From contig DAOTWA010000027.1 in NCBI GenBank assembly GCA_034435955.1, forward strand, positions 16,325 through 80,324: 64,000 nucleotides of DNA, read 5' to 3'. Shown here piece by piece: positions 1-64,000 of the stretch. Under the pieces are notes generated by a model. That model saw only the letters and a program-made list of their open reading frames with translations, searched no databases and had not been told where the DNA came from. Origin of the DNA: Anaerolineaceae bacterium. GTDB lineage: Bacteria; Chloroflexota; Anaerolineae; Anaerolineales; Anaerolineaceae. How positions within the stretch are numbered: position 1 is the first letter of the stretch; every line of letters begins with the position of its first letter. The position numbers and the translations under genes were made by a program.

Positions 1-584
1 CCGCGCCGTCCATCCAAGGCATCATCGCGCAGCGCCGAGGGCGGAGCAGTGACCATCAGGATTGTGGCAGGCTTTTCCTGGTCGGCGTTCACGATCCGTC
101 TTCCTGGGAAACCCGTGTAATAAGCCACATCACCGGCTTCCAAATCGGCTGGTTCGCCCTTCTCGGCAATCAGTCTGATGCGCCCTTCCAGCACGTAAAT
201 CAGCATGTCGCCTTCGTGGGTGCGGTAATGCGAATCGCCCTGGCCCGGAGCGATGCGCACCATGAGCGGCTCCATACGAGCACCATTCCGGTAGGACAGC
301 AGCATAAAAGCCGATTTATTGGGTTCAACAGACGACAATTGCTTTTGAAGGTGGGCTTTGCGCGTGATCAGCACCGAACTATCCTCAACGCCCTGGAATA
401 GGTGCACCAGGCGCACCTGGTAGAAGCGCGCCAGCCGTTCCAGGTTGTCCACACTGATAGACACTTTGTCACGTTCGACCAAGCTGAGAAAAGAAACCGA
501 CAATCCGGTTTCTTCGGAAACCTGCTTAAGGGTCAGGTTTCGGTCAACGCGTAATTCTCTGAGACGATCACCTAGTAGTGGCAT
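1..584 (-). CDS. XRE-family helix-turn-helix transcriptional regulator with C-terminal cupin domain (3' end cut by window edge)
   Basis: Absent from the ORF track because it runs off the window edge. Reverse translation from ATG at 584 gives MPLLGDRLRELRVDRNLTLKQVSEETGLSVSFLSLVERDKVSISVDNLERLARFY (XRE-type HTH), then ...GDSHYRTHEGDMLIYVLEGRIRLIAEKGEPADLEAGDVAYY (cupin-like motifs). The frame stays open to position 1. Confidence 0.75.
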   Translation of the reverse strand, partial: MPLLGDRLRELRVDRNLTLKQVSEETGLSVSFLSLVERDKVSISVDNLERLARFYQVRLVHLFQGVEDSSVLITRKAHLQKQLSSVEPNKSAFMLLSYRNGARMEPLMVRIAPGQGDSHYRTHEGDMLIYVLEGRIRLIAEKGEPADLEAGDVAYYTGFPGRRIVNADQEKPATILMVTAPPSALRDDALDGRR

Positions 585-767
585 TTTATCTTCCCCATGT
601 GTTAGATTTTTATTTTGTTGAAACTTTACTTTATGATAGCAAGAGATTGAGTTTATGTCAAATAGTTCAAAGCGGCAATAGCGAGCAAATCGCTCAAAGG
701 AATCTCAAGCGAGCAAATCCTACCTTGCCAATGTCTTAAAGAACGGGTTCCCCCTTTTCTGACTGAA

Positions 768-1226
768 TTAACCGTTATTTTCGAAGATCCAGCGATCCGT
801 ATCGCGCCTCCAGGAGACCAGCTCGTCTGCTCTGAACCACAGGGCCACCTCGCTTTCACCATTTTCAGGGCTGTCTGACGCATGCGTCAGGTTGCGCCCC
901 ACTTCCAGGGCGAAGTCGTGACGCAATGTTCCAGGGGCGGCGTCTACGGGTCGCGTCGCGCCCATCATCTGACGGACGGCGGCTACGGCGTTTGGTCCTT
1001 CCCATACCATGGCCATTACCGGAGCGGAGGTGATGTATTCGATCAAGCCCGGATAGAAGGGTTTCCCCTTGTGGATGGCATAGTGTTTCTCGGCCAGCTC
1101 CTTGTCGATTTGCACGAATTTAGCAGCCACGAGGCGCAGCCCGCGGCGTTCCAAACGCTGGATGACCTCGCCGATGAGCCCGCGCTGGACTCCGTCTGGC
1201 TTCACCAACACCAATGTTTTTTCCAC
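768..1226 (-). CDS. ndk: nucleoside diphosphate kinase
   Basis: EKTLVLVKPDGVQRGLIGEVI...NLTHASDSPENGESE is typical Ndk, including the active-site His in NLTHASD. The track start (GTG 1232) overlaps the AAGGAGG Shine-Dalgarno, so I prefer the second GTG at 1226, about 5 nt after it. Confidence 0.93.
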   Translation of the reverse strand: MEKTLVLVKPDGVQRGLIGEVIQRLERRGLRLVAAKFVQIDKELAEKHYAIHKGKPFYPGLIEYITSAPVMAMVWEGPNAVAAVRQMMGATRPVDAAPGTLRHDFALEVGRNLTHASDSPENGESEVALWFRADELVSWRRDTDRWIFENNG

Positions 1227-1240
1227 GCACACCTCCTTGT

Positions 1241-1278
1241 TTAATTAAAACTCAATCGGGGTATTTTCCCCGATTGAG
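1241..1278 (-). terminator. rho-independent terminator downstream of the TPR gene
   Basis: Perfect 11-bp inverted repeat ctcaatcgggg (1251-1261) / ccccgattgag (1268-1278) with a 6-nt loop. On the minus strand it is followed by ttttaattaa. It lies 21 nt after the stop at 1299. Confidence 0.7.
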
Positions 1279-1298
1279 CATTTTACCAGAGAAAAGAA

Positions 1299-4200
1299 TT
1301 AACGCAGCAGCTCTTCAGCCCGGCTGTAGGCCTCAAGGGCATCCTGGAGCCGGTCGGCGTGCATGTACGCATCGCCCAGAGTCTGCCACAGTTCTTGCGA
1401 GTCTGGATGTTGATAGACGCTTTGCCGCAAGTCGAAAATGACGTTATCCAGGAACTGGTCGGCCTCGATCAGCCTGGAATACTCGCTGAGAGCTGCCGCC
1501 AAGTTGCCTTCTGCCAGGAATCTTTGTGCGAGGACGAGGGCCATGGTGAAATCCTGCGGCTCTGCCTGCCCGGCAGGGAACACCTCAGCGGGTTCGTGCC
1601 CGGGAATTCCAGGTTCTTCTGCGATCCATTGAGCGTCTGGCCCAGTTTGTTCGGAAGGGCTAGTTCCTCGCTGTGCCTCAGCTTCTGACCAGGTTTCTAC
1701 CCCGGTTGTTGCAGCGGGAGGTTGAGGCGGCGGCTCCAATCCACGCAGCCAGTCTGGCAGCTCCTCCCCGCTGGGTGGTGGTGCTTCGGAGGTGATCTCG
1801 GGTTGAGCCTCCTCCTGGAACCACGCGGGAGGCTCGATGGGGTGAGCGGTTTCTCCTACGGCTGGCTGAGGTGCAGCATCGCCGGCAGCTTGCGCGCCCA
1901 TCACCCGTAACCATTCGGGCAGGTCTTCCCCGCTTGGAGTTGGCTTTTCTTCTTCCGATCTCGGAAGTTCCTCGGCAGATTGTACGCTTTCCAGCCATTC
2001 GGGGATTTTTTCTGCCGGTTCGGATACCTGCGGGGCTTCAGGTTGGGTTTCGCGACCTTCGACCTGCGCCTGAATCTCACGCAGCCAATCCGGCATTTCC
2101 TCGCCGGGCAACCCTTCTTCCATTTCCGGCGAAGAAGTCTGCACATCTTCAGGAGAAGGCGCAGGCTCTTCAGCCTGAACTTCGGCGTTGGTTTCAGCCA
2201 TGGGTGTTTCGCCCGGAACTTCAGCAGCTACCGCCGTGGTTTCTTCGCCTCCCAGCAGTTGGACCACCCATTCAGGCGGGGCTTCACCCCGTTCTTCCAT
2301 TGGGGTGATCGATTCTTCCATCGGCGCTTCCTGTTCTGCTGTCGGGCTCTCTGGCGGAGGAAATATCTCCTCGTCAGAGATTGTTGCGGGCGCCGCGGAT
2401 TGCCCGGAAGACGCCTGCTCTTCTTCAATTGCCTCCGGTTCTACAGACGGCCTTTCCAGCGGCAATTCTACGACTGCCTCGGTTGGGCTGTACGGCATCT
2501 CGCCGATGTCGGCAGTCGCTGCAGCGGGTTTCTCGCCTTTCAGGTCTTCCCCGGCAGTTGGAGTCTCCATAGGCGCTTCTGGCTCTTCCGCTCCAATTTG
2601 TGCGACTGGCTCTTTTTCCTGGCCGGGTAAAACTCCTTCCTGCTCGATCAGAGCTGCTGCCCCGGGACCGGCAGGAAGTTCCGCCTCTATTTCAGGAGGG
2701 GCTTCTGTTTCCACTTCCCATGGCGTGATGGGCGGAGATTCGACGGTACCGGCGCTAGCCTGTGTTTGCGGCTCAACCGTTTCCTGTTCTTCTATGGCTG
2801 GCTGCGCTTCGCCTGGTGTCATGGGTTGAACAGGCGCTTCTTCTTCCGGCAATGCAGCTTTGATCTCCTCAATCCATGAGGGAATTTCCATGACGGGTAT
2901 TGTGGTTTCAATGGGCGTCGCTTCAGCGGGCGCCTCTGGTGCGGGGCTTATCTCTTCCATCCAACTGGGTAGCACCTCGGGAGCCGTCTCGCTCGGCGGC
3001 GGCCCGGCGCTCTCCTCCGGCTCCGTCGCAGTCAAGGCTTTGATCCAGGCGGGTATTTCGGTGGCCGATTGTGCGGCTTCCTTGCCACGGATTTCGGCTT
3101 CCTCACTCTGCTCGGGAGCAGCCGGTAGAATTGCCTCTGGCTTCTCTGCCACCGCAGGGATTTCATGGGATGGTGGGATTTCTGCGACTTCGCCTTCCGG
3201 AATGGCCTCTGGCGGCTGCATGGCCTCCAGGTCAGCTTCTTCTATCATTGCTTCAGGCAACCACTCAGATGGCGTTTCAACACCTTCCACCTCGGGAGCT
3301 AAAGGCTCTCCTGCACCGCTTTGAACTGCGGCCAATCCTTCTAACCAGGCCGCCGACTGACCCTGATCGCCCGCGGCCGGGAGCTCGCCAGCGGCCTCGC
3401 CCAGGGGCAGGTCGAGATTTTCGCCGACTTCACCGGTTTGAGCGGTCCATTCTTCCTGTCCGGAAGTCCCGATCTCATCCGCCCATTCCGGCATTCCCGC
3501 GAGCGGCATCGGGTGTGCAGTCTTGATTTCCTGGGTATCTTCTGTAGCCTCGCTGGCTGCTGTTCCTTGCATTTGATCTTCGCCCGGCGTCTCGTCCGTG
3601 GGTGTTACGCCAGCGATCGCCGATGATTCGCGCAGGGAGCTCAGCCATTCTGCCGTGATGTCTTCCTCGCCGGCAGGGGCAGCCTCTTCGCGCGGCGCCT
3701 CCTCCGTCCATTCGGCGGGAATGGCGGGAATCTCACCCGCCTCCGCTGGAGGAGCTTCAACCGGCGTTTCGCTCAACCAATCGGGCATCTCTTCGGTCGA
3801 AGCCTGTGGCATTACCGGAGCTTTGATCTCCTGGGTATCCTCAAGCGCGGAAGGCGTTTCTTCCAGCCAGCCAGAGGCACCGATTTCATCGGTAGGCGGC
3901 TTCCTTTCGGCCATTTCCCCGGCAGCCTCTGGCGTTCCCGAAATCCCTTTCAACCATTCTGGCAGGGCCTGTTCCTCATAATGGGCGGTTGATTGGCTCT
4001 CTTCCTGACCCGTTTCTTGGGCGGGAAGAATTTGCTCTTCTGGCGTACTGGCGGGTGCCATGGCACGTAGCCAGTCAGGAATATCTGCAGGCGCCAGCCC
4101 TCCCACGCCGGCTTCTGGGCTCTCTTCCAATGGCGGAGGCGCTTCATCTGCCGGTGTCGCGGACACCGCCCAGCCCGCTGCCTGCATCCACTCGGGGATC

Positions 4201-5216
4201 TCGAACGCTTCACTGGCGGGGTATGGCGGCTTTTCGCCCTCGGTTGGCTTTCCGCCTGGAGGCTGCTGTAATTGGTCCTCCAAGAAAGGAGGAGGGCCAG
4301 CGGGTTTTTCGCCTGTGGATACAGCGCTCTTCTCGATGGATGCCAGCCAATCTGGGACCTGCTGTGAGGATGCTCCTCCTTCGCCGATATCGATCCCCAG
4401 CGTAGACGCCCAGCGAGGTTGGCCGGGAACCTGCGCGCTCTCTGCATCGTACACCAGGCGTTCGATGGTGATCGCGTTATCGGGGACGTTTTCTGGATTT
4501 GGCGAGGTTGGGGAGGTCAAGGCAGCATAAGGATCCAGGGAACACACCCGCTGCAAGTATACCTCTGCGTCCTCAGCACGGCTGGTGCCCGGCAGCACCT
4601 GTGTCAAAATGCGATTGGCATCGTAGCAGTATGGGAACTTGTTAAGGATCTCGCTGCATGTCTCGACGGCTTCGATACGCTGCCCGTTTTGGAAGTATAG
4701 TTTTGCCAGGAGGATCTTCAAATCAGGGCGGTTAGGATCTTCGGCGAGGGCGGCTTTAGCTTCTGCAATCGCCTGCCGGTAAAGGTTACCGCGCGCATAC
4801 ATGCGCACCAGAGCGCCCCGGGTGATGCGCACCCGTGGAGGTTCAACCCCGTCTCGCCTCCCGTACAGGCGCCGCAGCTCATCCTGAACGGCATGGTTGG
4901 AGGGTTGCACCTCCATGGCCCGTTCCATATGCCAGATGGCTGCGTCCAGGTTGCCTTCATCCTCGCGGATGATGCTCATCCCAATATGGGCGATGAAATC
5001 ATCAGGAAATGTGGAAAGGACGCGTTGGAAGATATCCGCAGCTTCTGTGTACCGCTGACTCTCCAGGAATGCTTTTCCCAGCAAGCGGTAGGTAGCGACG
5101 TGTTTGGGATAAATCTGCAGGATGTGGAGGCAGTGAGCGATTGCTTCTTCGAATTGCCCGCGATCGATCAAGTTTTCGATCTCGCGGTTGTATAAGCGAA
5201 GAGGTACACTGGTCAT
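1299..5216 (-). CDS. TPR-repeat protein with ~900-aa acidic Pro/Glu-rich central spacer carrying repeated P-x-W-hydrophobic motifs
   Basis: 1305-aa ORF. The N-terminal ~260 aa and C-terminal ~110 aa read as TPR helices (e.g. AIAHCLHILQIYPKHVATYRLLGKAFLESQRYTEAADIFQRVL; ELWQTLGDAYMHADRLQDALEAYSRAEELL). The centre is low-complexity E/P/A-rich. Flanked by its own terminator (1241-1278). Confidence 0.85.
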   Translation of the reverse strand: MTSVPLRLYNREIENLIDRGQFEEAIAHCLHILQIYPKHVATYRLLGKAFLESQRYTEAADIFQRVLSTFPDDFIAHIGMSIIREDEGNLDAAIWHMERAMEVQPSNHAVQDELRRLYGRRDGVEPPRVRITRGALVRMYARGNLYRQAIAEAKAALAEDPNRPDLKILLAKLYFQNGQRIEAVETCSEILNKFPYCYDANRILTQVLPGTSRAEDAEVYLQRVCSLDPYAALTSPTSPNPENVPDNAITIERLVYDAESAQVPGQPRWASTLGIDIGEGGASSQQVPDWLASIEKSAVSTGEKPAGPPPFLEDQLQQPPGGKPTEGEKPPYPASEAFEIPEWMQAAGWAVSATPADEAPPPLEESPEAGVGGLAPADIPDWLRAMAPASTPEEQILPAQETGQEESQSTAHYEEQALPEWLKGISGTPEAAGEMAERKPPTDEIGASGWLEETPSALEDTQEIKAPVMPQASTEEMPDWLSETPVEAPPAEAGEIPAIPAEWTEEAPREEAAPAGEEDITAEWLSSLRESSAIAGVTPTDETPGEDQMQGTAASEATEDTQEIKTAHPMPLAGMPEWADEIGTSGQEEWTAQTGEVGENLDLPLGEAAGELPAAGDQGQSAAWLEGLAAVQSGAGEPLAPEVEGVETPSEWLPEAMIEEADLEAMQPPEAIPEGEVAEIPPSHEIPAVAEKPEAILPAAPEQSEEAEIRGKEAAQSATEIPAWIKALTATEPEESAGPPPSETAPEVLPSWMEEISPAPEAPAEATPIETTIPVMEIPSWIEEIKAALPEEEAPVQPMTPGEAQPAIEEQETVEPQTQASAGTVESPPITPWEVETEAPPEIEAELPAGPGAAALIEQEGVLPGQEKEPVAQIGAEEPEAPMETPTAGEDLKGEKPAAATADIGEMPYSPTEAVVELPLERPSVEPEAIEEEQASSGQSAAPATISDEEIFPPPESPTAEQEAPMEESITPMEERGEAPPEWVVQLLGGEETTAVAAEVPGETPMAETNAEVQAEEPAPSPEDVQTSSPEMEEGLPGEEMPDWLREIQAQVEGRETQPEAPQVSEPAEKIPEWLESVQSAEELPRSEEEKPTPSGEDLPEWLRVMGAQAAGDAAPQPAVGETAHPIEPPAWFQEEAQPEITSEAPPPSGEELPDWLRGLEPPPQPPAATTGVETWSEAEAQRGTSPSEQTGPDAQWIAEEPGIPGHEPAEVFPAGQAEPQDFTMALVLAQRFLAEGNLAAALSEYSRLIEADQFLDNVIFDLRQSVYQHPDSQELWQTLGDAYMHADRLQDALEAYSRAEELLR

Positions 5217-5420
5217 GATAAAAGGTCTCCCTTGACCTGCTGCGCCTTATGAAATGGGCAAAGCCTTGGAAGCCGATACTGAGCTTGCCGGGATGGGATT
5301 CGGCTTCGCAATTAGCGCAGTCCCCGGTTAGTATGCCTTAAACCGGTTGATATAGCAAGTGCATCCTCCAGAAACTAACAGTATCGAAAGGGGTGCAGGG
5401 GTTATGCCAGATTCTACAGT

Positions 5421-5461
5421 GAAAAAGAAACGTGCGGCGCGTTGAAACAAAGCGCCGCACG
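5421..5461 (-). terminator. rho-independent terminator downstream of rpoD
   Basis: Perfect 10-bp stem cgtgcggcgc (5431-5440) / gcgccgcacg (5452-5461) with an 11-nt loop. On the minus strand it is followed by tttcttttt. It lies 27 nt after the rpoD stop. Confidence 0.7.
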
Positions 5462-5487
5462 TTGCCGAGGAGAATACTCCCAGATGA

Positions 5488-6705
5488 TCACTCACCCAGG
5501 TAATCACGCAGTTTGCGTCGGATCGAAGGATGTCGCAACCGGCTGAGCGCCTGTGCCTCGATTTGGCGCACGCGTTCTCGGGTGACGCCCATCTTTCGAC
5601 CGACTTCCTCTAGGGTATAGGCCTGGCCGTCCAGCAGTCCGTAGCGAAGCTGGAGGATACGCACTTCACGAGGCGGGAGGGTGTTCAGCACCTCCTCCAG
5701 ATGTTCGCGCAGCAAGTTATAGGTGGCTGTGTCGTCTGGAGGGGGAGCTTCCTCGTCTTCGATGAAGTCTCCCAGGACGGAGTCCTCCTCATCGTCCGTA
5801 GGCGTCTCCAGGGAAAGCGGTCGCCGCGCGACCTGGATCATGTTTTCCACTTTCTTGGGCGGCACGTCCAGGGCGTCAGCCAGCTCTTCGACTGAAGGAT
5901 CGCGACCCAGCCGCTGGGTAAGCTGATGCTGGACCCGCAGGAGCTTGTTAATCTGGTCGCCCATATGTACGGGTACCCGGATCGTTCGCCCCTGGTCTGC
6001 GATGGCGCGGGTTACCGCCTGGCGGATCCACCAGGTCGCATAGGTGCTGAACTTGTGTCCGCGCCGGTAATCGAACTTCTTTGTGGCACGGATCAGGCCG
6101 ATGTTGCCCTCTTGAATCAGGTCAAGGAAAGGAACGCCGCGGCCCATATACTTCTTGGCCACACTGATCACCAGGCGCGAGTTGGCGGTGATCAGGTGCT
6201 CGCGGGCAGCCCAACCGTCTTCGATCAAGCGGCGCAGTTCCTGTCTCCGACGAGGGCTGACATTGCCGCGGGCCAGCTCTTCGCGAGCCATGCGGCCGCG
6301 TTCGATACGCTGGGCTAGCTCCACTTCTTCCTCGGCGGTAAGCAGGGGCACCCGGCTGACCTCTTTCAAATACAGGCCGATGGTGTCATCGGTGTCGATA
6401 TTCGCCAGGTCATCCAGGGTTAACTCGCGAACAGGCTCCTCAGTTTCTTCTTCTTCGGAGACCAGCTCCTCTTCCGTAGGCTCTTCGATCGCCGTCGAAT
6501 CCTCCAAGTAAGGGATACCGGCGCTGATCAAAGCGGCGAAGGCCTCTTCTAGCTGCTCAACATCCTGTTCGGCTTCTGGGAAGAAGTGTAGAATGTCATC
6601 AATGGTGACATAGCCTTTTTGTCGCCCAAGCTCAATGAGATGGGCGATGGCTGGGTATTCCTCCTCCTCTTCCTCTTCAACGTTAATCAAAACATCATCC
6701 ATCAT
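5488..6705 (-). CDS. rpoD: primary (group 1) RNA polymerase sigma-70 factor
   Basis: Acidic region 1.1 (EEEEEEEY). Region 2 reads [55 protein letters not shown]. Region 4 reads [30 protein letters not shown]. Confidence 0.95.
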
Positions 6706-6953
6706 AAGATACTAAATCCTCATCCGGTTTCATTTCAACGCTGTGCTCGCAGCACACCGTATGTATCAAACAATCTGCAAACTTCGCATAGTTTTTGATG
6801 CTACTTTGTCGTACATTCTTATCCAGAATACTCTTTTTTAAGGAAAAAATCAATACCTCCTGGATCATTGAGCATTAAATTTCTATGAGAAATTCTTTCA
6901 TAATTTTAATTGCCTCCTATCCGAGTTTACGGTGATTATTTTCCTGGAGAAAA

Positions 6954-7634
6954 TCATCCTCCTGATTGCGGGGTCGGTGTATCGCTCGCGACCGGCGTTG
7001 TGGCTGGTGTCGTACCAACGGGCTTATCCGGCGAATTGGTTGCCGTCGTCCCCGTCGCAGAGCTTGTCGTCGGCGAGGGCGTACCTCCTGTCGGGGATGG
7101 CGTGGGCGTAGGGGGTGTTAGCAGGTCGATGATTGCGCTCAAACCGGTGCCATCCACGACGACCGGCGATTTGCCATCCACCGAAACATAATATCCCGCG
7201 CCGGTCGGGGTTTTGTCGCCTATCTGAAGCACGTAACCTGCGCCGTCGTCCAGGGTTATGTGGATGGTGTAATGGGGCTTCTCCAGGCCGATAACATTCA
7301 GCGCTGGCACCGTCTCCAGGGAATTGAGCACATTCAACCCACGAATTTCTACCATCGCGTTGCTTACCGTGTCAGCATTCAGATGACTGTACTCTTCCGG
7401 GCTGGGTGTATAGTTGCCCTGACTGTCTTGCGTCAGGATGATGCTGCGGCCGGTGTCATCGTTGATCGATACACGCAAGATTTTGTGGGTGCCAAAATCG
7501 ATCAGCGTGGTGTAAGCCGGCGTGGCCGTCGGCTGTGCCTCAGCCTTTTTCTGTTGCATTCTTTGAAAGAAGAATGCCCCGGCCGCTACAATAATAAAGA
7601 CGCCGAGAAGAACCCAGGTATTACGCCTGATCAT
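6954..7634 (-). CDS. DUF4340-like membrane-anchored protein with Pro/Thr/Ser-rich C-terminal tail
   Basis: 226-aa ORF starting 4 nt after the GldG-like gene. N-terminal TM (WVLLGVFIIVAAGAFFF). The body has the layout of the DUF4340 proteins that usually follow GldG genes. Tail reads TPPTPTPSPTGGTPSPTTSSATGTTATNSPDKPVGTTPATTPVASDTPTPQSGG. Confidence 0.6.
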   Translation of the reverse strand: MIRRNTWVLLGVFIIVAAGAFFFQRMQQKKAEAQPTATPAYTTLIDFGTHKILRVSINDDTGRSIILTQDSQGNYTPSPEEYSHLNADTVSNAMVEIRGLNVLNSLETVPALNVIGLEKPHYTIHITLDDGAGYVLQIGDKTPTGAGYYVSVDGKSPVVVDGTGLSAIIDLLTPPTPTPSPTGGTPSPTTSSATGTTATNSPDKPVGTTPATTPVASDTPTPQSGG

Positions 7635-7637
7635 AGA

Positions 7638-9188
7638 TCATCCTTTGCGGCGGCGTTGCAACCAGGTGGTAACGCCCGAGACTACCACCAATCCGGGGAG
7701 TACGAAGACAGAAACCAGCAGCACAAGGCCTATACTGGTGCGCGTTGGCGGCAGCATGATACGCTGGGTCGTATTCTTTGGTGTCAGGTTGATCAAATTG
7801 TCCTGTGAAGCCGCCCAGTCGATCGAGTTGATCAGAAAGTCGCCGTTGCCATATTGGTCGAAATAGGTGTCGGTGGCGAAGTCAGAATCGCCGATGACGA
7901 CCAGCCGGGCCTTTGTCTTAGTATCCGTGGCGGATACCGCTACCGTCACCGGGCCCAGCAGGTCCTGCCCCTGATTGGGCGATACCTGGTTGGCGGCCAG
8001 GTCCTGGAAATTCGTCTCTCCCCACGAACGGTTCGAGGTTTTTACCAGATCGGTCGTAGAAATATCTTGGGAAACGGAATGGGTGGTCAAACTGCGAGCC
8101 GTAGGGAATACGGTTACCAGTCCTTGCAGCTTCTGGGTGATGGTTGAGTTACCGTACTGGGCAGCTACCGCCGCAGTCGGAGGCTGGACAGCCAGATCGA
8201 TGATGATGTCTTTGTCCAGGGATATCCCCCAGGTTTTGTCCAGATAATCGGCCAACGGATCTGCTGCATCACCGAAATCGGTAACCGGCAGGGGTTCCTC
8301 CATAACGACCAATGCCCCACCCTTCGATTGGTAATCCTGCAGAATTTGAACTTCCTTTTCCGATAACGGTTTTCTGGGACCGGCGATGATGATGGCCAGA
8401 GCATCTTTCGGTATGGTCGGATCAACCAGCAGATTGAGGCTCTTAACCGTGTAACTCTTCGCTTCGAGCGTGGACTTGACGCGCGAATAGGCTGTGTTCC
8501 CCGACCCACTCGGGTCGTCCTCCCCATGACCTGTGAGGAAGTAGACCACCCGCGTACCCGGGTTGGTCAATCGGATAAGCGCGGTGTCGAGTTCCTGCTC
8601 ATCGGCAAAGGTCACCTGTTCCATGCGCCCGTTCATCTGGAGTACGATGGTTCCATCGGTTGTCACCTTCGCCTGCTGAGCAGCGATCGGATTTGCCTCA
8701 GGATCGATGAACGTATAATCGAATTTACCGTTGGAGTTGTATTTGAAGTTATCCAACAGCGTCTTGGCGCTATCTGGAGAGGTGCGGCTGGTGAAGAATG
8801 CCTGGGCAGTTACTTTATCCGGCAGTTTCTTGAGCAGGCTGATTGTCTCGGGCGCCAGAGTGTGAGATTGGTCCTGAGTTAGATCCCATCGGACCGGATT
8901 CTTATAAGCTACGTAATTAATGACAATCAGGATACCGAGGAAGGCGATCAGCATGACCAACGCGTTGCTGCCATAGCGGGCCTGCCGCCCGGTGATCGCC
9001 TCACGGGTGCGCTGCGGATCGAACAGCACGAACAGGGCCAGGCCAAGGACGATTACCGCCAGACCGATTTGAACATACAGGCTGAATTCATGCTGGACGA
9101 TGTACAGCCCGCCGGTGACCAGAGCGGCTGCCAGTGCCAGGTATAGCCCAATTGGAGCGAACCGTCGCAACGAGGTGTTCATCGCCAC
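7638..9188 (-). CDS. GldG-like auxiliary component of an ABC-2 type transport system
   Basis: 516 aa with N-terminal TM segments, a large extracytoplasmic body and a C-terminal TM followed by RRRKG. Overlaps the upstream ABC-2 permease by 10 nt. Call is from architecture and context. Confidence 0.7.
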   Translation of the reverse strand: MAMNTSLRRFAPIGLYLALAAALVTGGLYIVQHEFSLYVQIGLAVIVLGLALFVLFDPQRTREAITGRQARYGSNALVMLIAFLGILIVINYVAYKNPVRWDLTQDQSHTLAPETISLLKKLPDKVTAQAFFTSRTSPDSAKTLLDNFKYNSNGKFDYTFIDPEANPIAAQQAKVTTDGTIVLQMNGRMEQVTFADEQELDTALIRLTNPGTRVVYFLTGHGEDDPSGSGNTAYSRVKSTLEAKSYTVKSLNLLVDPTIPKDALAIIIAGPRKPLSEKEVQILQDYQSKGGALVVMEEPLPVTDFGDAADPLADYLDKTWGISLDKDIIIDLAVQPPTAAVAAQYGNSTITQKLQGLVTVFPTARSLTTHSVSQDISTTDLVKTSNRSWGETNFQDLAANQVSPNQGQDLLGPVTVAVSATDTKTKARLVVIGDSDFATDTYFDQYGNGDFLINSIDWAASQDNLINLTPKNTTQRIMLPPTRTSIGLVLLVSVFVLPGLVVVSGVTTWLQRRRKG

Positions 9189-9910
9189 CTCCGCATCTCA
9201 ACGGAGAGGCTGCCTATGAAAAGCCCCAATGCAGTGAGACTGAGGTAATAAACAATATCCTGCAACTGGATCAATCCGGTGTAAAAGGAATTGTAAAAAT
9301 GCTGGCTCATATCCAGATAAGTGAGGAGCTGCCCGCCTCCTGCGCCCATCGCCTGGGCGGGAAATCCGATCAGCCAGAAGATGAGCAAGATGCCTAACCC
9401 CATAAAAAACGCCGCTATTTGATTGCTGAAGAACGATGAGACTGCCACACCGATCGCAGTCAAGGCCATCGATAACAGCAGCATGCCGAGATAACCCGCG
9501 ATCAGCATACCCTGGTCTATGCCGGGTTGTATCATACGGTTTAGGATGAGCGGAAACACCAGGGAAACCACCAGGATGGTGAGCAAGAACAAAACGGCCC
9601 CCAGCCATTTACCGACCACCAACTCCCAATCACGAACCGGGGATGTGAGCAACAACTCCAGCGTCCCCGAACGTTGTTCTTCGGCCAGCAAACGCATGGT
9701 GATTGCCGGAGTAGAAAACAGGAACAGAGTCATCAGTGGGCCAATGACGATCTGAACGTTAGGGGCGAATTGTTGTGCTGCGGCGGCAATAACATTGGCG
9801 TAAAAGATGATCCCCAAGATCAACAGGATTATGAAGGCAACGATGTAGGCGATTGGACTGACGAAATAATGGTTGAACTCTCTTCGGGCGATGATCCAGA
9901 TATTGCGCAT
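9179..9910 (-). CDS. ABC-2 family transporter permease (GldF-like)
   Basis: 243 aa with about six hydrophobic helices. Sits between the ABC ATPase and the GldG-like gene on the same strand. Confidence 0.8.
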   Translation of the reverse strand: MRNIWIIARREFNHYFVSPIAYIVAFIILLILGIIFYANVIAAAAQQFAPNVQIVIGPLMTLFLFSTPAITMRLLAEEQRSGTLELLLTSPVRDWELVVGKWLGAVLFLLTILVVSLVFPLILNRMIQPGIDQGMLIAGYLGMLLLSMALTAIGVAVSSFFSNQIAAFFMGLGILLIFWLIGFPAQAMGAGGGQLLTYLDMSQHFYNSFYTGLIQLQDIVYYLSLTALGLFIGSLSVEMRRWR

Positions 9911-9944
9911 TTTCTATCTCCTCCCCGCAAGGGGAGCAAAATGG

Positions 9945-10889
9945 TTATGCCTCTTCTTCCACCGCGATAGATGACGGCTCGTCTCGGGTGAGCTGCAAGA
10001 ATATCTCCTCCAGGCTCAGGGTGGCGGCGTGCAAGTCCAGCAGATCGTAGCCGGCCTCGATAACCGCCCGGGCCACGTCCGGGCGTGCATCCCGCCCAGC
10101 TGAGGATTCGAACTCGAGGGAATCCCCGTTGAGTTGGGTGACTTTCAATACACCCGGAACCTTCGAAATGACCGGCAGCAGGCCTTCGGGTTCTCCCCGC
10201 ACTTTCAACACGACGTGTTGAGCTCCGGTCAGGCGCATTTGCAAACGATCGGGGCTGTCTTCAGCCACGATGTGGCCTTTGTTGATGATCAGCACCCGGT
10301 TGCACACCTGCTGAGCCTCCGATAAGATGTGGGTGGACAGCAATACGGTGCGCTCTTTACCAATTTCACGGATCATGTTGCGCACCTCGATGATCTGAGC
10401 CGGATCCAGGCCAATGGTGGGCTCGTCCAGGATCAGGACGTCAGGTTTGTGGAGCAAGGCCTGAGCGAGACCAACGCGCTGACGCATACCCTTGGACAGA
10501 TTCCCGATGTAGCCATCGGATCGCTCTTCCATGTGGACCAGTTCCAGGACTTCGTCCACCCGATCTTCTACGTTCGGCACTTTGCGCAAATCCCCCATAA
10601 ATTTGAGGTATTCGAACACAGTCATGTCCGGATAAAGCGGCACTGTCTCTGGCAGGTAGCCGACGATGCGTCGCACCTCCAGGGACTGCTCCACGACATC
10701 GTAACCTCCCACCTCTGCCTTTCCTGAGGTGGGCGGCATGTACCCGGTAAGAATGCGCATGGTGGTGGTCTTGCCGGCCCCATTTGGGCCCAGAAAACCC
10801 AAAATTTCGCCTTTGACCGCATCGAAGGACAGGTCTTCGATCGCTCGGCGAGGACCATAGTCTTTGGTCAGGCCAGATACACGGATCAT
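9945..10889 (-). CDS. ABC transporter ATP-binding protein (GldA-like)
   Basis: Walker A GPNGAGKTT, signature LSKGMRQR, Walker B LILDEPT, H-loop STH. Start moved from 10982 to ATG 10889 (MIRVSGLTKDYG), which has GAGGAG about 6 nt upstream. Confidence 0.9.
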   Translation of the reverse strand: MIRVSGLTKDYGPRRAIEDLSFDAVKGEILGFLGPNGAGKTTTMRILTGYMPPTSGKAEVGGYDVVEQSLEVRRIVGYLPETVPLYPDMTVFEYLKFMGDLRKVPNVEDRVDEVLELVHMEERSDGYIGNLSKGMRQRVGLAQALLHKPDVLILDEPTIGLDPAQIIEVRNMIREIGKERTVLLSTHILSEAQQVCNRVLIINKGHIVAEDSPDRLQMRLTGAQHVVLKVRGEPEGLLPVISKVPGVLKVTQLNGDSLEFESSAGRDARPDVARAVIEAGYDLLDLHAATLSLEEIFLQLTRDEPSSIAVEEEA

Positions 10890-11117
10890 CCGTATCTCCT
10901 CAAGCTGGACGGCATTTACTTGTCGCAATATTGCATTGTTTGGGAGAGCTGCCTGAAGGCAAGTGCATACACTGCATCCCATAAAGACAACAATAAGTCA
11001 CCTTGGGTCGTTCTCTCCCACAGCCCAAGATGGCCGCATAACACTATACAATAATTCGAGGTTGAAAGTCAATACCTTCCATCATTTCTAATCAAACGCT
11101 AATCTGGCCGTTTGTAA

Positions 11118-11146
11118 TTGACTTTTTTATCAGCCATAAGTACAAT
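11118..11146 (+). promoter_or_regulatory. sigma-70-like promoter upstream of hppA
   Basis: TTGACT (11118-11123), an exact 17-nt spacer, then TACAAT (11141-11146). It lies about 135 nt upstream of the hppA ATG in an AT-rich divergent intergenic region. Confidence 0.4.
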
Positions 11147-11281
11147 AATGGGGTTTTAGCCAATCTGCCTCCAGGAATACAAATATGCGGATGCGCCTTT
11201 CAGAATGGCGAAGAGATGGGGCAGAAAACGGTGGGGTTTTTCATTTTTTAACTCTTAAATAAATCCAATAGCGGAGGGAAT

Positions 11282-13609
11282 ATGAACCTTCTAGGACTCG
11301 CCAGGCATGGGCTCAACGATTTTGAGCAAATTGCCATCCTCGGTGTGCTTGTCACTGCGTTCATAAGCCTGCTGTACGCCTGGCTCTTGCGCGGCAACGT
11401 GCTGCGTAAAGATAAAGGTAGCCAGAAAATGCAGGAAGTGTGGAATGCCATCCGCACCGGTGCCGAGAGCTATCTCACCCGGCAGTTAAAAACCATCCTT
11501 CCCGCCATCGGCCTGCTGACCATCGCCCTCTTCCTGAGCGTGTATATCGTGCCGCCCAGCCAAGAGGCGTTAGAGGAATTTCCAAATAACACGCAGATCA
11601 TCATTGCGGTAGGCCGCACGATCGCGTTCATTATGGGCGCGACTTTTTCCTTGCTGGTAGGCCAGCTCGGTATGCGCATGGCCATCCAGGCCAACGTCCG
11701 CGCTGCTGCCGCTTCGCGACGCGGATTTACCGAAGCGCTTTCGATCGCCTACTACGCGGGCACCATCACCGGAATGCTCACCGACGGCCTTGGCTTGATG
11801 GGTGGGACAATCATCTTTATCGTCTTCGGTAAGGCGGCGCCGGATGCTTTGCTGGGCTTTGGTTTTGGCGGCACTCTCCTGGCGCTGTTCATGCGCGTCG
11901 GCGGCGGCATTTATACCAAGGCGGCCGACGTTGGCGCGGACCTGGTTGGCAAAGTTGAGAAGGATATCCCCGAAGATGATCCTCGCAACGCTGCGGTAGT
12001 GGCCGATCTGGTGGGCGACAACGTAGGCGACTGCGCCGGCATGGCCGCCGACATCTTCGAAAGTTATGAAGTCACCATTGTCTCGGCTCTAATCCTTGGC
12101 CTCGCTCTGGTCTCCGTGGACCCCAACCACGCGCTCAAGTGGATCGTGTATCCATTGATCATCCGCGGCATCGGCGTCATCAGCTCGATTCTCGGCACCT
12201 TCACGGTGCCCATCTGGGAACATTTCCCGCTCAAGTTCCTGCGCGCCCATGATGCCGAAGAAGCGATGTTCCGGTCGTATGAGGTCTCCAGCGTGAACAC
12301 CATCTTTTGGGCGTTCATTGTGGCCATATTTTACGCAGGGGATTGGCGTTTGGCGCTTCTGACCGCCACCGGCGTCGGTTTGGCAGTGGCTTTCAATCCG
12401 CTGACCTCATACTTCACGTCTACAAGAAAGTCGCCTGTCCAGGAGATTGTCAAGGCGACCCGCACCGGTCCAGCGACGACGATCCTTTCCGGGCTTTCGG
12501 TTGGCATGGAATCCAGCGTGTGGGCCCTCATGGTCATCGTGGTCAGCTTCATCATTGGATTGATGCTGTACAGTAGCAACGGCGCCCTTTACGTGCTCTA
12601 CGCCGTGGCTATGATCGGCATCGGCATGCTCAGTCATACCGGTAACAACGTCGCCATGGATTCTTACGGTCCGATTTCCGATAACGCCAACGGCATCGGC
12701 GAGATGGTCTGGCACGACCTTCGCGACCGTGATACTCTCCGCGCGCGCCAAATCATGGCTGACCTGGATGCAGTTGGAAACACGACCAAGGCCATCACCA
12801 AAGGGGTGGCCATTGCATCTGCGGTCATCGCGGCAGTCAGCCTGTTCGCCTCGTTCATCACCGATGTGGGCCGGGCACAAAAGGCAATCGGCGTACCGGT
12901 GATGGATGCCATCCGCGTTTCCGACACGAAGGTGTTCATCGGTCTGTTGATTGGTGGAGCGCTGCCATGGCTGTTCAGCTCGCTGTCCATCCGCGCCGTG
13001 GCACGCGCTGCCGGTCAAATCGTCGAAGAAGTGCGCCACCAGTTCCGCATTCCAGGTTTGATGGAGGGGTTGGTCGAGCCGGATTACGCGCGCGTGGTCG
13101 GCATTTCCACTCGTTCGGCGCAAAAAGAGCTCATCCCCCTGGCGACCATAGCGATCACCTTGCCCCTGCTGGTTGGGCTGATCCTGCAGGTTGAGGCGTT
13201 GGGCGGCTTCCTTGCCGGGGTGATTTTGAGCGGGCAACTCCTGGCCGTATTCATGGCGAACGCCGGCGGTGCCTGGGACAACGCCAAGAAATCCATCGAA
13301 GACGAGCCGCGAGACCTGGTTGCAAATACCGGCAAGGGTTCCGAACGCCACAAAGCCAGCGTGGTAGGCGATACTGTGGGCGACCCGCTGAAAGATACCG
13401 CCGGGCCAGCGCTGAACCCGATGATCAAGGTGGTAAATCTTGTCAGTCTGATCACCGCGCCGATCATCGTGCAGGCCTCTGGCATCAGTGTGGGGCGGGT
13501 GCTCACCATTATAGTCCTAGCCGCCGGCCTGATCTGGGGCATATTCCAGAGTAAGAAACCAGCCCCCGAATTGGAAGTGGCCGAGGAGAGGGCTGCTGTA
13601 GCCCAGTAA
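11282..13609 (+). CDS. hppA: membrane-bound proton/sodium-translocating inorganic pyrophosphatase
   Basis: 775 aa, polytopic. Signature GGIYTKAADVGADLVGKVEKDIPEDDPRNAAVVADLVGDNVGDCAGMAADIFESY, plus DNAKKSIE and GDTVGDPLKDTAGPALN. GGAGGG Shine-Dalgarno upstream. Confidence 0.95.
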   Translation: MNLLGLARHGLNDFEQIAILGVLVTAFISLLYAWLLRGNVLRKDKGSQKMQEVWNAIRTGAESYLTRQLKTILPAIGLLTIALFLSVYIVPPSQEALEEFPNNTQIIIAVGRTIAFIMGATFSLLVGQLGMRMAIQANVRAAAASRRGFTEALSIAYYAGTITGMLTDGLGLMGGTIIFIVFGKAAPDALLGFGFGGTLLALFMRVGGGIYTKAADVGADLVGKVEKDIPEDDPRNAAVVADLVGDNVGDCAGMAADIFESYEVTIVSALILGLALVSVDPNHALKWIVYPLIIRGIGVISSILGTFTVPIWEHFPLKFLRAHDAEEAMFRSYEVSSVNTIFWAFIVAIFYAGDWRLALLTATGVGLAVAFNPLTSYFTSTRKSPVQEIVKATRTGPATTILSGLSVGMESSVWALMVIVVSFIIGLMLYSSNGALYVLYAVAMIGIGMLSHTGNNVAMDSYGPISDNANGIGEMVWHDLRDRDTLRARQIMADLDAVGNTTKAITKGVAIASAVIAAVSLFASFITDVGRAQKAIGVPVMDAIRVSDTKVFIGLLIGGALPWLFSSLSIRAVARAAGQIVEEVRHQFRIPGLMEGLVEPDYARVVGISTRSAQKELIPLATIAITLPLLVGLILQVEALGGFLAGVILSGQLLAVFMANAGGAWDNAKKSIEDEPRDLVANTGKGSERHKASVVGDTVGDPLKDTAGPALNPMIKVVNLVSLITAPIIVQASGISVGRVLTIIVLAAGLIWGIFQSKKPAPELEVAEERAAVAQ

Positions 13610-13612
13610 TCG

Positions 13613-13648
13613 AAAATTCAGGAGGCGGGCAACCGCCTCCTGAATTTT
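13613..13648. terminator. bidirectional intrinsic terminator between convergent hppA and a GT-C gene
   Basis: Perfect 16-bp stem aaaattcaggaggcgg / ccgcctcctgaatttt around the loop gcaa. Both arms end in A/T runs, so it can serve both convergent genes. Confidence 0.7.
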
Positions 13649-14976
13649 TATTCCGGTTTATGGCCGCTGCCAAGGGGCAGCCTGGCCGCAGCTCTTGCCG
13701 CCAGACGAACCAAACGGTCGATGCCAATTGCGGAGAACAGACAGGCGAACGGAACCAGCGGCGTCGCATAGCGCTGGAATGGAACGGGTATGGTGGCAGC
13801 CAGGAGGGCGAATTGGGACAGCCCGGCAGCCGCCACGACGACGGCCTGGCGGAGTCTTTCCCCTTGACCGAAGAACGCCTCTAATATATATACGGCGACC
13901 CCGAAAAGGGTGAGAAAAAAGATCAGGCTCCCGCCGAGCGAGCTGCGCAAGAGATCGTTGATGGGATTGGAAAGGTAAAGCTCGGCTGAAACAGCCGTTT
14001 CTTCCACGTAATTCCCCACATCGGCTATGGCTGGGGGAGTGAAGTAAAGGTTGGCGATTAAAGCCAGTCCGCGATCCACTGGTGTGGATAACAACTGATT
14101 CGGAGCGATGCTGCCGATCGTGTCGTACTGACTCCGAGTGAATGACTGACGCAGGCGAAGCGCGTCCAGAGCCGCCGGGATTGGATCGGACCACAAAAAG
14201 GGATTGAGGACCGCGGTCACCAGAAAGAAAACGCCCAGAAATCCCGCCCAGCGCTCACTGGCCCAACAAATCCGATTTTTCGCAGGGGGCGAGGCCCAGG
14301 CCAACGCAAGGATGCCTGCCGGGAGCAACCCTGCGGCCGATTGTTTGGCGTTGAAAGCCAGCGCCAGCGCCAGGCCGATGAGCCAGCCGGGGCTTTTGGT
14401 GCGAGAAAGCGCCCAAATTGTGAGCGTGACGCCAAAGATGAGTGCGCTTTCTGCCATTGCGCGGCGCGTGTGCAGCAGAATCAGAGCGTTGGTGGCGGTC
14501 AGGAGCGCGGCCAACAGGCCGGCAGGTCCGCCGACCAGGGCCTTTCCGGTCAGATAGGTGAACAAGAGCGTCAAAGGAAACAGGGATGCGACTGCGAATC
14601 GGGCGGCGTCCAGTTGAGATGGCGTCGGCACCGCGCCTGCCATGCTATTTTCTTTCCAGCCCAACGACCAATCCCAATCCATAGCCAGCGCCGGCTGGCC
14701 GGTAGCCATCCGGCCTGCGCCGATCAGGTAGCGCGTCAGGGGTGCGTCCAGCAACCGGTAACGCTGGCGCAGATCTCCGTCCTCACCAGGCTGCCATACC
14801 AGCGTCAGGGGGCGGGTCAATAATGCCTCGAAATCTGCGCTCATGAATAGCTGGGTGCTTTCATCGGGGTGGAAAGGCACCGCTTTCAAACCCCAGAAAT
14901 AGAACAGACTGGAGGCGACCAGCAGCACGGCAAAGAGGCGATCCCAGATGCTGAAACGCTTCAAAATCATGATCAC
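13648..14976 (-). CDS. polytopic membrane protein, GT-C fold glycosyltransferase-like (PMT_2/ArnT-like), paralogue 1
   Basis: 442 aa with many hydrophobic helices. Acidic motif right after TM1: KAVPFHPDESTQLF. Confidence 0.6.
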   Translation of the reverse strand: MIMILKRFSIWDRLFAVLLVASSLFYFWGLKAVPFHPDESTQLFMSADFEALLTRPLTLVWQPGEDGDLRQRYRLLDAPLTRYLIGAGRMATGQPALAMDWDWSLGWKENSMAGAVPTPSQLDAARFAVASLFPLTLLFTYLTGKALVGGPAGLLAALLTATNALILLHTRRAMAESALIFGVTLTIWALSRTKSPGWLIGLALALAFNAKQSAAGLLPAGILALAWASPPAKNRICWASERWAGFLGVFFLVTAVLNPFLWSDPIPAALDALRLRQSFTRSQYDTIGSIAPNQLLSTPVDRGLALIANLYFTPPAIADVGNYVEETAVSAELYLSNPINDLLRSSLGGSLIFFLTLFGVAVYILEAFFGQGERLRQAVVVAAAGLSQFALLAATIPVPFQRYATPLVPFACLFSAIGIDRLVRLAARAAARLPLGSGHKPE

Positions 14977-15060
14977 TCTTCCCGGTTAGATTTCGCGTTT
15001 GTTTTCTAACCGATCCCGGCTAAAATATTATATACGCTGCTTTCCAGGACGAATGACGAA

Positions 15061-16755
15061 ATGAGAGCCATTTTCCGATTTGTCCGGCACCGACTCAACC
15101 CGGAGGTGGCGGGCCTTTTGCTGGCTTTCGCGCTGGCGATGGCGGTGAAGGCGATACCGGTTATCACTGATCGGGTGCCCTTTAACGCCGACGAAGCGAT
15201 TGTCGCGCTCATGGCCCGCCACATTCTGCAGGGGGAGAGGCCGGTTTTCTTCTATGGTCAGACATACATGGGAAGTCTGGATGCATTCCTGGTAGCAGGG
15301 GGGTTCGTCATTTTTGGGCAGCAGATATGGGTGATCCGTCTGGTGCAGGCGGTGTTGTATTTGGGCACGTTATGGACCACATATCTGCTGGGGAAAGCCA
15401 TATTTGGCTCTCCACGCAGCGGGATGATCGCGGTTCTGTTGCTGGCGGTGCCGGTTGTAAATGTGGCGCTTTACACGACGGTCAGCCTGGGCGGGTATGG
15501 TGAGGCGCTGCTGCTTGGCAATTTGATTTTGTTATGCGCGTTGCGCATAGCCAATTATAGCTTTTATTTTTCAGCAGATATCCAGACCACTCATGTTAAT
15601 GCTGCTCCTTCCACCTTCTCAATAATGATCCCGGTTTTTTTATGGTCGGTATTTGCGGGCTTAGGCTTGTGGGCGCTGGCTATCACCCTGGTCTACACCC
15701 TGCCGGCTGCTGGTCTGATAATCGTCCGGTATTGGCAGAATCGAACGCATATTCCATGGCGCTTATTGATCAGGCTAATTTTCCTGGGATTGGTCGGTTT
15801 TGCCATCGGCGCCTTCCCGCTCTGGAATTACGCACTTCACCACGGAATTGCTGAGCTGCTCTTTGAAACCGGCGGAGGAGCGGTGAACATCTCTCAAAGT
15901 CCCTATTTCGAGCAGGTCATCGGGCGTTTGCTCAATTTCGTCCTGTTGGGTGGTACGGCCACCCTTGGTTTGCGCCCACCTTGGGAAGTGCGCTGGCTGG
16001 CGCTGCCATTAATCCCGTTCATCCTCCTTTTTTGGGCTGCGGTCATCAACCTGACGGCGCGTAAACTGCGCAGATTAGGCCGGCCAGAGCGACAGTTTTC
16101 CTGGATGCTGATCGCCATGATCGGGGTGCTGGCTGCCGCCTTCATACTCACACCCTTTGGCAACGATCCTTCGGGGCGCTATTTTCTCCCCCTGGCCCTG
16201 CCCCTGGCGCTGTTCGCCGGGGATGCGATCCGCACATACCCGTTCCCCAAAGAAATATGGCGTTGGGCGGTAGTGGTTTTTGTGATGGCTTTCAACGGCA
16301 TCGGGATTATCCAATGCGCCTTGCGGCTGCCTCCGGGCATAACCACTCAATTCGATCTAAACACGGTTGTGGATCACCGTTACGATCAGCAGTTGATTGA
16401 TTTCTTAGATACCCAGGGCGAAACGCGAGGTTTCAGCAATTATTGGGTGGCTTACCCACTCGCCTTCTTGAGCCAGGAACGCCTGATCTTCGTACCCCGG
16501 CTGCCCTATCATCTCGATCTAAGCTATACACCGCGCGACGACCGTTACGCGCCCTACGATCAGATCGTGAAGAGCAGTTCGAAGGTGGCCTACATCACCA
16601 TCAACCGTGGGTCGCTCGACTCTTACTTGCGATCGGCGTTCAGCCGTGCAGGCGTGCAATGGGACGAGAAGCTAATCGGTGATTATCGGATTTATTACCA
16701 TCTCTCGAAGTCCATCCAGCCGGAGGAAATTGGTCTAGGGCTTGCAACGCCTTGA
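15061..16755 (+). CDS. polytopic membrane glycosyltransferase, family 39 / PMT_2-like, paralogue 2
   Basis: 564 aa. DRVPFNADEAIVALMARHILQGERPVFFYGQTYMGSLDAFL after TM1 resembles the DE loop of ArnT/PMT-type GT-C enzymes. Many TM helices and a soluble C-terminal domain. Confidence 0.7.
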   Translation: MRAIFRFVRHRLNPEVAGLLLAFALAMAVKAIPVITDRVPFNADEAIVALMARHILQGERPVFFYGQTYMGSLDAFLVAGGFVIFGQQIWVIRLVQAVLYLGTLWTTYLLGKAIFGSPRSGMIAVLLLAVPVVNVALYTTVSLGGYGEALLLGNLILLCALRIANYSFYFSADIQTTHVNAAPSTFSIMIPVFLWSVFAGLGLWALAITLVYTLPAAGLIIVRYWQNRTHIPWRLLIRLIFLGLVGFAIGAFPLWNYALHHGIAELLFETGGGAVNISQSPYFEQVIGRLLNFVLLGGTATLGLRPPWEVRWLALPLIPFILLFWAAVINLTARKLRRLGRPERQFSWMLIAMIGVLAAAFILTPFGNDPSGRYFLPLALPLALFAGDAIRTYPFPKEIWRWAVVVFVMAFNGIGIIQCALRLPPGITTQFDLNTVVDHRYDQQLIDFLDTQGETRGFSNYWVAYPLAFLSQERLIFVPRLPYHLDLSYTPRDDRYAPYDQIVKSSSKVAYITINRGSLDSYLRSAFSRAGVQWDEKLIGDYRIYYHLSKSIQPEEIGLGLATP

Positions 16756-16803
16756 GACATGCGTGTGGAGAGGCCTGTATTTTTGATTCATTGAGAACCA
16801 TTG

Positions 16804-18318
16804 ATGTCCACCCGGTCCATTTCTGAGCCTGTTCCATCCCGGTCTACCGGCTCTGGCTTCATTCTTGGCGCAGCGATGATTTTGGTTTTCGCCATGGCTG
16901 CCCGCACGGCTGTGGACAGTGATATGTGGTGGCACCTGCGGGCCGGCGAGCAGACCGTCTCGTCCGGCCGGATCGTCCTGCAGGATGATTTTTCCTACAC
17001 CCGGGCCGGAGCCGCCTGGACAAATCACTCCTGGCTGGCGCAGGTGGGGATGTACCTGGTATTCCATTGGGGCGGTTATGTGGGTCTGGGGGTTCTGGTG
17101 GCTTCACTGGCGACCCTGAGCATGTTCCTGGTATACCAGCAACTCCTTGGGCCGCCGATTTTGCGGGCTTTCATCATCCTGCTGGCAACATTGGTAGCTG
17201 CCCTGGTGTGGTCCCCACGTCCGCAATTAGGGAGCCTTGTGCTCTTCGCTCTGGCGGGATATCTCTTATATCTTTATAAATGGAAACGGGTTGATCGGCT
17301 GTGGGCATCGGTGCCAGTTTTCGCATTATGGTCCAATCTGCACGCCGGATACGTGTTAGGCCTGCTTTTAATCGGCGCGTTCCTATCCGGCGAGCTGCTG
17401 AATCATCTGCTTGCTTACCAGGACGAGGATGTGTTGTCGTGGAAGCGCATCCTCCGCCTCCTGGTATGGACATTGGGAGCCAGTCTGGCGGTGCTGCTCA
17501 ATCCGAATGGCCTGCAGACCTGGCTGGTGCCGTTTCGCACCGTGGAGGTCAATGCGCTTCAAAACCTGATCTCTGAATGGGCTTCACCGAACTTCCACGA
17601 GCTTGCCCAGCAGCCCTTTATCTGGATGTTGCTGCTGACCTTGGCAGCGGTCGGCTTCTCCGCGCGGCGATTGGATGGAAGCGACCTGGCGGTTCTCGGT
17701 CTGTTTGCCTATCTGGCTCTGATGGCCCGGCGGAATTTTGGTCCATTTGCTTTGGCCACCGCTCCGATCCTCTCGCGCCACCTGTGGCCGGCTCTCCAGA
17801 CGTGGTGGAGCCGCGTCCTGCCATACCTGCCCATTAGCTGGCGCTCGATATTCAAACCGCGGCCACTGAAAGTGAAACCTGCGCTGCAGCGATCGGTAAA
17901 TGTACTGATTTTAGTGATCCTGGCGGCGGCTGCCGGTGAAAAGCTCTATCTAGCCAATTCATCATCCTTCATCAATAAAGCAATTTCCGAGTTGTATCCC
18001 CAGGGCGCGGTGGAGTGGGTGCGCGCCAACCACCCAGCGGGCAGGCTTTTCAACAGTTACAATTGGGGCGGCTATCTGATTTGGTGGCTGCGCGATTATC
18101 CGGTCTTCCTGGATGGTCGCACCGATCTTTACAACGATGAGATCATCGGCCAATGGGTCCGAGTGGTCGCGGGCGATTCGGGCTGGCAGGCCATTCTGGA
18201 GCGTTGGGGTGTGCGCCTGGTGCTTCTCGAGCCAGATCAGCCGCTTGTCCGTCTGCTGCCAGCCGCTGGTTGGAAATTACTCTACCAGGACAATCATTCG
18301 GTCCTGTACGGACGTTAA
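16804..18318 (+). CDS. polytopic membrane protein, GT-C-like, paralogue 3
   Basis: 504 aa counted from ATG 16804; the track M1 is TTG 16801. Motif ARTAVDSDMWWHLRAGEQTV after TM1, about 10 or more hydrophobic helices, and a C-terminal soluble domain. Confidence 0.5.
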   Translation: MSTRSISEPVPSRSTGSGFILGAAMILVFAMAARTAVDSDMWWHLRAGEQTVSSGRIVLQDDFSYTRAGAAWTNHSWLAQVGMYLVFHWGGYVGLGVLVASLATLSMFLVYQQLLGPPILRAFIILLATLVAALVWSPRPQLGSLVLFALAGYLLYLYKWKRVDRLWASVPVFALWSNLHAGYVLGLLLIGAFLSGELLNHLLAYQDEDVLSWKRILRLLVWTLGASLAVLLNPNGLQTWLVPFRTVEVNALQNLISEWASPNFHELAQQPFIWMLLLTLAAVGFSARRLDGSDLAVLGLFAYLALMARRNFGPFALATAPILSRHLWPALQTWWSRVLPYLPISWRSIFKPRPLKVKPALQRSVNVLILVILAAAAGEKLYLANSSSFINKAISELYPQGAVEWVRANHPAGRLFNSYNWGGYLIWWLRDYPVFLDGRTDLYNDEIIGQWVRVVAGDSGWQAILERWGVRLVLLEPDQPLVRLLPAAGWKLLYQDNHSVLYGR

Positions 18319-18332
18319 CAATCCATTGGAGC

Positions 18333-19118
18333 TCAGCCGTAAAGATCCAGGCGTCTGTCCTGAAGGATGGGGATGCGCTTTCGGGTTCGTTCGACCTCTT
18401 CCAGATCGAGCTCAGCGGTAAACAGGGCTTCCTGGTCTCCCCCTTCAGTGATGGCGCGTCCCTGCGGATCGATCACCGCACTGGCGCCGCCAAAAATTTC
18501 GCCTCTGCTCTCGCCCACCCGATTGACACCCGCCATGAAGAGCTGGTTTTCGATGGCGCGTGCGCGCAGCAGAGTGCGCCATGCCTCCAGGCGTGAAGCC
18601 GGCCACTCGGCGGGCATCAGTACGAGCAGAGCTCCTTCAGCGGCATAGCGACGGAACATCTCTGGGAAGCGCAGGTCGTAGCAGATAGCCAGGCCGGTGC
18701 GGCCCCATGGAAGGCTTGCATTGACGAGGGTTCCTCCGGGTGAGAGCCAGAGGTGTTCATCCATCAGGCGGAAGAGGTGCACTTTTCGATATGTTGCAAG
18801 CAGGCTTCCATTTGAATCGTAAAGAACGAATGTGTTGTACACCTTCCTGCTATCCAGCTCGAGGGATGAACCGCCCAGGGCGATGGCATGTTCACGCGCC
18901 AGGGACGCCATGCGCTGAAATGTCCCTTCGCCGAGCGGGGAGGCCAGCTCGGCAGCGTGCTCGAGTGCGTAGCCGCTCGTCCAAAGTTCGGGCAGTAGGG
19001 CCAGATCGCTGCCAAGGTGGACCGCCTCGCCGACAAAAGCAGCGGCTCTTTCGAAGTTTTCCTGGGGTTGTCCCAGGTAGACATCCATCTGGATGAGAGA
19101 GATTTGAAGATGTGTCAT
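18333..19118 (-). CDS. carbon-nitrogen hydrolase family protein (nitrilase/omega-amidase-like), soluble
   Basis: Glu-Lys-Cys triad contexts: LALLPELW, YRKVHLF, GLAICYDLRFPE. Start moved to ATG 19118 (MTHLQISLIQMD) with AGGAG upstream. The 38-aa N-terminal extension in the track is unsupported. Confidence 0.85.
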   Translation of the reverse strand: MTHLQISLIQMDVYLGQPQENFERAAAFVGEAVHLGSDLALLPELWTSGYALEHAAELASPLGEGTFQRMASLAREHAIALGGSSLELDSRKVYNTFVLYDSNGSLLATYRKVHLFRLMDEHLWLSPGGTLVNASLPWGRTGLAICYDLRFPEMFRRYAAEGALLVLMPAEWPASRLEAWRTLLRARAIENQLFMAGVNRVGESRGEIFGGASAVIDPQGRAITEGGDQEALFTAELDLEEVERTRKRIPILQDRRLDLYG

Positions 19119-19219
19119 TGCGAGCTCCTGGTCTATTATAGACTGTAACGGGTTGGTGTGGTTGACCTGATATCTGAATGCATGTACAATCCGGAGCACG
19201 CCCCTGATGTTGCCATGAA

Positions 19220-20521
19220 ATGGGTTCATCAATTCTCACCATCTTGGAAGGAGAACTTCCCTTGCAAGGGTCACGTACTTCATGGATGCCCATAGTCCTT
19301 ATCGTTGCTATCTTAGCGGCTCTGGCCGGCCTCACCTGGGTTAATTACCGCTTTTCTATTCAAAACCCGGGTGGAAACGACTTCCTGGCACGCTGGAATG
19401 GCGCACACTTCTGGCTGGTGGAAGGGGTGAGCCCTTATGATCCGCAGGTTGGCAAGGCGGCGCAGCAAATGATTTATGGCCGGCCGGCCGATCCGTCCAG
19501 GAATGAGGACGCTGCCTTATTCGTCTATCCACTGTTCTCGATGGTCTTCTTCGGACCGTTTGGTCTGCTGGACTACACCCTGGCGCGCGCCTTGTGGATG
19601 ACCCTGCTCGAGGTTGCTCTGGTTTTATTGAGTGTGGTGAGCTTGCGTATGGCCGGATGGAAGCTATCTAGCCTGGGCGTTGGTATCGTATTCCTGGCCA
19701 GCCTGTTGTGGTACAACGGCGCGCGCACGATCATCCTGGGCCAGTTCTCCGGGTTGAACGCCCTTTTGATGGCCGCGGCCGTCTATTTTATTTGGCGCGG
19801 TTACGACTTCGGACCGGGCATCCTTCTGGCGCTCTCGCTTTCCAAACCTCAGATGAGCTTTCTGCTCGCCCCATTTGTTCTTCTGTGGGCGCTTTCAGTG
19901 AAACGCTACCGTCTGTTGCTGTCTTTTTTGGGAGCCTTCGGGCTCTTAATGCTGGCTACCCTGGCGTTGATTCCGGATTGGCCTTTGCAGTGGCTTCGCG
20001 AGCTCGTGGCCTACCCCGAATACACCGGGCGCATCGGTTCGGTCGTCTCGGTGGTGGCCAATGCCATGCCGGGCATTGGCAAACCGGTATCGCTATTCCT
20101 TTATGCATTATTCGGTCTTTATCTATTATACGAGTGGGTGCGGGTGTGGGGCCGTGATGCGAATTCGTTCCTGTGGACTGCCATGATGACCCTGGTCGTT
20201 ACCAATATTGTTGCTCCGCGCACGGCAACCCCCCATTACGTGGCTTTGCTGCCGGTCGTCTTCATGCTATTCAGCGCCTGGCAGGAGCGGTGGGGTAGAG
20301 CCGGACGGGTCTTGGAATGGTTGCTGGCTTTGCTGCTGGTTGTCGGTCAATGGGCGTTGTTTCTGGCGACGGTGAAAGGCAATGAGGAGGCGGCGGTGAT
20401 GTATCTGCCGATCCCGATCCTATGTTTGTTAGGATTATGGTGGGTGCGCTGGTGGCTGGTGCGGCCGCCAAAGCTCCTGTACGAGCAGCTTCTCGAAATC
20501 GAAGGGCGGAAAGTGCAGTAG
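19220..20521 (+). CDS. polytopic membrane glycosyltransferase, GT87/DUF2029-like, paralogue 4
   Basis: 433 aa. QNPGGNDFLARWNGAHFWLVEGVSPYD after TM1 resembles the DUF2029 (PimE-type mannosyltransferase) N-terminal motif. Start could instead be Met23 (19286). Confidence 0.6.
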   Translation: MGSSILTILEGELPLQGSRTSWMPIVLIVAILAALAGLTWVNYRFSIQNPGGNDFLARWNGAHFWLVEGVSPYDPQVGKAAQQMIYGRPADPSRNEDAALFVYPLFSMVFFGPFGLLDYTLARALWMTLLEVALVLLSVVSLRMAGWKLSSLGVGIVFLASLLWYNGARTIILGQFSGLNALLMAAAVYFIWRGYDFGPGILLALSLSKPQMSFLLAPFVLLWALSVKRYRLLLSFLGAFGLLMLATLALIPDWPLQWLRELVAYPEYTGRIGSVVSVVANAMPGIGKPVSLFLYALFGLYLLYEWVRVWGRDANSFLWTAMMTLVVTNIVAPRTATPHYVALLPVVFMLFSAWQERWGRAGRVLEWLLALLLVVGQWALFLATVKGNEEAAVMYLPIPILCLLGLWWVRWWLVRPPKLLYEQLLEIEGRKVQ

Positions 20522-20565
20522 GTAAAGGCGTGCTACGGGGGCGGATCTTTCTCAAGAGCAAGCAA

Positions 20566-22041
20566 ATGCTTTGGCCGGCGGTTATTTTCCTGCCCGCCCT
20601 GGTTTTACGCGTGCTTTACCTTCCCAGCCGCGGCATCTGGTACGACGACGCTTTCAGCATCTTTCTATCACGCCAATCATTGGGACGTATCGTGGCAGGC
20701 ACAGCCGCCGATACGATGCCGCCGCTGTATTATTTTTTATTGCATTATTGGATGGATCTATTTGGACAGAGCCTCGTAGCACTACGTTCCCTCAATGTGC
20801 TGATCAGCCTGGGAATTGTGGCTCTCGTATGGCGCCTGGCTTCCAGTCTGATCGACCCCAAGGCAGGGATATGGGCGGCGATTTTTACCGCCGTGTCATC
20901 ATTTCAGGTCTATCACGCCCAGGAATTGCGCATGTACGCTCTACTTGCGCTGTGTGGCCTGGGTTATGTTACCTTTTTCAGCCGCATTTACTTTACAAGC
21001 AGAGCTTCTCTGAAAAGGAAGATTTATGATTGGAGTGGTCTGGTGCTGTGCGCCACGGCGGCCATGTACACGCACAACCTGGCGGTGTTCACCCTGGCGG
21101 CGCCAGGAGTGTTCCTGGCGTTGAAGCGGCGCTGGGGACAGCTTCTCCGGCTGGCAGGCGTGGGCGTTATCGTGGCCCTGCTGTCTCTGCCCTGGCTGAT
21201 GAAGGTCCCCGCTCAGGTAGCCAAAATCGAGCGCGCCTTCTGGACATTGCGCCCAGGCGTGGTGGACATACTGCAAGGATTGATCGAAGCGCATGCCAAT
21301 CTACCCCTGCCGCCGGCCTTGCTCTCCATAGCGGCTTTTATCACCCTGCTACTGGTCACTCTGACCGCATGGGAAGCGCTGCGTAACCGCTGGCGCGACG
21401 ATGGCTTCCTGCTGCTGGCGACCTTAGCGTTAATCCCGCCATTTCTGCTTTTCATCGCTTCCTATTTGATGCGCTCAATATTCGCCCCCCGCGCCTTCAT
21501 GCCTTCCATGCTGGCTTATTACCTGCTACTATCGCGAGTGGTCTCGCAGGCGCGTGTTCGGGCAGTCGGATGGATCGCCGGGGGTGCTTTCGTGGCGTTG
21601 TCGCTCGCTTCGCTGCCGGCCTTGTACCGCTTCGATTCGTTTCCGCGCTCGCCTTTCCAGCCGGCGATGGCCAGTTTGGCAGAACGCGTCACAGCCAGCG
21701 ACCGGGTTGTGCACGAAAACAAGCTGAGTTACTTCCCAAGCGCCTATTACGCGCCCGGGATAGCGCAAACCTTCCTGCCGGACCCGCCTGGTTCACACAA
21801 CGATACTTTGGCGCCCGCCACCCAGGCCGCCGTGGGCATTTTCCCCGCCGTCGACCTGCCATCCGTGGTGGGGGATGCCAAACGGGTATTTTTCGTGGTC
21901 TTCCGTGAGGCCATCGAAGAGTACAAATCAACCGGGCAGGCGAATGATCCGGCATTGACCTGGCTCGAGGAGCGCTTTACGCTGGCGGACAGGCAGGTCT
22001 TCAACGATCTGGAGATATACACTTTCGTCAGAGGGCCATGA
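20566..22041 (+). CDS. polytopic membrane glycosyltransferase, family 39 / PMT_2-like, paralogue 5
   Basis: MLWPAVIFLPALVLRVLYLPSRGIWYDDAFSIFLS...PPLYYFLLHYW is typical of PMT_2 proteins. Start set to ATG 20566, after the stop of the previous gene at 20521. GTG 20530 is an alternative. Confidence 0.7.
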   Translation: MLWPAVIFLPALVLRVLYLPSRGIWYDDAFSIFLSRQSLGRIVAGTAADTMPPLYYFLLHYWMDLFGQSLVALRSLNVLISLGIVALVWRLASSLIDPKAGIWAAIFTAVSSFQVYHAQELRMYALLALCGLGYVTFFSRIYFTSRASLKRKIYDWSGLVLCATAAMYTHNLAVFTLAAPGVFLALKRRWGQLLRLAGVGVIVALLSLPWLMKVPAQVAKIERAFWTLRPGVVDILQGLIEAHANLPLPPALLSIAAFITLLLVTLTAWEALRNRWRDDGFLLLATLALIPPFLLFIASYLMRSIFAPRAFMPSMLAYYLLLSRVVSQARVRAVGWIAGGAFVALSLASLPALYRFDSFPRSPFQPAMASLAERVTASDRVVHENKLSYFPSAYYAPGIAQTFLPDPPGSHNDTLAPATQAAVGIFPAVDLPSVVGDAKRVFFVVFREAIEEYKSTGQANDPALTWLEERFTLADRQVFNDLEIYTFVRGP

Positions 22042-23729
22042 AGCTGCGCTGGTATCTGCTGTTGGGCGTGTTGGGCATCCTGGCTACGTGGGTTGGATCC
22101 CACTGGCAGGCCAATCCCGGATACATGGATGCGGAATACTATTATTCCGGCGGTTTGCGCATAGCCACTGGTTATGGCTTCAGTGAGCCTTTTCTCTGGA
22201 ATTATCTGGATGATCCCCCTGGAGTGCCTCATCCGGCTTTTACCTACTGGATGCCGCTGGCCTCTTTCCTGGCCGCCGCTGGCATGGCGTTGGGGGGTGA
22301 AGCGGCTTTCGCGCTGGCCAGAATCCCTTTCATTCTTGTGGCAGGCGTTGTTGCAGCACTGACCGCCTGGTTGGCGTTTGACCTCAGCGGCAAAAAACGT
22401 GTGGCTGTTACCGCTGGTCTCTTAGCGGCAGTCTCAGGCTTTTATTTCCCATACTTATCCATTACGGAAACATTCGGTCTTTTCATGCTGGAAGGCGCGC
22501 TTTTTTTACAGGTGGCCGCTGCGATGCGCCGCCAGGCACGCGCAGACCAATCCGCGCGGGGTCATGCGATTTTGCTCGCACTGGCTGTTGGCTTGATCGC
22601 CGGTTTGATGCACATGACCCGTGCGGACGGTCTTCTTTGGCTGGCGTTAGGCCTGGCGCTCGTGTTGTACCTGAGATGGAGGGTCGGGCGTGAAAAAAGG
22701 TTGACTTTATCGGAAGAGGTTAAGGATCACAGCTCAGGCCGGTCATACCCGCTTGTTCTCGCCCTGCCGGCGGTCCTGGTTGGTTATCTGTTGATTGCCG
22801 CTCCCTGGCTGGCGCGCAACTGGTCCAACTTTGGCTCGCTTCTTCCGCCAGGCGGTGGAACGGCGTTGTGGCTAACCCGCTATGATCAACTTTACGTCTA
22901 TCCTTCCACCCAGGTGACTGCCCAGGCGTGGCTGGCCTCCGGCCTGGGAGCCATTCTCAAAGTCCGTTGGGATGCTTTGCTTGCCAATTTGAAGACTTTT
23001 TTGGGCGTTCAGGCGGAAATATTCCTTCTACCGCTGCTGATCTTTGGCCTCTTGCGTTATCGTTCGGATTTTCGCGTGCGGGTGGGTGCCCTGGCTTGGT
23101 TTCTGGTGCTGGCGGTGATGACGCTGGTGTTCCCCTTCGCAGGTGCGCGCGGTGGTTTCTTCCATTCGGGCGCCGCTCTCCAGCCGTTGATATGGGCCCT
23201 CTCTGCCGCCGGCATAGAGCCCTTCATCCAGTGGGGTGTGCGCAAGCGCAGGTGGGCAGAGAGCACGTCCTGGCTGGTCTTCCCGGCCGAACTGGTTGCT
23301 CTCGCGATCTTCTTCACCGCCGTCGTTTATCACAACCTGGTGATCGGACCGGATGCTGCGCAGCCTGTCTGGGGTCAGGCAGAGAGCGTTTACCGCCTTG
23401 CGGATGCCTCTCTGTCTAAAGAGGGGATGGACCCCGCGGATGTGGTGATGGTGAATAATCCACCTGGTTACTTCGTTGCCACCGGACGTTCATCCATCGT
23501 TATTCCGGATGGAGACGAAACCACCTTGCTCGCTGTGGCTAACCGATACCGCCCGGCTTATTTGATCCTCGAGCACAACCATCCAGCAGGATTGAACGAT
23601 CTCTATCAACATCCCAAAGACCTTTCCGGGCTGAAATATTTGCGCAGCGACGGGGATGTGCATTTCTTCCGCTTCATCTATCCCGAGACCTCGCTCCGTT
23701 CCTGCATACCTGGACGGAATCCGCGATGA
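22038..23729 (+). CDS. polytopic membrane protein, GT-C-like, paralogue 6
   Basis: 563 aa. Motif ANPGYMDAEYYYSGGLRIATGYGF after TM1. ATGA start/stop overlap with the upstream gene at 22038-22041. Confidence 0.55.
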   Translation: MKLRWYLLLGVLGILATWVGSHWQANPGYMDAEYYYSGGLRIATGYGFSEPFLWNYLDDPPGVPHPAFTYWMPLASFLAAAGMALGGEAAFALARIPFILVAGVVAALTAWLAFDLSGKKRVAVTAGLLAAVSGFYFPYLSITETFGLFMLEGALFLQVAAAMRRQARADQSARGHAILLALAVGLIAGLMHMTRADGLLWLALGLALVLYLRWRVGREKRLTLSEEVKDHSSGRSYPLVLALPAVLVGYLLIAAPWLARNWSNFGSLLPPGGGTALWLTRYDQLYVYPSTQVTAQAWLASGLGAILKVRWDALLANLKTFLGVQAEIFLLPLLIFGLLRYRSDFRVRVGALAWFLVLAVMTLVFPFAGARGGFFHSGAALQPLIWALSAAGIEPFIQWGVRKRRWAESTSWLVFPAELVALAIFFTAVVYHNLVIGPDAAQPVWGQAESVYRLADASLSKEGMDPADVVMVNNPPGYFVATGRSSIVIPDGDETTLLAVANRYRPAYLILEHNHPAGLNDLYQHPKDLSGLKYLRSDGDVHFFRFIYPETSLRSCIPGRNPR

Positions 23730-25210
23730 AGACCGGATTCCCGATTCGCTCAATCCTCATTCTTGGGCTGGTGGCAGCTCTATCGCTCGGCGCTTATCTC
23801 TTGTGGAGCGCTCAGAAGACCCAGGTCGGCTTTCCGCTCGACGATGCCTGGATTCATCAGACATATGCGCGCAATCTTGCGCTGCGCGGTGAGTGGTCTT
23901 TCCTGCCGGGTGAACCCTCCGCTGGGTCAACTGCGCCGTTGTGGTCATTGTTGCTGACGCCGGGATATTTGCTGGGCGCAAGTCCATTTACGTGGACCTT
24001 TATCCTCGAATGGTTGATGTTGTGGGGCCTGGCGCTGCTCATGGAGATGGGCCAGCGGCGTCACCTTCCTCGCCTGACTGCATCGGTACCCTGGGCCGGT
24101 CTGTTGGCGGTGTTGGAATGGCATTTGGTGTGGGCAGCCGGATCGGGAATGGAAACCCTACTCCAGGCACTTCTCATAACCGCTGTGCTGATTGGATTGG
24201 AGGGCGATCATACACGCTGGGCCCTGCTCGGAGCTGGCGTCGGCCTTTCCGCCTGGGTGCGGCCGGATGGCATCACCCTGCTTGGACCGCTACTATTCAC
24301 TGCTTTTCTTGCACCCGGAAATGCCAGGGAACGCACACGCCGCAGCGCAATTTCGATCGCTTGTTTTGCTGCGCTTTTCCTCCCTTACTTATTGTTCAAC
24401 TTCCGCCTGGCGGGGACGATCTGGCCAAACACCTACTTCGCCAAGCAGGCCGAATATGCTATTTACCAGAAGCTTCCTCTGTCTCTGCGTTATCTGGGAG
24501 AGTTCAAGCTGCCCTTAATTGGAACTGGTTCGCTCCTGCTACCCGGGGCAATACTCTTCGCCTGGGGTTCAGTACGCGGCCGTCGTTGGAATCGAATTGG
24601 TGGTTTAATTTGGTGGTTGGGGTATCTGGGCATCTATGCGCTTCGCCTGCCGGTCGATTACCAGCACGGACGGTACATCATCCCGGCCATGCCGATCTTC
24701 TTTCTCTGGGGGACTGTCGGGCTGGCCGAATTTGTCTTGAGCGTGCGAGGGATGAGAGGCTGGGAGTGGGTGGTCGGCCGCGCTTGGAGTCTGTCTGCTA
24801 TCCTGGTTTTGAGCGCCTTCTGGGTAATTGGCGGCAACGCATACGCCACAGACGTGGCGATCATCAATACCGAAATGGTGCGCACTGCGCAATGGATTGC
24901 GGCCAACACGCCTGCTCATGCGCTGGTAGCCGCACATGATATCGGCGCGCTAGGTTTCTACAGCCAGCGCAGGCTGGTGGACCTGGCCGGCCTGGTATCG
25001 CCTGAAGTGATCCCTTTCATAAGAGATGAAACGCGAATTGCCGAGTACTTGGATGCACAGAAAGTCGACTACCTGGTAACGTTCCCCACCTGGTATCCGC
25101 AGATCACAGATAGGCTTCGGCCTGTGTTCATAACGGGCGGCACATTTGCCCCCTCGAATGGCGGTGAGAACATGGCCGTTTACCGGTGGGGGCTGGGATC
25201 GTCCCCGTAA
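23726..25210 (+). CDS. polytopic membrane protein, GT-C-like, paralogue 7
   Basis: 494 aa. Motif QVGFPLDDAWIHQTYARNLALRGEW after TM1. ATGA start/stop overlap with the upstream gene at 23726-23729. Confidence 0.55.
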   Translation: MKTGFPIRSILILGLVAALSLGAYLLWSAQKTQVGFPLDDAWIHQTYARNLALRGEWSFLPGEPSAGSTAPLWSLLLTPGYLLGASPFTWTFILEWLMLWGLALLMEMGQRRHLPRLTASVPWAGLLAVLEWHLVWAAGSGMETLLQALLITAVLIGLEGDHTRWALLGAGVGLSAWVRPDGITLLGPLLFTAFLAPGNARERTRRSAISIACFAALFLPYLLFNFRLAGTIWPNTYFAKQAEYAIYQKLPLSLRYLGEFKLPLIGTGSLLLPGAILFAWGSVRGRRWNRIGGLIWWLGYLGIYALRLPVDYQHGRYIIPAMPIFFLWGTVGLAEFVLSVRGMRGWEWVVGRAWSLSAILVLSAFWVIGGNAYATDVAIINTEMVRTAQWIAANTPAHALVAAHDIGALGFYSQRRLVDLAGLVSPEVIPFIRDETRIAEYLDAQKVDYLVTFPTWYPQITDRLRPVFITGGTFAPSNGGENMAVYRWGLGSSP

Positions 25211-25412
25211 GCCTGAGTCCTATGCAAGATCGGGCAGCCTCGCGCTCTCATCATTCGGTTGCACCCATCGAAATGTTTGTGCTATACTAAATCGAATTGG
25301 TTCAGGCAAATTCAAAATTAATTCTATTCTCGTCGGGTCAATCAGAAACAGCGAACCGGGCGATTATTAAGTGTTGTGTCCGTGGACTGGATAAGGATAG
25401 GAGAGGCGGAAT

Positions 25413-26477
25413 ATGGAATCGGCTCATACCCAAGAACTCACCAATCCCTGGGAAGCCCTGGAAGAGGAAGTGCGTAATGAGCTGGACCACTCTCAGCGTG
25501 CACTCAAGGAAATCAGCATGATGCTGGAGCAGAGCCAGATCGAGATGAACAAGCTGGCTCAGCGCAACACCGCTATTACCGCCCACCTTCAGCAGATCCA
25601 ATCACAAATCGAGACTATGCCGCGAGGCGATATCCGGATGACCTATGATTCCGCCCTCGAAGTGCAGCAACGTCTGTTTGTCATGCGCGGCCAAATCGAA
25701 AAGCTGCAGAGTGATCAGGCGCACCTGCAAAAATATGTGGCATTGGCAGAGAGAATACTCAATCTGATCGAAGGCGGCATCCCAACAAAACAGCCGCAGC
25801 ACAAGATGGGCCCCGCCTCTGCCACAGTCGAGATGATGATCAATGCACAGGAGACCGAGCGTCAGCGGTTGTCGCGTCAGATGCACGATGGTCCAGCTCA
25901 AGCGCTCTCCAACTTCATCCTGCAGACTGAGATCGCCATGCGCCTGTTCGACGTTGACCAGACGCGCGCCCGCGAGGAGCTGAATAGCCTGAGGGCAGCC
26001 GCATTGGATACCTTCCAGAAGGTTCGCAGCTATATCTTCGAACTGCGTCCGATGATGCTTGACGATTTGGGTTTGATCCCGACGCTGGAGAACTATGCCA
26101 AAACCTTCAAAGAGCAAACTGGCTGCGAGGTTAACACTCTGGCAACTGGTAGGGAGAAGCGTTTGGAATCCTATCTGGAGGTCATGATCTTTCGTGCTGT
26201 CCAAGAGCTCTTGAACAATGCGGCGCACACATCGCATGCTACCCAGGCCAAAATTCAGATTAATATCGACGATGATCTCGTCAAAGTCTCTGTCGAGGAC
26301 AACGGCGAAGGCATCGATTCTAAGATCCTGACCGAGGGAGATAGTCTTGGTCTGAAGCTGATCAAAGAAAGAGTGGAGATGCTGGGCGGATTTTTGGAAA
26401 TCGACACGGTTCCCGGACAGGGCGCCACCGTTAGCTTTCAGGTACCTGCAATGAAGCAAACCTCTCCACCGGCGTGA
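25413..26477 (+). CDS. cytoplasmic sensor histidine kinase, DegS-like (HisKA_3 + HATPase_c)
   Basis: N-terminal coiled-coil region with no TM. Phospho-acceptor box ETERQRLSRQMHDGPAQALSN. ATPase boxes ELLNNAAHTS, VEDNGEGID and LGLKLIKERVEMLGGFLEIDTVPGQGATVSF. AGGAGAGG Shine-Dalgarno upstream. Confidence 0.85.
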   Translation: MESAHTQELTNPWEALEEEVRNELDHSQRALKEISMMLEQSQIEMNKLAQRNTAITAHLQQIQSQIETMPRGDIRMTYDSALEVQQRLFVMRGQIEKLQSDQAHLQKYVALAERILNLIEGGIPTKQPQHKMGPASATVEMMINAQETERQRLSRQMHDGPAQALSNFILQTEIAMRLFDVDQTRAREELNSLRAAALDTFQKVRSYIFELRPMMLDDLGLIPTLENYAKTFKEQTGCEVNTLATGREKRLESYLEVMIFRAVQELLNNAAHTSHATQAKIQINIDDDLVKVSVEDNGEGIDSKILTEGDSLGLKLIKERVEMLGGFLEIDTVPGQGATVSFQVPAMKQTSPPA

Positions 26478-26552
26478 TTTGGTCTTGGTGTAAGCATTGG
26501 AATTATCCGAGTGTTATCATTCTTTATAAAGCAATAAGGAGGAATAAAAAGC

Positions 26553-27722
<1,170 letters not shown>

Positions 27723-27806
27723 TCTTCTTGGCATTCAAAGAATATGATATGACGTGGCTGGCCGATCAGGGCTGGCCACGAATTACGTGAATTCGAGGAG
27801 GGTTTC

Positions 27807-29228
27807 GTGAGCAACGCTGATTTGCAGGCTGTTCTTGATCTGGTCGAGGGAGCTGTAACGATTGAGCGCGGGCGTGTTCGGGTGAAGGATGCCGAACGCC
27901 TGCGCAGGTTGGTTCGCAGGCTGGCGGAGGTCTCTGCCCTGGAGAGCGGGCCGCGCCAGGGCTACGCGCGCTATGTCATCCGTTCGGCGGCTCAGGAACT
28001 GGGCATTTTGCCGGCCTCCATCCATGATCTCTACATCGCTCGCGGGCGCGGAGAGGCGCCGTTGACTTTCACCACCCCGGCGATCAACCTGCGCATGATG
28101 GCTTTCGATGCGGCCTGCGCCGTCTTCCGCGTGGCCCAACAAATGGAAGCCGCTGCGATGATCTTCGAGATCGCCCGCTCGGAGATGGGCTACACCGATC
28201 AGCGGCCAGCCGAATACGCTTCATCAATTCTGGCAGCCGCCATTGCCGAGGGACATCGCGGCCCAGTTTTCATCCAGGGGGATCATTTCCAGGTCTCGGC
28301 CAGACGTTACGGCGAAAACCCAGACGGGGAGATTCACTCCTTGAAAGATCTCATCCGCGAGGCCGTGGCGGCGGGTTTTTACAACATAGACATCGATACC
28401 TCCACAATGGTCGATCTTAGTCAGACAACCATCCCCGCCCAGCAGGCGGTCAATGCCGGTCTTTCGGCCATGTTCACTGCATTCATCCGCTCTATCCAGC
28501 CGGAAGGGGTGACCATTTCGGTGGGCGGAGAGATTGGCGAAGTTGGCGGTCACAACTCGACCGAGGAAGAGCTGCGCGCTTATTTGGATGGTTACCAGGC
28601 TGAGCTTGCCAGGCTGGATGAGCGAGCCATTGGCTTGAGCAAGATCAGCATTCAAACCGGCACCTCCCATGGAGGCGTTGTTCTGCCGGATGGATCGATC
28701 GCCCAGGTGAACGTTGATTTCGAGACGATGTTGCGTTTGAGCCGCATCGCCCGCACCGAATACGGACTGGGTGGCGCCGTGCAGCATGGCGCATCCACCC
28801 TGCCTGAGGAGGCCTTTGGCAAGTTCGTGGAGGCAGAAGCCTGCGAGATTCATCTGGCGACCAATTTCATGAATCTGTTCTACGATCATATCCCCGCAGG
28901 TCTACGCGAGCAGATGTACGCCTTCCTGCGTGAGAAATACTCCAACGAGCGAAAACCTGGCATGACCGATGAGCAGTTCTACTACAAGACACGCAAGAAC
29001 GCTATCGGTCCATTCAAGGCCCAATCCTGGCGTTTACCGGCTGATGAACGCGCACGGCTGGTCGCCGTGTGGGAAGAGCAGTTCACACGCCTGTTCGACC
29101 ATCTGGGCGTGCGCGGGACGCGAGCCATCGTAGAAAAATTCATCCAGCCGGTGATGGTGAAGCCTGACCCAACCTTTTATCTCGGAGAAGGGTCGGCTTT
29201 AGAGATCGCCAGTGATCTGGCAGATTGA
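27807..29228 (+). CDS. class II (metal-dependent) fructose/ketose-bisphosphate aldolase family protein, long form
   Basis: 473 aa, GTG start with GAGGAGGG 5 nt upstream. Motifs FIQGDHFQV, NIDIDTS, GGEIGEVGG, IQTGTSHGG and VQHGASTL match the Asp-His and His metal/catalytic positions of PF01116-type aldolases, from my recollection. Confidence 0.65.
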   Translation: MSNADLQAVLDLVEGAVTIERGRVRVKDAERLRRLVRRLAEVSALESGPRQGYARYVIRSAAQELGILPASIHDLYIARGRGEAPLTFTTPAINLRMMAFDAACAVFRVAQQMEAAAMIFEIARSEMGYTDQRPAEYASSILAAAIAEGHRGPVFIQGDHFQVSARRYGENPDGEIHSLKDLIREAVAAGFYNIDIDTSTMVDLSQTTIPAQQAVNAGLSAMFTAFIRSIQPEGVTISVGGEIGEVGGHNSTEEELRAYLDGYQAELARLDERAIGLSKISIQTGTSHGGVVLPDGSIAQVNVDFETMLRLSRIARTEYGLGGAVQHGASTLPEEAFGKFVEAEACEIHLATNFMNLFYDHIPAGLREQMYAFLREKYSNERKPGMTDEQFYYKTRKNAIGPFKAQSWRLPADERARLVAVWEEQFTRLFDHLGVRGTRAIVEKFIQPVMVKPDPTFYLGEGSALEIASDLAD

Positions 29229-29246
29229 CCAGAAAGATGTGGCTCA

Positions 29247-29747
29247 ATGCCCAGGTCTGATCAAGGCGTCTCCAATGAGCGATATCGGGTTATACCGAGG
29301 GTGCTGGTATTCCTGACGCGCGGAGATCAGATCTTGCTGCTCAAGGGCGCTCCGACCAAGCGCATCTGGGCTAACCGCTACAATGGCATCGGTGGTCATG
29401 TCGAACGGGGCGAGGACGTTCTCACTGCTGCGCGCCGTGAACTACTCGAAGAGACCGGCCTCGAAGTCCCGGAATTGTGGCTGTGTGGAACGGTGCTGGT
29501 TGATACGGGAGAAGACACCGGCATCGCCATTTATGTCTTACGCGGCGAGTGTCCGTTATGCGAGCCTAAACCCTCACCCGAGGGTATCGCGGAGTGGATA
29601 CCGATCGAGCAGATTAACCAATATCCACTGGTGGAAGACCTGCTGGTGTTGATACCGCGGGTGGTCTCCATGCAACGCGGCGATCCACCATTCTCGGCGC
29701 GCTATTGGTACGACGGGGAGGAAACCCTGCAGGTGACATTTACCTGA
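29247..29747 (+). CDS. NUDIX hydrolase
   Basis: Nudix box GGHVERGEDVLTAARRELLEETGL. Confidence 0.85.
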   Translation: MPRSDQGVSNERYRVIPRVLVFLTRGDQILLLKGAPTKRIWANRYNGIGGHVERGEDVLTAARRELLEETGLEVPELWLCGTVLVDTGEDTGIAIYVLRGECPLCEPKPSPEGIAEWIPIEQINQYPLVEDLLVLIPRVVSMQRGDPPFSARYWYDGEETLQVTFT

Positions 29748-29755
29748 AATGGCTA

Positions 29756-30559
29756 TCAGGGTAATTTCCAATAATCCACTTCGTCCACCTCGACCGTGAA
29801 ACCGGCCGTTTTGGCGGCTGCGATGAACAGGCCGAAGGTCCCTTCTGCGTAGGTTGAGTCTTGAAGCTGTTTCAACAAAGCGCCATTCGCATACAGGGAG
29901 AGCTGAGCGCCTCTGGCCATTAAGCCGATACGGTTGATCTGACCTGCGCCAGCATTGATGTGATCGCTGCGTGTCCAGGGTATCAGGCCGGTGAATTTAT
30001 TTCCGTCCCAGATGCGGAGCTGGTATTGCCCGTCACACGAAAAATCGAGGAAGTAGCCCTGTGACGGATCGGGAGCGCGCGCCATCAATCCATAGCGGTC
30101 AAGGCCGGCGCAATCGCTGGTTTTGACGGTTGCTTCCAGATAAAAATCCTTGAGATTTGCGTTTGCGATCGTCCAGGAATACCATGAATCGGCATTATGA
30201 GCGGTCAAAAAAAGATGACCATCCCGCATCTCTACTCTGGCGTGATCATCGTCGAACTCGCCGAAGTGTTTCCCATCATTGAATTGATCCGTCCATGTGG
30301 GTGCGCCCAGGATCTGACGGGGATCGCCGGGCGAGGGCGTTCCGGTTGGGGTTGGACTGGGTTGCGGGCTTTGGGTGGGCGGTTGTGTTGCCGTGTCCGA
30401 AACCGGCGGAGTAGATGTCGCCGTGGCCGGCAGGATCGTCAGCATTTGCGCCACCTGTGTGGCGACCAAAGCGGGGTTGGGCGTGGGTGTGACTCGCGGT
30501 AAATTACATCCGCTGAGTGATAGAAGCACCAGTAAGAAAATGGCCAAGTTTGGTTTCAT
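29756..30559 (-). CDS. lipoprotein with Pro/Thr linker and C-terminal jelly-roll-like (LamG/DUF1080-like) domain
   Basis: Start moved to ATG 30559: MKPNLAIFLLVLLSLSGCNL (lipobox LSGC). Linker TPTPNPA...TQPPTQSPQPSPTPTGTPSPGDP. The C-terminal ~190 aa are a clear paralogue of the 44699-45661 product. Confidence 0.75.
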   Translation of the reverse strand: MKPNLAIFLLVLLSLSGCNLPRVTPTPNPALVATQVAQMLTILPATATSTPPVSDTATQPPTQSPQPSPTPTGTPSPGDPRQILGAPTWTDQFNDGKHFGEFDDDHARVEMRDGHLFLTAHNADSWYSWTIANANLKDFYLEATVKTSDCAGLDRYGLMARAPDPSQGYFLDFSCDGQYQLRIWDGNKFTGLIPWTRSDHINAGAGQINRIGLMARGAQLSLYANGALLKQLQDSTYAEGTFGLFIAAAKTAGFTVEVDEVDYWKLP

Positions 30560-30836
30560 ATCATCGGTGGCCTTTCTTGAGGTTGGTTTACGGCGAGAGC
30601 GGCAGGGTTGCCATTTTTCATCCTTTGTTTTGCCTGACGTTCTTCTTGATCTACTGTATAATCCTGGCAAGTTTTCAATAGCTAACTTGTCTAGCTTATA
30701 AGGAGACAAGCGTCTTGCATTCCACAAGATGACGGCAACATCCCGCACATTTGAGCGCGAAATAATGCGTGCTGAGCTGGTCAACCGCCAGGTCAGCTTT
30801 TGGCCAGCGCTACCAAATTATACGAGGAACTAACTC

Positions 30837-32015
30837 ATGGACATATTCGATAAATGCTACAACTTCACTGCAGCCAAAGAGGCTATGGCAACAGGCATCT
30901 ATCCCTATTTTATTCCCCTGACAGAGAACGAGGGCACCGAGGTCGTCTTTCACGGCCATCGGCTGATCATGTGCGGGTCGAACAATTACCTGGGGCTGAC
31001 CACACACCCGAAGGTTCGCCAAGCCGCCCTGGAGGCTATCGCCCGATACGGCACGAGCTGCACCGGCTCTCGTTTCCTGAACGGGACCCTCGAGCTCCAT
31101 GAACAGCTCGAACATGAGCTGGCCGAGTGGGTGGGAAAGGAAGCCGCGTTGACATTCTCCACCGGTATGCAGGTCAATCTTGGCACAATCAGCGCCCTGG
31201 TAGGACGGGGTGATGTGATCGTCATGGATAAGGATGATCACGCCAGCATCGTCGATGGAGCTCGCCTGAGCGGAGGGGAGATACAGCGTTTCCGCCACAA
31301 TGACATGGAGCATCTCGAGCGGGTCTTGGCCTCCATACCCGAAGATAAATCCACATTGGTGGTGGTCGATGGATTATTCAGCATGGAGGGTGATATCGCC
31401 CCTCTGCCTGAGCTTACCCGGTTGTGTAAGAAGTACGGCGCGCGCCTGATGGTTGATGACGCCCATGCCATGGGTGTGCTGGGCGGGGGAAAGGGCACCG
31501 CCGCTCATTTCGGTCTGACCGATCAGGTCGACCTGATCATGTCAACTTTCAGCAAGTCCTTCGCCTCGCTGGGGGGCTTTATCGCTGGTGATGAGCCGGT
31601 CATCCATTACATCAAACACCACGCCCGCGCGTTGATCTTCAGCGCCAGCATCACCCCAGCCAGCGCTGCGGCCGCTCTGGCTGCCCTGCATGTGATGCGT
31701 GATGAACCCGAGCTCGTACAGCGCGTGAATCAGAACGCTGAAAAAATGCGTCGGGGTTTTCGCGAGCTGGGTTTCAACACCGGAAACTCGGTCACTCCCG
31801 TCATCCCCATTATCATCGGGGATGATGAGCGCACATTCCTTGCCTGGAAGCTATTGTTTGAAGGCGGCGTCTTTGTGAATCCGGTCATCTCACCGGCCAC
31901 TCCTCCCGGCAGGCAGCTTCTACGCACCAGCTACATGGCCTCACACACTGAAGAGCAGCTCAACCGTGTGTTGGATGTTTTTGCCACGGTTGGCAAACAG
32001 GTTGGGTTGATCTAA
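30837..32015 (+). CDS. PLP-dependent alpha-oxoamine synthase, serine palmitoyltransferase-like
   Basis: GIYPYF...GSNNYLGLTTHP...GSRFLNGTLELHEQLEHELA...DKDDHASIVDG...RFRHNDMEHLE...VDDAHAMG...STFSKSFASLGG (PLP-Lys)...SPATPPGRQLLRTS. The Lys context TFSKS and the overall similarity resemble bacterial SPT more than BioF or Kbl. Confidence 0.8.
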   Translation: MDIFDKCYNFTAAKEAMATGIYPYFIPLTENEGTEVVFHGHRLIMCGSNNYLGLTTHPKVRQAALEAIARYGTSCTGSRFLNGTLELHEQLEHELAEWVGKEAALTFSTGMQVNLGTISALVGRGDVIVMDKDDHASIVDGARLSGGEIQRFRHNDMEHLERVLASIPEDKSTLVVVDGLFSMEGDIAPLPELTRLCKKYGARLMVDDAHAMGVLGGGKGTAAHFGLTDQVDLIMSTFSKSFASLGGFIAGDEPVIHYIKHHARALIFSASITPASAAAALAALHVMRDEPELVQRVNQNAEKMRRGFRELGFNTGNSVTPVIPIIIGDDERTFLAWKLLFEGGVFVNPVISPATPPGRQLLRTSYMASHTEEQLNRVLDVFATVGKQVGLI

Positions 32016-32023
32016 GCTTTTGC

Positions 32024-32857
32024 CTAGCGGGTCATATACAGAATGCCGATGGTGTTTGGCCCACAGTGGCTGGAGATGACGGCTCCGGCAGTGGTGATCA
32101 AAATTTCATCAGGCGCTGCCATTTTTTGAATCTGGTTTGCCAGATATTCTGCATCGCCATCACAGCCCGAGTGGGTGATGAACACCCGACGGCGATCCAG
32201 CTCGTCCAGATGGGCCTGGAAGTCGGCCAGCAGGGTGTCCAAAGCCTTGGCCCGCGAACCCCGCAGTTTGTTCCTCACTCCAAGTGTGCCATCCGGCCGT
32301 ACCTCTATCACCGGACGGATGCTCAACAGGCTGCCGACCAGGTTCTCGACGGCTGAACAGCGTCCGCCCATGTAAAGATACTCGAGAGTATCCACGACGA
32401 AGGCAGTGTGAACCTTGGGCACCATTCCCGCGATCTGGCCAGCGACATCTTCCAGGTCCAATCCTTCGTCGCGCAGTTCGGCGGCGCGCAGCGCCAGCAA
32501 ACCGATGCCGGTTGAGAGGTTGAGCGAATCGACCAACCGCAGCGGGGATTGCGTCCATTCCTGAGAGGCGAGATACACATTCTGGAAGGTGGCCGACAAT
32601 CTCGAGGATAGCCCGATATACAGATTTGGGGATTGTGGATCAAAGGCCTGCAAAATCTCAGGGATGGCTGGAGCTGCCGTTTTGGGCAACTCATGATACT
32701 GCTCTACGAGCTCAAAAAGCTGCTTTGAATGCAGATTGATGCCATCTTTATAGGTTTGACCAGCGATGGTCACCGTCAGCGGGATAACATGGATATTGTA
32801 GCGGGCTATGAGCTCCGGGCTAAGATCGGCGGTGCTATCTGTCAGGATATGGATCAT
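32024..32857 (-). CDS. DegV family fatty-acid-binding protein
   Basis: MIHILTDSTADLSPELIARYNIHVIPLTVTIAGQTYKDG is a typical DegV N-terminus. 277 aa. Confidence 0.85.
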   Translation of the reverse strand: MIHILTDSTADLSPELIARYNIHVIPLTVTIAGQTYKDGINLHSKQLFELVEQYHELPKTAAPAIPEILQAFDPQSPNLYIGLSSRLSATFQNVYLASQEWTQSPLRLVDSLNLSTGIGLLALRAAELRDEGLDLEDVAGQIAGMVPKVHTAFVVDTLEYLYMGGRCSAVENLVGSLLSIRPVIEVRPDGTLGVRNKLRGSRAKALDTLLADFQAHLDELDRRRVFITHSGCDGDAEYLANQIQKMAAPDEILITTAGAVISSHCGPNTIGILYMTR

Positions 32858-32983
32858 CGGTCTAGCCTCAATTTGGGATTGGTTGTTAGCGCCATTTTAG
32901 CAACGAAATCAAAAGGGATGGTGTTATAAAAATGCACACTATTTTAACCAGTTTTAAGAATTGATATCTACTATAATCATCTT

Positions 32984-33937
32984 ATGCCGACAGGTTTGAT
33001 TCTACACAATCCAGCGGCCGGTCGTCTCCCGGCGAAATTCCTCGTAAGCCGGGCGGCGGCTCTCCTGCGCAAATATGGCTGGAAGATCGATATGGTCGAA
33101 AGTCATTCGGGCGAACATCTCGCCGAGCTGGCCCGCCAGGCTGCAGAACAGCGTCTCGACGCTGTTTTTGTCGCTGGCGGCGATGGTTCCATCGGATGGG
33201 CGCTGTCATCTCTGGTAGGCACCGGAACCTCTCTGGGTGTCCTGCCAGTTGGCACGGCCAATGTATGGGCGCGCGAACTGGGCTTACCGGTGCTCTCGGT
33301 CCTTAACCCCTTATCGGTAGATCAATGGGCTAGGACTTTAGCTACGATTCCTCCCAGCAGCGTGGATGTAGGTATGTGCAGCGGGCGCCCATTTCTGATG
33401 TGGGCCGGCATCGGCCTGGACGCCTATCTGATTCACCAACTGGAGCCGCGCGCCCGCTGGGTGAAATATTTTACCTCGCTTCATTATGCGGCCATCGCTT
33501 TTAAAAACGCCAATTATTGGGGTGGAGTCAATTTGCATGTGACCGCCGATGGGCGACATATTGATGGTCACTTTTTGTTGGCGATCGTCAATAACATTCG
33601 TACTTATGTGGGCGGCCTGGCGCGTTTGTCCGAGACGATATATCTGGATGACGGGTTGATGGATTTGTGGCTGTTCTCAGGAGATACGCTGTGGGATGCG
33701 CTGATCCATTTCCGTGATCTGTTACTGGGCCGCCACGTGCACTCGGACCAGGCCATGTGTGTACATTTCCACCAGCTCAGCATTGAATCTGAGACGCCCG
33801 TATATCTTGAGATGGATGGGGAGCCCGTACCGCTGGAGAAATCGCGGGTTGAAATCCGCGTTCAACCGGCGGGATTGAAAGTGTTGGTGCCACTGAAGAC
33901 GCCGGCGCGCCTGTTTCTATATCAGCGCGTTTTGTGA
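32984..33937 (+). CDS. lipid kinase of the diacylglycerol/sphingosine kinase catalytic-domain family (YegS/LCB5-like)
   Basis: DAVFVAGGDGSIGWAL...LGVLPVGTANVWAREL matches the DAGK_cat nucleotide-binding motifs. 317 aa. Confidence 0.8.
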   Translation: MPTGLILHNPAAGRLPAKFLVSRAAALLRKYGWKIDMVESHSGEHLAELARQAAEQRLDAVFVAGGDGSIGWALSSLVGTGTSLGVLPVGTANVWARELGLPVLSVLNPLSVDQWARTLATIPPSSVDVGMCSGRPFLMWAGIGLDAYLIHQLEPRARWVKYFTSLHYAAIAFKNANYWGGVNLHVTADGRHIDGHFLLAIVNNIRTYVGGLARLSETIYLDDGLMDLWLFSGDTLWDALIHFRDLLLGRHVHSDQAMCVHFHQLSIESETPVYLEMDGEPVPLEKSRVEIRVQPAGLKVLVPLKTPARLFLYQRVL

Positions 33938-34001
33938 GTTGGAAAAACCCATAACCGATCCGGGCTATTGCGCATAGAAAATAATATTACACGCGAAGAT
34001 A

Positions 34002-35279
34002 TCATTCTTCTCTTTCTTCAGCGATCCCGTCTGATCCGGATGCAATGTCTTGTTCGAGCGCCGATGGGTCATCCGCGATGGGTGAGTTTTCCAGCGCCGA
34101 GCGTATGCTTTCCTGCAGTTCTTTCCTGCGCGGCCGTCGTTTTCCCAGGCTCTTCATCGACCCAAGCAAATCCCCGGTTACTTTGCGGGTGATGGCCTTG
34201 AGGGTTTGGCTGGAGAGCTTTTCTCCACGCTCGAACCAAACCGCGGCCGCATAACCCATTCCCACCGTCGTTGAGGAAGCCACGGCAGCCGCCAGCAGCC
34301 ATCCAGGCGGGCCGCCCAGCTTGCTCAGCTCCTGGAAGACCGTGCGTCCCAGATATCCAAGACCGAAGGTGGCGACCAGCTCGCGAGCCCGCTCCAGGGT
34401 GATTTTATAGTTGTAGATGCGCGCAATGCCCAGCACCATCATCGATTGGGTGACAACCAGCGGGGCGAAGTCCACCACCGGCAGGGGAGCCAGCGCGATC
34501 ACCGCGGCGACGGAGGCCGCGCTGGCGATGGCGCGCCAGGCAAGCTGCCAGCGGTACGCGGGCAAAGCGCTTCCTAGCGCTGCGACGATGGACGGCTCGG
34601 CGGCGGCAATGGCCATCAACACCTTTCCTACCTGTTTGCCCTCCTTCGCGCTGATCGGCAACACCTGCTCTGGCTTGAGGCGCAAGTCGGCGGCCGCCCG
34701 TTCGACCACTTTATCCGCGTCGCGCTTAACCAGATCGATCTTGTTCAGCACCACCACATACGGCTTTTTCAAGCCTGTCAGCTCATCGAATAGTTCTTGC
34801 TCGGTGCGTTTGACACCCTGGATGGCGTCGAACATTATGATGAGAAAATCCGCTTTGCGGGCCGCTTCCAACGCAAGGGATTTCTCGCGCTCGCCCACTT
34901 CGCCGACAGCGTCGGCGCCAGGCGTATCCACGATAGTGAAAAGGCCTGCATCGGCCTGCTGACTGGCGCGCGTGGTGCCCGGCAACGGACTGACCGCGGC
35001 CAGGTCCTCCTTGGACCGCACCATCTGGTTATAGAGGGTGGATTTACCCACATTGGCCGGTCCAACCACCACCACGGCGCGCTTCTGGCCGAAAGCCAGC
35101 TTAAATTGGGACAAAGACATGCGCAGGAGGATCTTGAGCAGGTTTGGGTCTGATGGAAAAGAGGTGAAGATCGATTGCAGGTCACGCCGATCCTCAGGCG
35201 GAAGGGATTCCCAGACCCCTTTGAGCATCTCGCGGGTCTCATCCGGTAATTCTTTTAGTAATTCGCTAAATGTTGGCAT
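34002..35279 (-). CDS. GTP-binding protein (MMR_HSR1-type GTPase) with C-terminal DUF697-like membrane domain
   Basis: G1 GPANVGKST, G3 DTPGAD, G4 NKIDL, G5 SAKEG. Followed by hydrophobic helices (AASVAAVIALAPLPVVDFAPLVV..., GWLLAAAVASSTTVGMGYAA). The ATG at 35279 lies 1 nt after the recJ stop. Confidence 0.75.
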   Translation of the reverse strand: MPTFSELLKELPDETREMLKGVWESLPPEDRRDLQSIFTSFPSDPNLLKILLRMSLSQFKLAFGQKRAVVVVGPANVGKSTLYNQMVRSKEDLAAVSPLPGTTRASQQADAGLFTIVDTPGADAVGEVGEREKSLALEAARKADFLIIMFDAIQGVKRTEQELFDELTGLKKPYVVVLNKIDLVKRDADKVVERAAADLRLKPEQVLPISAKEGKQVGKVLMAIAAAEPSIVAALGSALPAYRWQLAWRAIASAASVAAVIALAPLPVVDFAPLVVTQSMMVLGIARIYNYKITLERARELVATFGLGYLGRTVFQELSKLGGPPGWLLAAAVASSTTVGMGYAAAVWFERGEKLSSQTLKAITRKVTGDLLGSMKSLGKRRPRRKELQESIRSALENSPIADDPSALEQDIASGSDGIAEEREE

Positions 35280-35280
35280 A

Positions 35281-37692
35281 CTAATTCAACGCCTCGCCAG
35301 ATTGAGCCATCGGCAGGAGGGCATTTACTGGAGCACGGCGGTAGTACAGTCTGTAGGCAGCGCTCTCCTCTAAGGTAGATTTAAGCCCTGAAAATGCCTT
35401 ATCCAGCTCTGGATTTTCTCGCCTATCCCCTTCCTGTATGAGAATTGTATCCCCATCCGGGAAAACTGTCACACGGATGTGGCCGGCGGCTTCCAGCCAG
35501 GCTATGCCAGCCTTCACCGCCGCAAGGCTTTGCGCGCTTGCAGCGGCCAGCGAGCCGAAGCTAGCCTTGCCATCCAGGGCATGCAAAGCATACTTGCACA
35601 ACCCGGCGAGGCGCTTGAGGAAGGCGTCGGCCTCGTCCATGTTCGCGTCCACGGCAAAAAGCACCAGTGTTGCCGGGCGAACTTTACGGCAGGCCTGTTC
35701 CAAAACATCCGGGCCGGGAGGAATGGTCCACAGCGCCAGCACCTGGCCGGGTTCCAGCCGGTTGCGATCCCGACCCAGGGCTTCAATTTGAGGATCTGCC
35801 TCAGCGTAGACTTGCAGTCCGCTCACGCCAGCCAGCTCTCTCAGCCGTCGCAGAGGTTCTGGATCGTTGCGATAGTCGATCACCTGTATTGCTGGCGCTG
35901 CGCCTATCTCGACGCCGACATCTTCCCTCAGACGTGCATCCAGCCATTCGATCTGTACTTCTTCCTGACCGCGGTAGTCGCTGGAACGCAGCGAGTAAGC
36001 CAGATCAAAGCGGCCAGCCGGCAGTGGCGGCGTGATCCCTCCCGCACCTGCCTGCCACCAGATGATCTGGTATGAGTTGCCGCTTTCGTCTTCGACGCTG
36101 AGTTGAAGGTGTTCGCCATCCCTACCCAGTGCTGTCTGGCCTGTGATGTGGAGGTCGCGGCAGGCCAGGACAAGGGGCGGATTTCCCGGGCCGAAGGGCG
36201 CCAGACGCTCGATGTCGTTCACCAATGGGAGGTCCACAGCGGAGAGATGCAGATATTCGTCGATGGTCAGGGTTGGTTTGTATTCAACTCCGCCAAGCAT
36301 TTCGGCCACCGTGCGTTCCAGGCCGCGCTGAAAGGCAGGCAGGTTGGCCGGGTCCATAGATAAGCCGGCCGCCATCGGATGGCCGCCAAAATTGAGCAGC
36401 AGCTCCTTTTGAGCGGCAATGGCTGCGTTGATGTTGACCCCTTCCACCGAGCGGGCAGAGCCTCGCGCTGGTTCGCCGGGTGGAGTTGCGAGCAGCACGG
36501 TCGGGCGGTGATAGATCTCCGCCAACCGACTTGCCACGATGCCAATCACTCCCGCCGGCCAGGAAGCGTGCCATAACACCAAGGCAGGCCGGTCCAAAAG
36601 TGAGTGGTCGCGCTCAATCTGTCCCTGAGCCGCCTGGAAGACTTGGTCGGTGAGCAGCTTGCGACGCGCATTCAGCGCCTCTAACTGGGCGGCCAGAATG
36701 CGCGCTCTGGATAAATCATTCGTGGTGAGAAATTCGACGGCCGGATTGGCATCGCTTAAACGGCCCAGCGCGTTCAGACGCGGGGCGATGGTATAGGCGA
36801 TGTGTTCCTCCGTGGCGCGGCTCAGGTTCAGTTCGGCCAGTTCTGCCAACGCCTGGAGGCCGATTCTCTCAGTGCGGCGCAAAACTTCCAATCCACGCTG
36901 GACCAGATAGCGCGTCTCCCCACTCAGGATGGCCAGATCGGCCACCAGCCCTAATGCAACCAGATCCAGATGCCGGCCAGCGGCTTCCGCCTGTCCTGCG
37001 CGGTCATAAAGGTATTCGGCCAGCTTATAGGCCACACCCACGCCGGATAGGTTGGCCAGAGGATGGTTCTCCGCCAGCCGTTTGGGGTTGATGACGGCGT
37101 TGGCCGGAGGAAGGCTAAGCGGCAGGTCGTGATGGTCGCTGACGACCACATCCACCCCTTGCGAGCGGGCATAGGCAATCGCGTCGTGGGCAGTCACGCC
37201 CGTGTCGCAGGTAAGCACTACCTTCGCGCCGCCTTCCAGCGCGCGCCGCAAGCCGGGCAGGCTGATGCCGTGGGATTCATCTGCCCGTACGGGTATGTGG
37301 AATTCGACTTTTGCTCCCAGATTGCGCAGCGCCTCGACCAGCAGTGTGGTCGAAGTCTGGCCGTCGACATCGAAATCGCCCCACACGAAGATCGTCTCGC
37401 CCGAGCGGATGGCGCGCAGGATGAGTTCGCCGCCATCGATCAGATCGGGCAAATCTTCGGGCGGTGAAGGCCGGTAAAGAGTTGGATCGAGGAAAGGAAG
37501 CGCCGTTTCCGGCGAAATCAATCCACGCCTTGCCAGGGTGGCAGCCAGGAGTGGATGCCCGCCTACTGCTGTGGTCAATTCTATCGGCGGCTCTACCGCT
37601 TGGGGTTCGATCCAGGTGTAGATGCTCAGAAACGTATCTCCGCGATCTGCTCGAAATCGAAACCAGCCGGAGGCGTCACGTCTGGCTCCCAT
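35281..37692 (-). CDS. recJ: single-stranded-DNA-specific 5'-3' exonuclease RecJ
   Basis: DHH motifs VWGDFDVDGQTS, CDTGV, VSDHH and a DHHA1-type GGHPMAAG. The start is uncertain: ATG 37692 overlaps the upstream nuclease gene by 67 nt, and a non-ATG start near 37630 is possible. Confidence 0.88.
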   Translation of the reverse strand: MGARRDASGWFRFRADRGDTFLSIYTWIEPQAVEPPIELTTAVGGHPLLAATLARRGLISPETALPFLDPTLYRPSPPEDLPDLIDGGELILRAIRSGETIFVWGDFDVDGQTSTTLLVEALRNLGAKVEFHIPVRADESHGISLPGLRRALEGGAKVVLTCDTGVTAHDAIAYARSQGVDVVVSDHHDLPLSLPPANAVINPKRLAENHPLANLSGVGVAYKLAEYLYDRAGQAEAAGRHLDLVALGLVADLAILSGETRYLVQRGLEVLRRTERIGLQALAELAELNLSRATEEHIAYTIAPRLNALGRLSDANPAVEFLTTNDLSRARILAAQLEALNARRKLLTDQVFQAAQGQIERDHSLLDRPALVLWHASWPAGVIGIVASRLAEIYHRPTVLLATPPGEPARGSARSVEGVNINAAIAAQKELLLNFGGHPMAAGLSMDPANLPAFQRGLERTVAEMLGGVEYKPTLTIDEYLHLSAVDLPLVNDIERLAPFGPGNPPLVLACRDLHITGQTALGRDGEHLQLSVEDESGNSYQIIWWQAGAGGITPPLPAGRFDLAYSLRSSDYRGQEEVQIEWLDARLREDVGVEIGAAPAIQVIDYRNDPEPLRRLRELAGVSGLQVYAEADPQIEALGRDRNRLEPGQVLALWTIPPGPDVLEQACRKVRPATLVLFAVDANMDEADAFLKRLAGLCKYALHALDGKASFGSLAAASAQSLAAVKAGIAWLEAAGHIRVTVFPDGDTILIQEGDRRENPELDKAFSGLKSTLEESAAYRLYYRRAPVNALLPMAQSGEALN

Positions 37693-38516
37693 TCGGTTTC
37701 GTACGCGTCAAAGTCACCAGCTCTGACGCCGCGTTCGCACAGTGAGCGGTAAGAACAGTACAGGCAACGCCTCTCGTCGACAGTCAGGTTAAATACATCC
37801 GCGCGGTTGGCAGCAATTTCCTTGATCAGTGCTGACAGGTAACCTTCATCGGCGTCATATTGTGACTGATCATAAGGCAGGCGCTCAGGCTGGTCAGGAA
37901 AATTGGCGTACCAGTAGATCATTTCAACCTGCTCAGGTTTCACCTTCGCAGCCCCGGTCAAATGGCCGCCGGCGCGCGCCGCCAGGAAGCGGTAAACCCT
38001 TGTTTGCAGTCGGGACAACAGGCGCTCGGGTGGGCTTTTCCTGCGATCCGTCTTCCAGTCGGCGATCGTGATGCGGCCGTCCTGACCAATTACCAGCAGA
38101 TCGAATTGGGCCACCAGGCGGAAGCCGGCCAGTGTGGCCGCCAGGTTCAGCTCTGAGTAGCGTTGGCCGGGTAAGTCGGCCGGGCGGGCGAGCAGATAAT
38201 TGTTCCACCACCGTTCCAGGTCACTGCCGGGGATGGCAGCGGCCAGCGCAGCCGCTTCGGCACGCAAAGTTTCCTCCGGCAGGCCGGTCAGGTGCTGCTG
38301 CACCAGGCGATGGAATGCCTGACCCTGGCGCAAATGGCGTTCCTGTTCCAGTACCGGCTCGCTTTCAACCGCAGGCCAGGAAATCTGCAGCAGGTAGCGC
38401 AACTGGAACCGCCTTGGGCAGTCCACATAATCCTGCAGGTTGCCCTGACTGAAGAGGAAATCGGGCGGCAGAAACGGCTGCGGAGGCTGTAGCTTATCCG
38501 GTTTCGGCGGCTGCAT
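37626..38516 (-). CDS. stand-alone PD-(D/E)XK nuclease with Cas4/AddB-type four-cysteine (Fe-S) signature
   Basis: One N-terminal Cys (YVDCPRRFQLRY), the nuclease core FDLLVIGQDGRITIADWKT, and a C-terminal CLYCSYRSLC (C-x2-C-x5-C). Start set to ATG 38516 (MQPPKPDKL), overlapping the upstream helicase stop by 23 nt. Confidence 0.75.
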   Translation of the reverse strand: MQPPKPDKLQPPQPFLPPDFLFSQGNLQDYVDCPRRFQLRYLLQISWPAVESEPVLEQERHLRQGQAFHRLVQQHLTGLPEETLRAEAAALAAAIPGSDLERWWNNYLLARPADLPGQRYSELNLAATLAGFRLVAQFDLLVIGQDGRITIADWKTDRRKSPPERLLSRLQTRVYRFLAARAGGHLTGAAKVKPEQVEMIYWYANFPDQPERLPYDQSQYDADEGYLSALIKEIAANRADVFNLTVDERRCLYCSYRSLCERGVRAGDFDAYETEWEPDVTPPAGFDFEQIAEIRF

Positions 38517-40746
38517 GGATGGATTTCTCCCAAAATGTCTGCAACGCAATGAAAGGCGCCGCCGGCTGCTGATCGCCACGCTGGCCGCTGTTCCAGGTGA
38601 CAATCAGCTCTTTTTTGGCGCGGGTGATGCCGACATACAGCAGGCGCAGCCGCTCGGCGGCGTATGCCAGGCGCGCCTGGCGAGTGGCGACACCTTCCTC
38701 CAGATTCCAACCAGCCGGATCGCCGGCGATCAGGGCTTGAAGCTGGCTGAGGGTCTCGGCTGTTAGGTTGAGATGACCTCGCACGAAGTATTTCTCGGCA
38801 ATGTAGCTGTCGCCGGGCTGGCCTGAGGGGAAATCGTAGCTGTTCACTGAGAGCAGGTACACGCGATCCCATTCGAGGCCTTTGGCTTTATGCATGGTCG
38901 CTACCACTACTTTGCCTTTATGCCTTTCGGGATCAAAGCCGGTGTCTTCGTCGCTTAAGCCGAGCATTTTGCGCTCATTGCGGGCGATCACCAGCAGCTC
39001 CTCGCTCAGGCGGGTCAAATCCCATTCCGGGTGCTCGTTTGAGGTCTGGCGTAAGATGCCAGCCAGTTTGTGCGCGACCGCCAGGTCGGCTGGACGATCG
39101 AACAAATCCTGGGCCAGCGTCAGGATGAGCTGCTCGATGGGCAGCAAGCTGGCGCTCTGCCAGCGCTGGACAAGCTCGCGAAATCCAACCAGCAGCTCAT
39201 ATACATCGCTGTCGTTCTCGGCAAGGCCGCTTTCCTCCAGCCAATCGCGTTGGGGGCGCGGCCACAGGTAATCCTCTACCCGCGGCAGTTTACGTATCAG
39301 CCGGAATCCGCGCTCGATGGCCGCGGTAGCAACCTCGTCCTCCTGCTCTGGACGCTGCCAGGCGCGCAATGCATTCGCCAGTTTGGCAGCGGCGCCAGGT
39401 TCACCCAGGTATTCGACCATCTTACCCAAGCGGTCGGCTGCCTCGCGCGTGGAATGGGTGCTCTTGAGGATCTCGATATAAGGGATGCGACGGGCCTTGA
39501 GCGCTTCGACCAGCTCTGCGCCGCGGTCATTGCGCGGAACCAGCGCCGCGACGGTCCCATCCGGGTGAGCGGCTATCCAGCTTGCCAGTGAATCGGCCAC
39601 CAGGTTCAGCTCCTCTGCCGGGGTTAGCTTCCGGGCGAACAGGTGAATGGCTCCCGGGTCGTCGGGTGGGTTAGGCTGTGGATCCCCGGGCGGTGTGGGC
39701 AGGATGTAAGGCAGCGTCAGTGTTCCACGGAGCTCCTCCACCGGATGTTCATCACGCGACCAATCGATCAGGAAATTTGCCAGGCGCAGGATGCTGGCAG
39801 TCGAACGGCCTGAGTTGGGCAGCTCGCGGGACTCGACGTCCTCGCGCTTTAGAAAATCAATGAGGAATTTTGGGCTGGCAGTGGTGAAGGTCTCATATAT
39901 AGATTGGTTAGGGTCCCCGACGCGCACCCAGTTACCGCCCTCGCCGGCCAGCAGGCGCAGGATTTCCTCCTGCAGCCGGCTGCTGTCCTGGGCTTCGTCC
40001 TCGAGGATGTATGGCCAGCGGCGGCGCAGCCTGGAGAGGTAGTCCGGATCATTGAGCAGCACCTGCAAAGCCAGTCGGATCAGATCGTCGAAGTCGACCG
40101 CACCGCGGTAAGCCAGCGCACGCTGGTAATCGGCGTAGACCTCGGCGCCCATCTCTACCAGCGGCAGGCTGGCGCCGCTCTCCTCCAGCCGCTGGCGCAA
40201 CTCGGCGGGGGTTAACTGCATGTCCTTGGCTGTCTTAATGAACGCGCCGGCAATTTCCATTACCAGCTCAGGCCAGCGTTCTCGACGGTCGCGGCGCTGG
40301 TTGAAGTCGTCTCGATCTGGATCCAGAAATAAGTCGGCTGCCTCCTGGTTGGAGTGGATCCACGCATCCACCGATGCCCGTAAAATGCCTTCGGCAGCCC
40401 GCTCGTCAATGATGGCGAAATCGCCAGACAAATTGGCCAGCTCGGGACGTTCGCGCACGATGTCATGCGCCAGACCGTGCAGGGTGCGCACCCGATAGCC
40501 CACATGCGGCAATAAACCGCGCTCGGCTATAAAAGCGGCCACCCTACGAGCGAAATTGTCCACCGCTGAGTTGACCAGAGTCACGATCAGCACTTCCTGG
40601 TCCTCTGCTACGCGCCCTTCTGCTATCAACCGGGCAGCCAGATAGGAAAGCGTTTGCGTCTTTCCACTCCCTGGTACTGCCGAGACTCCCATCCAGCCGC
40701 CGGAGTAATTGAGCACCTCTTCCTGCAAAGGGCGGGGTTTAAACAT
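38494..40746 (-). CDS. UvrD/Rep/AddA-type superfamily 1 DNA helicase (all motifs intact, no nuclease domain)
   Basis: Motif I AVPGSGKTQT, Ia IVTLVNSAVDNF, II YILEDEAQDSS, III VRVGDPNQSIYETF, V ATMHKAKGLEWDRV, VI LLYVGITRAKKELIV. ATG 40746 overlaps the upstream stop in ATGTTTAA. Confidence 0.88.
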   Translation of the reverse strand: MFKPRPLQEEVLNYSGGWMGVSAVPGSGKTQTLSYLAARLIAEGRVAEDQEVLIVTLVNSAVDNFARRVAAFIAERGLLPHVGYRVRTLHGLAHDIVRERPELANLSGDFAIIDERAAEGILRASVDAWIHSNQEAADLFLDPDRDDFNQRRDRRERWPELVMEIAGAFIKTAKDMQLTPAELRQRLEESGASLPLVEMGAEVYADYQRALAYRGAVDFDDLIRLALQVLLNDPDYLSRLRRRWPYILEDEAQDSSRLQEEILRLLAGEGGNWVRVGDPNQSIYETFTTASPKFLIDFLKREDVESRELPNSGRSTASILRLANFLIDWSRDEHPVEELRGTLTLPYILPTPPGDPQPNPPDDPGAIHLFARKLTPAEELNLVADSLASWIAAHPDGTVAALVPRNDRGAELVEALKARRIPYIEILKSTHSTREAADRLGKMVEYLGEPGAAAKLANALRAWQRPEQEDEVATAAIERGFRLIRKLPRVEDYLWPRPQRDWLEESGLAENDSDVYELLVGFRELVQRWQSASLLPIEQLILTLAQDLFDRPADLAVAHKLAGILRQTSNEHPEWDLTRLSEELLVIARNERKMLGLSDEDTGFDPERHKGKVVVATMHKAKGLEWDRVYLLSVNSYDFPSGQPGDSYIAEKYFVRGHLNLTAETLSQLQALIAGDPAGWNLEEGVATRQARLAYAAERLRLLYVGITRAKKELIVTWNSGQRGDQQPAAPFIALQTFWEKSIHAAAETG

Positions 40747-42871
40747 TCTGCACCTCCGCCGCGACTGGCAGATGGCGCAGCACCTGCTGAAAGGCGCGCA
40801 GGAGCTGGCCTTGCTGCTCATAGCCCTGCTCGCCCAGCTCACACAGCCCCAGGAAGATGCGCCTGCGGCAGCGTCGGATCAGGCCGGCGGCCAGGCGGTA
40901 GAGCGCTTCCTGACGCGTCTCAAACTCGTCTGCATCGGTCCATCCTCGGCCGGCAGGCCACTCCCGGCTGAGCACGTATGGATGGGTTAACGGCTGATCC
41001 AGCCGTTCCCACCAGCCAGCGCTGCCTACATCCAGCCAGAATTGGACCTCGACCGGGCGATTGGCCATCAGAAAGGTATACGCCGGCGCCAGCAGGACAG
41101 CGTCTTCCAGGCCCCTCTGCCAGGCCTGCAGGTACTGGGCAGCGATCACCCCTTCCCTCACCATCCGCACATATTCCTCGGCAAGGGTAAAATCCTCCAA
41201 AGTCGGCGCAGCGGACATCACCCAACGGAACTTGCGCGCCGATTCAATGAGCGTGGCTGCGGCCGCGCCTGCGTCATAATTGTGGTGAAAGCCATATCCT
41301 GGCTGGGATAAAACCTCACCAAAGAGCCGGCTGAAGAAGGCATCCAGCTCAATCTTGGGGCCTTGACGGTAGGCTTCGATCCAGTCGCGCAGAGCCTGAT
41401 AGCGCTGTCCACTTGTGTAGGTGATACGCTGCTGCATCTCGGTTCGAATGGCGTCGAAGCCGCCCAAGATATTCTCGCGCGGCCGATAAACGATCTCAGC
41501 CAGCAGACGCGCCCGTACCAGGTCCAATCCTTCGATGGACTGCATCAGGGCAAAGGCGACCTCGGTACGCGTCGGGCGGGGCTGCCATTCAGGGTGGGCC
41601 AGATGGGCCAGGGTGAGCAAACAACGTACAGCCGGCTCTTCGCGCAGGCTGCGGGAAGGGCGATGGGTGCGTACAGGTATCCCAAGGCGCTCGAGACGGT
41701 AAGAGAGCGAGAAGCGCAGCGCATCGGAGAGGAAGGGCGCCAGGACGACGATCTCACCGGGAGGCACATTCTGCCGGTTGACCAGATGATCGATGCGCAT
41801 AGCCACCCAATCCAGCATCTCAGGATAAAAACGCTGGTACTCGAAAGAGAAGGATGCGCGGATTTCTTCGGGCGCCGGTTCTGCTTCTTCCGTGGAGACG
41901 GATACCCGTCCAAGTACGCGCGCCAGGCGATTGGACAACCCGCGCAAACCAGGACTGCTGACGAAGCTCTCCTGCAGCGTGAGCCTGGTCTGGCAATGAT
42001 CTTTCAACGCGTATCCGCTCAGCGGATCGGCGGCCAGGAAGCGTCTGAAGCCGGCCTCCCAATCGTAAACCAGCAAGGCCGATTGGGTGTGAGGAAGCCA
42101 ATCCGTTAATATGTCGTGCGCGAAAGGGCTGTCCTCTTCCACATTATCCACGATCAGGTGCCGGTAGCGGCTGAATAAATATTCCCGGAATATGGGCAGC
42201 GGCCAAAGGTGGCGTTTGAATACTTCCACCTGCAGCGAAAAATCCAGCAGATTGTTTTCCAGGCAGTAGCGGCGGAAGCGCGTGGCGCATTCCTGGGCAT
42301 CTGCATAGACGCGGGCCTGGGAGCCCTCGCCAATCCAGGCGCTGGAGAGGCGTTGTCCGATTTCCTCGTACGGGAAACCCACCAGCGCAGCCTTGTTAAG
42401 GTTATCGAGAATCTGGCCATACAGGCGGTTGGGATCGATGATCAGAGATTCAAACAGGCCCTGGTTGAGGGCAGGTCGAACCAGACGCGCCATGAAGTAC
42501 TGCGCGGTTTCCAGGGTCAGGAAAGTGGGCGGGTTTTGCGGTCTGGCGAATCCAGCCGCTCCGGCGACCAACGGCCAGAATAAATCCACCATACGCTGGG
42601 CCAACCCGCCCATGGTAGCCAGATTAATGAGGCCGGGCGAATCCAGCGCCGGATCGCGTGCGGCCTGCAGATAGGGCGCTCTCAGCGTCCGTTGCGGGAC
42701 AATCACCAAGATCGATCCCGGTGTTATTCCCGCTGAGATCAACGCCCGTAGGCGAGCCACCGCGGCGGTCGTCTTACCGCAACCCGCCGCTCCTTCGATA
42801 AAAGCGGAGCCTTCCAAAGGGAGGTCGACGATTTCTTTCTGCCGTGCAGTCAGAGGGATGGCAGACATCAC
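40739..42871 (-). CDS. UvrD-like superfamily 1 ATPase with degenerate helicase motifs (AddB-like accessory subunit candidate)
   Basis: Walker A EGAAGCGKTTAA is intact. Motif II reads LIVDNVEEDSP (DN in place of DE). The motif III region VYDWEAGFRRFLAAD lacks the conserved Gln. GTG 42871 or ATG 42868 lies 3-6 nt after the exonuclease stop. Confidence 0.7.
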   Translation of the reverse strand: MMSAIPLTARQKEIVDLPLEGSAFIEGAAGCGKTTAAVARLRALISAGITPGSILVIVPQRTLRAPYLQAARDPALDSPGLINLATMGGLAQRMVDLFWPLVAGAAGFARPQNPPTFLTLETAQYFMARLVRPALNQGLFESLIIDPNRLYGQILDNLNKAALVGFPYEEIGQRLSSAWIGEGSQARVYADAQECATRFRRYCLENNLLDFSLQVEVFKRHLWPLPIFREYLFSRYRHLIVDNVEEDSPFAHDILTDWLPHTQSALLVYDWEAGFRRFLAADPLSGYALKDHCQTRLTLQESFVSSPGLRGLSNRLARVLGRVSVSTEEAEPAPEEIRASFSFEYQRFYPEMLDWVAMRIDHLVNRQNVPPGEIVVLAPFLSDALRFSLSYRLERLGIPVRTHRPSRSLREEPAVRCLLTLAHLAHPEWQPRPTRTEVAFALMQSIEGLDLVRARLLAEIVYRPRENILGGFDAIRTEMQQRITYTSGQRYQALRDWIEAYRQGPKIELDAFFSRLFGEVLSQPGYGFHHNYDAGAAAATLIESARKFRWVMSAAPTLEDFTLAEEYVRMVREGVIAAQYLQAWQRGLEDAVLLAPAYTFLMANRPVEVQFWLDVGSAGWWERLDQPLTHPYVLSREWPAGRGWTDADEFETRQEALYRLAAGLIRRCRRRIFLGLCELGEQGYEQQGQLLRAFQQVLRHLPVAAEVQNV

Positions 42872-42874
42872 GGT

Positions 42875-43453
42875 TTAGATCGAACTTGTGGCCATGTGAA
42901 GCAGCAAAGCTCGCGCCAGCAGAGCATCATCCCGGGAGCGGTGGCTGTTAGGCAGCGGAATGTGGCACTGCAGCCCGGCGTTTTCCAGCGAGATCCAGCG
43001 GTAACTTCCTCGCCGCGAATCCCATTCCCCATGAAAAATTGAATAGATTTCCATTAAATCAACCAAATCGGGAGTGAAATCCCAGAGCAGTTGGCTGTTT
43101 CGATGGGACTGGCGCATCATACGCAGGTCGAAGGGGGCATTGTAGGCGGCCACGTGCCGGTTTTGCAGCAGCGCCTGAACACGGGGCCAAAGCTGCGCCC
43201 AAGTTGGCGCTCCCTGCACCATCTCATTAGTGATGCCATGGATGAGCATGGCGTCGCGCGGTATGGGCGTAAGTGGCTTTACCAGCGAATCGAGCAGAAC
43301 TTTGCCATCCCAGTCGAGTATAGATACTTCGATGATCTCAGCCCGCTCGTCCAGGCCGGTGGTCTCGGTATCCAGGAACAGCGGCTGCTCGTTCAGCAGC
43401 TTGCGCGCCTGGAAGATGGCTGCCAGTCGATCTTGCTTGCGTAACGATAACAT
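42875..43453 (-). CDS. DEDDh 3'-5' exonuclease (DnaQ/epsilon-like)
   Basis: Exo I LFLDTETTGL, Exo II VAAYNAPFDLRMM, Exo III HRSRDDALLARAL (H-x4-D). Confidence 0.85.
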   Translation of the reverse strand: MLSLRKQDRLAAIFQARKLLNEQPLFLDTETTGLDERAEIIEVSILDWDGKVLLDSLVKPLTPIPRDAMLIHGITNEMVQGAPTWAQLWPRVQALLQNRHVAAYNAPFDLRMMRQSHRNSQLLWDFTPDLVDLMEIYSIFHGEWDSRRGSYRWISLENAGLQCHIPLPNSHRSRDDALLARALLLHMATSSI

Positions 43454-43597
43454 GATCAGGTCCCTGCGCCACTATCGGTGCGGCCGATAGAATATAAGCA
43501 GGCAGTTGGCAGAAGATGGTGAAAGTTTATTCCATCTAGGTTGGTGTGTCAATCAGATCACCCACTCCCAGACGGCGGTGGTTGTCGGAAATCGGTT

Positions 43598-44473
43598 TTA
43601 CCGGAGGGTCAGGGGGAAATAAAAGGAGTAGTTTTCGAACATGTCATCCTGGGTCAAATAGATCGAATCATCACTGCTCGACGTTTGAATTCCAGAACGC
43701 AATTCGACGCTTACGGTGTGCATCCCTTTGCCGGCGGCAAGCGTCCAAACCAGCCGCTCCTGGAAAGGCTGCCAGTTGCCCCATTCTCCGCCGTCGTTGC
43801 GCAGGCGCATCTCCGTCCAGATGTCTTTCCCATAAATGTATAGAGATACCTGCCGCGTATTGGTCTTGTCCGCCTCCCCGTCGATCACCACCGGGTAGAC
43901 GTCAGGACGGCGCCCGAAGTCCTGCACCCAATAAGCGCTGGCGTAGCCCGAACCGATCTCGCGGTAATTTGGGTTGAGGATATTCTCACGATGGCCTGCG
44001 CTGCCCATCCAGGCTGTGACCACTGCCTGAGGATCGGGGTAATTCCAGGCGATATTCTCACCACGATAATCCGCGCCTGAATAATAGTTATCCAGCCGCG
44101 ACGACCATGAACACTCCCACACCAGATTTCCCTGTACACGGTCATAGGTATCGTGTTCGACGTACTGATCCTGGAGCATATCGGCGGCGTGATAGCGGGC
44201 TGCGTCGTCGAGGTGAGCGCTGCGCTTGAGCGGCGGCAGACCGTACTTCGCCCGCTCCTGATTGGTCAGCACGACCACCTGCTGTTCGTAATCAGCGTTC
44301 TCCGCCGCGACCAGCGAGCCGCCGCAGCCGGTGAAGGTTGGCGTGAGCAGCGAACTGAGCGGCCCATCGACGGCAATCGCGCGTCCCGCTGCCGGAGAGA
44401 CAGGCGCCAGCGACAGGATTAAATTTACGAGGAGGAGAGCAGCCAGCCGCTTACCGGGTAATGGTTTTGGCAA
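43598..44473 (-). CDS. secreted CAP/SCP (PR-1-like) domain protein with extra C-terminal domain
   Basis: Signal peptide KRLAALLLVNLILSLAPVSPAAG. CAP motifs LTNQERAKYGLPPLK...AARYHAADM...GENIAWNY...AWMGSAGHRENILNPNYREIGSGY. Confidence 0.8.
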   Translation of the reverse strand: MPKPLPGKRLAALLLVNLILSLAPVSPAAGRAIAVDGPLSSLLTPTFTGCGGSLVAAENADYEQQVVVLTNQERAKYGLPPLKRSAHLDDAARYHAADMLQDQYVEHDTYDRVQGNLVWECSWSSRLDNYYSGADYRGENIAWNYPDPQAVVTAWMGSAGHRENILNPNYREIGSGYASAYWVQDFGRRPDVYPVVIDGEADKTNTRQVSLYIYGKDIWTEMRLRNDGGEWGNWQPFQERLVWTLAAGKGMHTVSVELRSGIQTSSSDDSIYLTQDDMFENYSFYFPLTLR

Positions 44474-44620
44474 TAAAAACCTCTATTACAGGTCTGCAGC
44501 CATGCAAGCAGACGAATAGATATATGGTCTTACTATGGCTTACCAGGATGGGGCGATTATACCTCAAATAGGTCAGCTGAAGGAGTCACGGGTGACGTAT
44601 TCGATATGATCGTATTCATA

Positions 44621-44662
44621 TTTAATAAAATGCGGAACCGGCGCACTCAATAAGCCGGTTCC
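44621..44662 (-). terminator. rho-independent terminator downstream of the lipoprotein gene
   Basis: Perfect 9-bp stem ggaaccggc (44634-44642) / gccggttcc (44654-44662). On the minus strand it is followed by cattttattaaa. Confidence 0.55.
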
Positions 44663-44698
44663 AACAGTGCAGGCTTATCAGCATCCGCCCATCGGCTG

Positions 44699-45661
44699 TT
44701 ATGGCGTCGGATTCTCCCAATAGGCCACCTGATCGAACGAGACGCTCAACTTCTCGGTTTGATTAGCCCCCACAAACAGTCCAAAACCGCCTTCCTGGAC
44801 GAAGGTGCTGTCACTCACCTCTTTCAACAGCGTCCCATTGGCATAAAGTATGAAGCGGTTGTCGACCGCCATCAACCCGATCCGGTTGGTCTGGTTCGAT
44901 CCGACCAGTATGGGGGTGCCTTTCGTCCAAGGGATCAGCGATGTCATGGTCTTGCCGTCCCATTTGCGGAACGAGTAACGCCCGTCGCAGGTAAAACCGA
45001 CCAAATAACCTTGATTAGCCGCCTGGATATCTGGCACACGCACAATGGCCCCGTAGCGGTCCCCACCCATGCAGGTCCCGATCTTAGCCGTCACCTCCAG
45101 ATAGAAGTTTTTGACCTTTGGCCAGGACAACCGCCACCCGTCAGTCGTGGTCAGACCCGTCATCACCAGGGCCCCATCTTTGACCTCCACCGCAGTAAAC
45201 TGATCCTCGCCGAGCGGCCAGTTGCGCCCATCGTTGAAGTTGTCCACCCAGGTCGGGCTGCCGAGGCGCAGTTTAGGATCTCCGGGTGGTGGTGTGAATG
45301 TGGGGCCAGCCGTCGCCGCAGGGGTGCCGGTCGCTGTCGGAGAGGCTGTGGCCGTGGCCGTTCCGCTTGGGACAGCGGTTCCGGTCGGCGCAGTTGTGCT
45401 GCCGGGCGTGATAACCGTTTCAGTCGGCGGCGCCGGGTAAGCGGGCGTTTCCTGCGGCAGGACGGTGACCACCGCCGGGCCAGTGGGTTGGGGTGCGGTG
45501 GGCTGCGCTGCTGGTTTGGTTGCGGTTGGCATGGAAGTCAAGATTGCAGCCACCTGAGAGGCCATTTCTGCTTCGGACTGCGTTGGATTGGCCTGTTGCA
45601 GGATACCACAGGCGGTCAAAATAAAGGTCAGAGCGATAAAAATTATCCAGTTGCGCTTCAT
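44699..45661 (-). CDS. lipoprotein with long Pro/Thr/Ala linker and jelly-roll-like domain (paralogue of 29756-30559)
   Basis: MKRNWIIFIALTFILTACG (lipobox LTAC). Linker PTATKPAAQPTAPQPTGP...TATATASPTATGTPAATAGPTFTPPPGDP. The C-terminal domain aligns with the other paralogue (GDP..LG.PTW.D.FNDG, DFYLE, C.G.DRYG, GY...F.CDG.Y, LIPWT, NRIGLMA, LYANG.LLK, GLF). Confidence 0.8.
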   Translation of the reverse strand: MKRNWIIFIALTFILTACGILQQANPTQSEAEMASQVAAILTSMPTATKPAAQPTAPQPTGPAVVTVLPQETPAYPAPPTETVITPGSTTAPTGTAVPSGTATATASPTATGTPAATAGPTFTPPPGDPKLRLGSPTWVDNFNDGRNWPLGEDQFTAVEVKDGALVMTGLTTTDGWRLSWPKVKNFYLEVTAKIGTCMGGDRYGAIVRVPDIQAANQGYLVGFTCDGRYSFRKWDGKTMTSLIPWTKGTPILVGSNQTNRIGLMAVDNRFILYANGTLLKEVSDSTFVQEGGFGLFVGANQTEKLSVSFDQVAYWENPTP

Positions 45662-45793
45662 GTTGGCAACCCCTTTTTCTCCTGTTTTTGGGCCAGTGCC
45701 GGCGACGTCAAGCCATGGACAGTCATTTGCATGACGTGCAGGGGCATAAAAAAGTTCCGCTCTATTTCATTATAGCCGGGTTTATGCCACAGG

Positions 45794-46687
45794 TCAGGAG
45801 AACATGAAGATCAGCGCCACTCCGGCGATGGCCGCGAAGGTGCCGAACAGGGCCCGTACGCTCACCTTTTCCTTCAGCAGCCAGCGGGCAAAGGGCAACA
45901 ACATGATTGGGGTAAGCGCCATCAAAGTTGAAGCAATGCCCACATAAGTCCGTTGCACCGCTACCAGGGACAGCCACACGCCGATTAATGAACCGATAAA
46001 GCTGCCAGCGGCGATGGTGCGCACCACTGCGCCATTTTTCAGCGCTTGTAAAGTTGGCAGGAGCTGTCCGGAGACAATGGTCACCGCCCACATAGCCAGC
46101 ATGGCGATCAGCATACGGATGACCACTGCCGCCAGGGCCGGGAAGTCGCCGTAAAGCCCTTTCTTGGCCAGGATCAATCCGACGGCCTGGCCGATCGCTC
46201 CACCCAGGCCGCACAAAATGCCCAAGGCGAACTGCCGCGGTGTGCGTTGCCCACCATTGTCATTGCTGCGTTCCAGGATCACCCAGGACACACCCGCGAC
46301 CGAGAGCAAGATGCCGGCGATCTCTACAAGGGCGAGCTTCTCTCCCAGGAAGATCCACGCCATTATCGTGCTGATTACCGGCACGATGGCCATGATCAGC
46401 ATGGCAAGTCGGGGTCCAATTAGAACAAAGGCTTGCATGAGAAACGAATCGCCCAGGGTCAGCCCTACCAGGCCAGACAGGCCCAACCAAAACCAGCGGT
46501 CGCTGCTCGCGGTAAATGGGATGGGACTGCCCGCCACCGCCCATTCTACCAGGGCGAGCATTACCACTGCGAACAACAGCCGCAGCCGATTGGTGGTCAA
46601 TGAGCCGACCGTCTTGCCAGAAGAGGTGAAAAGCAAGGACGAAAGAGTCCATGAAAATGCTGTCAGTAATGCTGCCGCCTCGCCCAT
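45794..46687 (-). CDS. EamA/DMT-family transporter
   Basis: 297 aa counted from ATG 46687 (MGEAAALLTAFSWTLSS). About ten hydrophobic helices in two EamA-like halves. A TATAAT promoter and an AAAGGA Shine-Dalgarno support this internal start over 46807. Confidence 0.8.
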   Translation of the reverse strand: MGEAAALLTAFSWTLSSLLFTSSGKTVGSLTTNRLRLLFAVVMLALVEWAVAGSPIPFTASSDRWFWLGLSGLVGLTLGDSFLMQAFVLIGPRLAMLIMAIVPVISTIMAWIFLGEKLALVEIAGILLSVAGVSWVILERSNDNGGQRTPRQFALGILCGLGGAIGQAVGLILAKKGLYGDFPALAAVVIRMLIAMLAMWAVTIVSGQLLPTLQALKNGAVVRTIAAGSFIGSLIGVWLSLVAVQRTYVGIASTLMALTPIMLLPFARWLLKEKVSVRALFGTFAAIAGVALIFMFS

Positions 46688-46720
46688 AATGTTCGTGTCC
46701 TTTCGCCAGAAATATGGCCG

Positions 46721-46749
46721 ATTATAACCGGTATTGGATGCTTTGTAAG
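46721..46749 (-). promoter_or_regulatory. sigma-70-like promoter for the EamA transporter gene
   Basis: Minus strand: CTTACA (46749-46744), a 17-nt spacer, then a perfect TATAAT (46726-46721). It lies about 34 nt upstream of ATG 46687. Confidence 0.4.
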
Positions 46750-47289
46750 TATTAATTTCTGAGCGCTCGGGCGTCAGCCAGCAAACCAGTGGCGACACAA
46801 TCGCCATTTTCCCTTTGAGTGGATGAGGAAAGCCTGTTCGGTCTGTACACCGAAAGTCGTTAGCTGGCCGCCAGGATGGGTTTACCCACCATCGGTGCGG
46901 ATACGGTTGAAGATTTGGACCGGTTGGCCGATCTGGTCTTCCGGCTCAACCATTGCCCGCCTGATCATTCGCATCCGCGATGAAGGTTCTCTCGATGCGG
47001 CGGATGGATGCGCTCCGCTCTGCTTGGCGTGTCCTGCTTTCCAGGCATGATAGATATTGATACTGGGGAATAAATTTAAGGGTTGGTCAATGGCGATCCA
47101 TGGATCGCTTGATCCTGAAAGAGAGGCTCACGAAGTCTTTGCGCAGGCCAATGGGTTGGCTGAATATATTTTTCAAGGAGGCGTCCACCACATACTCACC
47201 GGGGGACGTTTCCTGAAAGTGTGTCCGAACGAAATGCTGTCTTCTTGGCAGACTGGTCTGTTCCCACACCCCCAGACGCGCGTAAATGG

Positions 47290-48843
47290 CTAATCGGATT
47301 TTGATCCCTGGCCAGATGGTGTGGCTGCGTTATCCCACGGGGGAATGTCATGCACTAGCCAACTGCGCCCATCCTGGGCGACCAAAATTACAGCGTCCTG
47401 CGGTCCCCAGCTTCCGGCGGTGTAATTAGGGAATGTGGCTGGGCTTTCCGTTTCCCAGGCATGGAGTATCGGTTCAAGAAGCGTCCAGGCCATCTCCACC
47501 TGGTCCGCCCTCATGAAGTTCGTGGCATCGCCCAGCATGACGTCGAGCAGAAGTGTTTCGTAAGCTTCTGGAGGCCTGGTCTTGAAAGCTTCTGCATACT
47601 GGAAGCTCATATCGACCGTACTGATGTGCATGCTCAGTCCAGGCTGTTTGGCCTGAAAGCGCAAGACGATGCCCTCTTCCGGTTGTATGTGAATGATGAT
47701 CCGGTTGGGCTGCCAGTTTTCGCTTGCCGAGCTTGGGAAAGATTGATGCGGCACGGGACGAAACTGAATGATCACTTGCGAGGTGTGAACCGGCATGCGC
47801 TTGCCGGTGCGCAGGTAAAAAGGCACATCCTGCCAGCGCCAGTTGTCCACGAACAGCTTGAGCGCGGCAAAAGTTTCTGCGGTTGAATCGGGACTTATTC
47901 CCGGTTCGTCCCGATAGGCAATGACATGCTGGCCTTCGATCCAGCCTGCTCCATACTGGCCGCGCACGGCGAATTTGTGGACTTCGTCCTCCGGAATCCG
48001 GCGGATGGCGCTCAAAACATCCATTTTTTTATTGCGAATCTCATCGGCTTCGAAAGAAACCGGTGGTTCCATGGCCACCAGACACAGAATTTGAAGTAGA
48101 TGGTTCTGCACCATGTCCCGCAACGCACCGGCGTGATCGTAATAGGAACCACGGTGTTCTACTCCGATTTGTTCGGCCACCGTGATCTGTACATGATCAA
48201 TATATCGCCTATCCCAAATCGGTTCGAATAATGCGTTAGCGAAACGGAAAGCCAGGATATTCTGAACGGTTTCTTTTCCCAAGTAGTGATCGATGCGGTA
48301 AATTTGGGACTCATCGAAAACGCTCCTGAGCTTTTGGTTGAGCGCGCGCGCTGATTCCAGATCTCGCCCAAAGGGTTTTTCCACCACGATCCGTGCCCGC
48401 TTCCGATCGCGGGACAGATGAGCCCTGCCGAGTTGTTCCGTGATGGGCTCCATCAATTGGGGCGGCGTAGCCAGGTAATAAATACGGTGGCAGCTTACCC
48501 CCAATCGTTGGTCATTCTTCTCCAGCGCGCCGCTTAAATTCTGGTAAATATCCGCGGTGGTAAAATCGCCAAAGATAAGGGTCCAGACGTGGGTAAATTC
48601 CTCCCAGTCATTTGCATCCACCCGCCCATGGCGCGAGAACTGTTCTACCCCTTCCCGCAGGTGGTTGAAGTACTCATTGCGGTCGACTTCTTTTGCATCC
48701 AATCCAATGATGTTGAAGTGGTCAGGCAAAAATTTCTCGAGGTATAAATCATAAATGGCGGGCACCAGTTTCCGCCAGGTCAGATCGCCCGCGGCGCCAA
48801 AAATTGTCAGAGTGCACGGCTCCGGTCGCAATTCAGCGTTCAT
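47290..48843 (-). CDS. zwf: glucose-6-phosphate 1-dehydrogenase
   Basis: IFGAAGDLTWRKL (NADP site) and RIDHYLGKE (active-site motif). Start moved to ATG 48843 (MNAELRPEPCTLTIFG), 10 nt after the gnd stop. Confidence 0.93.
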   Translation of the reverse strand: MNAELRPEPCTLTIFGAAGDLTWRKLVPAIYDLYLEKFLPDHFNIIGLDAKEVDRNEYFNHLREGVEQFSRHGRVDANDWEEFTHVWTLIFGDFTTADIYQNLSGALEKNDQRLGVSCHRIYYLATPPQLMEPITEQLGRAHLSRDRKRARIVVEKPFGRDLESARALNQKLRSVFDESQIYRIDHYLGKETVQNILAFRFANALFEPIWDRRYIDHVQITVAEQIGVEHRGSYYDHAGALRDMVQNHLLQILCLVAMEPPVSFEADEIRNKKMDVLSAIRRIPEDEVHKFAVRGQYGAGWIEGQHVIAYRDEPGISPDSTAETFAALKLFVDNWRWQDVPFYLRTGKRMPVHTSQVIIQFRPVPHQSFPSSASENWQPNRIIIHIQPEEGIVLRFQAKQPGLSMHISTVDMSFQYAEAFKTRPPEAYETLLLDVMLGDATNFMRADQVEMAWTLLEPILHAWETESPATFPNYTAGSWGPQDAVILVAQDGRSWLVHDIPPWDNAATPSGQGSKSD

Positions 48844-48853
48844 TTTTCTTCCC

Positions 48854-50266
48854 TTACCCTTTTTCCCATACCGTATGGAAGATGCCCTTTTCATCGGTGC
48901 GCTCGTACGTGTGGGCGCCAAAATAGTCGCGTTGTGCCTGGATGAGATTGGCCGGTAACCAGGCACTGCGGTATCCATCGAAATAAGCTAATGAAGCTGC
49001 AAGGGCAGGCGCAGGCACACCGGTGAAAGCCGCTTCTTGCACAACCAGGCGCAGGTCTTTAACTCGCTCTTTCAATCGGGCGCTCAATTCTGGATCGAGC
49101 AGCAGATTGGCCAGATCGGAGTTGGTTCGATAGGCGGCGCGTAAATCCTCAAGCACGGCTGCACGGATGATACAGCCTCCCCGCCAGATGCGGGCGATCT
49201 CTTCCAGATCGAGATGATACGCATATGTCTGGGAGGCAGTGCGCAACAGGGCCATACCCTGGGCGTAAGTGATCAATGCAGCAGAATAATAGGCATTACG
49301 CAGGCGGGGCAGGAAGGTATCGCGACCTTCGCGGACTCGCCCGATTTTATTTTCATAGATCTTACTGACGGCCCCCCTCACTTCTTTGAAGGCGGATAAG
49401 TCGCGCATGGCTACGGCCGCATCGATGGTCGGTACGGGTATCTGCAAGTCCATGGCGGATTGGGAAGTCCATTTACCTGTGCCTTTTTGTTTGGCTTCGT
49501 CAAGGATGACATTGATTAGTTTGCGGCCTGTTTTTTGATCTACCTCGGCGAAGATGTGAGCGGTGATTTCGAGCAGGTAGCTATTCGTATCGCCTGCTGC
49601 CCATTGCGTATAGATGGTTTCCAGATCCTCATCGGTCAAACCCATGCCGCGTTTCATCAGGTCATATGTCTCGGCGATGATCTCCATCAACCCATATTCG
49701 ATCCCGTTATGCACCATCTTTACGTAATGGCCAGCCGATCCAGGCCCCAGATAAGCGACGCACGGCTCGTCTCCAACCTTGGCGGCCACCGCCTCGAAGA
49801 TCGGCCGCACCCGTTCATAAGCGTCCTTCGGACCTCCCGGCATAAGGCTTGGGCCATGGCGCGCGCCAGACTCTCCGCCGGAAATTCCCACCCCAAGATA
49901 ACGGATGCCCCTACTTTCCAATGTTTGGGCGCGTAAATCGGTATCTTTGAAGAATGAATTGCCGCCGTCGATAATCAGGTCGCCGGGATGCAGATAAGGC
50001 AACAGTTCGTGGATCACGGCATCGACTGGCGCGCCAGCCGGCACCAGCATCATTACCACCCGGGGGGAGATTAATGCGCTGATGAAGTCCTCCAGATTCT
50101 CCGACGGCGTCACTTTAAGGCCGCGAGCTTCATAACCGAGCTGTTTCACTTTCTCGAGGTCGCGATCGTATCCGGCTATGGCGAACCCGTGCTCGGCCAT
50201 GTTCAATACGAGATTGCGCCCCATGACTCCCAGTCCCACCATGCCCAGATCGCAGATCGGTTCCAT
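48854..50266 (-). CDS. gnd: 6-phosphogluconate dehydrogenase, decarboxylating
   Basis: MVGLGVMGRNLVLN Rossmann motif. 470 aa, typical Gnd length, with GNSFFKDT, GISGGESGAR and AHTYER motifs. Confidence 0.93.
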   Translation of the reverse strand: MEPICDLGMVGLGVMGRNLVLNMAEHGFAIAGYDRDLEKVKQLGYEARGLKVTPSENLEDFISALISPRVVMMLVPAGAPVDAVIHELLPYLHPGDLIIDGGNSFFKDTDLRAQTLESRGIRYLGVGISGGESGARHGPSLMPGGPKDAYERVRPIFEAVAAKVGDEPCVAYLGPGSAGHYVKMVHNGIEYGLMEIIAETYDLMKRGMGLTDEDLETIYTQWAAGDTNSYLLEITAHIFAEVDQKTGRKLINVILDEAKQKGTGKWTSQSAMDLQIPVPTIDAAVAMRDLSAFKEVRGAVSKIYENKIGRVREGRDTFLPRLRNAYYSAALITYAQGMALLRTASQTYAYHLDLEEIARIWRGGCIIRAAVLEDLRAAYRTNSDLANLLLDPELSARLKERVKDLRLVVQEAAFTGVPAPALAASLAYFDGYRSAWLPANLIQAQRDYFGAHTYERTDEKGIFHTVWEKG

Positions 50267-50350
50267 AAATTCATCCTTTCTCCTTGTAAATAATTCTTAC
50301 GATGATAAGTCTATTCATTTCGGCCCTTGCCGAGCGTTCTAAAGGATTGT

Positions 50351-50968
50351 TTAAACTACCAAGCCGATACGCGCCAGTTCTTTTGCGGTTTGCTCCAACG
50401 AGGTGTGATGGATACTGCGAATGCCCAATCCTCTGGCGACCTCTGCGAACAGCGCACGATCGTCCAGGTAGACCACCTCTTCAGGATCAGATTGGGCTGT
50501 ATCCAGCGCGATTCGGTAGATGTCGGCATCCGGTTTGCGGAAGTGGACGAAGCTGGAAGCGATGAAGAAGTCCACAAATTCTTTGAGAGCGAATTTCTGA
50601 ATGCGATAGATGGTCAATTCACGCCCCTCGTTGCTCACCGCTGCAACTCTCAAATGATAATTTTCTTTCAATCGCTTTACATAATCGATCATATCAGCAA
50701 AGGGTTGTGATTGGGCGAACATGAAGGCTTTGAAATCTTCTATTGTGAAGGTGCGTGGTGTGTAGAATACAACTCGACGCAGATATTCCTCCAGGCTGAG
50801 TTTACCCTCTTCGTAGGTATCGAATGTGAGGTGATGGCGCTCATCCATCTCTTCGTGATCGAGACCGAACTGGCGGGCGGCTCTCCTCCGCGCGCCGCGG
50901 TCCCAACCGTTGGTCAGCAGCACCCCGCCGACATCCAAGAATAGTGTTGTAATGGGTATTCCTGGCAA
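50351..50968 (-). CDS. HAD-superfamily phosphatase, YihX-like (subfamily IA)
   Basis: Motif I LFLDVGGVLL (D-x-G as in YihX), motif II AVSNEG, motif III RKPDADIY, motif IV YLDDRA. There is no in-frame ATG after the tal-pgi stop, so the start is tentatively TTG 50968. Confidence 0.65.
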   Translation of the reverse strand: MPGIPITTLFLDVGGVLLTNGWDRGARRRAARQFGLDHEEMDERHHLTFDTYEEGKLSLEEYLRRVVFYTPRTFTIEDFKAFMFAQSQPFADMIDYVKRLKENYHLRVAAVSNEGRELTIYRIQKFALKEFVDFFIASSFVHFRKPDADIYRIALDTAQSDPEEVVYLDDRALFAEVARGLGIRSIHHTSLEQTAKELARIGLVV

Positions 50969-50993
50969 TGTTCGCCTGCCGCTTGATTGATAC

Positions 50994-53843
50994 TCACCCG
51001 ACTCTCGATCCCTCGAGGGCGCCTTCCAGGGTTTCTTTGAGCTGTTGCAAGCCGGCTTGAGGGTCTTTCCCCAGGTGAATGCGTAGCACCCGCCGCTCGT
51101 GACGTTGCAAAGCCAGCATGTCCCCGAGCGCCTGGGCGCGAATGAAGGTGCCAAATGTGTAGGGCTCACCCGGCAGAGGCACGTCCTCGGCCGGGTCGTA
51201 AGTCAATTGGAGGAATACGCCCTTGTTTGGTCCACCTTTATGGTACTGTCCGGTGGAGTGCAGGAAGCGCGGTCCGTATCCCAGTGTGGTAGCGCAATGC
51301 AGCCGATCACGGATGGCCAGACGCAATTCCCCCAGCAGGCGGTTACTGCTCTCGTCCTCTGGCAGGTATGCCTGGAGAGCCACGTAATCCCCACGGGCCA
51401 TGCTGTCGAACAGGCCGGCCAGGCTTTCGCGCAGGTTTCTTGCCAGCGGTTGGCCGTAAACGGAAATGGCTCCTTCCCTCAATCCGGGTTCACCCTCCTT
51501 GAGATGACCATCGGATTGGCGCGCTTCGGCTAAAATCCGATTGGTGTTGTCTTTGCTTTCCTGAACGTTGGGCTGGTCGAAAGCGTTGATGCCCAGCACC
51601 GCGCCGGCTAATGCCGTAGCGAACTCCCAGCGGAAGAACTCCTGGCCGATATCCAGCAAGTCGCCCATCTGAACGGTGATCGTTGGGTAACCAGCATGGT
51701 TCAGACGTTGGGCAGCACGCTCCAATTCCCCGTCGATGCGTGATTTGAGCTGCAAAAGAACGAAAGTGCGGTCTTCCCCGTACACTTCCGGACTACCCGC
51801 CTCTTCGCCAGCTACTGGCAGGATGCCTTTGCCTTCCTTACCGGTGCTCTCTGCCAGGAGCTGTTCAAGCCATAAGGCGAAGGGCGCTATGGCGTGCGGC
51901 GCCAGAAAAGTCAGCTTGTCGTGGCCGCGCAAGGCGAGCTCACCGATGGCCGCACCCAGGGTCAGGCCAGGATTCATCTCTGCCGGCACAGAAGAGGCGC
52001 ATGCATGGATTACCCGCTGGGCGCGTGACAGTATCTCGCCCACGTCAACTCCCACCAGCGCGGCGGGCAGCAACCCGAAGTATGACAGCGCCGAGTAGCG
52101 CCCACCGATGTCGGCGAAATTTAGAAAGATTCGGCGAAAACCGCGTTTACGGGAGCTTTCCACCAACGGTGTATCCGGGTCGGTCACGGTGACGAAATTT
52201 TCGCCGGCCCGTTCGCCCTTCAGTTTATATAGCTTGTCATAAAAATAGTCCGCAAAGGCTTCTGGCTCGGCGGTGGTGCCCGACTTGCTGGCCACGATGA
52301 ACAGTGTCTTTTCAAGCGGGAGGCGTCGTTCTATTCTAAGGATGGTAGTTGGGTCGGTCGTATCCAGGATCGTGAGCGGCAGACCGTCTCTCCCAACCGG
52401 GAAGATACGTTCGAAAACCATTGGCGCCAGGCTGGAGCCGCCCATGCCCATATGCACCACATGGCGGAAACCTGCCGCCCGCACCGATGCCGCGAAGTTG
52501 AGCAAATCGGGCAGATTTTCTTCCATTTTGTCGGCGACGTGAAGCCAGCCCAGCGCGTTGGCGATGACTTTTTGGTCCTTTTCCTCCGTTTTCCACAAAC
52601 TGGCATCTTTGCGCCAGATGCGCGCCGCCGCATCTGCCCTTTTCAGACTTTCAAGCCGCTGTGTAATGGCTTGCGAATAGGAACCGGTTGAAATTTCTTG
52701 CCGGTCGACCTGTTCCTTTGCGGCCTCCCGAGACTCCTTTTCCAGAGTATCCATCAGGCGTTCGTAGGCCTGGATGAATTTTTGTACGCCCTCATCTTCG
52801 AGCTGCTGGGTGGCCTGGTCTATGTCGAGGTGGACTGCTTTCAAACTCTCCAAGACCCATTTGGCGTGGTCCACGTCCTGTTCGAGCCGTGGAGCCGGCT
52901 GTCCGTGGTCGCGATAAGCATTGATCGTCTCAAGCGGCAGGGTATTGATCGTATCCGGGCCGATCAGCGCTTCGACGTATTTGACGTCGCTGTAATTTGG
53001 ATTCTTTGTGCTGGTGCTGGCCCATAGCAGCTTCTGGGGCTTTGCGGCGCGTTCGGCCAGCCTCTGGAAGCGCTCACTCCTCAAGGATTCCTTATAGATC
53101 TGGTAAGCCAGCCTTGCGCTGGCGATGGCTGCTTCACCCTTCAAACGCGCGGCCAGTTCGGCTTCAGTCCCTTCACCCCGCAGCATGTTTTCCAACGCAG
53201 CATCCAGCAGCACATCGATGCGGCTGAGGAAGAAGCTAGCCACTGAGGTGATCGTATCGACTGGTTTTCCTTCTTTGATCCTTTCTTCTAAGCCGGACAG
53301 GTAAGCATCCAGCACATCTCTGTAGCGGGGAAGGCCGAAAAGCAAGGTGACATTGACGTTAATGCCTTCGCTGATGAGCTGACGAATGGCGTGGATGCCC
53401 TCTTTGGTAGCAGGAACCTTGATCAGCGCATTCGGGCGGTTGAGCGCCTTCCAGTAGCGCTTTGCCTCAGCCACGGTTCTGCTGGCATCGTGAGCCAGGA
53501 AGGGGGACACTTCCAAACTGACGAACCCATCCCGGCCACTCGTCTGGTCAAATATTGGACGGAGGATATCAGCCGCCGTCTGCAAGTCTTCGATCATCAG
53601 GGCGTCGTAGATTTCAGCGGCCCTTTTTCCCTTTATCGTCAGGCTGCGCACGGCCTCGTCGTAATCATGGCTGCCAGCGATGGCTTTCTCGAAAATCGAT
53701 GGGTTCGAGGTAACTCCGCTGATCCCATCTTGTTCGACGAATGTCTGAAATTCGCCGGAGGTGAACATGCTCCTGCGGATGAAATCCAGCCAGATACTCT
53801 GGCCATAACTTTCCAATTTACGCAGCGGATTTTCCTTACCCAT
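50994..53843 (-). CDS. bifunctional transaldolase / glucose-6-phosphate isomerase fusion
   Basis: The N-terminal half has QSIWLDFIRR, GVTSNPSIFEKAI and LIKVPATKEG (Schiff-base Lys). The C-terminal half has HMGMGGSSLAP and VASKSGTTAEP (PGI motifs). Start moved to ATG 53843 (MGKENPL) with GGAGG upstream. Confidence 0.9.
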   Translation of the reverse strand: MGKENPLRKLESYGQSIWLDFIRRSMFTSGEFQTFVEQDGISGVTSNPSIFEKAIAGSHDYDEAVRSLTIKGKRAAEIYDALMIEDLQTAADILRPIFDQTSGRDGFVSLEVSPFLAHDASRTVAEAKRYWKALNRPNALIKVPATKEGIHAIRQLISEGINVNVTLLFGLPRYRDVLDAYLSGLEERIKEGKPVDTITSVASFFLSRIDVLLDAALENMLRGEGTEAELAARLKGEAAIASARLAYQIYKESLRSERFQRLAERAAKPQKLLWASTSTKNPNYSDVKYVEALIGPDTINTLPLETINAYRDHGQPAPRLEQDVDHAKWVLESLKAVHLDIDQATQQLEDEGVQKFIQAYERLMDTLEKESREAAKEQVDRQEISTGSYSQAITQRLESLKRADAAARIWRKDASLWKTEEKDQKVIANALGWLHVADKMEENLPDLLNFAASVRAAGFRHVVHMGMGGSSLAPMVFERIFPVGRDGLPLTILDTTDPTTILRIERRLPLEKTLFIVASKSGTTAEPEAFADYFYDKLYKLKGERAGENFVTVTDPDTPLVESSRKRGFRRIFLNFADIGGRYSALSYFGLLPAALVGVDVGEILSRAQRVIHACASSVPAEMNPGLTLGAAIGELALRGHDKLTFLAPHAIAPFALWLEQLLAESTGKEGKGILPVAGEEAGSPEVYGEDRTFVLLQLKSRIDGELERAAQRLNHAGYPTITVQMGDLLDIGQEFFRWEFATALAGAVLGINAFDQPNVQESKDNTNRILAEARQSDGHLKEGEPGLREGAISVYGQPLARNLRESLAGLFDSMARGDYVALQAYLPEDESSNRLLGELRLAIRDRLHCATTLGYGPRFLHSTGQYHKGGPNKGVFLQLTYDPAEDVPLPGEPYTFGTFIRAQALGDMLALQRHERRVLRIHLGKDPQAGLQQLKETLEGALEGSRVG

Positions 53844-53884
53844 AACAACCTCCGCGGGCTTGTCGTTGGGACGATAAGGGCGTC

Positions 53885-55987
53885 TCAATGAGAGCCCGAT
53901 TGACTGACAGATCGGCTTTTTAATAAATTGAGCGAACGGTTAACCACATTCTCCACGCTGAATCCGTATTCTTTCATCACCACTTCCCCCGGCGCGGAAG
54001 CCCCGAAGCGTTCTATGCCGATGATCTCCAATCCTTGGCCAATGTACGGCTTCCAGCCCAGCGTAGAGCCCGCTTCGATGGCCAGCACCGGCACGTTTTG
54101 GGGAAACAGGCTTTGTTTGTATTCCGCGGGTTGCTCACTAAACAGATTCCAGCTCGGCATGCTGATTACCCGCGCCTGGATTCCCTGGCGAGCGAGTTGT
54201 TCTCTGGCCTCAAGCGCCAGGTATACCTCCGATCCGCTGGCCGCCAGGATTAGATCCATCCGGCTTCCTTGCGGATCGGCCAGCACGTATGCCCCCCGCG
54301 CCACACCCTGCCTGATCTGCGGGTAGAGCTTCAAATCAAGCACCGGCAGAGCCTGTCGGGTGAGCGCCAGCGCGACTGGACGGTCTTGGATGCGCACCGC
54401 CAACCGCCAGGCTTCGGCGGTTTCGTTTGCGTCGGCGGGGCGGAACACCACCATGCGCGGGATTGCCCGCAATCCCACCAGTTGCTCAACCGGCTGATGG
54501 GTGGGTCCATCCTCGCCCAAAGCGATGCTATCGTGGGTAAGGATATAAATCACGTGCAGGTTAGACAGGGCTGCCAGTCGCATCGCCGGGCGCATGTAAT
54601 CAGTGAAGATCAGGAAGGTTGCGGCATAAGGCAGCAGTCCGCCGTGTGCGGCGATTCCGTTTGCAATCGCGCCCATAGCGTGTTCGCGCACGCCAAAGTG
54701 GATATTTCTTCCGGCATAGCTCCACTCCCCACCGACCGATCCCTGGCGGTCAGTCGGGGTAACCTCCGGGCTCTCGAGGTCGCCATAGCCGATCAGCGCG
54801 GTGTGCGTGGATGGATCCAGGTCGCCCGAGCCGCCGATCAATCCGGGCAGCCGTTTGGCGACCGCCTGCATCACTGCGCCGGAGGCAACGCGGGTGGCCA
54901 ACGGTTTATCAGGGGGGAAGGAAGGGATATCAACGTCCCAATCTTCTGGCAGTTTGCCGTTCATGAGCTGTTCGAGCTCAGCAGCTAACTCAGGATACGC
55001 CTGACGGTACGCTGCGAAGCGCTGATTCCAGCGCTCCTCTGCTTCCCGGCCTTGGCGTATCGCCCGGCGGAATACTGCCAGCACCTGCTCAGGTACGTAA
55101 AACGGGGGTTCGAGCAGCCAGCCCAGATTCTCCTTGGTGAGTTTGACTTCCTCCGCGCCTAGAGGAGACCCGTGAGCCTCGAATGTGTCCTGTTTATGCG
55201 GTGAGCCGTAACCTAAATGGGTGCGCACCGAAATCAGCGAAGGACGATCTTTGACTGCCTGAGCTGCACGCAGAGCCTGTTCGATCGCCGGAAGATCGTT
55301 GCCATCTTCTACCGTCTGAGTATGCCAGCCGTAGGCTTCGAAACGACGATTACGGTCCTCCGAGAAAGTAAGGTCCGTGGCTGCTGATAACGAGACCCGG
55401 TTATCGTCATAGAGGTAGATCAGTTTACCCAGTCGCAAATGCCCGGCGAGCGATGCCGCTTCTGCAGCAACGCCTTCCATCAAATCACCGTCGCTGACGA
55501 TGGCATAGGTATAGTGGTCGATCACATTGAAATCGGGCCGGTTATAGCGCGCCGACAGATTGGCTTCCGCGATGGCGATACCCACGCCGTTGCCAAAGCC
55601 TTGCCCAAGCGGGCCGGTGGTGACTTCCACGCCTGCTGTGCGTTCCCGCTCGGGATGCCCGGGCGTCAGGCTCCCGTATTGACGGAAACGCTGGATATCT
55701 TCCAGGCTTAAATTGTAGCCGGTCAGGTAAAGCAGACTGTAGAGAAGCATGGAGCCGTGCCCCGCCGATAGAATAAAGCGGTCACGATTAAACCAGTTAG
55801 GGTTGGTTGGATTGTGTTTGAGAAAACGCGTCCATAGCACGTAGGCCATGGATGCCGCGCCCATGGGCAGGCCCGGATGGCCACTGTTGGCTTTTTGAAC
55901 GGCATCAATCGAGAGAAAGCGGATCGTATTGATCGCCAAAAGATCGATGTCATTGTTCGGCATGGCTGGCTTGGATTCAGCACTCAT
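53885..55987 (-). CDS. tkt: transketolase
   Basis: [21 protein letters not shown] and [16 protein letters not shown]. Start moved to ATG 55987 ([25 protein letters not shown]) with GAGGAAGG upstream. The 73-aa upstream extension in the track is unsupported. Confidence 0.93.
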
Positions 55988-56403
55988 TTCACCTTCCTCG
56001 ATGACCATTAAGAAAACCGCTTTATAAGGTTTACCCACTCCCCATGGAGGATAGCTCGGCAATCGTATTTTACTGTGTCTGGGTCTGGCGTTTAAAGCCC
56101 GGGGGTCGCATCTCGATTGGCATAATAATCTCCGGACCAGCCCTGCATGCCAGCCCGGAAGTAACTGCTCACCACTAAGTCGCTCTCCCGCAAAGAAGCT
56201 CAACACGGGGAAATCTCATTGCGGGCTGCCCGATATTGCAGGTCGGGCAAATGCACTCTACTGGTAACACAGTCCTGCGTGCAGGGAGGAGTCACACGCA
56301 GGTTTCGCGTGGTAACGCTCTTACACTATTCAGGATAACCTCAACTGTCTAATCTGACTTTATAACCATCTAATGGATTGCTTAAGATGACCTTAACCGC
56401 CGA

Positions 56404-57654
56404 TCACGACCTTCCGCTGCGCTCGCGCCGTGAGCGTGTGTAGGCATCCAGGGTTACAGCCAGAAGCAACACCGCTCCGGTGACCATGAAACGGATTGAG
56501 GAAGCCAGGGCCAGCAGGTCCATCCCGTTGGAAATGGCTCCGATGACCAGGGAGCCCAATAGCGCAGACCATGTGCTGCCTCGGCCGCCGAACAGGCTCG
56601 TCCCGCCGATCACCGCCGCCGCAATGGCGTCCAGCAGCACATCGCCGCTGCCCGAGGACTGGTTGACCGCGAAAAGGCGTGAAGCCGCCAGAATGCCCCC
56701 GCAGGCGGCCAGGGTTGCGCTGAGCACGAATACGATGATGCGAATTTGATCCACGTTAATGCCCGCTCTGCGCGCGGCTTCTGCGTTTCCTCCCACCGCA
56801 AAGACATACCTTCCAAAGCGAGTTCTACGTGTGATGAAATCGAATAACACGATGAATCCGATGAAGAACACCACTGCCAGGGGCACACCTTCGATGACGA
56901 TGGTGCGTCCTGGATTGCGGTTGACGTTCATCAGTCCGACGGCGCCTAGAACCAGCACCGCGATCAACAAGATCTGGGCGAGAATGACCGACAGCGGCTG
57001 CGCTTCGATGTTGCTGCGCACACGCTGTGCCCGGCCGCGCAGTGCGCCAAATGCGTAGATTGCAACGAAGGCAACCCCGATGATCCAGCCCACTGAGACC
57101 GGCAGGCGATAATTGGCAATACCAGCGATCAGCGGATCGTTCAGATTGATCGTTCCGGTGCTGCCAAGGACGTAAAGCAAGGCACCCTGCCAGCCCAGGA
57201 AGCCCGCCAGTGTCACTACGAAGGAGGGCACATGCAGCCTCGCGACCCAAAAACCTTGCAGCAGACCGATCAATACGCCCGAAAGAATTCCTCCCAGGAT
57301 GGCCAGCGGTGCTGGTATGCCCATTTTTACATTCAAAACCGCCATGATCGCCGCGCACAAACCGCTGACTTCACCAATCGACAGGTCGATCTCTGCGATC
57401 AGCAGCACCATGACTACTCCGACCGCGATCGTTCCTACTGCAGCGATCTGCACCATCAGATTGGTAAGGTTGAGCGGCGTCAGGAAATTGGGATTGGCAA
57501 TTTGAAAGACAACCGCAATGAGAATGAGACCCAGGACCACTGGCAGAGAGCCAATGTCTCCCTGCGCAACCCGCTCGAACAATTCGCCGGTTATCCGGCT
57601 AAAAGCATTTCGGGCTGGCTTCTGAGTTTTTACTTTTTCCATTTGTTCGTCCAT
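56404..57654 (-). CDS. sugar ABC transporter permease (CUT2 / RbsC-XylH-FrcC type)
   Basis: 416 aa, about 10-12 hydrophobic helices, BPD_transp_2-like composition. Lies in an operon with a PBP1-type binding protein and an ATPase. Confidence 0.8.
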   Translation of the reverse strand: MDEQMEKVKTQKPARNAFSRITGELFERVAQGDIGSLPVVLGLILIAVVFQIANPNFLTPLNLTNLMVQIAAVGTIAVGVVMVLLIAEIDLSIGEVSGLCAAIMAVLNVKMGIPAPLAILGGILSGVLIGLLQGFWVARLHVPSFVVTLAGFLGWQGALLYVLGSTGTINLNDPLIAGIANYRLPVSVGWIIGVAFVAIYAFGALRGRAQRVRSNIEAQPLSVILAQILLIAVLVLGAVGLMNVNRNPGRTIVIEGVPLAVVFFIGFIVLFDFITRRTRFGRYVFAVGGNAEAARRAGINVDQIRIIVFVLSATLAACGGILAASRLFAVNQSSGSGDVLLDAIAAAVIGGTSLFGGRGSTWSALLGSLVIGAISNGMDLLALASSIRFMVTGAVLLLAVTLDAYTRSRRERSGRS

Positions 57655-57704
57655 TCTCTGTCCCCAACCTGTTACGCAAGGTCGTATTCGAATTAATATC
57701 TGAG

Positions 57705-58469
57705 TTACACCGCCCCGAAGACCGCACCCGTAATCGCTGCGACCACCTGTTCGGGATTGGACACGTGGGTGTCAAATGTGGCCACACGGCGTCCAAGGCG
57801 GAGAACGATGATGCGGTCAGACACGTCGAATATGTCCGCCAGGTTATGGCTGATCACCACCACGCCCAGACCCTGTTCTCGCAGTCTGCGGATCAGCTCC
57901 TTTACCTGGAGCGTCTGCTCCACGCCAAGAGCAGCCGTGGGTTCATCCAAGATGACCACCTTCGATTCCCACATCACCGCACGCGCCACAGCGACGGATT
58001 GGCGCTGACCGCCCGACATGGAAGCGATCCGTGTGCGCACCGACGGGATGCGCACGTGCAGGCTGGCGATCAATTCGGTGGCCCGTTTTTGCATGGCCAC
58101 TTCATTAATTGTGCTGATTGGACCGAGGCTGTTGATGTTCTCACGTCCCAGGAAGAGATTGGCTACCACGTCCAGGTTGTCGCAAAGAGCCAGGTCTTGA
58201 TAAACGGTTTGAATTCCCAGCGCGGTCGCGTCATGTGGATTGCGTACGCTGACCTCCTGACCGTTGAAAATATAAGTCCCCGCGTCAGGCTGGTATGTAC
58301 CGGCAATGATCTTTACCAGAGTGGACTTGCCCGCTCCGTTGTCACCTACCAGTCCGACGACCTCGCCAGTATAGACCTCGAAATCCACTTCGGTGAGAGC
58401 CTGTACAGCGCCGAAACGCTTGCTGATTCCGTGCAGTTCTAGGATAGGTTTTTTCCCGTTTGCGTCCAT
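57705..58469 (-). CDS. sugar ABC transporter ATP-binding protein, single-NBD (FrcA-like)
   Basis: Walker A GDNGAGKST, signature MSGGQRQ, Walker B VILDEPT, H-loop SHN. Start moved to ATG 58469 (MDANGKKPILELHG) with GGAAGGA upstream. Confidence 0.88.
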   Translation of the reverse strand: MDANGKKPILELHGISKRFGAVQALTEVDFEVYTGEVVGLVGDNGAGKSTLVKIIAGTYQPDAGTYIFNGQEVSVRNPHDATALGIQTVYQDLALCDNLDVVANLFLGRENINSLGPISTINEVAMQKRATELIASLHVRIPSVRTRIASMSGGQRQSVAVARAVMWESKVVILDEPTAALGVEQTLQVKELIRRLREQGLGVVVISHNLADIFDVSDRIIVLRLGRRVATFDTHVSNPEQVVAAITGAVFGAV

Positions 58470-58558
58470 ATTGTCCTTCCGCCGGATGGCGAGCAACCAG
58501 GCGCTGTATAAGCGCCTGGTTGCTCCTTTGCATGCAAATGATCTCCTGCTATTTTAAC

Positions 58559-59788
58559 TTATTGTGTCAATCCAGCGGCTTTGCAGGCATCAGCATATTG
58601 CGCTGTGCAGATCTGATCGACGGTGTCGAAGCCATCGGCCACGACGGTCGACTTGATGTTGTCCTTGGTGACCACCACCGGGGTCAGCAAAATGGACGGC
58701 ACGTCGATCTTGCCATTATTGGTCGTCGCTCCGTTGGTCATGTCCGCCGGTACGGGTGTCTTGGTGAGCAGATCGAACGCCAGGATTGCCGCATCTTCGG
58801 CCTCAGGCTTGATGGCCTTATAGACGGTCATATATTGATCGCCGGTAAGGATGTACTGGATGGCGCCAACCTGTGCGTCCTGGCCGGTAACGGGGGGCAG
58901 CGGGCTGAGGCCGGCCGCCTTCATGGCCGCGATTGCTCCGCTGGCGGTGCCGTCGTTGGCGCAGTAAACTCCATCGACCTTGTTGCCCAATGCGGTCAGG
59001 GCCTGCTGCATCTCATTTTGAGCCTGATCGGGGCTCCAGTCGGGGGTATCGTACTCTTTGGCGATGACCAGCTTGCCAGCCTGCACCAGCGGATCAAACA
59101 CGCTGTGCGCGCCCTGCTTGAACAGCTTGGCGTTATTGTCGGTCGGCGAGCCGTTGATCATTACGATGGTTGGCTTGGCGATACCCAGGGCATTCAGGCG
59201 GTCTACCAGCGCCTGAGCCTGTAGCTGGCCGACTTTGACGTTGTCGAAGGAGATGTAATAGTTGACGCCTGAGGAATTGAGGATCAGGCGGTCATAGGCG
59301 ATTACCGGCACGTTCTGGGCGGCGGCCTTGTCCGCGATTGAACCTGCCGCGGCCGAATCGACCGGATCCAGCACCAGCACCTGCGCGCCATTTGTCAGTG
59401 CTGCCTCTGCCTGGGAGAGCTGCAAATTGGCGTCCTGGTTGGCGTTGCTGTAAATGATCTCGCAGTTCGGGCAGAGCTGTTTGAACTTGGCTTCGAAATC
59501 GGGGCGGTCCGCGGCTTCATAGCGGGTCGTCTTCGTCTCGGGCAGCAGGAGTGCGACTTTACCGGTCGCGTTCGAGGCTGCTGGTTGAGTGGCTGCCTCA
59601 GTCGACGCCATGGTTGAGGCTTGCGTTGGGGCGGTTGTTGGGGCTTCCGTTGGCGCAACAGTGGGCGCTTCGGTGGGCGCTTCGGTGGGCGCAGAAGTCG
59701 GGGTCTGTGCCGCTCCGCCGCCGCATGCGGCGAGCGCGAAGGCAGCGATACTCACTACAGCAACCAGGAACATGAAACGTTTATTCAT
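58559..59788 (-). CDS. sugar ABC transporter substrate-binding lipoprotein (periplasmic-binding-protein type 1) with PTEA-repeat linker
   Basis: MNKRFMFLVAVVSIAAFALAACGG (lipobox LAAC). Linker PTSAPTEAPTEAPTVAPTEAPTTAPTQ. Then a PBP1-like body (VALLLPE..., PVIAYDRLI, VYCANDGTASGA). Confidence 0.85.
   Translation of the reverse strand: MNKRFMFLVAVVSIAAFALAACGGGAAQTPTSAPTEAPTEAPTVAPTEAPTTAPTQASTMASTEAATQPAASNATGKVALLLPETKTTRYEAADRPDFEAKFKQLCPNCEIIYSNANQDANLQLSQAEAALTNGAQVLVLDPVDSAAAGSIADKAAAQNVPVIAYDRLILNSSGVNYYISFDNVKVGQLQAQALVDRLNALGIAKPTIVMINGSPTDNNAKLFKQGAHSVFDPLVQAGKLVIAKEYDTPDWSPDQAQNEMQQALTALGNKVDGVYCANDGTASGAIAAMKAAGLSPLPPVTGQDAQVGAIQYILTGDQYMTVYKAIKPEAEDAAILAFDLLTKTPVPADMTNGATTNNGKIDVPSILLTPVVVTKDNIKSTVVADGFDTVDQICTAQYADACKAAGLTQ
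59625..59696 (-). repeat. six tandem 12-nt units encoding the (P-T-E/V/T-A)n linker of the binding protein
   Basis: Plus strand: gttggggcggtt / gttggggcttcc / gttggcgcaaca / gtgggcgcttcg / gtgggcgcttcg / gtgggcgcagaa. Two units are identical and the repeat is in frame. Confidence 0.8.
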
Positions 59789-60319
59789 ATTCTTCTCCTC
59801 TAATCGAATAAGGTAAGGTTCACATGTAACGGTCCGCCATCATTTACCGTTCGGATGCGGATTTGTTTGAGTGATCTTGTGTGGAAATACGTCGCTTGAC
59901 TGGCATCACCTCCTTTTTCTCTTAAATAAACGTGCGCAAGTCCATCGGTGTTGGCTCAGACTTACGCACGGAGGGCGGCAGCAAATCATGTGGTCACGGT
60001 TATAATCATCTGAAAATTGACGGCCATATATCCTTGTATTATTAAACTTGTTTCAGGTTATTGCGATTATATATCTTGCCGGCGGCTTTGACCTTACAAC
60101 AAAATAATACGCGCCTTAAGAGAAGTTTAAATCCGACTTAGACGTGCCGGGCAACCCTGCGATGTGTAGAATTGCCCGAATCGGAGTAAAATAGGAGCAA
60201 ATGGCAGAAAGAAATTGCCTCGTATTTAAGCCAGGCTTAACTTTAGGGGGTTAGTCTATTGGAAGAAGTGAAATACCGCGTATTTATTTTCTAATGGTGA
60301 TGATGTGCAAGAGGACTGC

Positions 60320-63124
60320 ATGGATCTGATCGAACAATTTCACGGGCCAAATCAGGGCTATCTGCTTTCTCTTTACGAGCGCTATCTGCAAGATCCGCAA
60401 ACGGTTGACGCCTCGCTGCGCGATCTTTTCGATCATTGGAAGCCCGTCGAAGAGGAGATCCGTTTGCTTCCAGAGGTCGGAGTCGAGAAAGTGGTGGCAG
60501 CGGTAAACCTGGCCTACGCCATCCGTACTTATGGGCATATGGATGCACATCTCGACCCATTAGGAAAGCCTCCTCGTGGAGATCCATCCCTGGCATACTC
60601 GTACTACGGGCTGAGCGAAGATGATCTCGCACGTTTGCCTGCGGCCATCATCGGCGGGCCGGTCAGCGAGCATAGCGCGAATGCTCTGGAGGCATTGCGT
60701 GAGTTGCGGCGAATCTACTGCGGCACGATCAGTTACGGATACAGTCACGTGCGCGTTCCGGAAGAGCGCCGCTGGCTACTCGATTCTGCCGAGTCCGGAC
60801 TATTCCGACCTCCACGTCAACCTATTAATCTGCAAGCGTTGCTTCAACGGCTCACCCAGGTTGAAACCCTCGAACATTTCCTGCAGCGTGCTTTCCCGGG
60901 CAAGACCCGTTTTTCGATCGAAGGTCTGGATATGCTCGTGCCAATGCTGGATGAGATGATCGCCGAGGTTGCTTCGAAGGATGTGTGCATGGTTTACCTC
61001 GGGATGGCTCATCGTGGACGGATAAACGTACTGGCCCATGTGCTCAATATGCCCTATGAACGCATCTTTGCGGAGTTTAAAGATCCCCGCAACGGCCCAT
61101 CGGCCTGGGAAGCGATGGGTTGGACTGGTGACGTGGTCTACCATGAAGGCGGCAATCTGGCGGTCAAGGGCGGCCAGGAGGTCAAGCTGATCGTCCGTAT
61201 GCCCTCCAATCCCAGCCACCTGGAGCATATCGATCCAGTGATCGAAGGCATGGCGCGCGCCGCCGATTCAAAGGTGGACCAGCCAGGGGAACCGATTCTG
61301 TATCCGAACGCTGCCCTCCCGGTGCTGATTCATGGAGACGCGTCTTTTGCCGGGCAGGGAGTGGTTTTCGAAACGCTTAACCTTTCGCACCTGCCTGGTT
61401 ATACCACCGGAGGGACAATCCACATCATCACCAATAACCAGCTTGGTTTTACCGCTACCCCAGAAGAGCTGTACAGCAGCCTGTACACCAGCGATCTGGC
61501 TAAAGGATTGCGCATCCCGGTCATTTACGTGAACGCCGATGATCCAATCGGTTGTATCGAAGCAATGCGAACGGCTGTTTCGTATAGGCAGCAATTTCAT
61601 AAAGATTTCCTCATCGAGATGGTCGGTTATCGCCGATATGGTCACAATGAAGGCGACGAACCCGCGTTTACTCAGCCAGTGATGTATCGTGAAATACAAA
61701 AACATCCGTCGGTGCGGGCTCTATTGGCTGAGGAGCTCGTTCGCCAAGGAAGCATTCCAGCCACTTTACCGCAGGAATTATACGATCGTTATTTTGGCAA
61801 TCTGCAGCAAATCTATCAACACCTCAAACCCGAGGAGATCGTCAATGGCACCTTGCCAACCTTCTCGAACGGGAAATCGCTGTCGTCACCTCGCCGACTT
61901 ACTCTGGATGAGCTGCGCGGCCTGAACCAGGCATTGCTGCAATTCCCACAGGATTTTCACCTGCACCCGCGTCTCACCCGTGCGATGGAACGGCGGCGCA
62001 AAGCGCTGGATGATCCCGATCAGGCCAGCGTCGATTGGGGTCTGGCGGAGACACTGGCATTTGCATCAATTTTGGTGGATGGAGTTCCTATACGGCTGGC
62101 CGGCGAGGACGTCGCGCGCGGGACGTTCAGCCAGCGGCACGCCGTCCTGTACGATGTCGAGGACGGGCATCCGTTCATTCCCTTACAGGCGATCCCGCAA
62201 GCAAAAGCTTCCTTCGAGATCGTGAACAGCCCTCTGACTGAGAATGCAACGTTAGGTTTCGAGTTTGGATATAATGTGGTTTCGCCAAACCGGCTGGTGC
62301 TCTGGGAAGCGCAATATGGGGATTTCATCAATGTGGCCCAGGCAATGGTGGACGAGTTTGTGGTCTCGGCGCAGGCAAAATGGAGCCAGAGGCCATCGCT
62401 GGTTTTATTACTCCCGCATGGCAACGAAGGACAGGGGCCGGATCATTCCAGTGCGCGGATGGAGCGTTTCTTACAAATAGCGGCGGGCGATGAATTGCGC
62501 ATAGCTATTCCTACCACCGCAGCCCAGTATTTTCACATCCTCCGATTACACGCTGCGCAAATTAAGTCCCGCCCGGTGCCGCTTATCCTTTTTACCCCGA
62601 AAGGATTGTTGCGCCACCCGTTGGTTGCCTCCAAACCAGCGGAACTGGTCGAAGGGGAGTGGTTGCCGGTTTTGGGTGATCCTCGCGAAAGGGCGCCACG
62701 AGGCAAGGCCAGGCGGGTGCTCCTATGCGCCGGCCGCATTTTTGCCGATTTACTGGGTTCTGCGGAGGTTCCCGACGTATCCGATACCGCCATCATAAGG
62801 GTGGAGCAGCTTTACCCGTTTCCAACCGAGGAGCTGCGTGAACAATTGGCCTTTTATCCCGACCTGGACGAAGTTGCTTGGGTGCAGGAGGAGCCTGAGA
62901 ATATGGGCGCCTGGTATTACCTGCGGCCCTTGCTAGAAAAAATCCTGGCGGGGAAGGCGTCGCTGGAATACATCGGCCGCCCGCCCAGCACCAGCCCGGC
63001 GGAGGGCTCTGGGGCGTTGTATGCGGTCAATCAGAAAGCGATCGTGGCTAGAGCATTTCAATCTAAGAAAATTGGTGAAAGCAGCCTGAAAGTAGGAAGG
63101 GGAGAAAAAGGCAATGGCAGGTGA
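60320..63124 (+). CDS. sucA: 2-oxoglutarate dehydrogenase E1 component
   Basis: MDLIEQFHGPNQGYL..., GMAHRGRINVLAHVLNMPYERIFAEF, HGDASFAGQGVV, RYGHNEGDEP. About 934 aa from ATG 60320; the track M1 is GTG 60305. Confidence 0.92.
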   Translation: MDLIEQFHGPNQGYLLSLYERYLQDPQTVDASLRDLFDHWKPVEEEIRLLPEVGVEKVVAAVNLAYAIRTYGHMDAHLDPLGKPPRGDPSLAYSYYGLSEDDLARLPAAIIGGPVSEHSANALEALRELRRIYCGTISYGYSHVRVPEERRWLLDSAESGLFRPPRQPINLQALLQRLTQVETLEHFLQRAFPGKTRFSIEGLDMLVPMLDEMIAEVASKDVCMVYLGMAHRGRINVLAHVLNMPYERIFAEFKDPRNGPSAWEAMGWTGDVVYHEGGNLAVKGGQEVKLIVRMPSNPSHLEHIDPVIEGMARAADSKVDQPGEPILYPNAALPVLIHGDASFAGQGVVFETLNLSHLPGYTTGGTIHIITNNQLGFTATPEELYSSLYTSDLAKGLRIPVIYVNADDPIGCIEAMRTAVSYRQQFHKDFLIEMVGYRRYGHNEGDEPAFTQPVMYREIQKHPSVRALLAEELVRQGSIPATLPQELYDRYFGNLQQIYQHLKPEEIVNGTLPTFSNGKSLSSPRRLTLDELRGLNQALLQFPQDFHLHPRLTRAMERRRKALDDPDQASVDWGLAETLAFASILVDGVPIRLAGEDVARGTFSQRHAVLYDVEDGHPFIPLQAIPQAKASFEIVNSPLTENATLGFEFGYNVVSPNRLVLWEAQYGDFINVAQAMVDEFVVSAQAKWSQRPSLVLLLPHGNEGQGPDHSSARMERFLQIAAGDELRIAIPTTAAQYFHILRLHAAQIKSRPVPLILFTPKGLLRHPLVASKPAELVEGEWLPVLGDPRERAPRGKARRVLLCAGRIFADLLGSAEVPDVSDTAIIRVEQLYPFPTEELREQLAFYPDLDEVAWVQEEPENMGAWYYLRPLLEKILAGKASLEYIGRPPSTSPAEGSGALYAVNQKAIVARAFQSKKIGESSLKVGRGEKGNGR

Positions 63125-64000
63125 GATCGTTGTACCTGAACTCGGGGAATCCGTCCTTGAGGCGACTGTGAGCCGTTGGATGAAAAAAGAAGGCGAATTC
63201 GTCCGCCAGGGTGAACCTGTGGTCGAGTTAGAGACCGATAAAGTCAACCTGGAGGTCTCCGCGTTGCAGTCTGGGGTACTGACACAAATCCTGCGCAAGG
63301 AAGGCGAGGACGTCAAGGTTGGCGAGACTCTGGCGACCATCGAACCGGCGCCGGAAGGGGAGATGCCCACGGGCGCTACGGGCATTGCGGCCGCCGCCAC
63401 CTCCGACCGGCCACCGGAAAGGGCCGTTCCTTCGGCGCCAGCGATTGAAGAAGCGGCGCTGCCGGTCAAATCATCGCCTGTGGGAAAGGTTGCCGCAGAG
63501 GAAAAAGAGCTCAAGGCCACCCCGGTTGCGGAGCGCATGGCCCGTGAAATTGGTGTGGATATTCGCCAGATCCCCGGAACTGGTCCAGGCGGCCGGGCGA
63601 CCAAGCAGGATGTGCTTTCTTATGTAGAGGCACAGGCCCGTCCTGAAACGCACTCGCAGATCGAGACAGAGGTGGAAAAGGTCATTCCATCGGAAGCCGG
63701 GGTGCGGCCTTCAGTTCCTTCTGGCGACCAGCGGGAGGAACGGGTGAGAATGTCACGTCGCCGGCGGACGATTGCCGCGCGCCTGGTCCAGACGCAGCAC
63801 AGCGCTGCCATGTTGACCACCTTCAACGAAGTAGATATGAGCGCGGTGATGGATTTGCGCCGACGGCGGAACGACGAATTGACCGCCCGCTTTGGGGTTA
63901 AACTGGGCATCACCTCGTTCTTTGTCAAAGCCAGCGTCGCGGCTCTCAAAGTCTTTCCGCGTTTGAACGCAGAGATCGACGGCGACGATATGATCCTCAA
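63114..64000 (+). CDS. sucB: dihydrolipoyllysine-residue succinyltransferase E2 component (3' end cut by window edge)
   Basis: Absent from the ORF track because it is open-ended. ATG 63114 overlaps the sucA stop by 11 nt. Translation gives MAGEIVVPELGESVLEATVSRWMKKEGEF...VELETDKVNLEV (lipoyl-Lys), TPVAERMAREIGVDIRQIPGTGPGGRATKQDV (E3-binding domain), and RMSRRRRTIAARLVQTQHSAAMLTTFNEVDM (catalytic domain start). Confidence 0.9.
   Translation, partial: MAGEIVVPELGESVLEATVSRWMKKEGEFVRQGEPVVELETDKVNLEVSALQSGVLTQILRKEGEDVKVGETLATIEPAPEGEMPTGATGIAAAATSDRPPERAVPSAPAIEEAALPVKSSPVGKVAAEEKELKATPVAERMAREIGVDIRQIPGTGPGGRATKQDVLSYVEAQARPETHSQIETEVEKVIPSEAGVRPSVPSGDQREERVRMSRRRRTIAARLVQTQHSAAMLTTFNEVDMSAVMDLRRRRNDELTARFGVKLGITSFFVKASVAALKVFPRLNAEIDGDDMIL

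Follow-up and report, generated by a model that had tools for sequence, protein, structure and literature searches.

A serine palmitoyltransferase-type synthase in an Anaerolineaceae genome, with DegV and lipid kinase neighbours that are probably not tied to it

The window, a 64,000-nucleotide stretch of DNA from an Anaerolineaceae bacterium, contains three adjoining genes that a preliminary description had read as a lipid module. The first (30837..32015, plus strand) encodes an alpha-oxoamine synthase (AOS) of the serine palmitoyltransferase (SPT) type with 392 amino acids; the open reading frame is exact and matches Aminotran_1_2 with an E value of 3e-60. Convergent with it lies a gene (32024..32857, minus strand) for a DegV/FakB-type fatty-acid-binding protein of 277 amino acids (PF02645, 231 bits; TIGR00762, 247 bits). 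Reading the sequence places 8 nt between the two stop codons (32016..32023), a gap in which no terminator-like site was found. Divergent from the degV gene is a gene (32984..33937, plus strand) for a soluble lipid kinase of 317 amino acids with DAGK_cat (81 bits) and YegS_C (51 bits) domains and a GGDG motif. The 126-nt spacer between these two genes (32858..32983) is AT-rich (34% GC) and carries TATAAT at 32972-32977, which the ATG of the kinase gene follows after 6 nt; a promoter scan gave a result at chance level, with 2 sites found and 2.6 expected. Another AT-rich spacer (33938..34001, 41% GC) separates the kinase gene from a GTPase gene. The positions and orientations of the three genes are as previously described, and Pfam and NCBIfam matches agree with the families assigned to them. 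Also as described, no reductase, acyltransferase or ACP gene was present among the eight open reading frames scanned for families between 26553 and 35279.

All of the synthase blocks that had been quoted as SPT-like (LNGTLELH, DHASIVDG, RFRHNDMEHLE, VDDAHAMG, TFSKS, and PATPPGRQLLR) are found in the translation. Among NCBIfam models, those for SPT ranked first, about 150 bits over BioF and Kbl. The best curated model was Bacteroidota SPT (NF047600), on which the AOS scored 538.4 bits, under the equivalog cutoff of 640; it also scored under the cutoffs of the BioF model TIGR00858 (385.8 bits, cutoff 426.45) and the Kbl model NF005394 (353.3 bits, cutoff 460). The SPTs of Parabacteroides distasonis and Bacteroides finegoldii pass the NF047600 cutoff with 684 and 700 bits, respectively, and the ten nearest non-Anaerolineae representatives of the AOS miss it as well (406-585 bits). 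When solved structures in the PDB were ranked, the closest was the SPT of Sphingobacterium multivorum with 432 bits, followed by Sphingomonas SPT (297), Thermus BioF/Kbl (274), two cysteate acyltransferases (CFAT/SulA; 263 and 251), Kbl (234), and BioF (217).

The residues of S. multivorum SPT that bind PLP and L-serine have been listed (PMC10196870), and we compared 15 of them with the AOS by alignment: Asn52, Gly80, Ser81, Phe83, Leu84, His138, Ser185, Asp210, Ala212, His213, Thr241, Ser243, Lys244, Met271, and Phe272. Fourteen are identical, the sole change being Met271 to Ile at a main-chain contact. The contacts to the serine carboxylate and hydroxyl (Asn52, Gly80, Ser81, His138, and Ser243) are all kept, and K240 is the PLP lysine. 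In a labelled alignment, all four labelled SPTs, the window's AOS and 28 of the 29 Anaerolineae orthologues had the motif TFSKS, and none of five Kbl/BioF-type proteins did. Because the latter read TLGKA, TLSKA, or TFGKG, the motif GT[FL]GKA previously given for BioF and Kbl is only roughly right. The AOS resembles the Bacteroidota SPTs (S. multivorum, PDB 3A2B/8GUH; NF047600) in its length, in belonging to the soluble, homodimer-type AOS enzymes and in the TFSKS lysine motif, and it is 54% identical to the P. distasonis and 49% identical to the B. finegoldii enzyme. Unlike them, it comes from a Chloroflexota lineage, has Ile in place of Met271 and scores under the 640 cutoff.

A phylogeny against labelled SPT, BioF, and Kbl sequences, as the preliminary description had proposed, placed the AOS inside the SPT clade. 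The tree came from a quick search, with SH-aLRT values as its sole branch support, and its rows did not include ALAS, CqsA, or cysteate acyltransferase. The 30 Anaerolineae AOS orthologues formed one clade (SH-aLRT 95) nested within a 70-row clade (SH-aLRT 98) that holds all four labelled SPTs (two from Bacteroidales, one each from Sphingomonas and Rahnella), and the AOS grouped with the Bacteroidota SPTs (SH-aLRT 90). Kbl, BioF and a 47%-identity class of AOS fell outside the 70-row clade. As a caveat, E. coli BioF sits on a long branch, and the two BioF references do not form a single clade. The genome also encodes a second AOS paralogue, on contig C49, which is 48% identical to E. coli Kbl, groups with Kbl in the tree and passes the cutoffs for gly_Cac_T_rel (576 bits, cutoff 535), Kbl (527.7 bits, cutoff 460), and bioF (441 bits, cutoff 426). 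With this independent Kbl/BioF-type paralogue, the objection that the AOS might cluster with BioF or Kbl and be the only bioF-like gene therefore falls away. Model ranking, structure ranking, residues and tree all bear out the earlier view that the AOS is SPT-like rather than a BioF or Kbl. To our knowledge, no enzyme of its clade has been assayed, nor was one found in the literature searched, and the AOS sits in a zone of SPT-like space without characterised members.

Homology and active-site identity point to a soluble, Bacteroidota-like SPT; its most likely reaction is the condensation of L-serine and a long-chain acyl-CoA or acyl-ACP into 3-ketosphinganine. The best explanation of the locus as a whole, which we consider probable, is an SPT-type AOS with an unlinked short-chain dehydrogenase (SDR) as its partner and with DegV and kinase neighbours that are not tied to it.

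Of the 40 SPT-bearing relatives, 37 have an orthologue of this SDR, as do 2 of the 20 relatives lacking SPT; these counts overstate independence because the relatives are kin. In eight genomes of four families, the SDR gene lies directly upstream of the AOS gene on the same strand. In the window's genome it is found on contig C36, outside the window, and its product, with about 280 amino acids, is a classical SDR of the adh_short family. Its sequence is not diagnostic, and the assignment rests on genomic association: the best NCBIfam model was a generic SDR model (190 bits, cutoff 215), and the ketosphinganine reductase TSC10 ranked third to fourth among its PDB matches and had the longest coverage. 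Known 3-ketosphinganine reductases (yeast Tsc10, PDB 8JAT; B. thetaiotaomicron BT_0972, PMC9278070) are also of the classical SDR type; unlike Bacteroides KdsR, the C36 SDR is well under the KdsR cutoff (124 bits against 400). Its co-occurrence with the AOS and its adjacency in relatives point to a functional partner that probably reduces 3-ketosphinganine to sphinganine. In the bacterial ceramide pathway, spt usually clusters with genes for a bCerS-type acyltransferase and a CerR-type reductase of the epimerase family. For the ceramide step, we searched with a GNAT protein that follows an SPT-like gene in Rubrobacter and Aureispira and that may be bCerS-like. Four homologues were found in the genome (28-34% identity), none of them near the AOS gene or in clean co-distribution with it, and no ceramide synthase was identified by this search.

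The DegV protein has a full-length DegV domain, which it shares with the FakB/DegV subunits of the FakA fatty acid kinase, and scores 246.9 bits on TIGR00762 (cutoff 99.7). FakA itself (Dak2 plus FakA-like C) is encoded on contig C84, beside another degV gene; a domain over the curated cutoff and FakA in the genome together place the protein in the DegV/FakB group. Unlike FakB1, it is under the FakB1 equivalog cutoff (126.8 bits against 350) and is one of seven paralogues in the genome. The AOS-linked DegV forms a distinct orthologous group, with 48-60% identity across relatives and at most 30% to the other six paralogues. Half of the genomes from the window's family (18 of 36) have its orthologue, as against none of 24 others. 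Among the 40 SPT-bearing relatives, it adjoins the AOS gene in 10, always convergently, is present on a different contig in 6 and was not found in 24, so that the proposed place of DegV in a module held for some relatives and failed for most. We suggest that this protein and its six paralogues bind fatty acids in the manner of FakB for the FakA kinase of the genome, and that its gene would adjoin the AOS gene because part of one family has inherited this gene order.

A link between these two genes only, in which DegV binds the particular fatty acid that reaches the AOS by way of FakA and PlsX and the kinase is irrelevant, is conceivable but unlikely. It would account for a single distinct orthologous group standing beside the AOS gene in ten genomes, but the invariably convergent orientation, the restriction to half of one family, the SPT-bearing relatives in which no orthologue was found and the six genomes with the genes on different contigs speak against it. 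No paper on a DegV-SPT link was found in the literature searched; the one paper with both terms mentions DegV solely in connection with fatty-acid uptake.

Quite unlikely, too, is an AOS that is SPT-like in fold and uses another amino acid, either glycine or alanine (yielding 1-deoxy bases) or cysteate (yielding a sulfonolipid). Its score under the curated SPT cutoff and its position in a clade without a characterised enzyme would allow for this, as would accounts, in the available text of the papers concerned, that the SPT-related superfamily includes the branches of cysteate acyltransferases (PMC13692747) and that 1-deoxyceramides have been reported from bacteria (PMC11334938). However, the contacts to the serine carboxylate and hydroxyl are fully conserved. 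A cysteate fatty acyltransferase in particular is disfavoured: the solved enzymes score 251-263 bits compared with 432 for SPT, and the position of CFAT Ala82, as far as the CFAT residues are described in the available text (PMC13692747), is Ser78 in the AOS, like Ser81 of SPT.

The kinase passes the Pfam thresholds for DAGK_cat and YegS_C, scores under every NCBIfam lipid-kinase cutoff, including that of TIGR00147 (94.3 bits against 118.65), and has DgkB-type and YegS proteins as its best PDB matches. It shares the DAGK_cat plus YegS_C architecture and the GGDG motif with the YegS/BmrU/DgkB kinases, and at the level of family architecture it is likened to P. gingivalis dhSphK1 (PG1348) and the Caulobacter ceramide kinase CpgB (CCNA_01218). 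Orthologues were found in 14 of 24 genomes from other families and in none of 36 from its own, though 32 of the latter have the AOS. Of these 14 relatives, only 3 also have an SPT orthologue, none has the kinase beside any AOS gene, and none of 40 related loci with 8-kb flanks has it next to the AOS. A genome of the same genus reads GTPase-79 bp-DegV, with no kinase at the site, and in genomes of three other families the kinase orthologue occurs elsewhere, adjoining a gene for a Ser/Thr kinase; in the window's genome, that Ser/Thr kinase gene is located within an rpe-asp23-fakA-degV cluster on contig C84. The kinase is probably a lineage-specific insertion. It would be a generic YegS/DgkB-type enzyme whose gene entered the locus between those for the GTPase and DegV, at a spot where this lineage alone has it, and would not be tied to the AOS. 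Its distribution relative to SPT (3/14 and 0/36) speaks against a sphingoid-base or ceramide kinase of the dhSphK1 or CpgB kind.

In the preliminary description, DegV supplied an acyl chain, the AOS made a long-chain base from it and the kinase phosphorylated the base or a ceramide. The SPT-like nature of the AOS stands, but the evidence goes against the three-gene module: the trio occurs together in none of the 40 related loci, and the kinase drops out on the very ground named beforehand, as it is not syntenic in any relative. The idea has real precedent, since the genuine SPT genes of P. distasonis and B. finegoldii stand divergent from a DAGK_cat/YegS_C kinase gene and a DAGK-type dihydrosphingosine kinase has been characterised in P. 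gingivalis (PMC9045371); bacterial DAGK-type sphinganine and ceramide kinases are described in the available text of PMC9045371 and PMC10331486. Moreover, the three genes physically adjoin, and because the 3.15-Mb genome has only three DAGK-type kinases, one lying within two genes of the AOS by chance is unlikely (well under 1%, a rough estimate). Nevertheless, we regard the module as improbable in view of the kinase's distribution among relatives. In addition, the SPT-linked Parabacteroides kinase has a similarly low identity of 23-26% to each of the genome's three kinases (23% for the window's kinase), and the window's AOS is not paired with an orthologue of the kinase that flanks the Bacteroidales SPT gene. 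DegV, being convergent with the AOS, is not co-transcribed with it, and its orthologue was not found in most SPT-bearing relatives. There is likewise only a slim chance that this lineage recruited a DAGK-type kinase beside SPT and so independently recreated the Bacteroidales pairing, as a young lineage-specific trio with the kinase acting on sphinganine or ceramide and DegV handling the fatty acid. That the AOS is the organism's own BioF or Kbl is exceedingly improbable, for although public pipelines label close homologues "8-amino-7-oxononanoate synthase", the AOS is under both cutoffs and apart from both enzymes in the tree, the C49 paralogue passes those cutoffs and groups with Kbl, and E. 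coli queries detected neither BioB nor BioD (E <= 1e-5) in the 96.8% complete genome.

Sphingolipids were long thought to be rare in bacteria, and Chloroflexota are abundant in anoxic sediments. Work from 2024-2025 proposes Chloroflexota as overlooked sphingolipid producers (PMC11334938 and PMC12619533). Ding, von Meijenfeldt et al. (2024) described Black Sea Chloroflexota as potential producers; Spt-like proteins are encoded in 218 MAGs of Chloroflexota (class Anaerolineae), whose abundance is correlated with ceramides (PMC11334938). In its available text, that study searched for bCerS and CerR and not for a KDSR-type SDR. Its "Spt-like" clade B proteins come from the same class and rest on the same kind of phylogenetic argument, and we liken the AOS to them at class level. 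SPT-like genes in Anaerolineae are thus already in print, and the window adds one well-supported SPT-type gene. The locus also illustrates that adjacency can be misleading: the degV and kinase genes probably stand here through accidents of local genome history, and the reductase that tracks the AOS is unlinked in this genome. For culture or expression work, the AOS and the C36-type reductase, not the neighbours, would be the priority candidates. A small lead apart from this locus is the SPT-kinase pairing in Bacteroidales, of which a literature search with the B. thetaiotaomicron locus tags beside SPT gave no discussion.

The gene for the alpha-oxoamine synthase (AOS; hereafter, the synthase) lies at 30837-32015 on the plus strand of the window and encodes 392 aa (Pfam Aminotran_1_2, E = 3e-60). 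It is followed by a DegV gene on the minus strand (32024-32857, 277 aa, Pfam DegV 231 bits) and by a lipid kinase gene on the plus strand (32984-33937, 317 aa, Pfam DAGK_cat 81 bits and YegS_C 51 bits). These open reading frames coincide exactly with the three genes of the preliminary description, which had read them as a plausible minimal module for a sphingoid or related amino-lipid. The synthase and DegV genes are convergent, with stop codons separated by 8 nt, and DegV and the kinase are divergent across a spacer of 126 nt with 34% GC. In a family scan of the flanks, the upstream genes were a lipoprotein-like reading frame without a family and those of a Nudix hydrolase, an aldolase, and a phosphofructokinase; the gene downstream of the kinase was that of a membrane GTPase. 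Promoter and terminator scans gave results at chance level. Close homologues of the synthase are 78 to 81% identical and come from sources named, for example, Anaerolineae bacterium, Anaerolineaceae, and Longilinea.

To judge by its sequence, the synthase is an enzyme of the serine palmitoyltransferase (SPT) type, as the preliminary description had suggested. Among curated NCBIfam models, it scored highest with Bacteroidota SPT (538 bits, cutoff 640) and betaproteobacterial SPT (408), followed by BioF (386, cutoff 426), the BioF/Kbl subfamily (378), Kbl (353), ALAS (251), and CqsA (218). Solved structures ranked in a similar way: S. multivorum SPT (432 bits) and Sphingomonas SPT (about 297) preceded Thermus BioF/Kbl (274), two cysteate acyltransferases (263 and 251), Kbl (at most 234), and E. 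coli BioF (217). Using the structure-match alignment, we mapped the PLP- and L-serine-binding residues of the S. multivorum structures, as described in excerpts of PMC10196870. Fourteen of the 15 active-site residues are identical in the synthase, including Asn52, Gly80, Ser81, and His138, and the Schiff-base Lys244 corresponds to K240; the sole change is Met271, a main-chain contact, to Ile. The lysine motif TFSKS, proposed earlier as a mark of SPT, was present in all four labelled SPTs and in 28 of 29 Anaerolineae orthologues, versus none of five Kbl/BioF-type proteins. The NCBIfam models, structures, active-site residues, and lysine motif all agree.

We then placed the synthase in a tree of 81 rows, built by a fast IQ-TREE search with branch support from SH-aLRT and no bootstrap. 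None of the 10 nearest library representatives passed the SPT cutoff, which made them unsuitable as labelled references; the latter were drawn instead from annotated plasmid and E. coli records. The labelled SPTs were those of P. distasonis (684 bits) and B. finegoldii (700 bits), both above the SPT cutoff, and of Sphingomonas and Rahnella, each within a canonical ACP/reductase cluster. Kbl was represented by E. coli and B. thuringiensis, in which the gene adjoins tdh, and BioF by E. coli and Alicyclobacillus genes, both from bio operons. The remaining rows were filled by orthologues from relatives (29), a separate AOS class about 47% identical to the window protein (6), named SPT-like proteins (3), library representatives between 380 and 450 aa long (33), and the paralogue from the window's genome. 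The Anaerolineae orthologues formed a single clade (SH-aLRT 95), which joined the Bacteroidales SPTs (SH-aLRT 90) and was nested in a 70-row clade (SH-aLRT 98) containing all four labelled SPTs; the 47% class, Kbl, and BioF all fell outside it, although the branch of E. coli BioF is long and the BioF pair was not monophyletic. Of the phylogeny called for in the preliminary description, the separation from BioF and Kbl was thus obtained, in a tree built without ALAS, CqsA, or cysteate-acyltransferase rows.

The separate class (L077, L079, L081, L083, L084, and L085; 41 to 49% identical to the window protein) occurs in other families of the order, and an NAD-dependent DNA ligase and a PUA-domain methyltransferase flank most of its loci. 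Its members score almost equally on the SPT, BioF/Kbl, and BioF models (397 to 427 bits) and carry Tyr for Asn52 and Val for Ser81, both substrate-contacting positions. Many of the 150 nearest library representatives (P0122 to P0270) are long, at 650 to 2555 aa with a C-terminal or central AOS domain; presumably, this domain is fused to acyl-activating or PKS-type modules in them.

The genome that holds the window (3.15 Mb, 88 contigs, 96.8% complete) contains exactly one other AOS, on contig C49. This paralogue exceeded the cutoffs for the BioF/Kbl subfamily (576 > 535), Kbl (528 > 460), and BioF (441 > 426), is 48% identical to E. coli Kbl versus 38% to BioF, and grouped with Kbl in the tree (SH-aLRT 91). 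No bio operon surrounds it, and searches of the genome with E. coli BioB and BioD gave no match at E ≤ 1e-5; the organism may be auxotrophic for biotin. The outcome that would have spoken against an SPT, a synthase that clusters with BioF or Kbl and is the only such enzyme of a biotin prototroph, was thus not observed. Two genes away from the C49 paralogue, beyond a gene for a Helicase_C_3 protein, is a second DAGK_cat/YegS_C kinase (C49:26077-29908; L044:8077-11905), so that each of the two AOS genes has one of the three DAGK kinases of the genome nearby. We do not read this proximity as a rule: the Kbl-like AOS and the second kinase share a contig, 1.8 to 4.7 kb apart, in only four relatives (G011, G020, G029, and G050).

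To follow each gene, 60 relatives were searched, 36 from the same family and 24 from 17 other families of the order, with E-value and identity thresholds for orthologues set after the score gaps were seen. Two of these genomes (G018 and G009) are less than 90% complete, which weakens any "not found" there. A synthase orthologue (65 to 83% identical, two partial) was present in 40 of the 60, namely, 32 of 36 within the family and 8 of 24 outside it.

The kinase was distributed differently. An orthologue (E ≤ 1e-30) was found in none of the 36 family genomes, the same-genus genome included, and in 14 of the 24 others (35 to 51% identity); only 3 of these 14 carry a synthase orthologue, and in none was the kinase near any AOS match. 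When 40 synthase loci were compared with as much as 8 kb of flanking sequence, the window alone had the kinase cluster. These results speak against the kinase as a partner of the synthase, and the proposed three-gene module is not supported. In the same-genus genome G001, the DegV gene comes 79 bp after the GTPase gene on the same strand; in the window, the kinase gene stands between the two, with an AT-rich spacer on either side (34% and 41% GC). In G044, G047, and G053, the kinase orthologue adjoins a Ser/Thr protein kinase gene, whose counterpart in the window's genome lies in an rpe-asp23-fakA-degV cluster on contig C84 that has no lipid kinase. From the kinase-free arrangement in G001 and the position of the orthologue beside the Ser/Thr kinase gene in those three genomes, we infer that the kinase was lost from its ancestral site and then secondarily inserted beside DegV. 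At 0.607, the GC3 of the kinase gene is about 1.3 sd lower than the mean for the genome (0.701, sd 0.073), a difference too small to decide whether the gene was transferred. The protein carries a GGDG motif, fell under every NCBIfam cutoff, and matched DgkB-type and YegS structures best (E = 3e-17 or weaker), features that identify it at the level of sequence as a generic soluble lipid kinase.

In favor of the preliminary description, the pairing of SPT with a DAGK-type kinase is a real motif in other bacteria. In P. distasonis (L098, NZ_OY725812.1) and B. finegoldii (L101, NZ_OY725929.1), the gene paired divergently with a bona fide SPT encodes a "diacylglycerol kinase family protein" that has both DAGK_cat and YegS_C domains (TIGR00147 156 versus a cutoff of 119 in P. 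distasonis). According to excerpts of the respective reports, P. gingivalis PG1348, of the DAGK-type superfamily, phosphorylates dihydrosphingosine (PMC9045371), and Caulobacter CpgB phosphorylates ceramide (PMC10331486). The Parabacteroides kinase is 23 to 26% identical to each of the three kinases of the window's genome with no preferred match, and so gives no support from orthology. Both Bacteroidales records are labelled plasmids yet carry lon, aspS, rodA, mrdA, and mreCD and so look like chromosome fragments. Of the B. thetaiotaomicron locus tags BT_0871 and BT_0870, our literature search returned a mention of only the first, in one preprint.

The DegV gene belongs to a single orthologous group (48 to 60% identity in relatives versus at most 30% to other paralogues), found in 18 of 36 family genomes, in one at only 36%, and in none of the 24 others. 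It adjoins the synthase in 10 genomes, always convergently (9 of 29 loci and G019), and was not found in 24 of the 40 SPT-bearing relatives. DegV is thus a weak neighbor, whose position reflects inherited local synteny within part of one family. Two genomes, both less than 90% complete, carry the DegV group with no synthase detected. Since the window's genome contains seven DegV genes and a FakA, a predicted FakB role is the simplest reading for this DegV. One conserved DegV-FakA-Asp23-Rpe-Ser/Thr kinase cluster lies at C84:13254-18274 (L108:2254-7274).

A gene that does track the synthase lies outside the window. Neighbor clustering revealed a 282-aa classical short-chain dehydrogenase (SDR) immediately upstream of the synthase and on the same strand in seven loci, and coordinates added an eighth case, in G036. 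The orthologue in the window's genome is unlinked to the synthase, on the minus strand of contig C36 (C36:39483-40427; L086:8483-9427), and is 42 to 54% identical to the SPT-linked SDRs, with the next SDR at no more than 37%. An orthologue of this SDR was present in 37 of 40 relatives with the synthase versus 2 of 20 without it, and, outside the family, in 6 of 8 versus 1 of 16, counts in which kin are not independent. Both genes are absent from three family genomes (G009, G025, and G035), and it is difficult to account in another way for such joint losses and for the scattered genomes that have both. The best NCBIfam model for the SDR was generic (190 versus a cutoff of 215), and the Bacteroides KdsR model gave 124 versus 400. 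Among solved structures, a yeast-type TSC10 reductase ranked third with the single sequence and fourth with a seven-sequence profile, with the longest coverage, and neither search was diagnostic of function. We therefore propose the C36 SDR as a candidate 3-ketosphinganine reductase mainly by genomic association. A HAD-like protein of about 400 to 407 aa, on the same strand downstream of the AOS in nine loci (L047 to L068; own copy C29:800-2020), begins with an N-terminal DxDGVL and matches no family in Pfam or NCBIfam; since 21 of 40 SPT-bearing relatives have it versus 14 of 20 others, it does not track the synthase and was discarded as a partner. None of the other co-oriented genes near the SDR-SPT pair (PP2C, GDPD, peptidase, aldolase, PfkB, transposase, and cupredoxin) recurs.

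SPT-like genes in Anaerolineae are already in print, and the window adds another. Excerpts of PMC11334938 report Spt-like proteins in 218 Chloroflexota MAGs and link Anaerolineae abundance to ceramides, glycine-ceramides, and lysine-ceramides; the same is restated in PMC12619533. Our literature search on SPT in Chloroflexi or Anaerolineae, and on DegV with SPT or sphingolipid, returned no paper that connects SPT in this phylum with DegV or with a DAGK kinase.

For the acylation step, bacterial ceramide synthesis uses the acyltransferase bCerS and the reductase CerR, a homologue of NDUFA9, according to excerpts of PMC11087976 and PMC11324152. In Rubrobacter and Aureispira, the cluster around an SPT-like gene encodes an epimerase-family reductase and a GNAT-domain protein about 380 aa long, which we infer to be CerR-like and bCerS-like, respectively. 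The search for such genes proposed in the preliminary description, run with these GNAT-type queries, recovered four homologues in the window's genome (28 to 34% identical), none of them close to the genes for the synthase and the SDR. On contig C7, the best of the four has a single clear orthologue (64%) among the 60 relatives, the remaining matches being at paralogue level. NF047601 and NF047602, whose accessions stand beside those of the SPT models, were discarded as bCerS/CerR models because both describe MscS channels.

Several SPT-like genes lie on plasmids. On Rubrobacter radiotolerans plasmid 1 (L100, 6908-12500), the SPT-like cassette is followed by an LTA-synthase-family gene, and the cluster resembles a ceramide-type cassette carried on an actinobacterial plasmid. 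Aureispira anguillae pAUEa (L102) carries its SPT-like gene with the GNAT protein and epimerase-family reductase. The Priestia megaterium plasmid NZ_CP137804.1 (L099, 7001-8215), a mobilisable Bacillales plasmid, has an SPT-like gene whose product shares 53% identity with the window protein; genes for a methyltransferase and an Acyl_transf_3 membrane acyltransferase lie divergent to it, and the same SPT-like gene occurs on a second P. megaterium plasmid.

Follow-up and report, generated by a model that had tools for sequence, protein, structure and literature searches.

The known bacterial end-resection machines with which the locus presented here can be compared, AddAB, AdnAB and RecBCD, carry motor and nuclease domains fused within their subunits. 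AddA is an active SF1A motor with a fused C-terminal RecB-type nuclease, and its partner AddB has a fused C-terminal Fe-S nuclease and an inactivated helicase-like domain in which only Walker A is kept, where it stabilises Chi binding (PMC3064778). In AdnAB, both subunits are UvrD-like and bear a fused nuclease, though a single one of them suffices for motor function; AdnA retains its ATPase motifs and its Fe-S nuclease cuts the 5' strand (PMC12094033). Nucleases of this Fe-S type bind duplex ends in AddB and AdnA (PMC3064778; PMC12094033). RecBCD combines RecB (motor and nuclease) with RecC and the SF1B helicase RecD. In two further routes, RecQ or UvrD with RecJ (the RecFOR pathway) and Sgs1-Dna2, a helicase unwinds the DNA and just the 5' strand is degraded, leaving 3' tails without Chi control; in the second, the Fe-S PD-(D/E)XK nuclease of Dna2 is fused to an SF1B helicase. 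Unfused arrangements also exist, and Hudaiberdiev et al. 2017 noted operons, mostly of Clostridiales, of two genes only, encoding a UvrD and a Cas4-like (pfam12705) nuclease in a non-defence context with a suggested repair role, as well as a monophyletic solo-Cas4 clade in Chloroflexi (PMC5704561).

In the Anaerolineaceae locus, comparable parts are encoded by separate genes (Table 1), of which helA, helB, nuc and recJ form a module conserved across the Anaerolineae. No published description of this module was found in the literature searched, in agreement with the preliminary description, which did not recognise the arrangement. All six minus-strand ORFs of that description are present in the sequence, and its junctions and domain assignments match both a direct reading and a Pfam/NCBIfam scan.

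Table 1. Features of the locus, in coordinates of the window (the whole 64,000-nt stretch of DNA analysed).
Feature	Position	Strand	Description
exo	42875..43453	-	192-aa DEDDh (RNase T/DnaQ-like) 3'-5' exonuclease; Pfam RNase_T 2.8e-16
helA	40739..42871	-	710-aa SF1 (UvrD-fold) protein, predicted catalytically dead; first gene of the module
helB	38494..40746	-	750-aa UvrD/PcrA-like SF1A helicase, motifs intact; predicted 3'-5' motor
nuc	37626..38516	-	296-aa stand-alone Cas4-family PD-(D/E)XK nuclease with 4-Cys iron-sulfur site
recJ	35281..37692	-	5'-3' ssDNA exonuclease by family; fourth gene of the module
GTPase	34002..35279	-	Pfam MMR_HSR1 and DUF697 (membrane domain)
promoter-like site	43524..43552	-	TTGACA-17-TAAACT, 10/12 matches, consensus scan only

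The six genes are tightly packed. The TAA of exo is followed after 3 nt by the GTG of helA (42871; a further ATG lies at 42868), helA and helB overlap by 8 nt (ATGTTTAA) with a GGAGG upstream, and the ATG of nuc (38516) lies within helB, giving an overlap of 23 nt. Two starts can be read for recJ, an ATG at 37692 that overlaps nuc by 67 nt and a CTG at 37629, where CTGA overlaps the nuc stop codon (TGA, 37626-37628); the CTG is the likely true start, based on a GGAG ~10 nt upstream of it and on homologues that begin 2-6 residues before a conserved W-I/L-E-P motif. The TAG of recJ and the ATG of the GTPase gene (35279) are separated by 1 nt. Transcription of the unit may begin at the promoter-like site, which falls in the 144 nt preceding exo; no terminator-like site was found between the genes.

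Conservation was assessed in loci around helA from 80 species-level Anaerolineae genomes. Just four gene families are conserved (in 69, 66, 43, and 39 of the 80 loci), any other neighbouring family occurring in at most eight, and the order helA-helB-nuc-recJ is kept in most loci. Counting only loci with room for the next gene, helB follows helA in 63 of 69, nuc follows helB in 49 of 62, and recJ follows nuc in 37 of 58. The short junctions recur in the other genomes, with median gaps of +5 nt (helA-helB), -4 nt (helB-nuc), and +5 nt (nuc-recJ). The genes on either side, which differ from genome to genome, and those inserted have unrelated housekeeping functions. Against this background of variable flanks, the conserved synteny ties RecJ to the two helicase-like proteins and the nuclease, as originally proposed. 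Divergence is correlated across loci for four of the six protein pairs (rho 0.54-0.69) and more weakly for the other two. In ~20-35% of genomes the locus lacks nuc or recJ; helA and helB stay together in these cases.

The characterization of the individual proteins bears out their initial assignments as a UvrD-like protein with a Walker A and a crippled motif II, an intact UvrD-like motor, and a free-standing Cas4/AddB-AdnA-type nuclease. In Pfam, HelA matches only the UvrD-helicase model, over residues 8-57, and it has no match among the NCBIfam models. Its AF2 model has low confidence (pLDDT 61) and aligns over the whole length with PcrA, UvrD, AdnB, AddB, and RecB in Foldseek (E 7e-18 to 1e-14), a generic UvrD/PcrA fold match that does not single out AddB or RecC. 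Motifs located by hmmsearch and hhalign indicate that HelA keeps Walker A (GxGKT) and has lost three other motif residues: Asn243 stands in place of the motif II Glu, Val304 in place of the motif IV Arg, and the motif III Gln is gone as well. This state is invariant across the family, including Asn243, and the protein is predicted to bind nucleotide without hydrolysing it. Despite the dead motifs, median identity is at the level of the motor (58% for HelA versus 59% for HelB). At E<=1e-30 the HelA family comprises 567 clusters, defined at 50% identity, and among the best 150 of these the full-length matches are ~700 aa, with no nuclease fusion. No HelA relatives were found in IMG/VR or among GenBank phages, which speaks against a viral gene.

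HelB has both Pfam helicase domains (UvrD-helicase, 4.5e-46; UvrD_C, 4.5e-20) and a complete set of invariant motifs (Walker A, DEAQD, GDPNQ, SGRS, and VGITRA), and its best PDB sequence matches are UvrD and PcrA. It falls far under the NCBIfam cut-offs for PcrA, UvrD, AddA, and RecB, with PcrA as the top curated model; the scores are 86 and 80 bits for the AddA models (cut-offs 861 and 708) and 93 bits for the RecB model (cut-off 696). The protein stops after UvrD_C with no PD-(D/E)XK match, no nuclease Pfam match occurs in the HelB of the window or of three related loci (L081, L085, and L087), and the length of helB ORFs in related loci (740-863 aa) leaves no room for a nuclease fusion.

Nuc belongs to a nuclease family (Pfam PDDEXK_1, E 1.8e-30) and not to a non-nuclease one. 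Residues C33, C251, C254, C260, D139, D153-W-K155, Q171, and Y175 are invariant and match the Cas4-family signature of an N-terminal Cys plus C-x2-C-x5-C, D...(D/E)xK, and QxxxY. Foldseek searches with the AF2 model (pLDDT 83, pTM 0.82) retrieved ACE1 (1e-7), Cas4, and, with the top TM score (0.57-0.61), the AdnA nuclease domain (E 4e-7). A CRISPR-associated Cas4 was considered and set aside in favour of a solo Cas4-like protein, with no repeat array in the window and no cas-like gene among the annotated neighbours (annotation covered a minority of the neighbouring ORFs at the 80 loci, most being clustered only). The fourth protein is, by its sequence, a bona fide RecJ, scoring 490 bits against the equivalog TIGR00644 (cut-off 396.9), with DHH, DHHA1, and RecJ_OB domains and DHH motifs visible in the sequence; for ~210 residues at its C-terminus, no counterpart exists in the RecJ structures of the PDB.

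Beyond the Anaerolineae, the Salinibacter ruber plasmid pSR56 carries the four genes in the same order, at identities of 46, 48, 39, and 45%; both the DNVEE motif and the four Cys are retained. Other S. ruber strains carry the block in mobile islands, and it was also found on two metagenome contigs. Its presence in both the Anaerolineae and Salinibacter indicates that the unit moves between phyla as a block. Its Salinibacter neighbours include toxin-antitoxin genes, integrases, and an XRE/ImmA-like regulator (HTH and Peptidase_M78), a context also compatible with a role in defence or in benefiting the plasmid. At the Anaerolineae loci seen, the module is single-copy with housekeeping and variable flanks and no defence-island signature. 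PADLOC-DB 2.0 returned only weak generic matches (GajB/UvrD, an Argonaute-associated Cas4-like nuclease, and DEDDh), none for RecJ, and the module matches no anti-phage system specifically.

Like AddAB, the module combines one active SF1A motor with one helicase-like subunit keeping only Walker A and an Fe-S PD-(D/E)XK nuclease of the 5'-strand-cutting type, all encoded by adjacent, translationally coupled genes; the inactivated helicase-like domain shared by HelA and AddB is a functional resemblance only, and the fold match is not AddB-specific. Unlike in AddAB, no nuclease is fused to HelA or HelB, the only nuclease has a gene of its own and none of the AddA 3'-strand type is present, RecJ belongs to the module, and both helicase-like proteins fail all AddA/AddB family models. 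Further, nuc sits after the motor gene and not after the dead-helicase gene, so the module is not a simple split of addB. AdnAB shares the pair of UvrD-like subunits with one required motor and provides the best structural match of Nuc, but both of its subunits have fused nucleases, and AdnA keeps its ATPase motifs where HelA has lost motifs II, III, and IV. The module does not match RecBCD either: HelB is far below the RecB cut-off, and genes resembling recC or recD are absent from the module and from the 26 window ORFs (of 44) scanned with Pfam. The RecQ/UvrD-RecJ and Sgs1-Dna2 routes resemble the proposed activity, and Dna2 the nuclease type, but neither forms a single conserved operon with a dead-helicase subunit, and Nuc is not fused to a helicase as in Dna2. 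The two-gene UvrD and Cas4-like operons likewise have separate helicase and nuclease in a non-defence context, whereas the module has four genes; the consulted parts of that study make no mention of a dead-helicase partner, RecJ, or block transfer, and its Chloroflexi solo-Cas4 clade may correspond to Nuc (PMC5704561).

The four-gene synteny, the short or overlapping junctions, the correlated divergence, the block transfer, and the motif states of the components lead us to favour, with a probability of roughly 0.55, a single machine for processing DNA ends that is akin to AddAB and AdnAB but assembled from several unfused subunits, and that probably resects broken DNA ends. HelB would move 3'-5' on the 3'-ended strand, unwinding the duplex from the broken end, with HelA as a non-motor scaffold and strand guide in a role like that of AddB, AdnA, or RecC. 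Nuc, via its Fe-S 'staple', would bind the end and cut the displaced 5' strand, like the AddB and AdnA nuclease domains, and RecJ would then degrade this strand processively, the outcome being a 3' tail for RecA loading. As the conserved unit has no 3'-strand nuclease, resection may not need Chi-type regulation. Several observations count against this reading, namely the generic fold match of HelA, the placement of nuc behind helB and not behind helA, the genomes missing nuc or recJ from the locus, the Salinibacter surroundings of the block, the lack of Rosetta-stone fusions, and the absence of an SOS box of the GAAC-N4-GTTC type from the 64,000-nt window.

The module could instead serve mainly as a nuclease against foreign DNA (defence, or plasmid and phage restriction), degrading linear invading DNA like RecBCD or feeding guides or fragments to immune systems, and not as a housekeeping recombination initiator. 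AddAB and RecBCD do both jobs, recombination initiation and foreign-DNA degradation, and this explanation therefore overlaps with the end-processing machine. The plasmid and island setting in Salinibacter speaks for it, with its toxin-antitoxin pairs, integrases, and HTH and Peptidase_M78 regulator, as do the weak PADLOC matches to GajB and the Argonaute-associated nuclease and the link to defence of solo Cas4-family enzymes and UvrD-Cas4 fusions (PMC5704561; PMC12094033). However, a primarily defensive role seems unlikely given the single-copy Anaerolineae loci lacking a defence-island signature, module protein divergence that tracks the genomes, PADLOC matches that are generic only, and the failure of a HelA query to find relatives in the viral collections.

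UvrD and RecJ work together in the Deinococcus RecFOR pathway, and the genes might be co-regulated repair genes whose products act separately, with HelB as an accessory helicase of UvrD/PcrA type feeding RecJ in that pathway, Nuc as an independent flap or end nuclease, HelA as a regulator, and no holoenzyme. This would accommodate the sizeable minority of loci without nuc or recJ where helA and helB stay paired, the lack of gene fusions, and the top curated NCBIfam score of HelB for PcrA, but we consider it quite unlikely, as Salinibacter plasmids acquired all four genes jointly, a RecJ copy among them, the family repeatedly shows stop codons that overlap the next start, and a dead helicase whose median identity is still 58% must have a role that depends on a partner. 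Stalled forks are a site of action of both RecJ and the UvrD/PcrA/Rep-type helicases in model bacteria, and both this and the lack of a Chi-type 3'-strand nuclease would suit a machine acting on replication intermediates (reversed or stalled forks, gaps, and flaps) and not on two-ended breaks. Sequence data do not discriminate such a machine from one that resects broken ends, but the duplex-end binding by this nuclease type in AddB and AdnA (PMC3064778; PMC12094033) points to the latter, and we hold action on replication intermediates to be very unlikely.

The preliminary description had taken the locus for a five- or six-gene unit in which the helicases and nuclease are bracketed by single-strand exonucleases of both polarities. 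The order from helA to recJ is conserved, but exo is not part of it, and the conserved unit across the 80 loci comprises four genes. No exo homologue occurs in these loci; the gene is absent from a 64%-identical relative (L081) and present in a closer one (L082, Nuc 91% identical). Exo is a lineage-specific addition outside the conserved module and, with its restriction to a very close relative, the two-polarity bracketing is a genus-level peculiarity and not a property of the system. The GTPase gene, found at none of the 80 loci, is adjacent only in the close relatives L081 and L082, and in this genome it is probably co-transcribed, though as a gene outside the module.

The six minus-strand open reading frames (ORFs) that the preliminary description had placed in 34002–43453 are all present exactly as it described them, and its domain assignments for the individual proteins (RNase_T, UvrD-type, PDDEXK_1 and RecJ) held up. 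Based on Pfam, the first gene (exo) encodes an RNase_T/DEDDh exonuclease and the sixth a GTPase with a DUF697 domain; between these lie a dead SF1 helicase-like protein (helA), a UvrD-like motor (helB), a solo Fe-S nuclease (nuc) and recJ. A site scan found a promoter-like site upstream of exo and no terminator-like sites between the six genes, the SOS box GAAC-N4-GTTC has zero occurrences in the window, and scans with Rfam and with tRNA, tandem-repeat and direct-repeat finders returned no relevant RNA genes or repeats. The in-frame CTG is favoured over the ATG at 37692 as the start of recJ because homologous RecJ proteins begin 2–6 residues ahead of a conserved W-I/L-E-P motif, a detail that leaves the rest of the argument unaffected.

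Junctions and transcription signals of the six-gene region
Feature	Position	Strand	Observation	Basis
exo to helA junction	helA GTG 42871	-	exo TAA, 3 nt, GTG; ATG at 42868	read from sequence
helA/helB junction		-	overlap of 8 nt (ATGTTTAA); GGAGG upstream	read from sequence
helB/nuc junction	nuc ATG 38516	-	start 23 nt within helB; GGGAG motif before ATG	read from sequence
nuc/recJ junction	nuc TGA 37626-37628; recJ in-frame CTG 37629	-	overlap as CTGA; GGAG about 10 nt upstream of CTG	
recJ to GTPase junction		-	recJ TAG, 1 nt, GTPase ATG	read from sequence
Promoter-like site	upstream of exo			site scan

A scan for helA across one genome per GTDB species returned at least 600 stretches, 590 of those listed being confirmed, and the best 80 of these, all from Anaerolineae-type metagenome-assembled genomes and one per genome, were used for locus comparison. 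Amongst these 80 loci, where enough downstream sequence was available, helB followed helA in 63 of 69, nuc came after that in 49 of 62, and 37 of 58 continued with recJ, with short or overlapping junctions (medians of +5, −4 and +5 nt for helA-helB, helB-nuc and nuc-recJ, respectively). Unsupervised clustering of all ORFs in the loci recovered only four families conserved around helA (in 69, 66, 43 and 39 loci), with any other neighbouring family in at most eight of the 80; frequent neighbours and insertions were housekeeping genes with no relation to the module, among them gyrA and genes for an M14 peptidase, an acetyltransferase, glycosyltransferases and ABC transporters. The five-part or six-gene unit proposed in the preliminary description was not borne out, as the conserved families are those of helA, helB, nuc and recJ, and of the suggested exonuclease-helicase-helicase-nuclease-recJ order the last four members are retained while the exonuclease is not: a homologue of exo or of the GTPase adjoined the cluster in none of the 80 loci. 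All six genes occur in one close relative (L082, nuc 91% identical), and a second (L081, helA 64% identical), which maintains long-range synteny with the window along a 5.4-Mb contig, carries helA-helB-nuc-recJ-GTPase and lacks exo. Conserved synteny in the 80 loci and the checks of these two relatives point to a functional unit of four genes, with exo and the GTPase as local neighbours. Divergence from the window copies was correlated for most protein pairs (rho 0.54–0.69 in four of six) and more weakly so for helA-nuc and nuc-recJ (rho 0.26–0.32). A frameshift split of addB was rejected, given that nuc comes after helB, not helA, and that hundreds of species share a stable arrangement.

Directly upstream of exo is a gene with a CAP (cysteine-rich secretory protein) domain (43598–44473, minus strand), and the CAP-exo pair is also present in L082; L081 has no called CAP or RNase_T gene, and a 309-aa gene without a Pfam match lies upstream of its helA.

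The intact UvrD-like motor that had been claimed is helB, a complete UvrD/PcrA-like SF1A helicase (UvrD-helicase, 4.5e-46; UvrD_C, 4.5e-20; Pfam) with all helicase motifs invariant within its family, which scores far under all of the curated NCBIfam equivalog cut-offs (PcrA, UvrD, Rep, AddA and RecB). Similarly, the claimed free-standing Cas4/AddB-type Fe-S nuclease corresponds to nuc (PDDEXK_1, 1.8e-30; Pfam), whose invariant residues comprise four cysteines (C33, C251, C254 and C260), D139, D153-W-K155 and Q171/Y175. The AF2 model of nuc is good (pLDDT 83, pTM 0.82), with top structural matches to ACE1 Cas4-family enzymes of cyanobacteria (E 1e-7) and to the AdnA Fe-S nuclease domain (E 4e-7), the latter giving the highest TM score (0.57–0.61). 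In AdnA and AddB this domain binds DNA ends and cuts the 5' strand (PMC12094033). The recJ product exceeds the RecJ equivalog cut-off (490 vs 397 bits), and its last ~210 residues (~583–803; window 35281–35950) have no counterpart in Pfam or in any solved RecJ; this segment is conserved in the Salinibacter plasmid copy, with an alignment extending to residue 787, and is a candidate for a domain on which the helicase and nuclease partners dock.

For helA, the Pfam match is limited to residues 8–57 and no NCBIfam model is matched; the single sequence has no match in the PDB, and a profile search of the PDB matches the Walker A region only. Its AF2 model, of modest to low confidence, aligns at full length with PcrA, UvrD, AdnB, AddB and RecB (Foldseek, E 7e-18 to 1e-14), so that helA is predicted to adopt an SF1 fold that is generic rather than specifically AddB-like, AddB-like or RecC-like features being beyond the reach of a model with pLDDT 61. 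The preliminary description had this protein as UvrD-like with a Walker A and a crippled motif II, in agreement with the alignments (hmmsearch against HelD; hhalign against the helB family, E 1.5e-4 over 425 columns): GxGKT is kept, Asn243 falls on the catalytic Glu of motif II, the motif III Gln aligns with a non-conserved Glu, the motif IV Arg aligns with Val304, and these motif states are invariant across the helA family. Retention of the Walker A with loss of the other helicase motifs resembles AddB, where the Walker A is the sole motif kept and stabilises the Chi complex without contributing to ATPase activity or unwinding (PMC3064778). Across loci, helA equals the motor helB in conservation (median identity 58% vs 59%). 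More than 5,000 database relatives exist, nearly all without a name or annotated as 'hypothetical' or 'superfamily I helicase'; the organism is named for a few, and these belong to the Anaerolineae or Chloroflexota; none were found in IMG/VR or GenBank phages. Two odd-length matches considered as Rosetta-stone fusions were read-through artefacts, one (P0255) fused to an FtsX permease and the other (P0248) without domains. The dead-helicase family reaches beyond the four-gene module, as pILYOP01 of Ilyobacter polytropus (Fusobacteriota) encodes a solitary, distantly helA-like protein (8989–10962 of that locus; 22% identity across 91% of its length) that has neither helB nor nuc nor recJ next to it.

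Searching plasmids with tblastn revealed the whole module on pSR56 of Salinibacter ruber M8 (phylum Rhodothermota), annotated as 'hypothetical protein', 'ATP-dependent helicase', 'PD-(D/E)XK nuclease family protein' and 'recJ', with 46, 48, 39 and 45% identity to the window helA, helB, nuc and recJ, respectively, and with the DNVEE motif, Walker A and four cysteines kept. The same four genes in identical order occur in further S. ruber strains and on two metagenome contigs, where helA is 64% identical to the pSR56 copy; literature searches for 'pSR56' found only unrelated papers. The four proteins may be co-regulated repair proteins that each act separately; the strongest evidence for joint function is that all four genes, a RecJ copy among them, were transferred together. 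The S. ruber block is flanked by integrases, toxin-antitoxin pairs (PemK, BrnT/BrnA and SocA) and an adjoining XRE-HTH and Peptidase_M78 (ImmA/IrrE-like) regulator (L083, 7005–8183; L087 and L088, 8212–9471), which, as a putative damage-sensing protease-repressor, could control the module. This context may be the sign of a mobile or defence island and favours a role for the module against foreign DNA, which we place behind repair, given the housekeeping surroundings in the Anaerolineae. Alternatively, the module may work at replication forks and not at two-ended breaks.

Textbook accounts of bacterial recombination recognise three end-resection machines, RecBCD, AddAB and AdnAB, and assign RecJ to a separate back-up pathway. 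Unlike these three, the module has no fused nucleases and falls below the curated model scores; lacking this defining architecture, it does not belong with any of them. Reduced AddAB variants do exist, as the Thermus 'AddA' is only 857 aa (PMC9751324). The preliminary description did not recognise the arrangement as a described system, and no account of the module turned up in the literature searches. The nearest published note reports, for Chloroflexi, a monophyletic clade of solo Cas4 proteins and, in addition, operons of unfused UvrD and Cas4-like genes, mostly in Clostridiales and possibly for repair, and, unlike the module, these systems appear in the relevant passages without mention of a dead-helicase partner, RecJ or block transfer (Hudaiberdiev et al. 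2017, PMC5704561).

The data establish which domains are present, the state of their motifs, the synteny and the co-transfer; the best-supported model, an AddAB/AdnAB-like end-processing machine assembled from unfused parts, goes beyond these by inference. In it, helB would act as the 3'-strand motor, helA as an inactive nucleotide-binding scaffold, nuc as a 5'-strand endonuclease binding the DNA end and RecJ as a processive 5'-3' exonuclease. Because the conserved unit lacks a 3'-strand nuclease, resection would yield a 3' tail with no obligatory control by Chi, similar in logic to RecQ-RecJ or Sgs1-Dna2. With a probability of roughly 0.35, the module would be a double-strand-break resection holoenzyme of a fourth bacterial class not described before (dead-helicase scaffold, one motor, detachable Fe-S nuclease and integral RecJ), the principal presynaptic machine of the Anaerolineae in place of AddAB, RecBCD or AdnAB, with resection confined to the 5' strand and free of Chi control, and self-contained enough for plasmid spread between phyla. 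If so, a class-wide module with motor, scaffold and nuclease unbundled and RecJ hard-wired would show how such machines can be assembled from free parts, offer a natural system in which to ask what a 'dead' helicase subunit does and fill a gap in recombination initiation for a large, mostly uncultured lineage; the Salinibacter plasmid copies provide a culturable host for testing the module.

Elsewhere in the window, long ORFs of 320 aa (minus) and 338 aa (plus) overlap at 44699–45775. The 338-aa ORF has no Pfam match and is probably spurious, since the gene called in the L082 counterpart is the 320-aa one, on the strand of the module and also without a Pfam match. A 1305-aa protein (1299–5216, minus) has TPR repeats at either end, and its long central region matches no domain. 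Six plus-strand ORFs of ~430–565 aa run through 15061–25210 and may be paralogous membrane glycosyltransferases; of the five scanned (all but 19220–20521), two gave weak PMT_2 glycosyltransferase matches and three had none. A pentose-phosphate cluster (47290–56206, minus) encodes transketolase, a 964-aa ORF in which transaldolase and phosphoglucose isomerase domains are fused, 6-phosphogluconate dehydrogenase and glucose-6-phosphate dehydrogenase, with the same gene order in L081.
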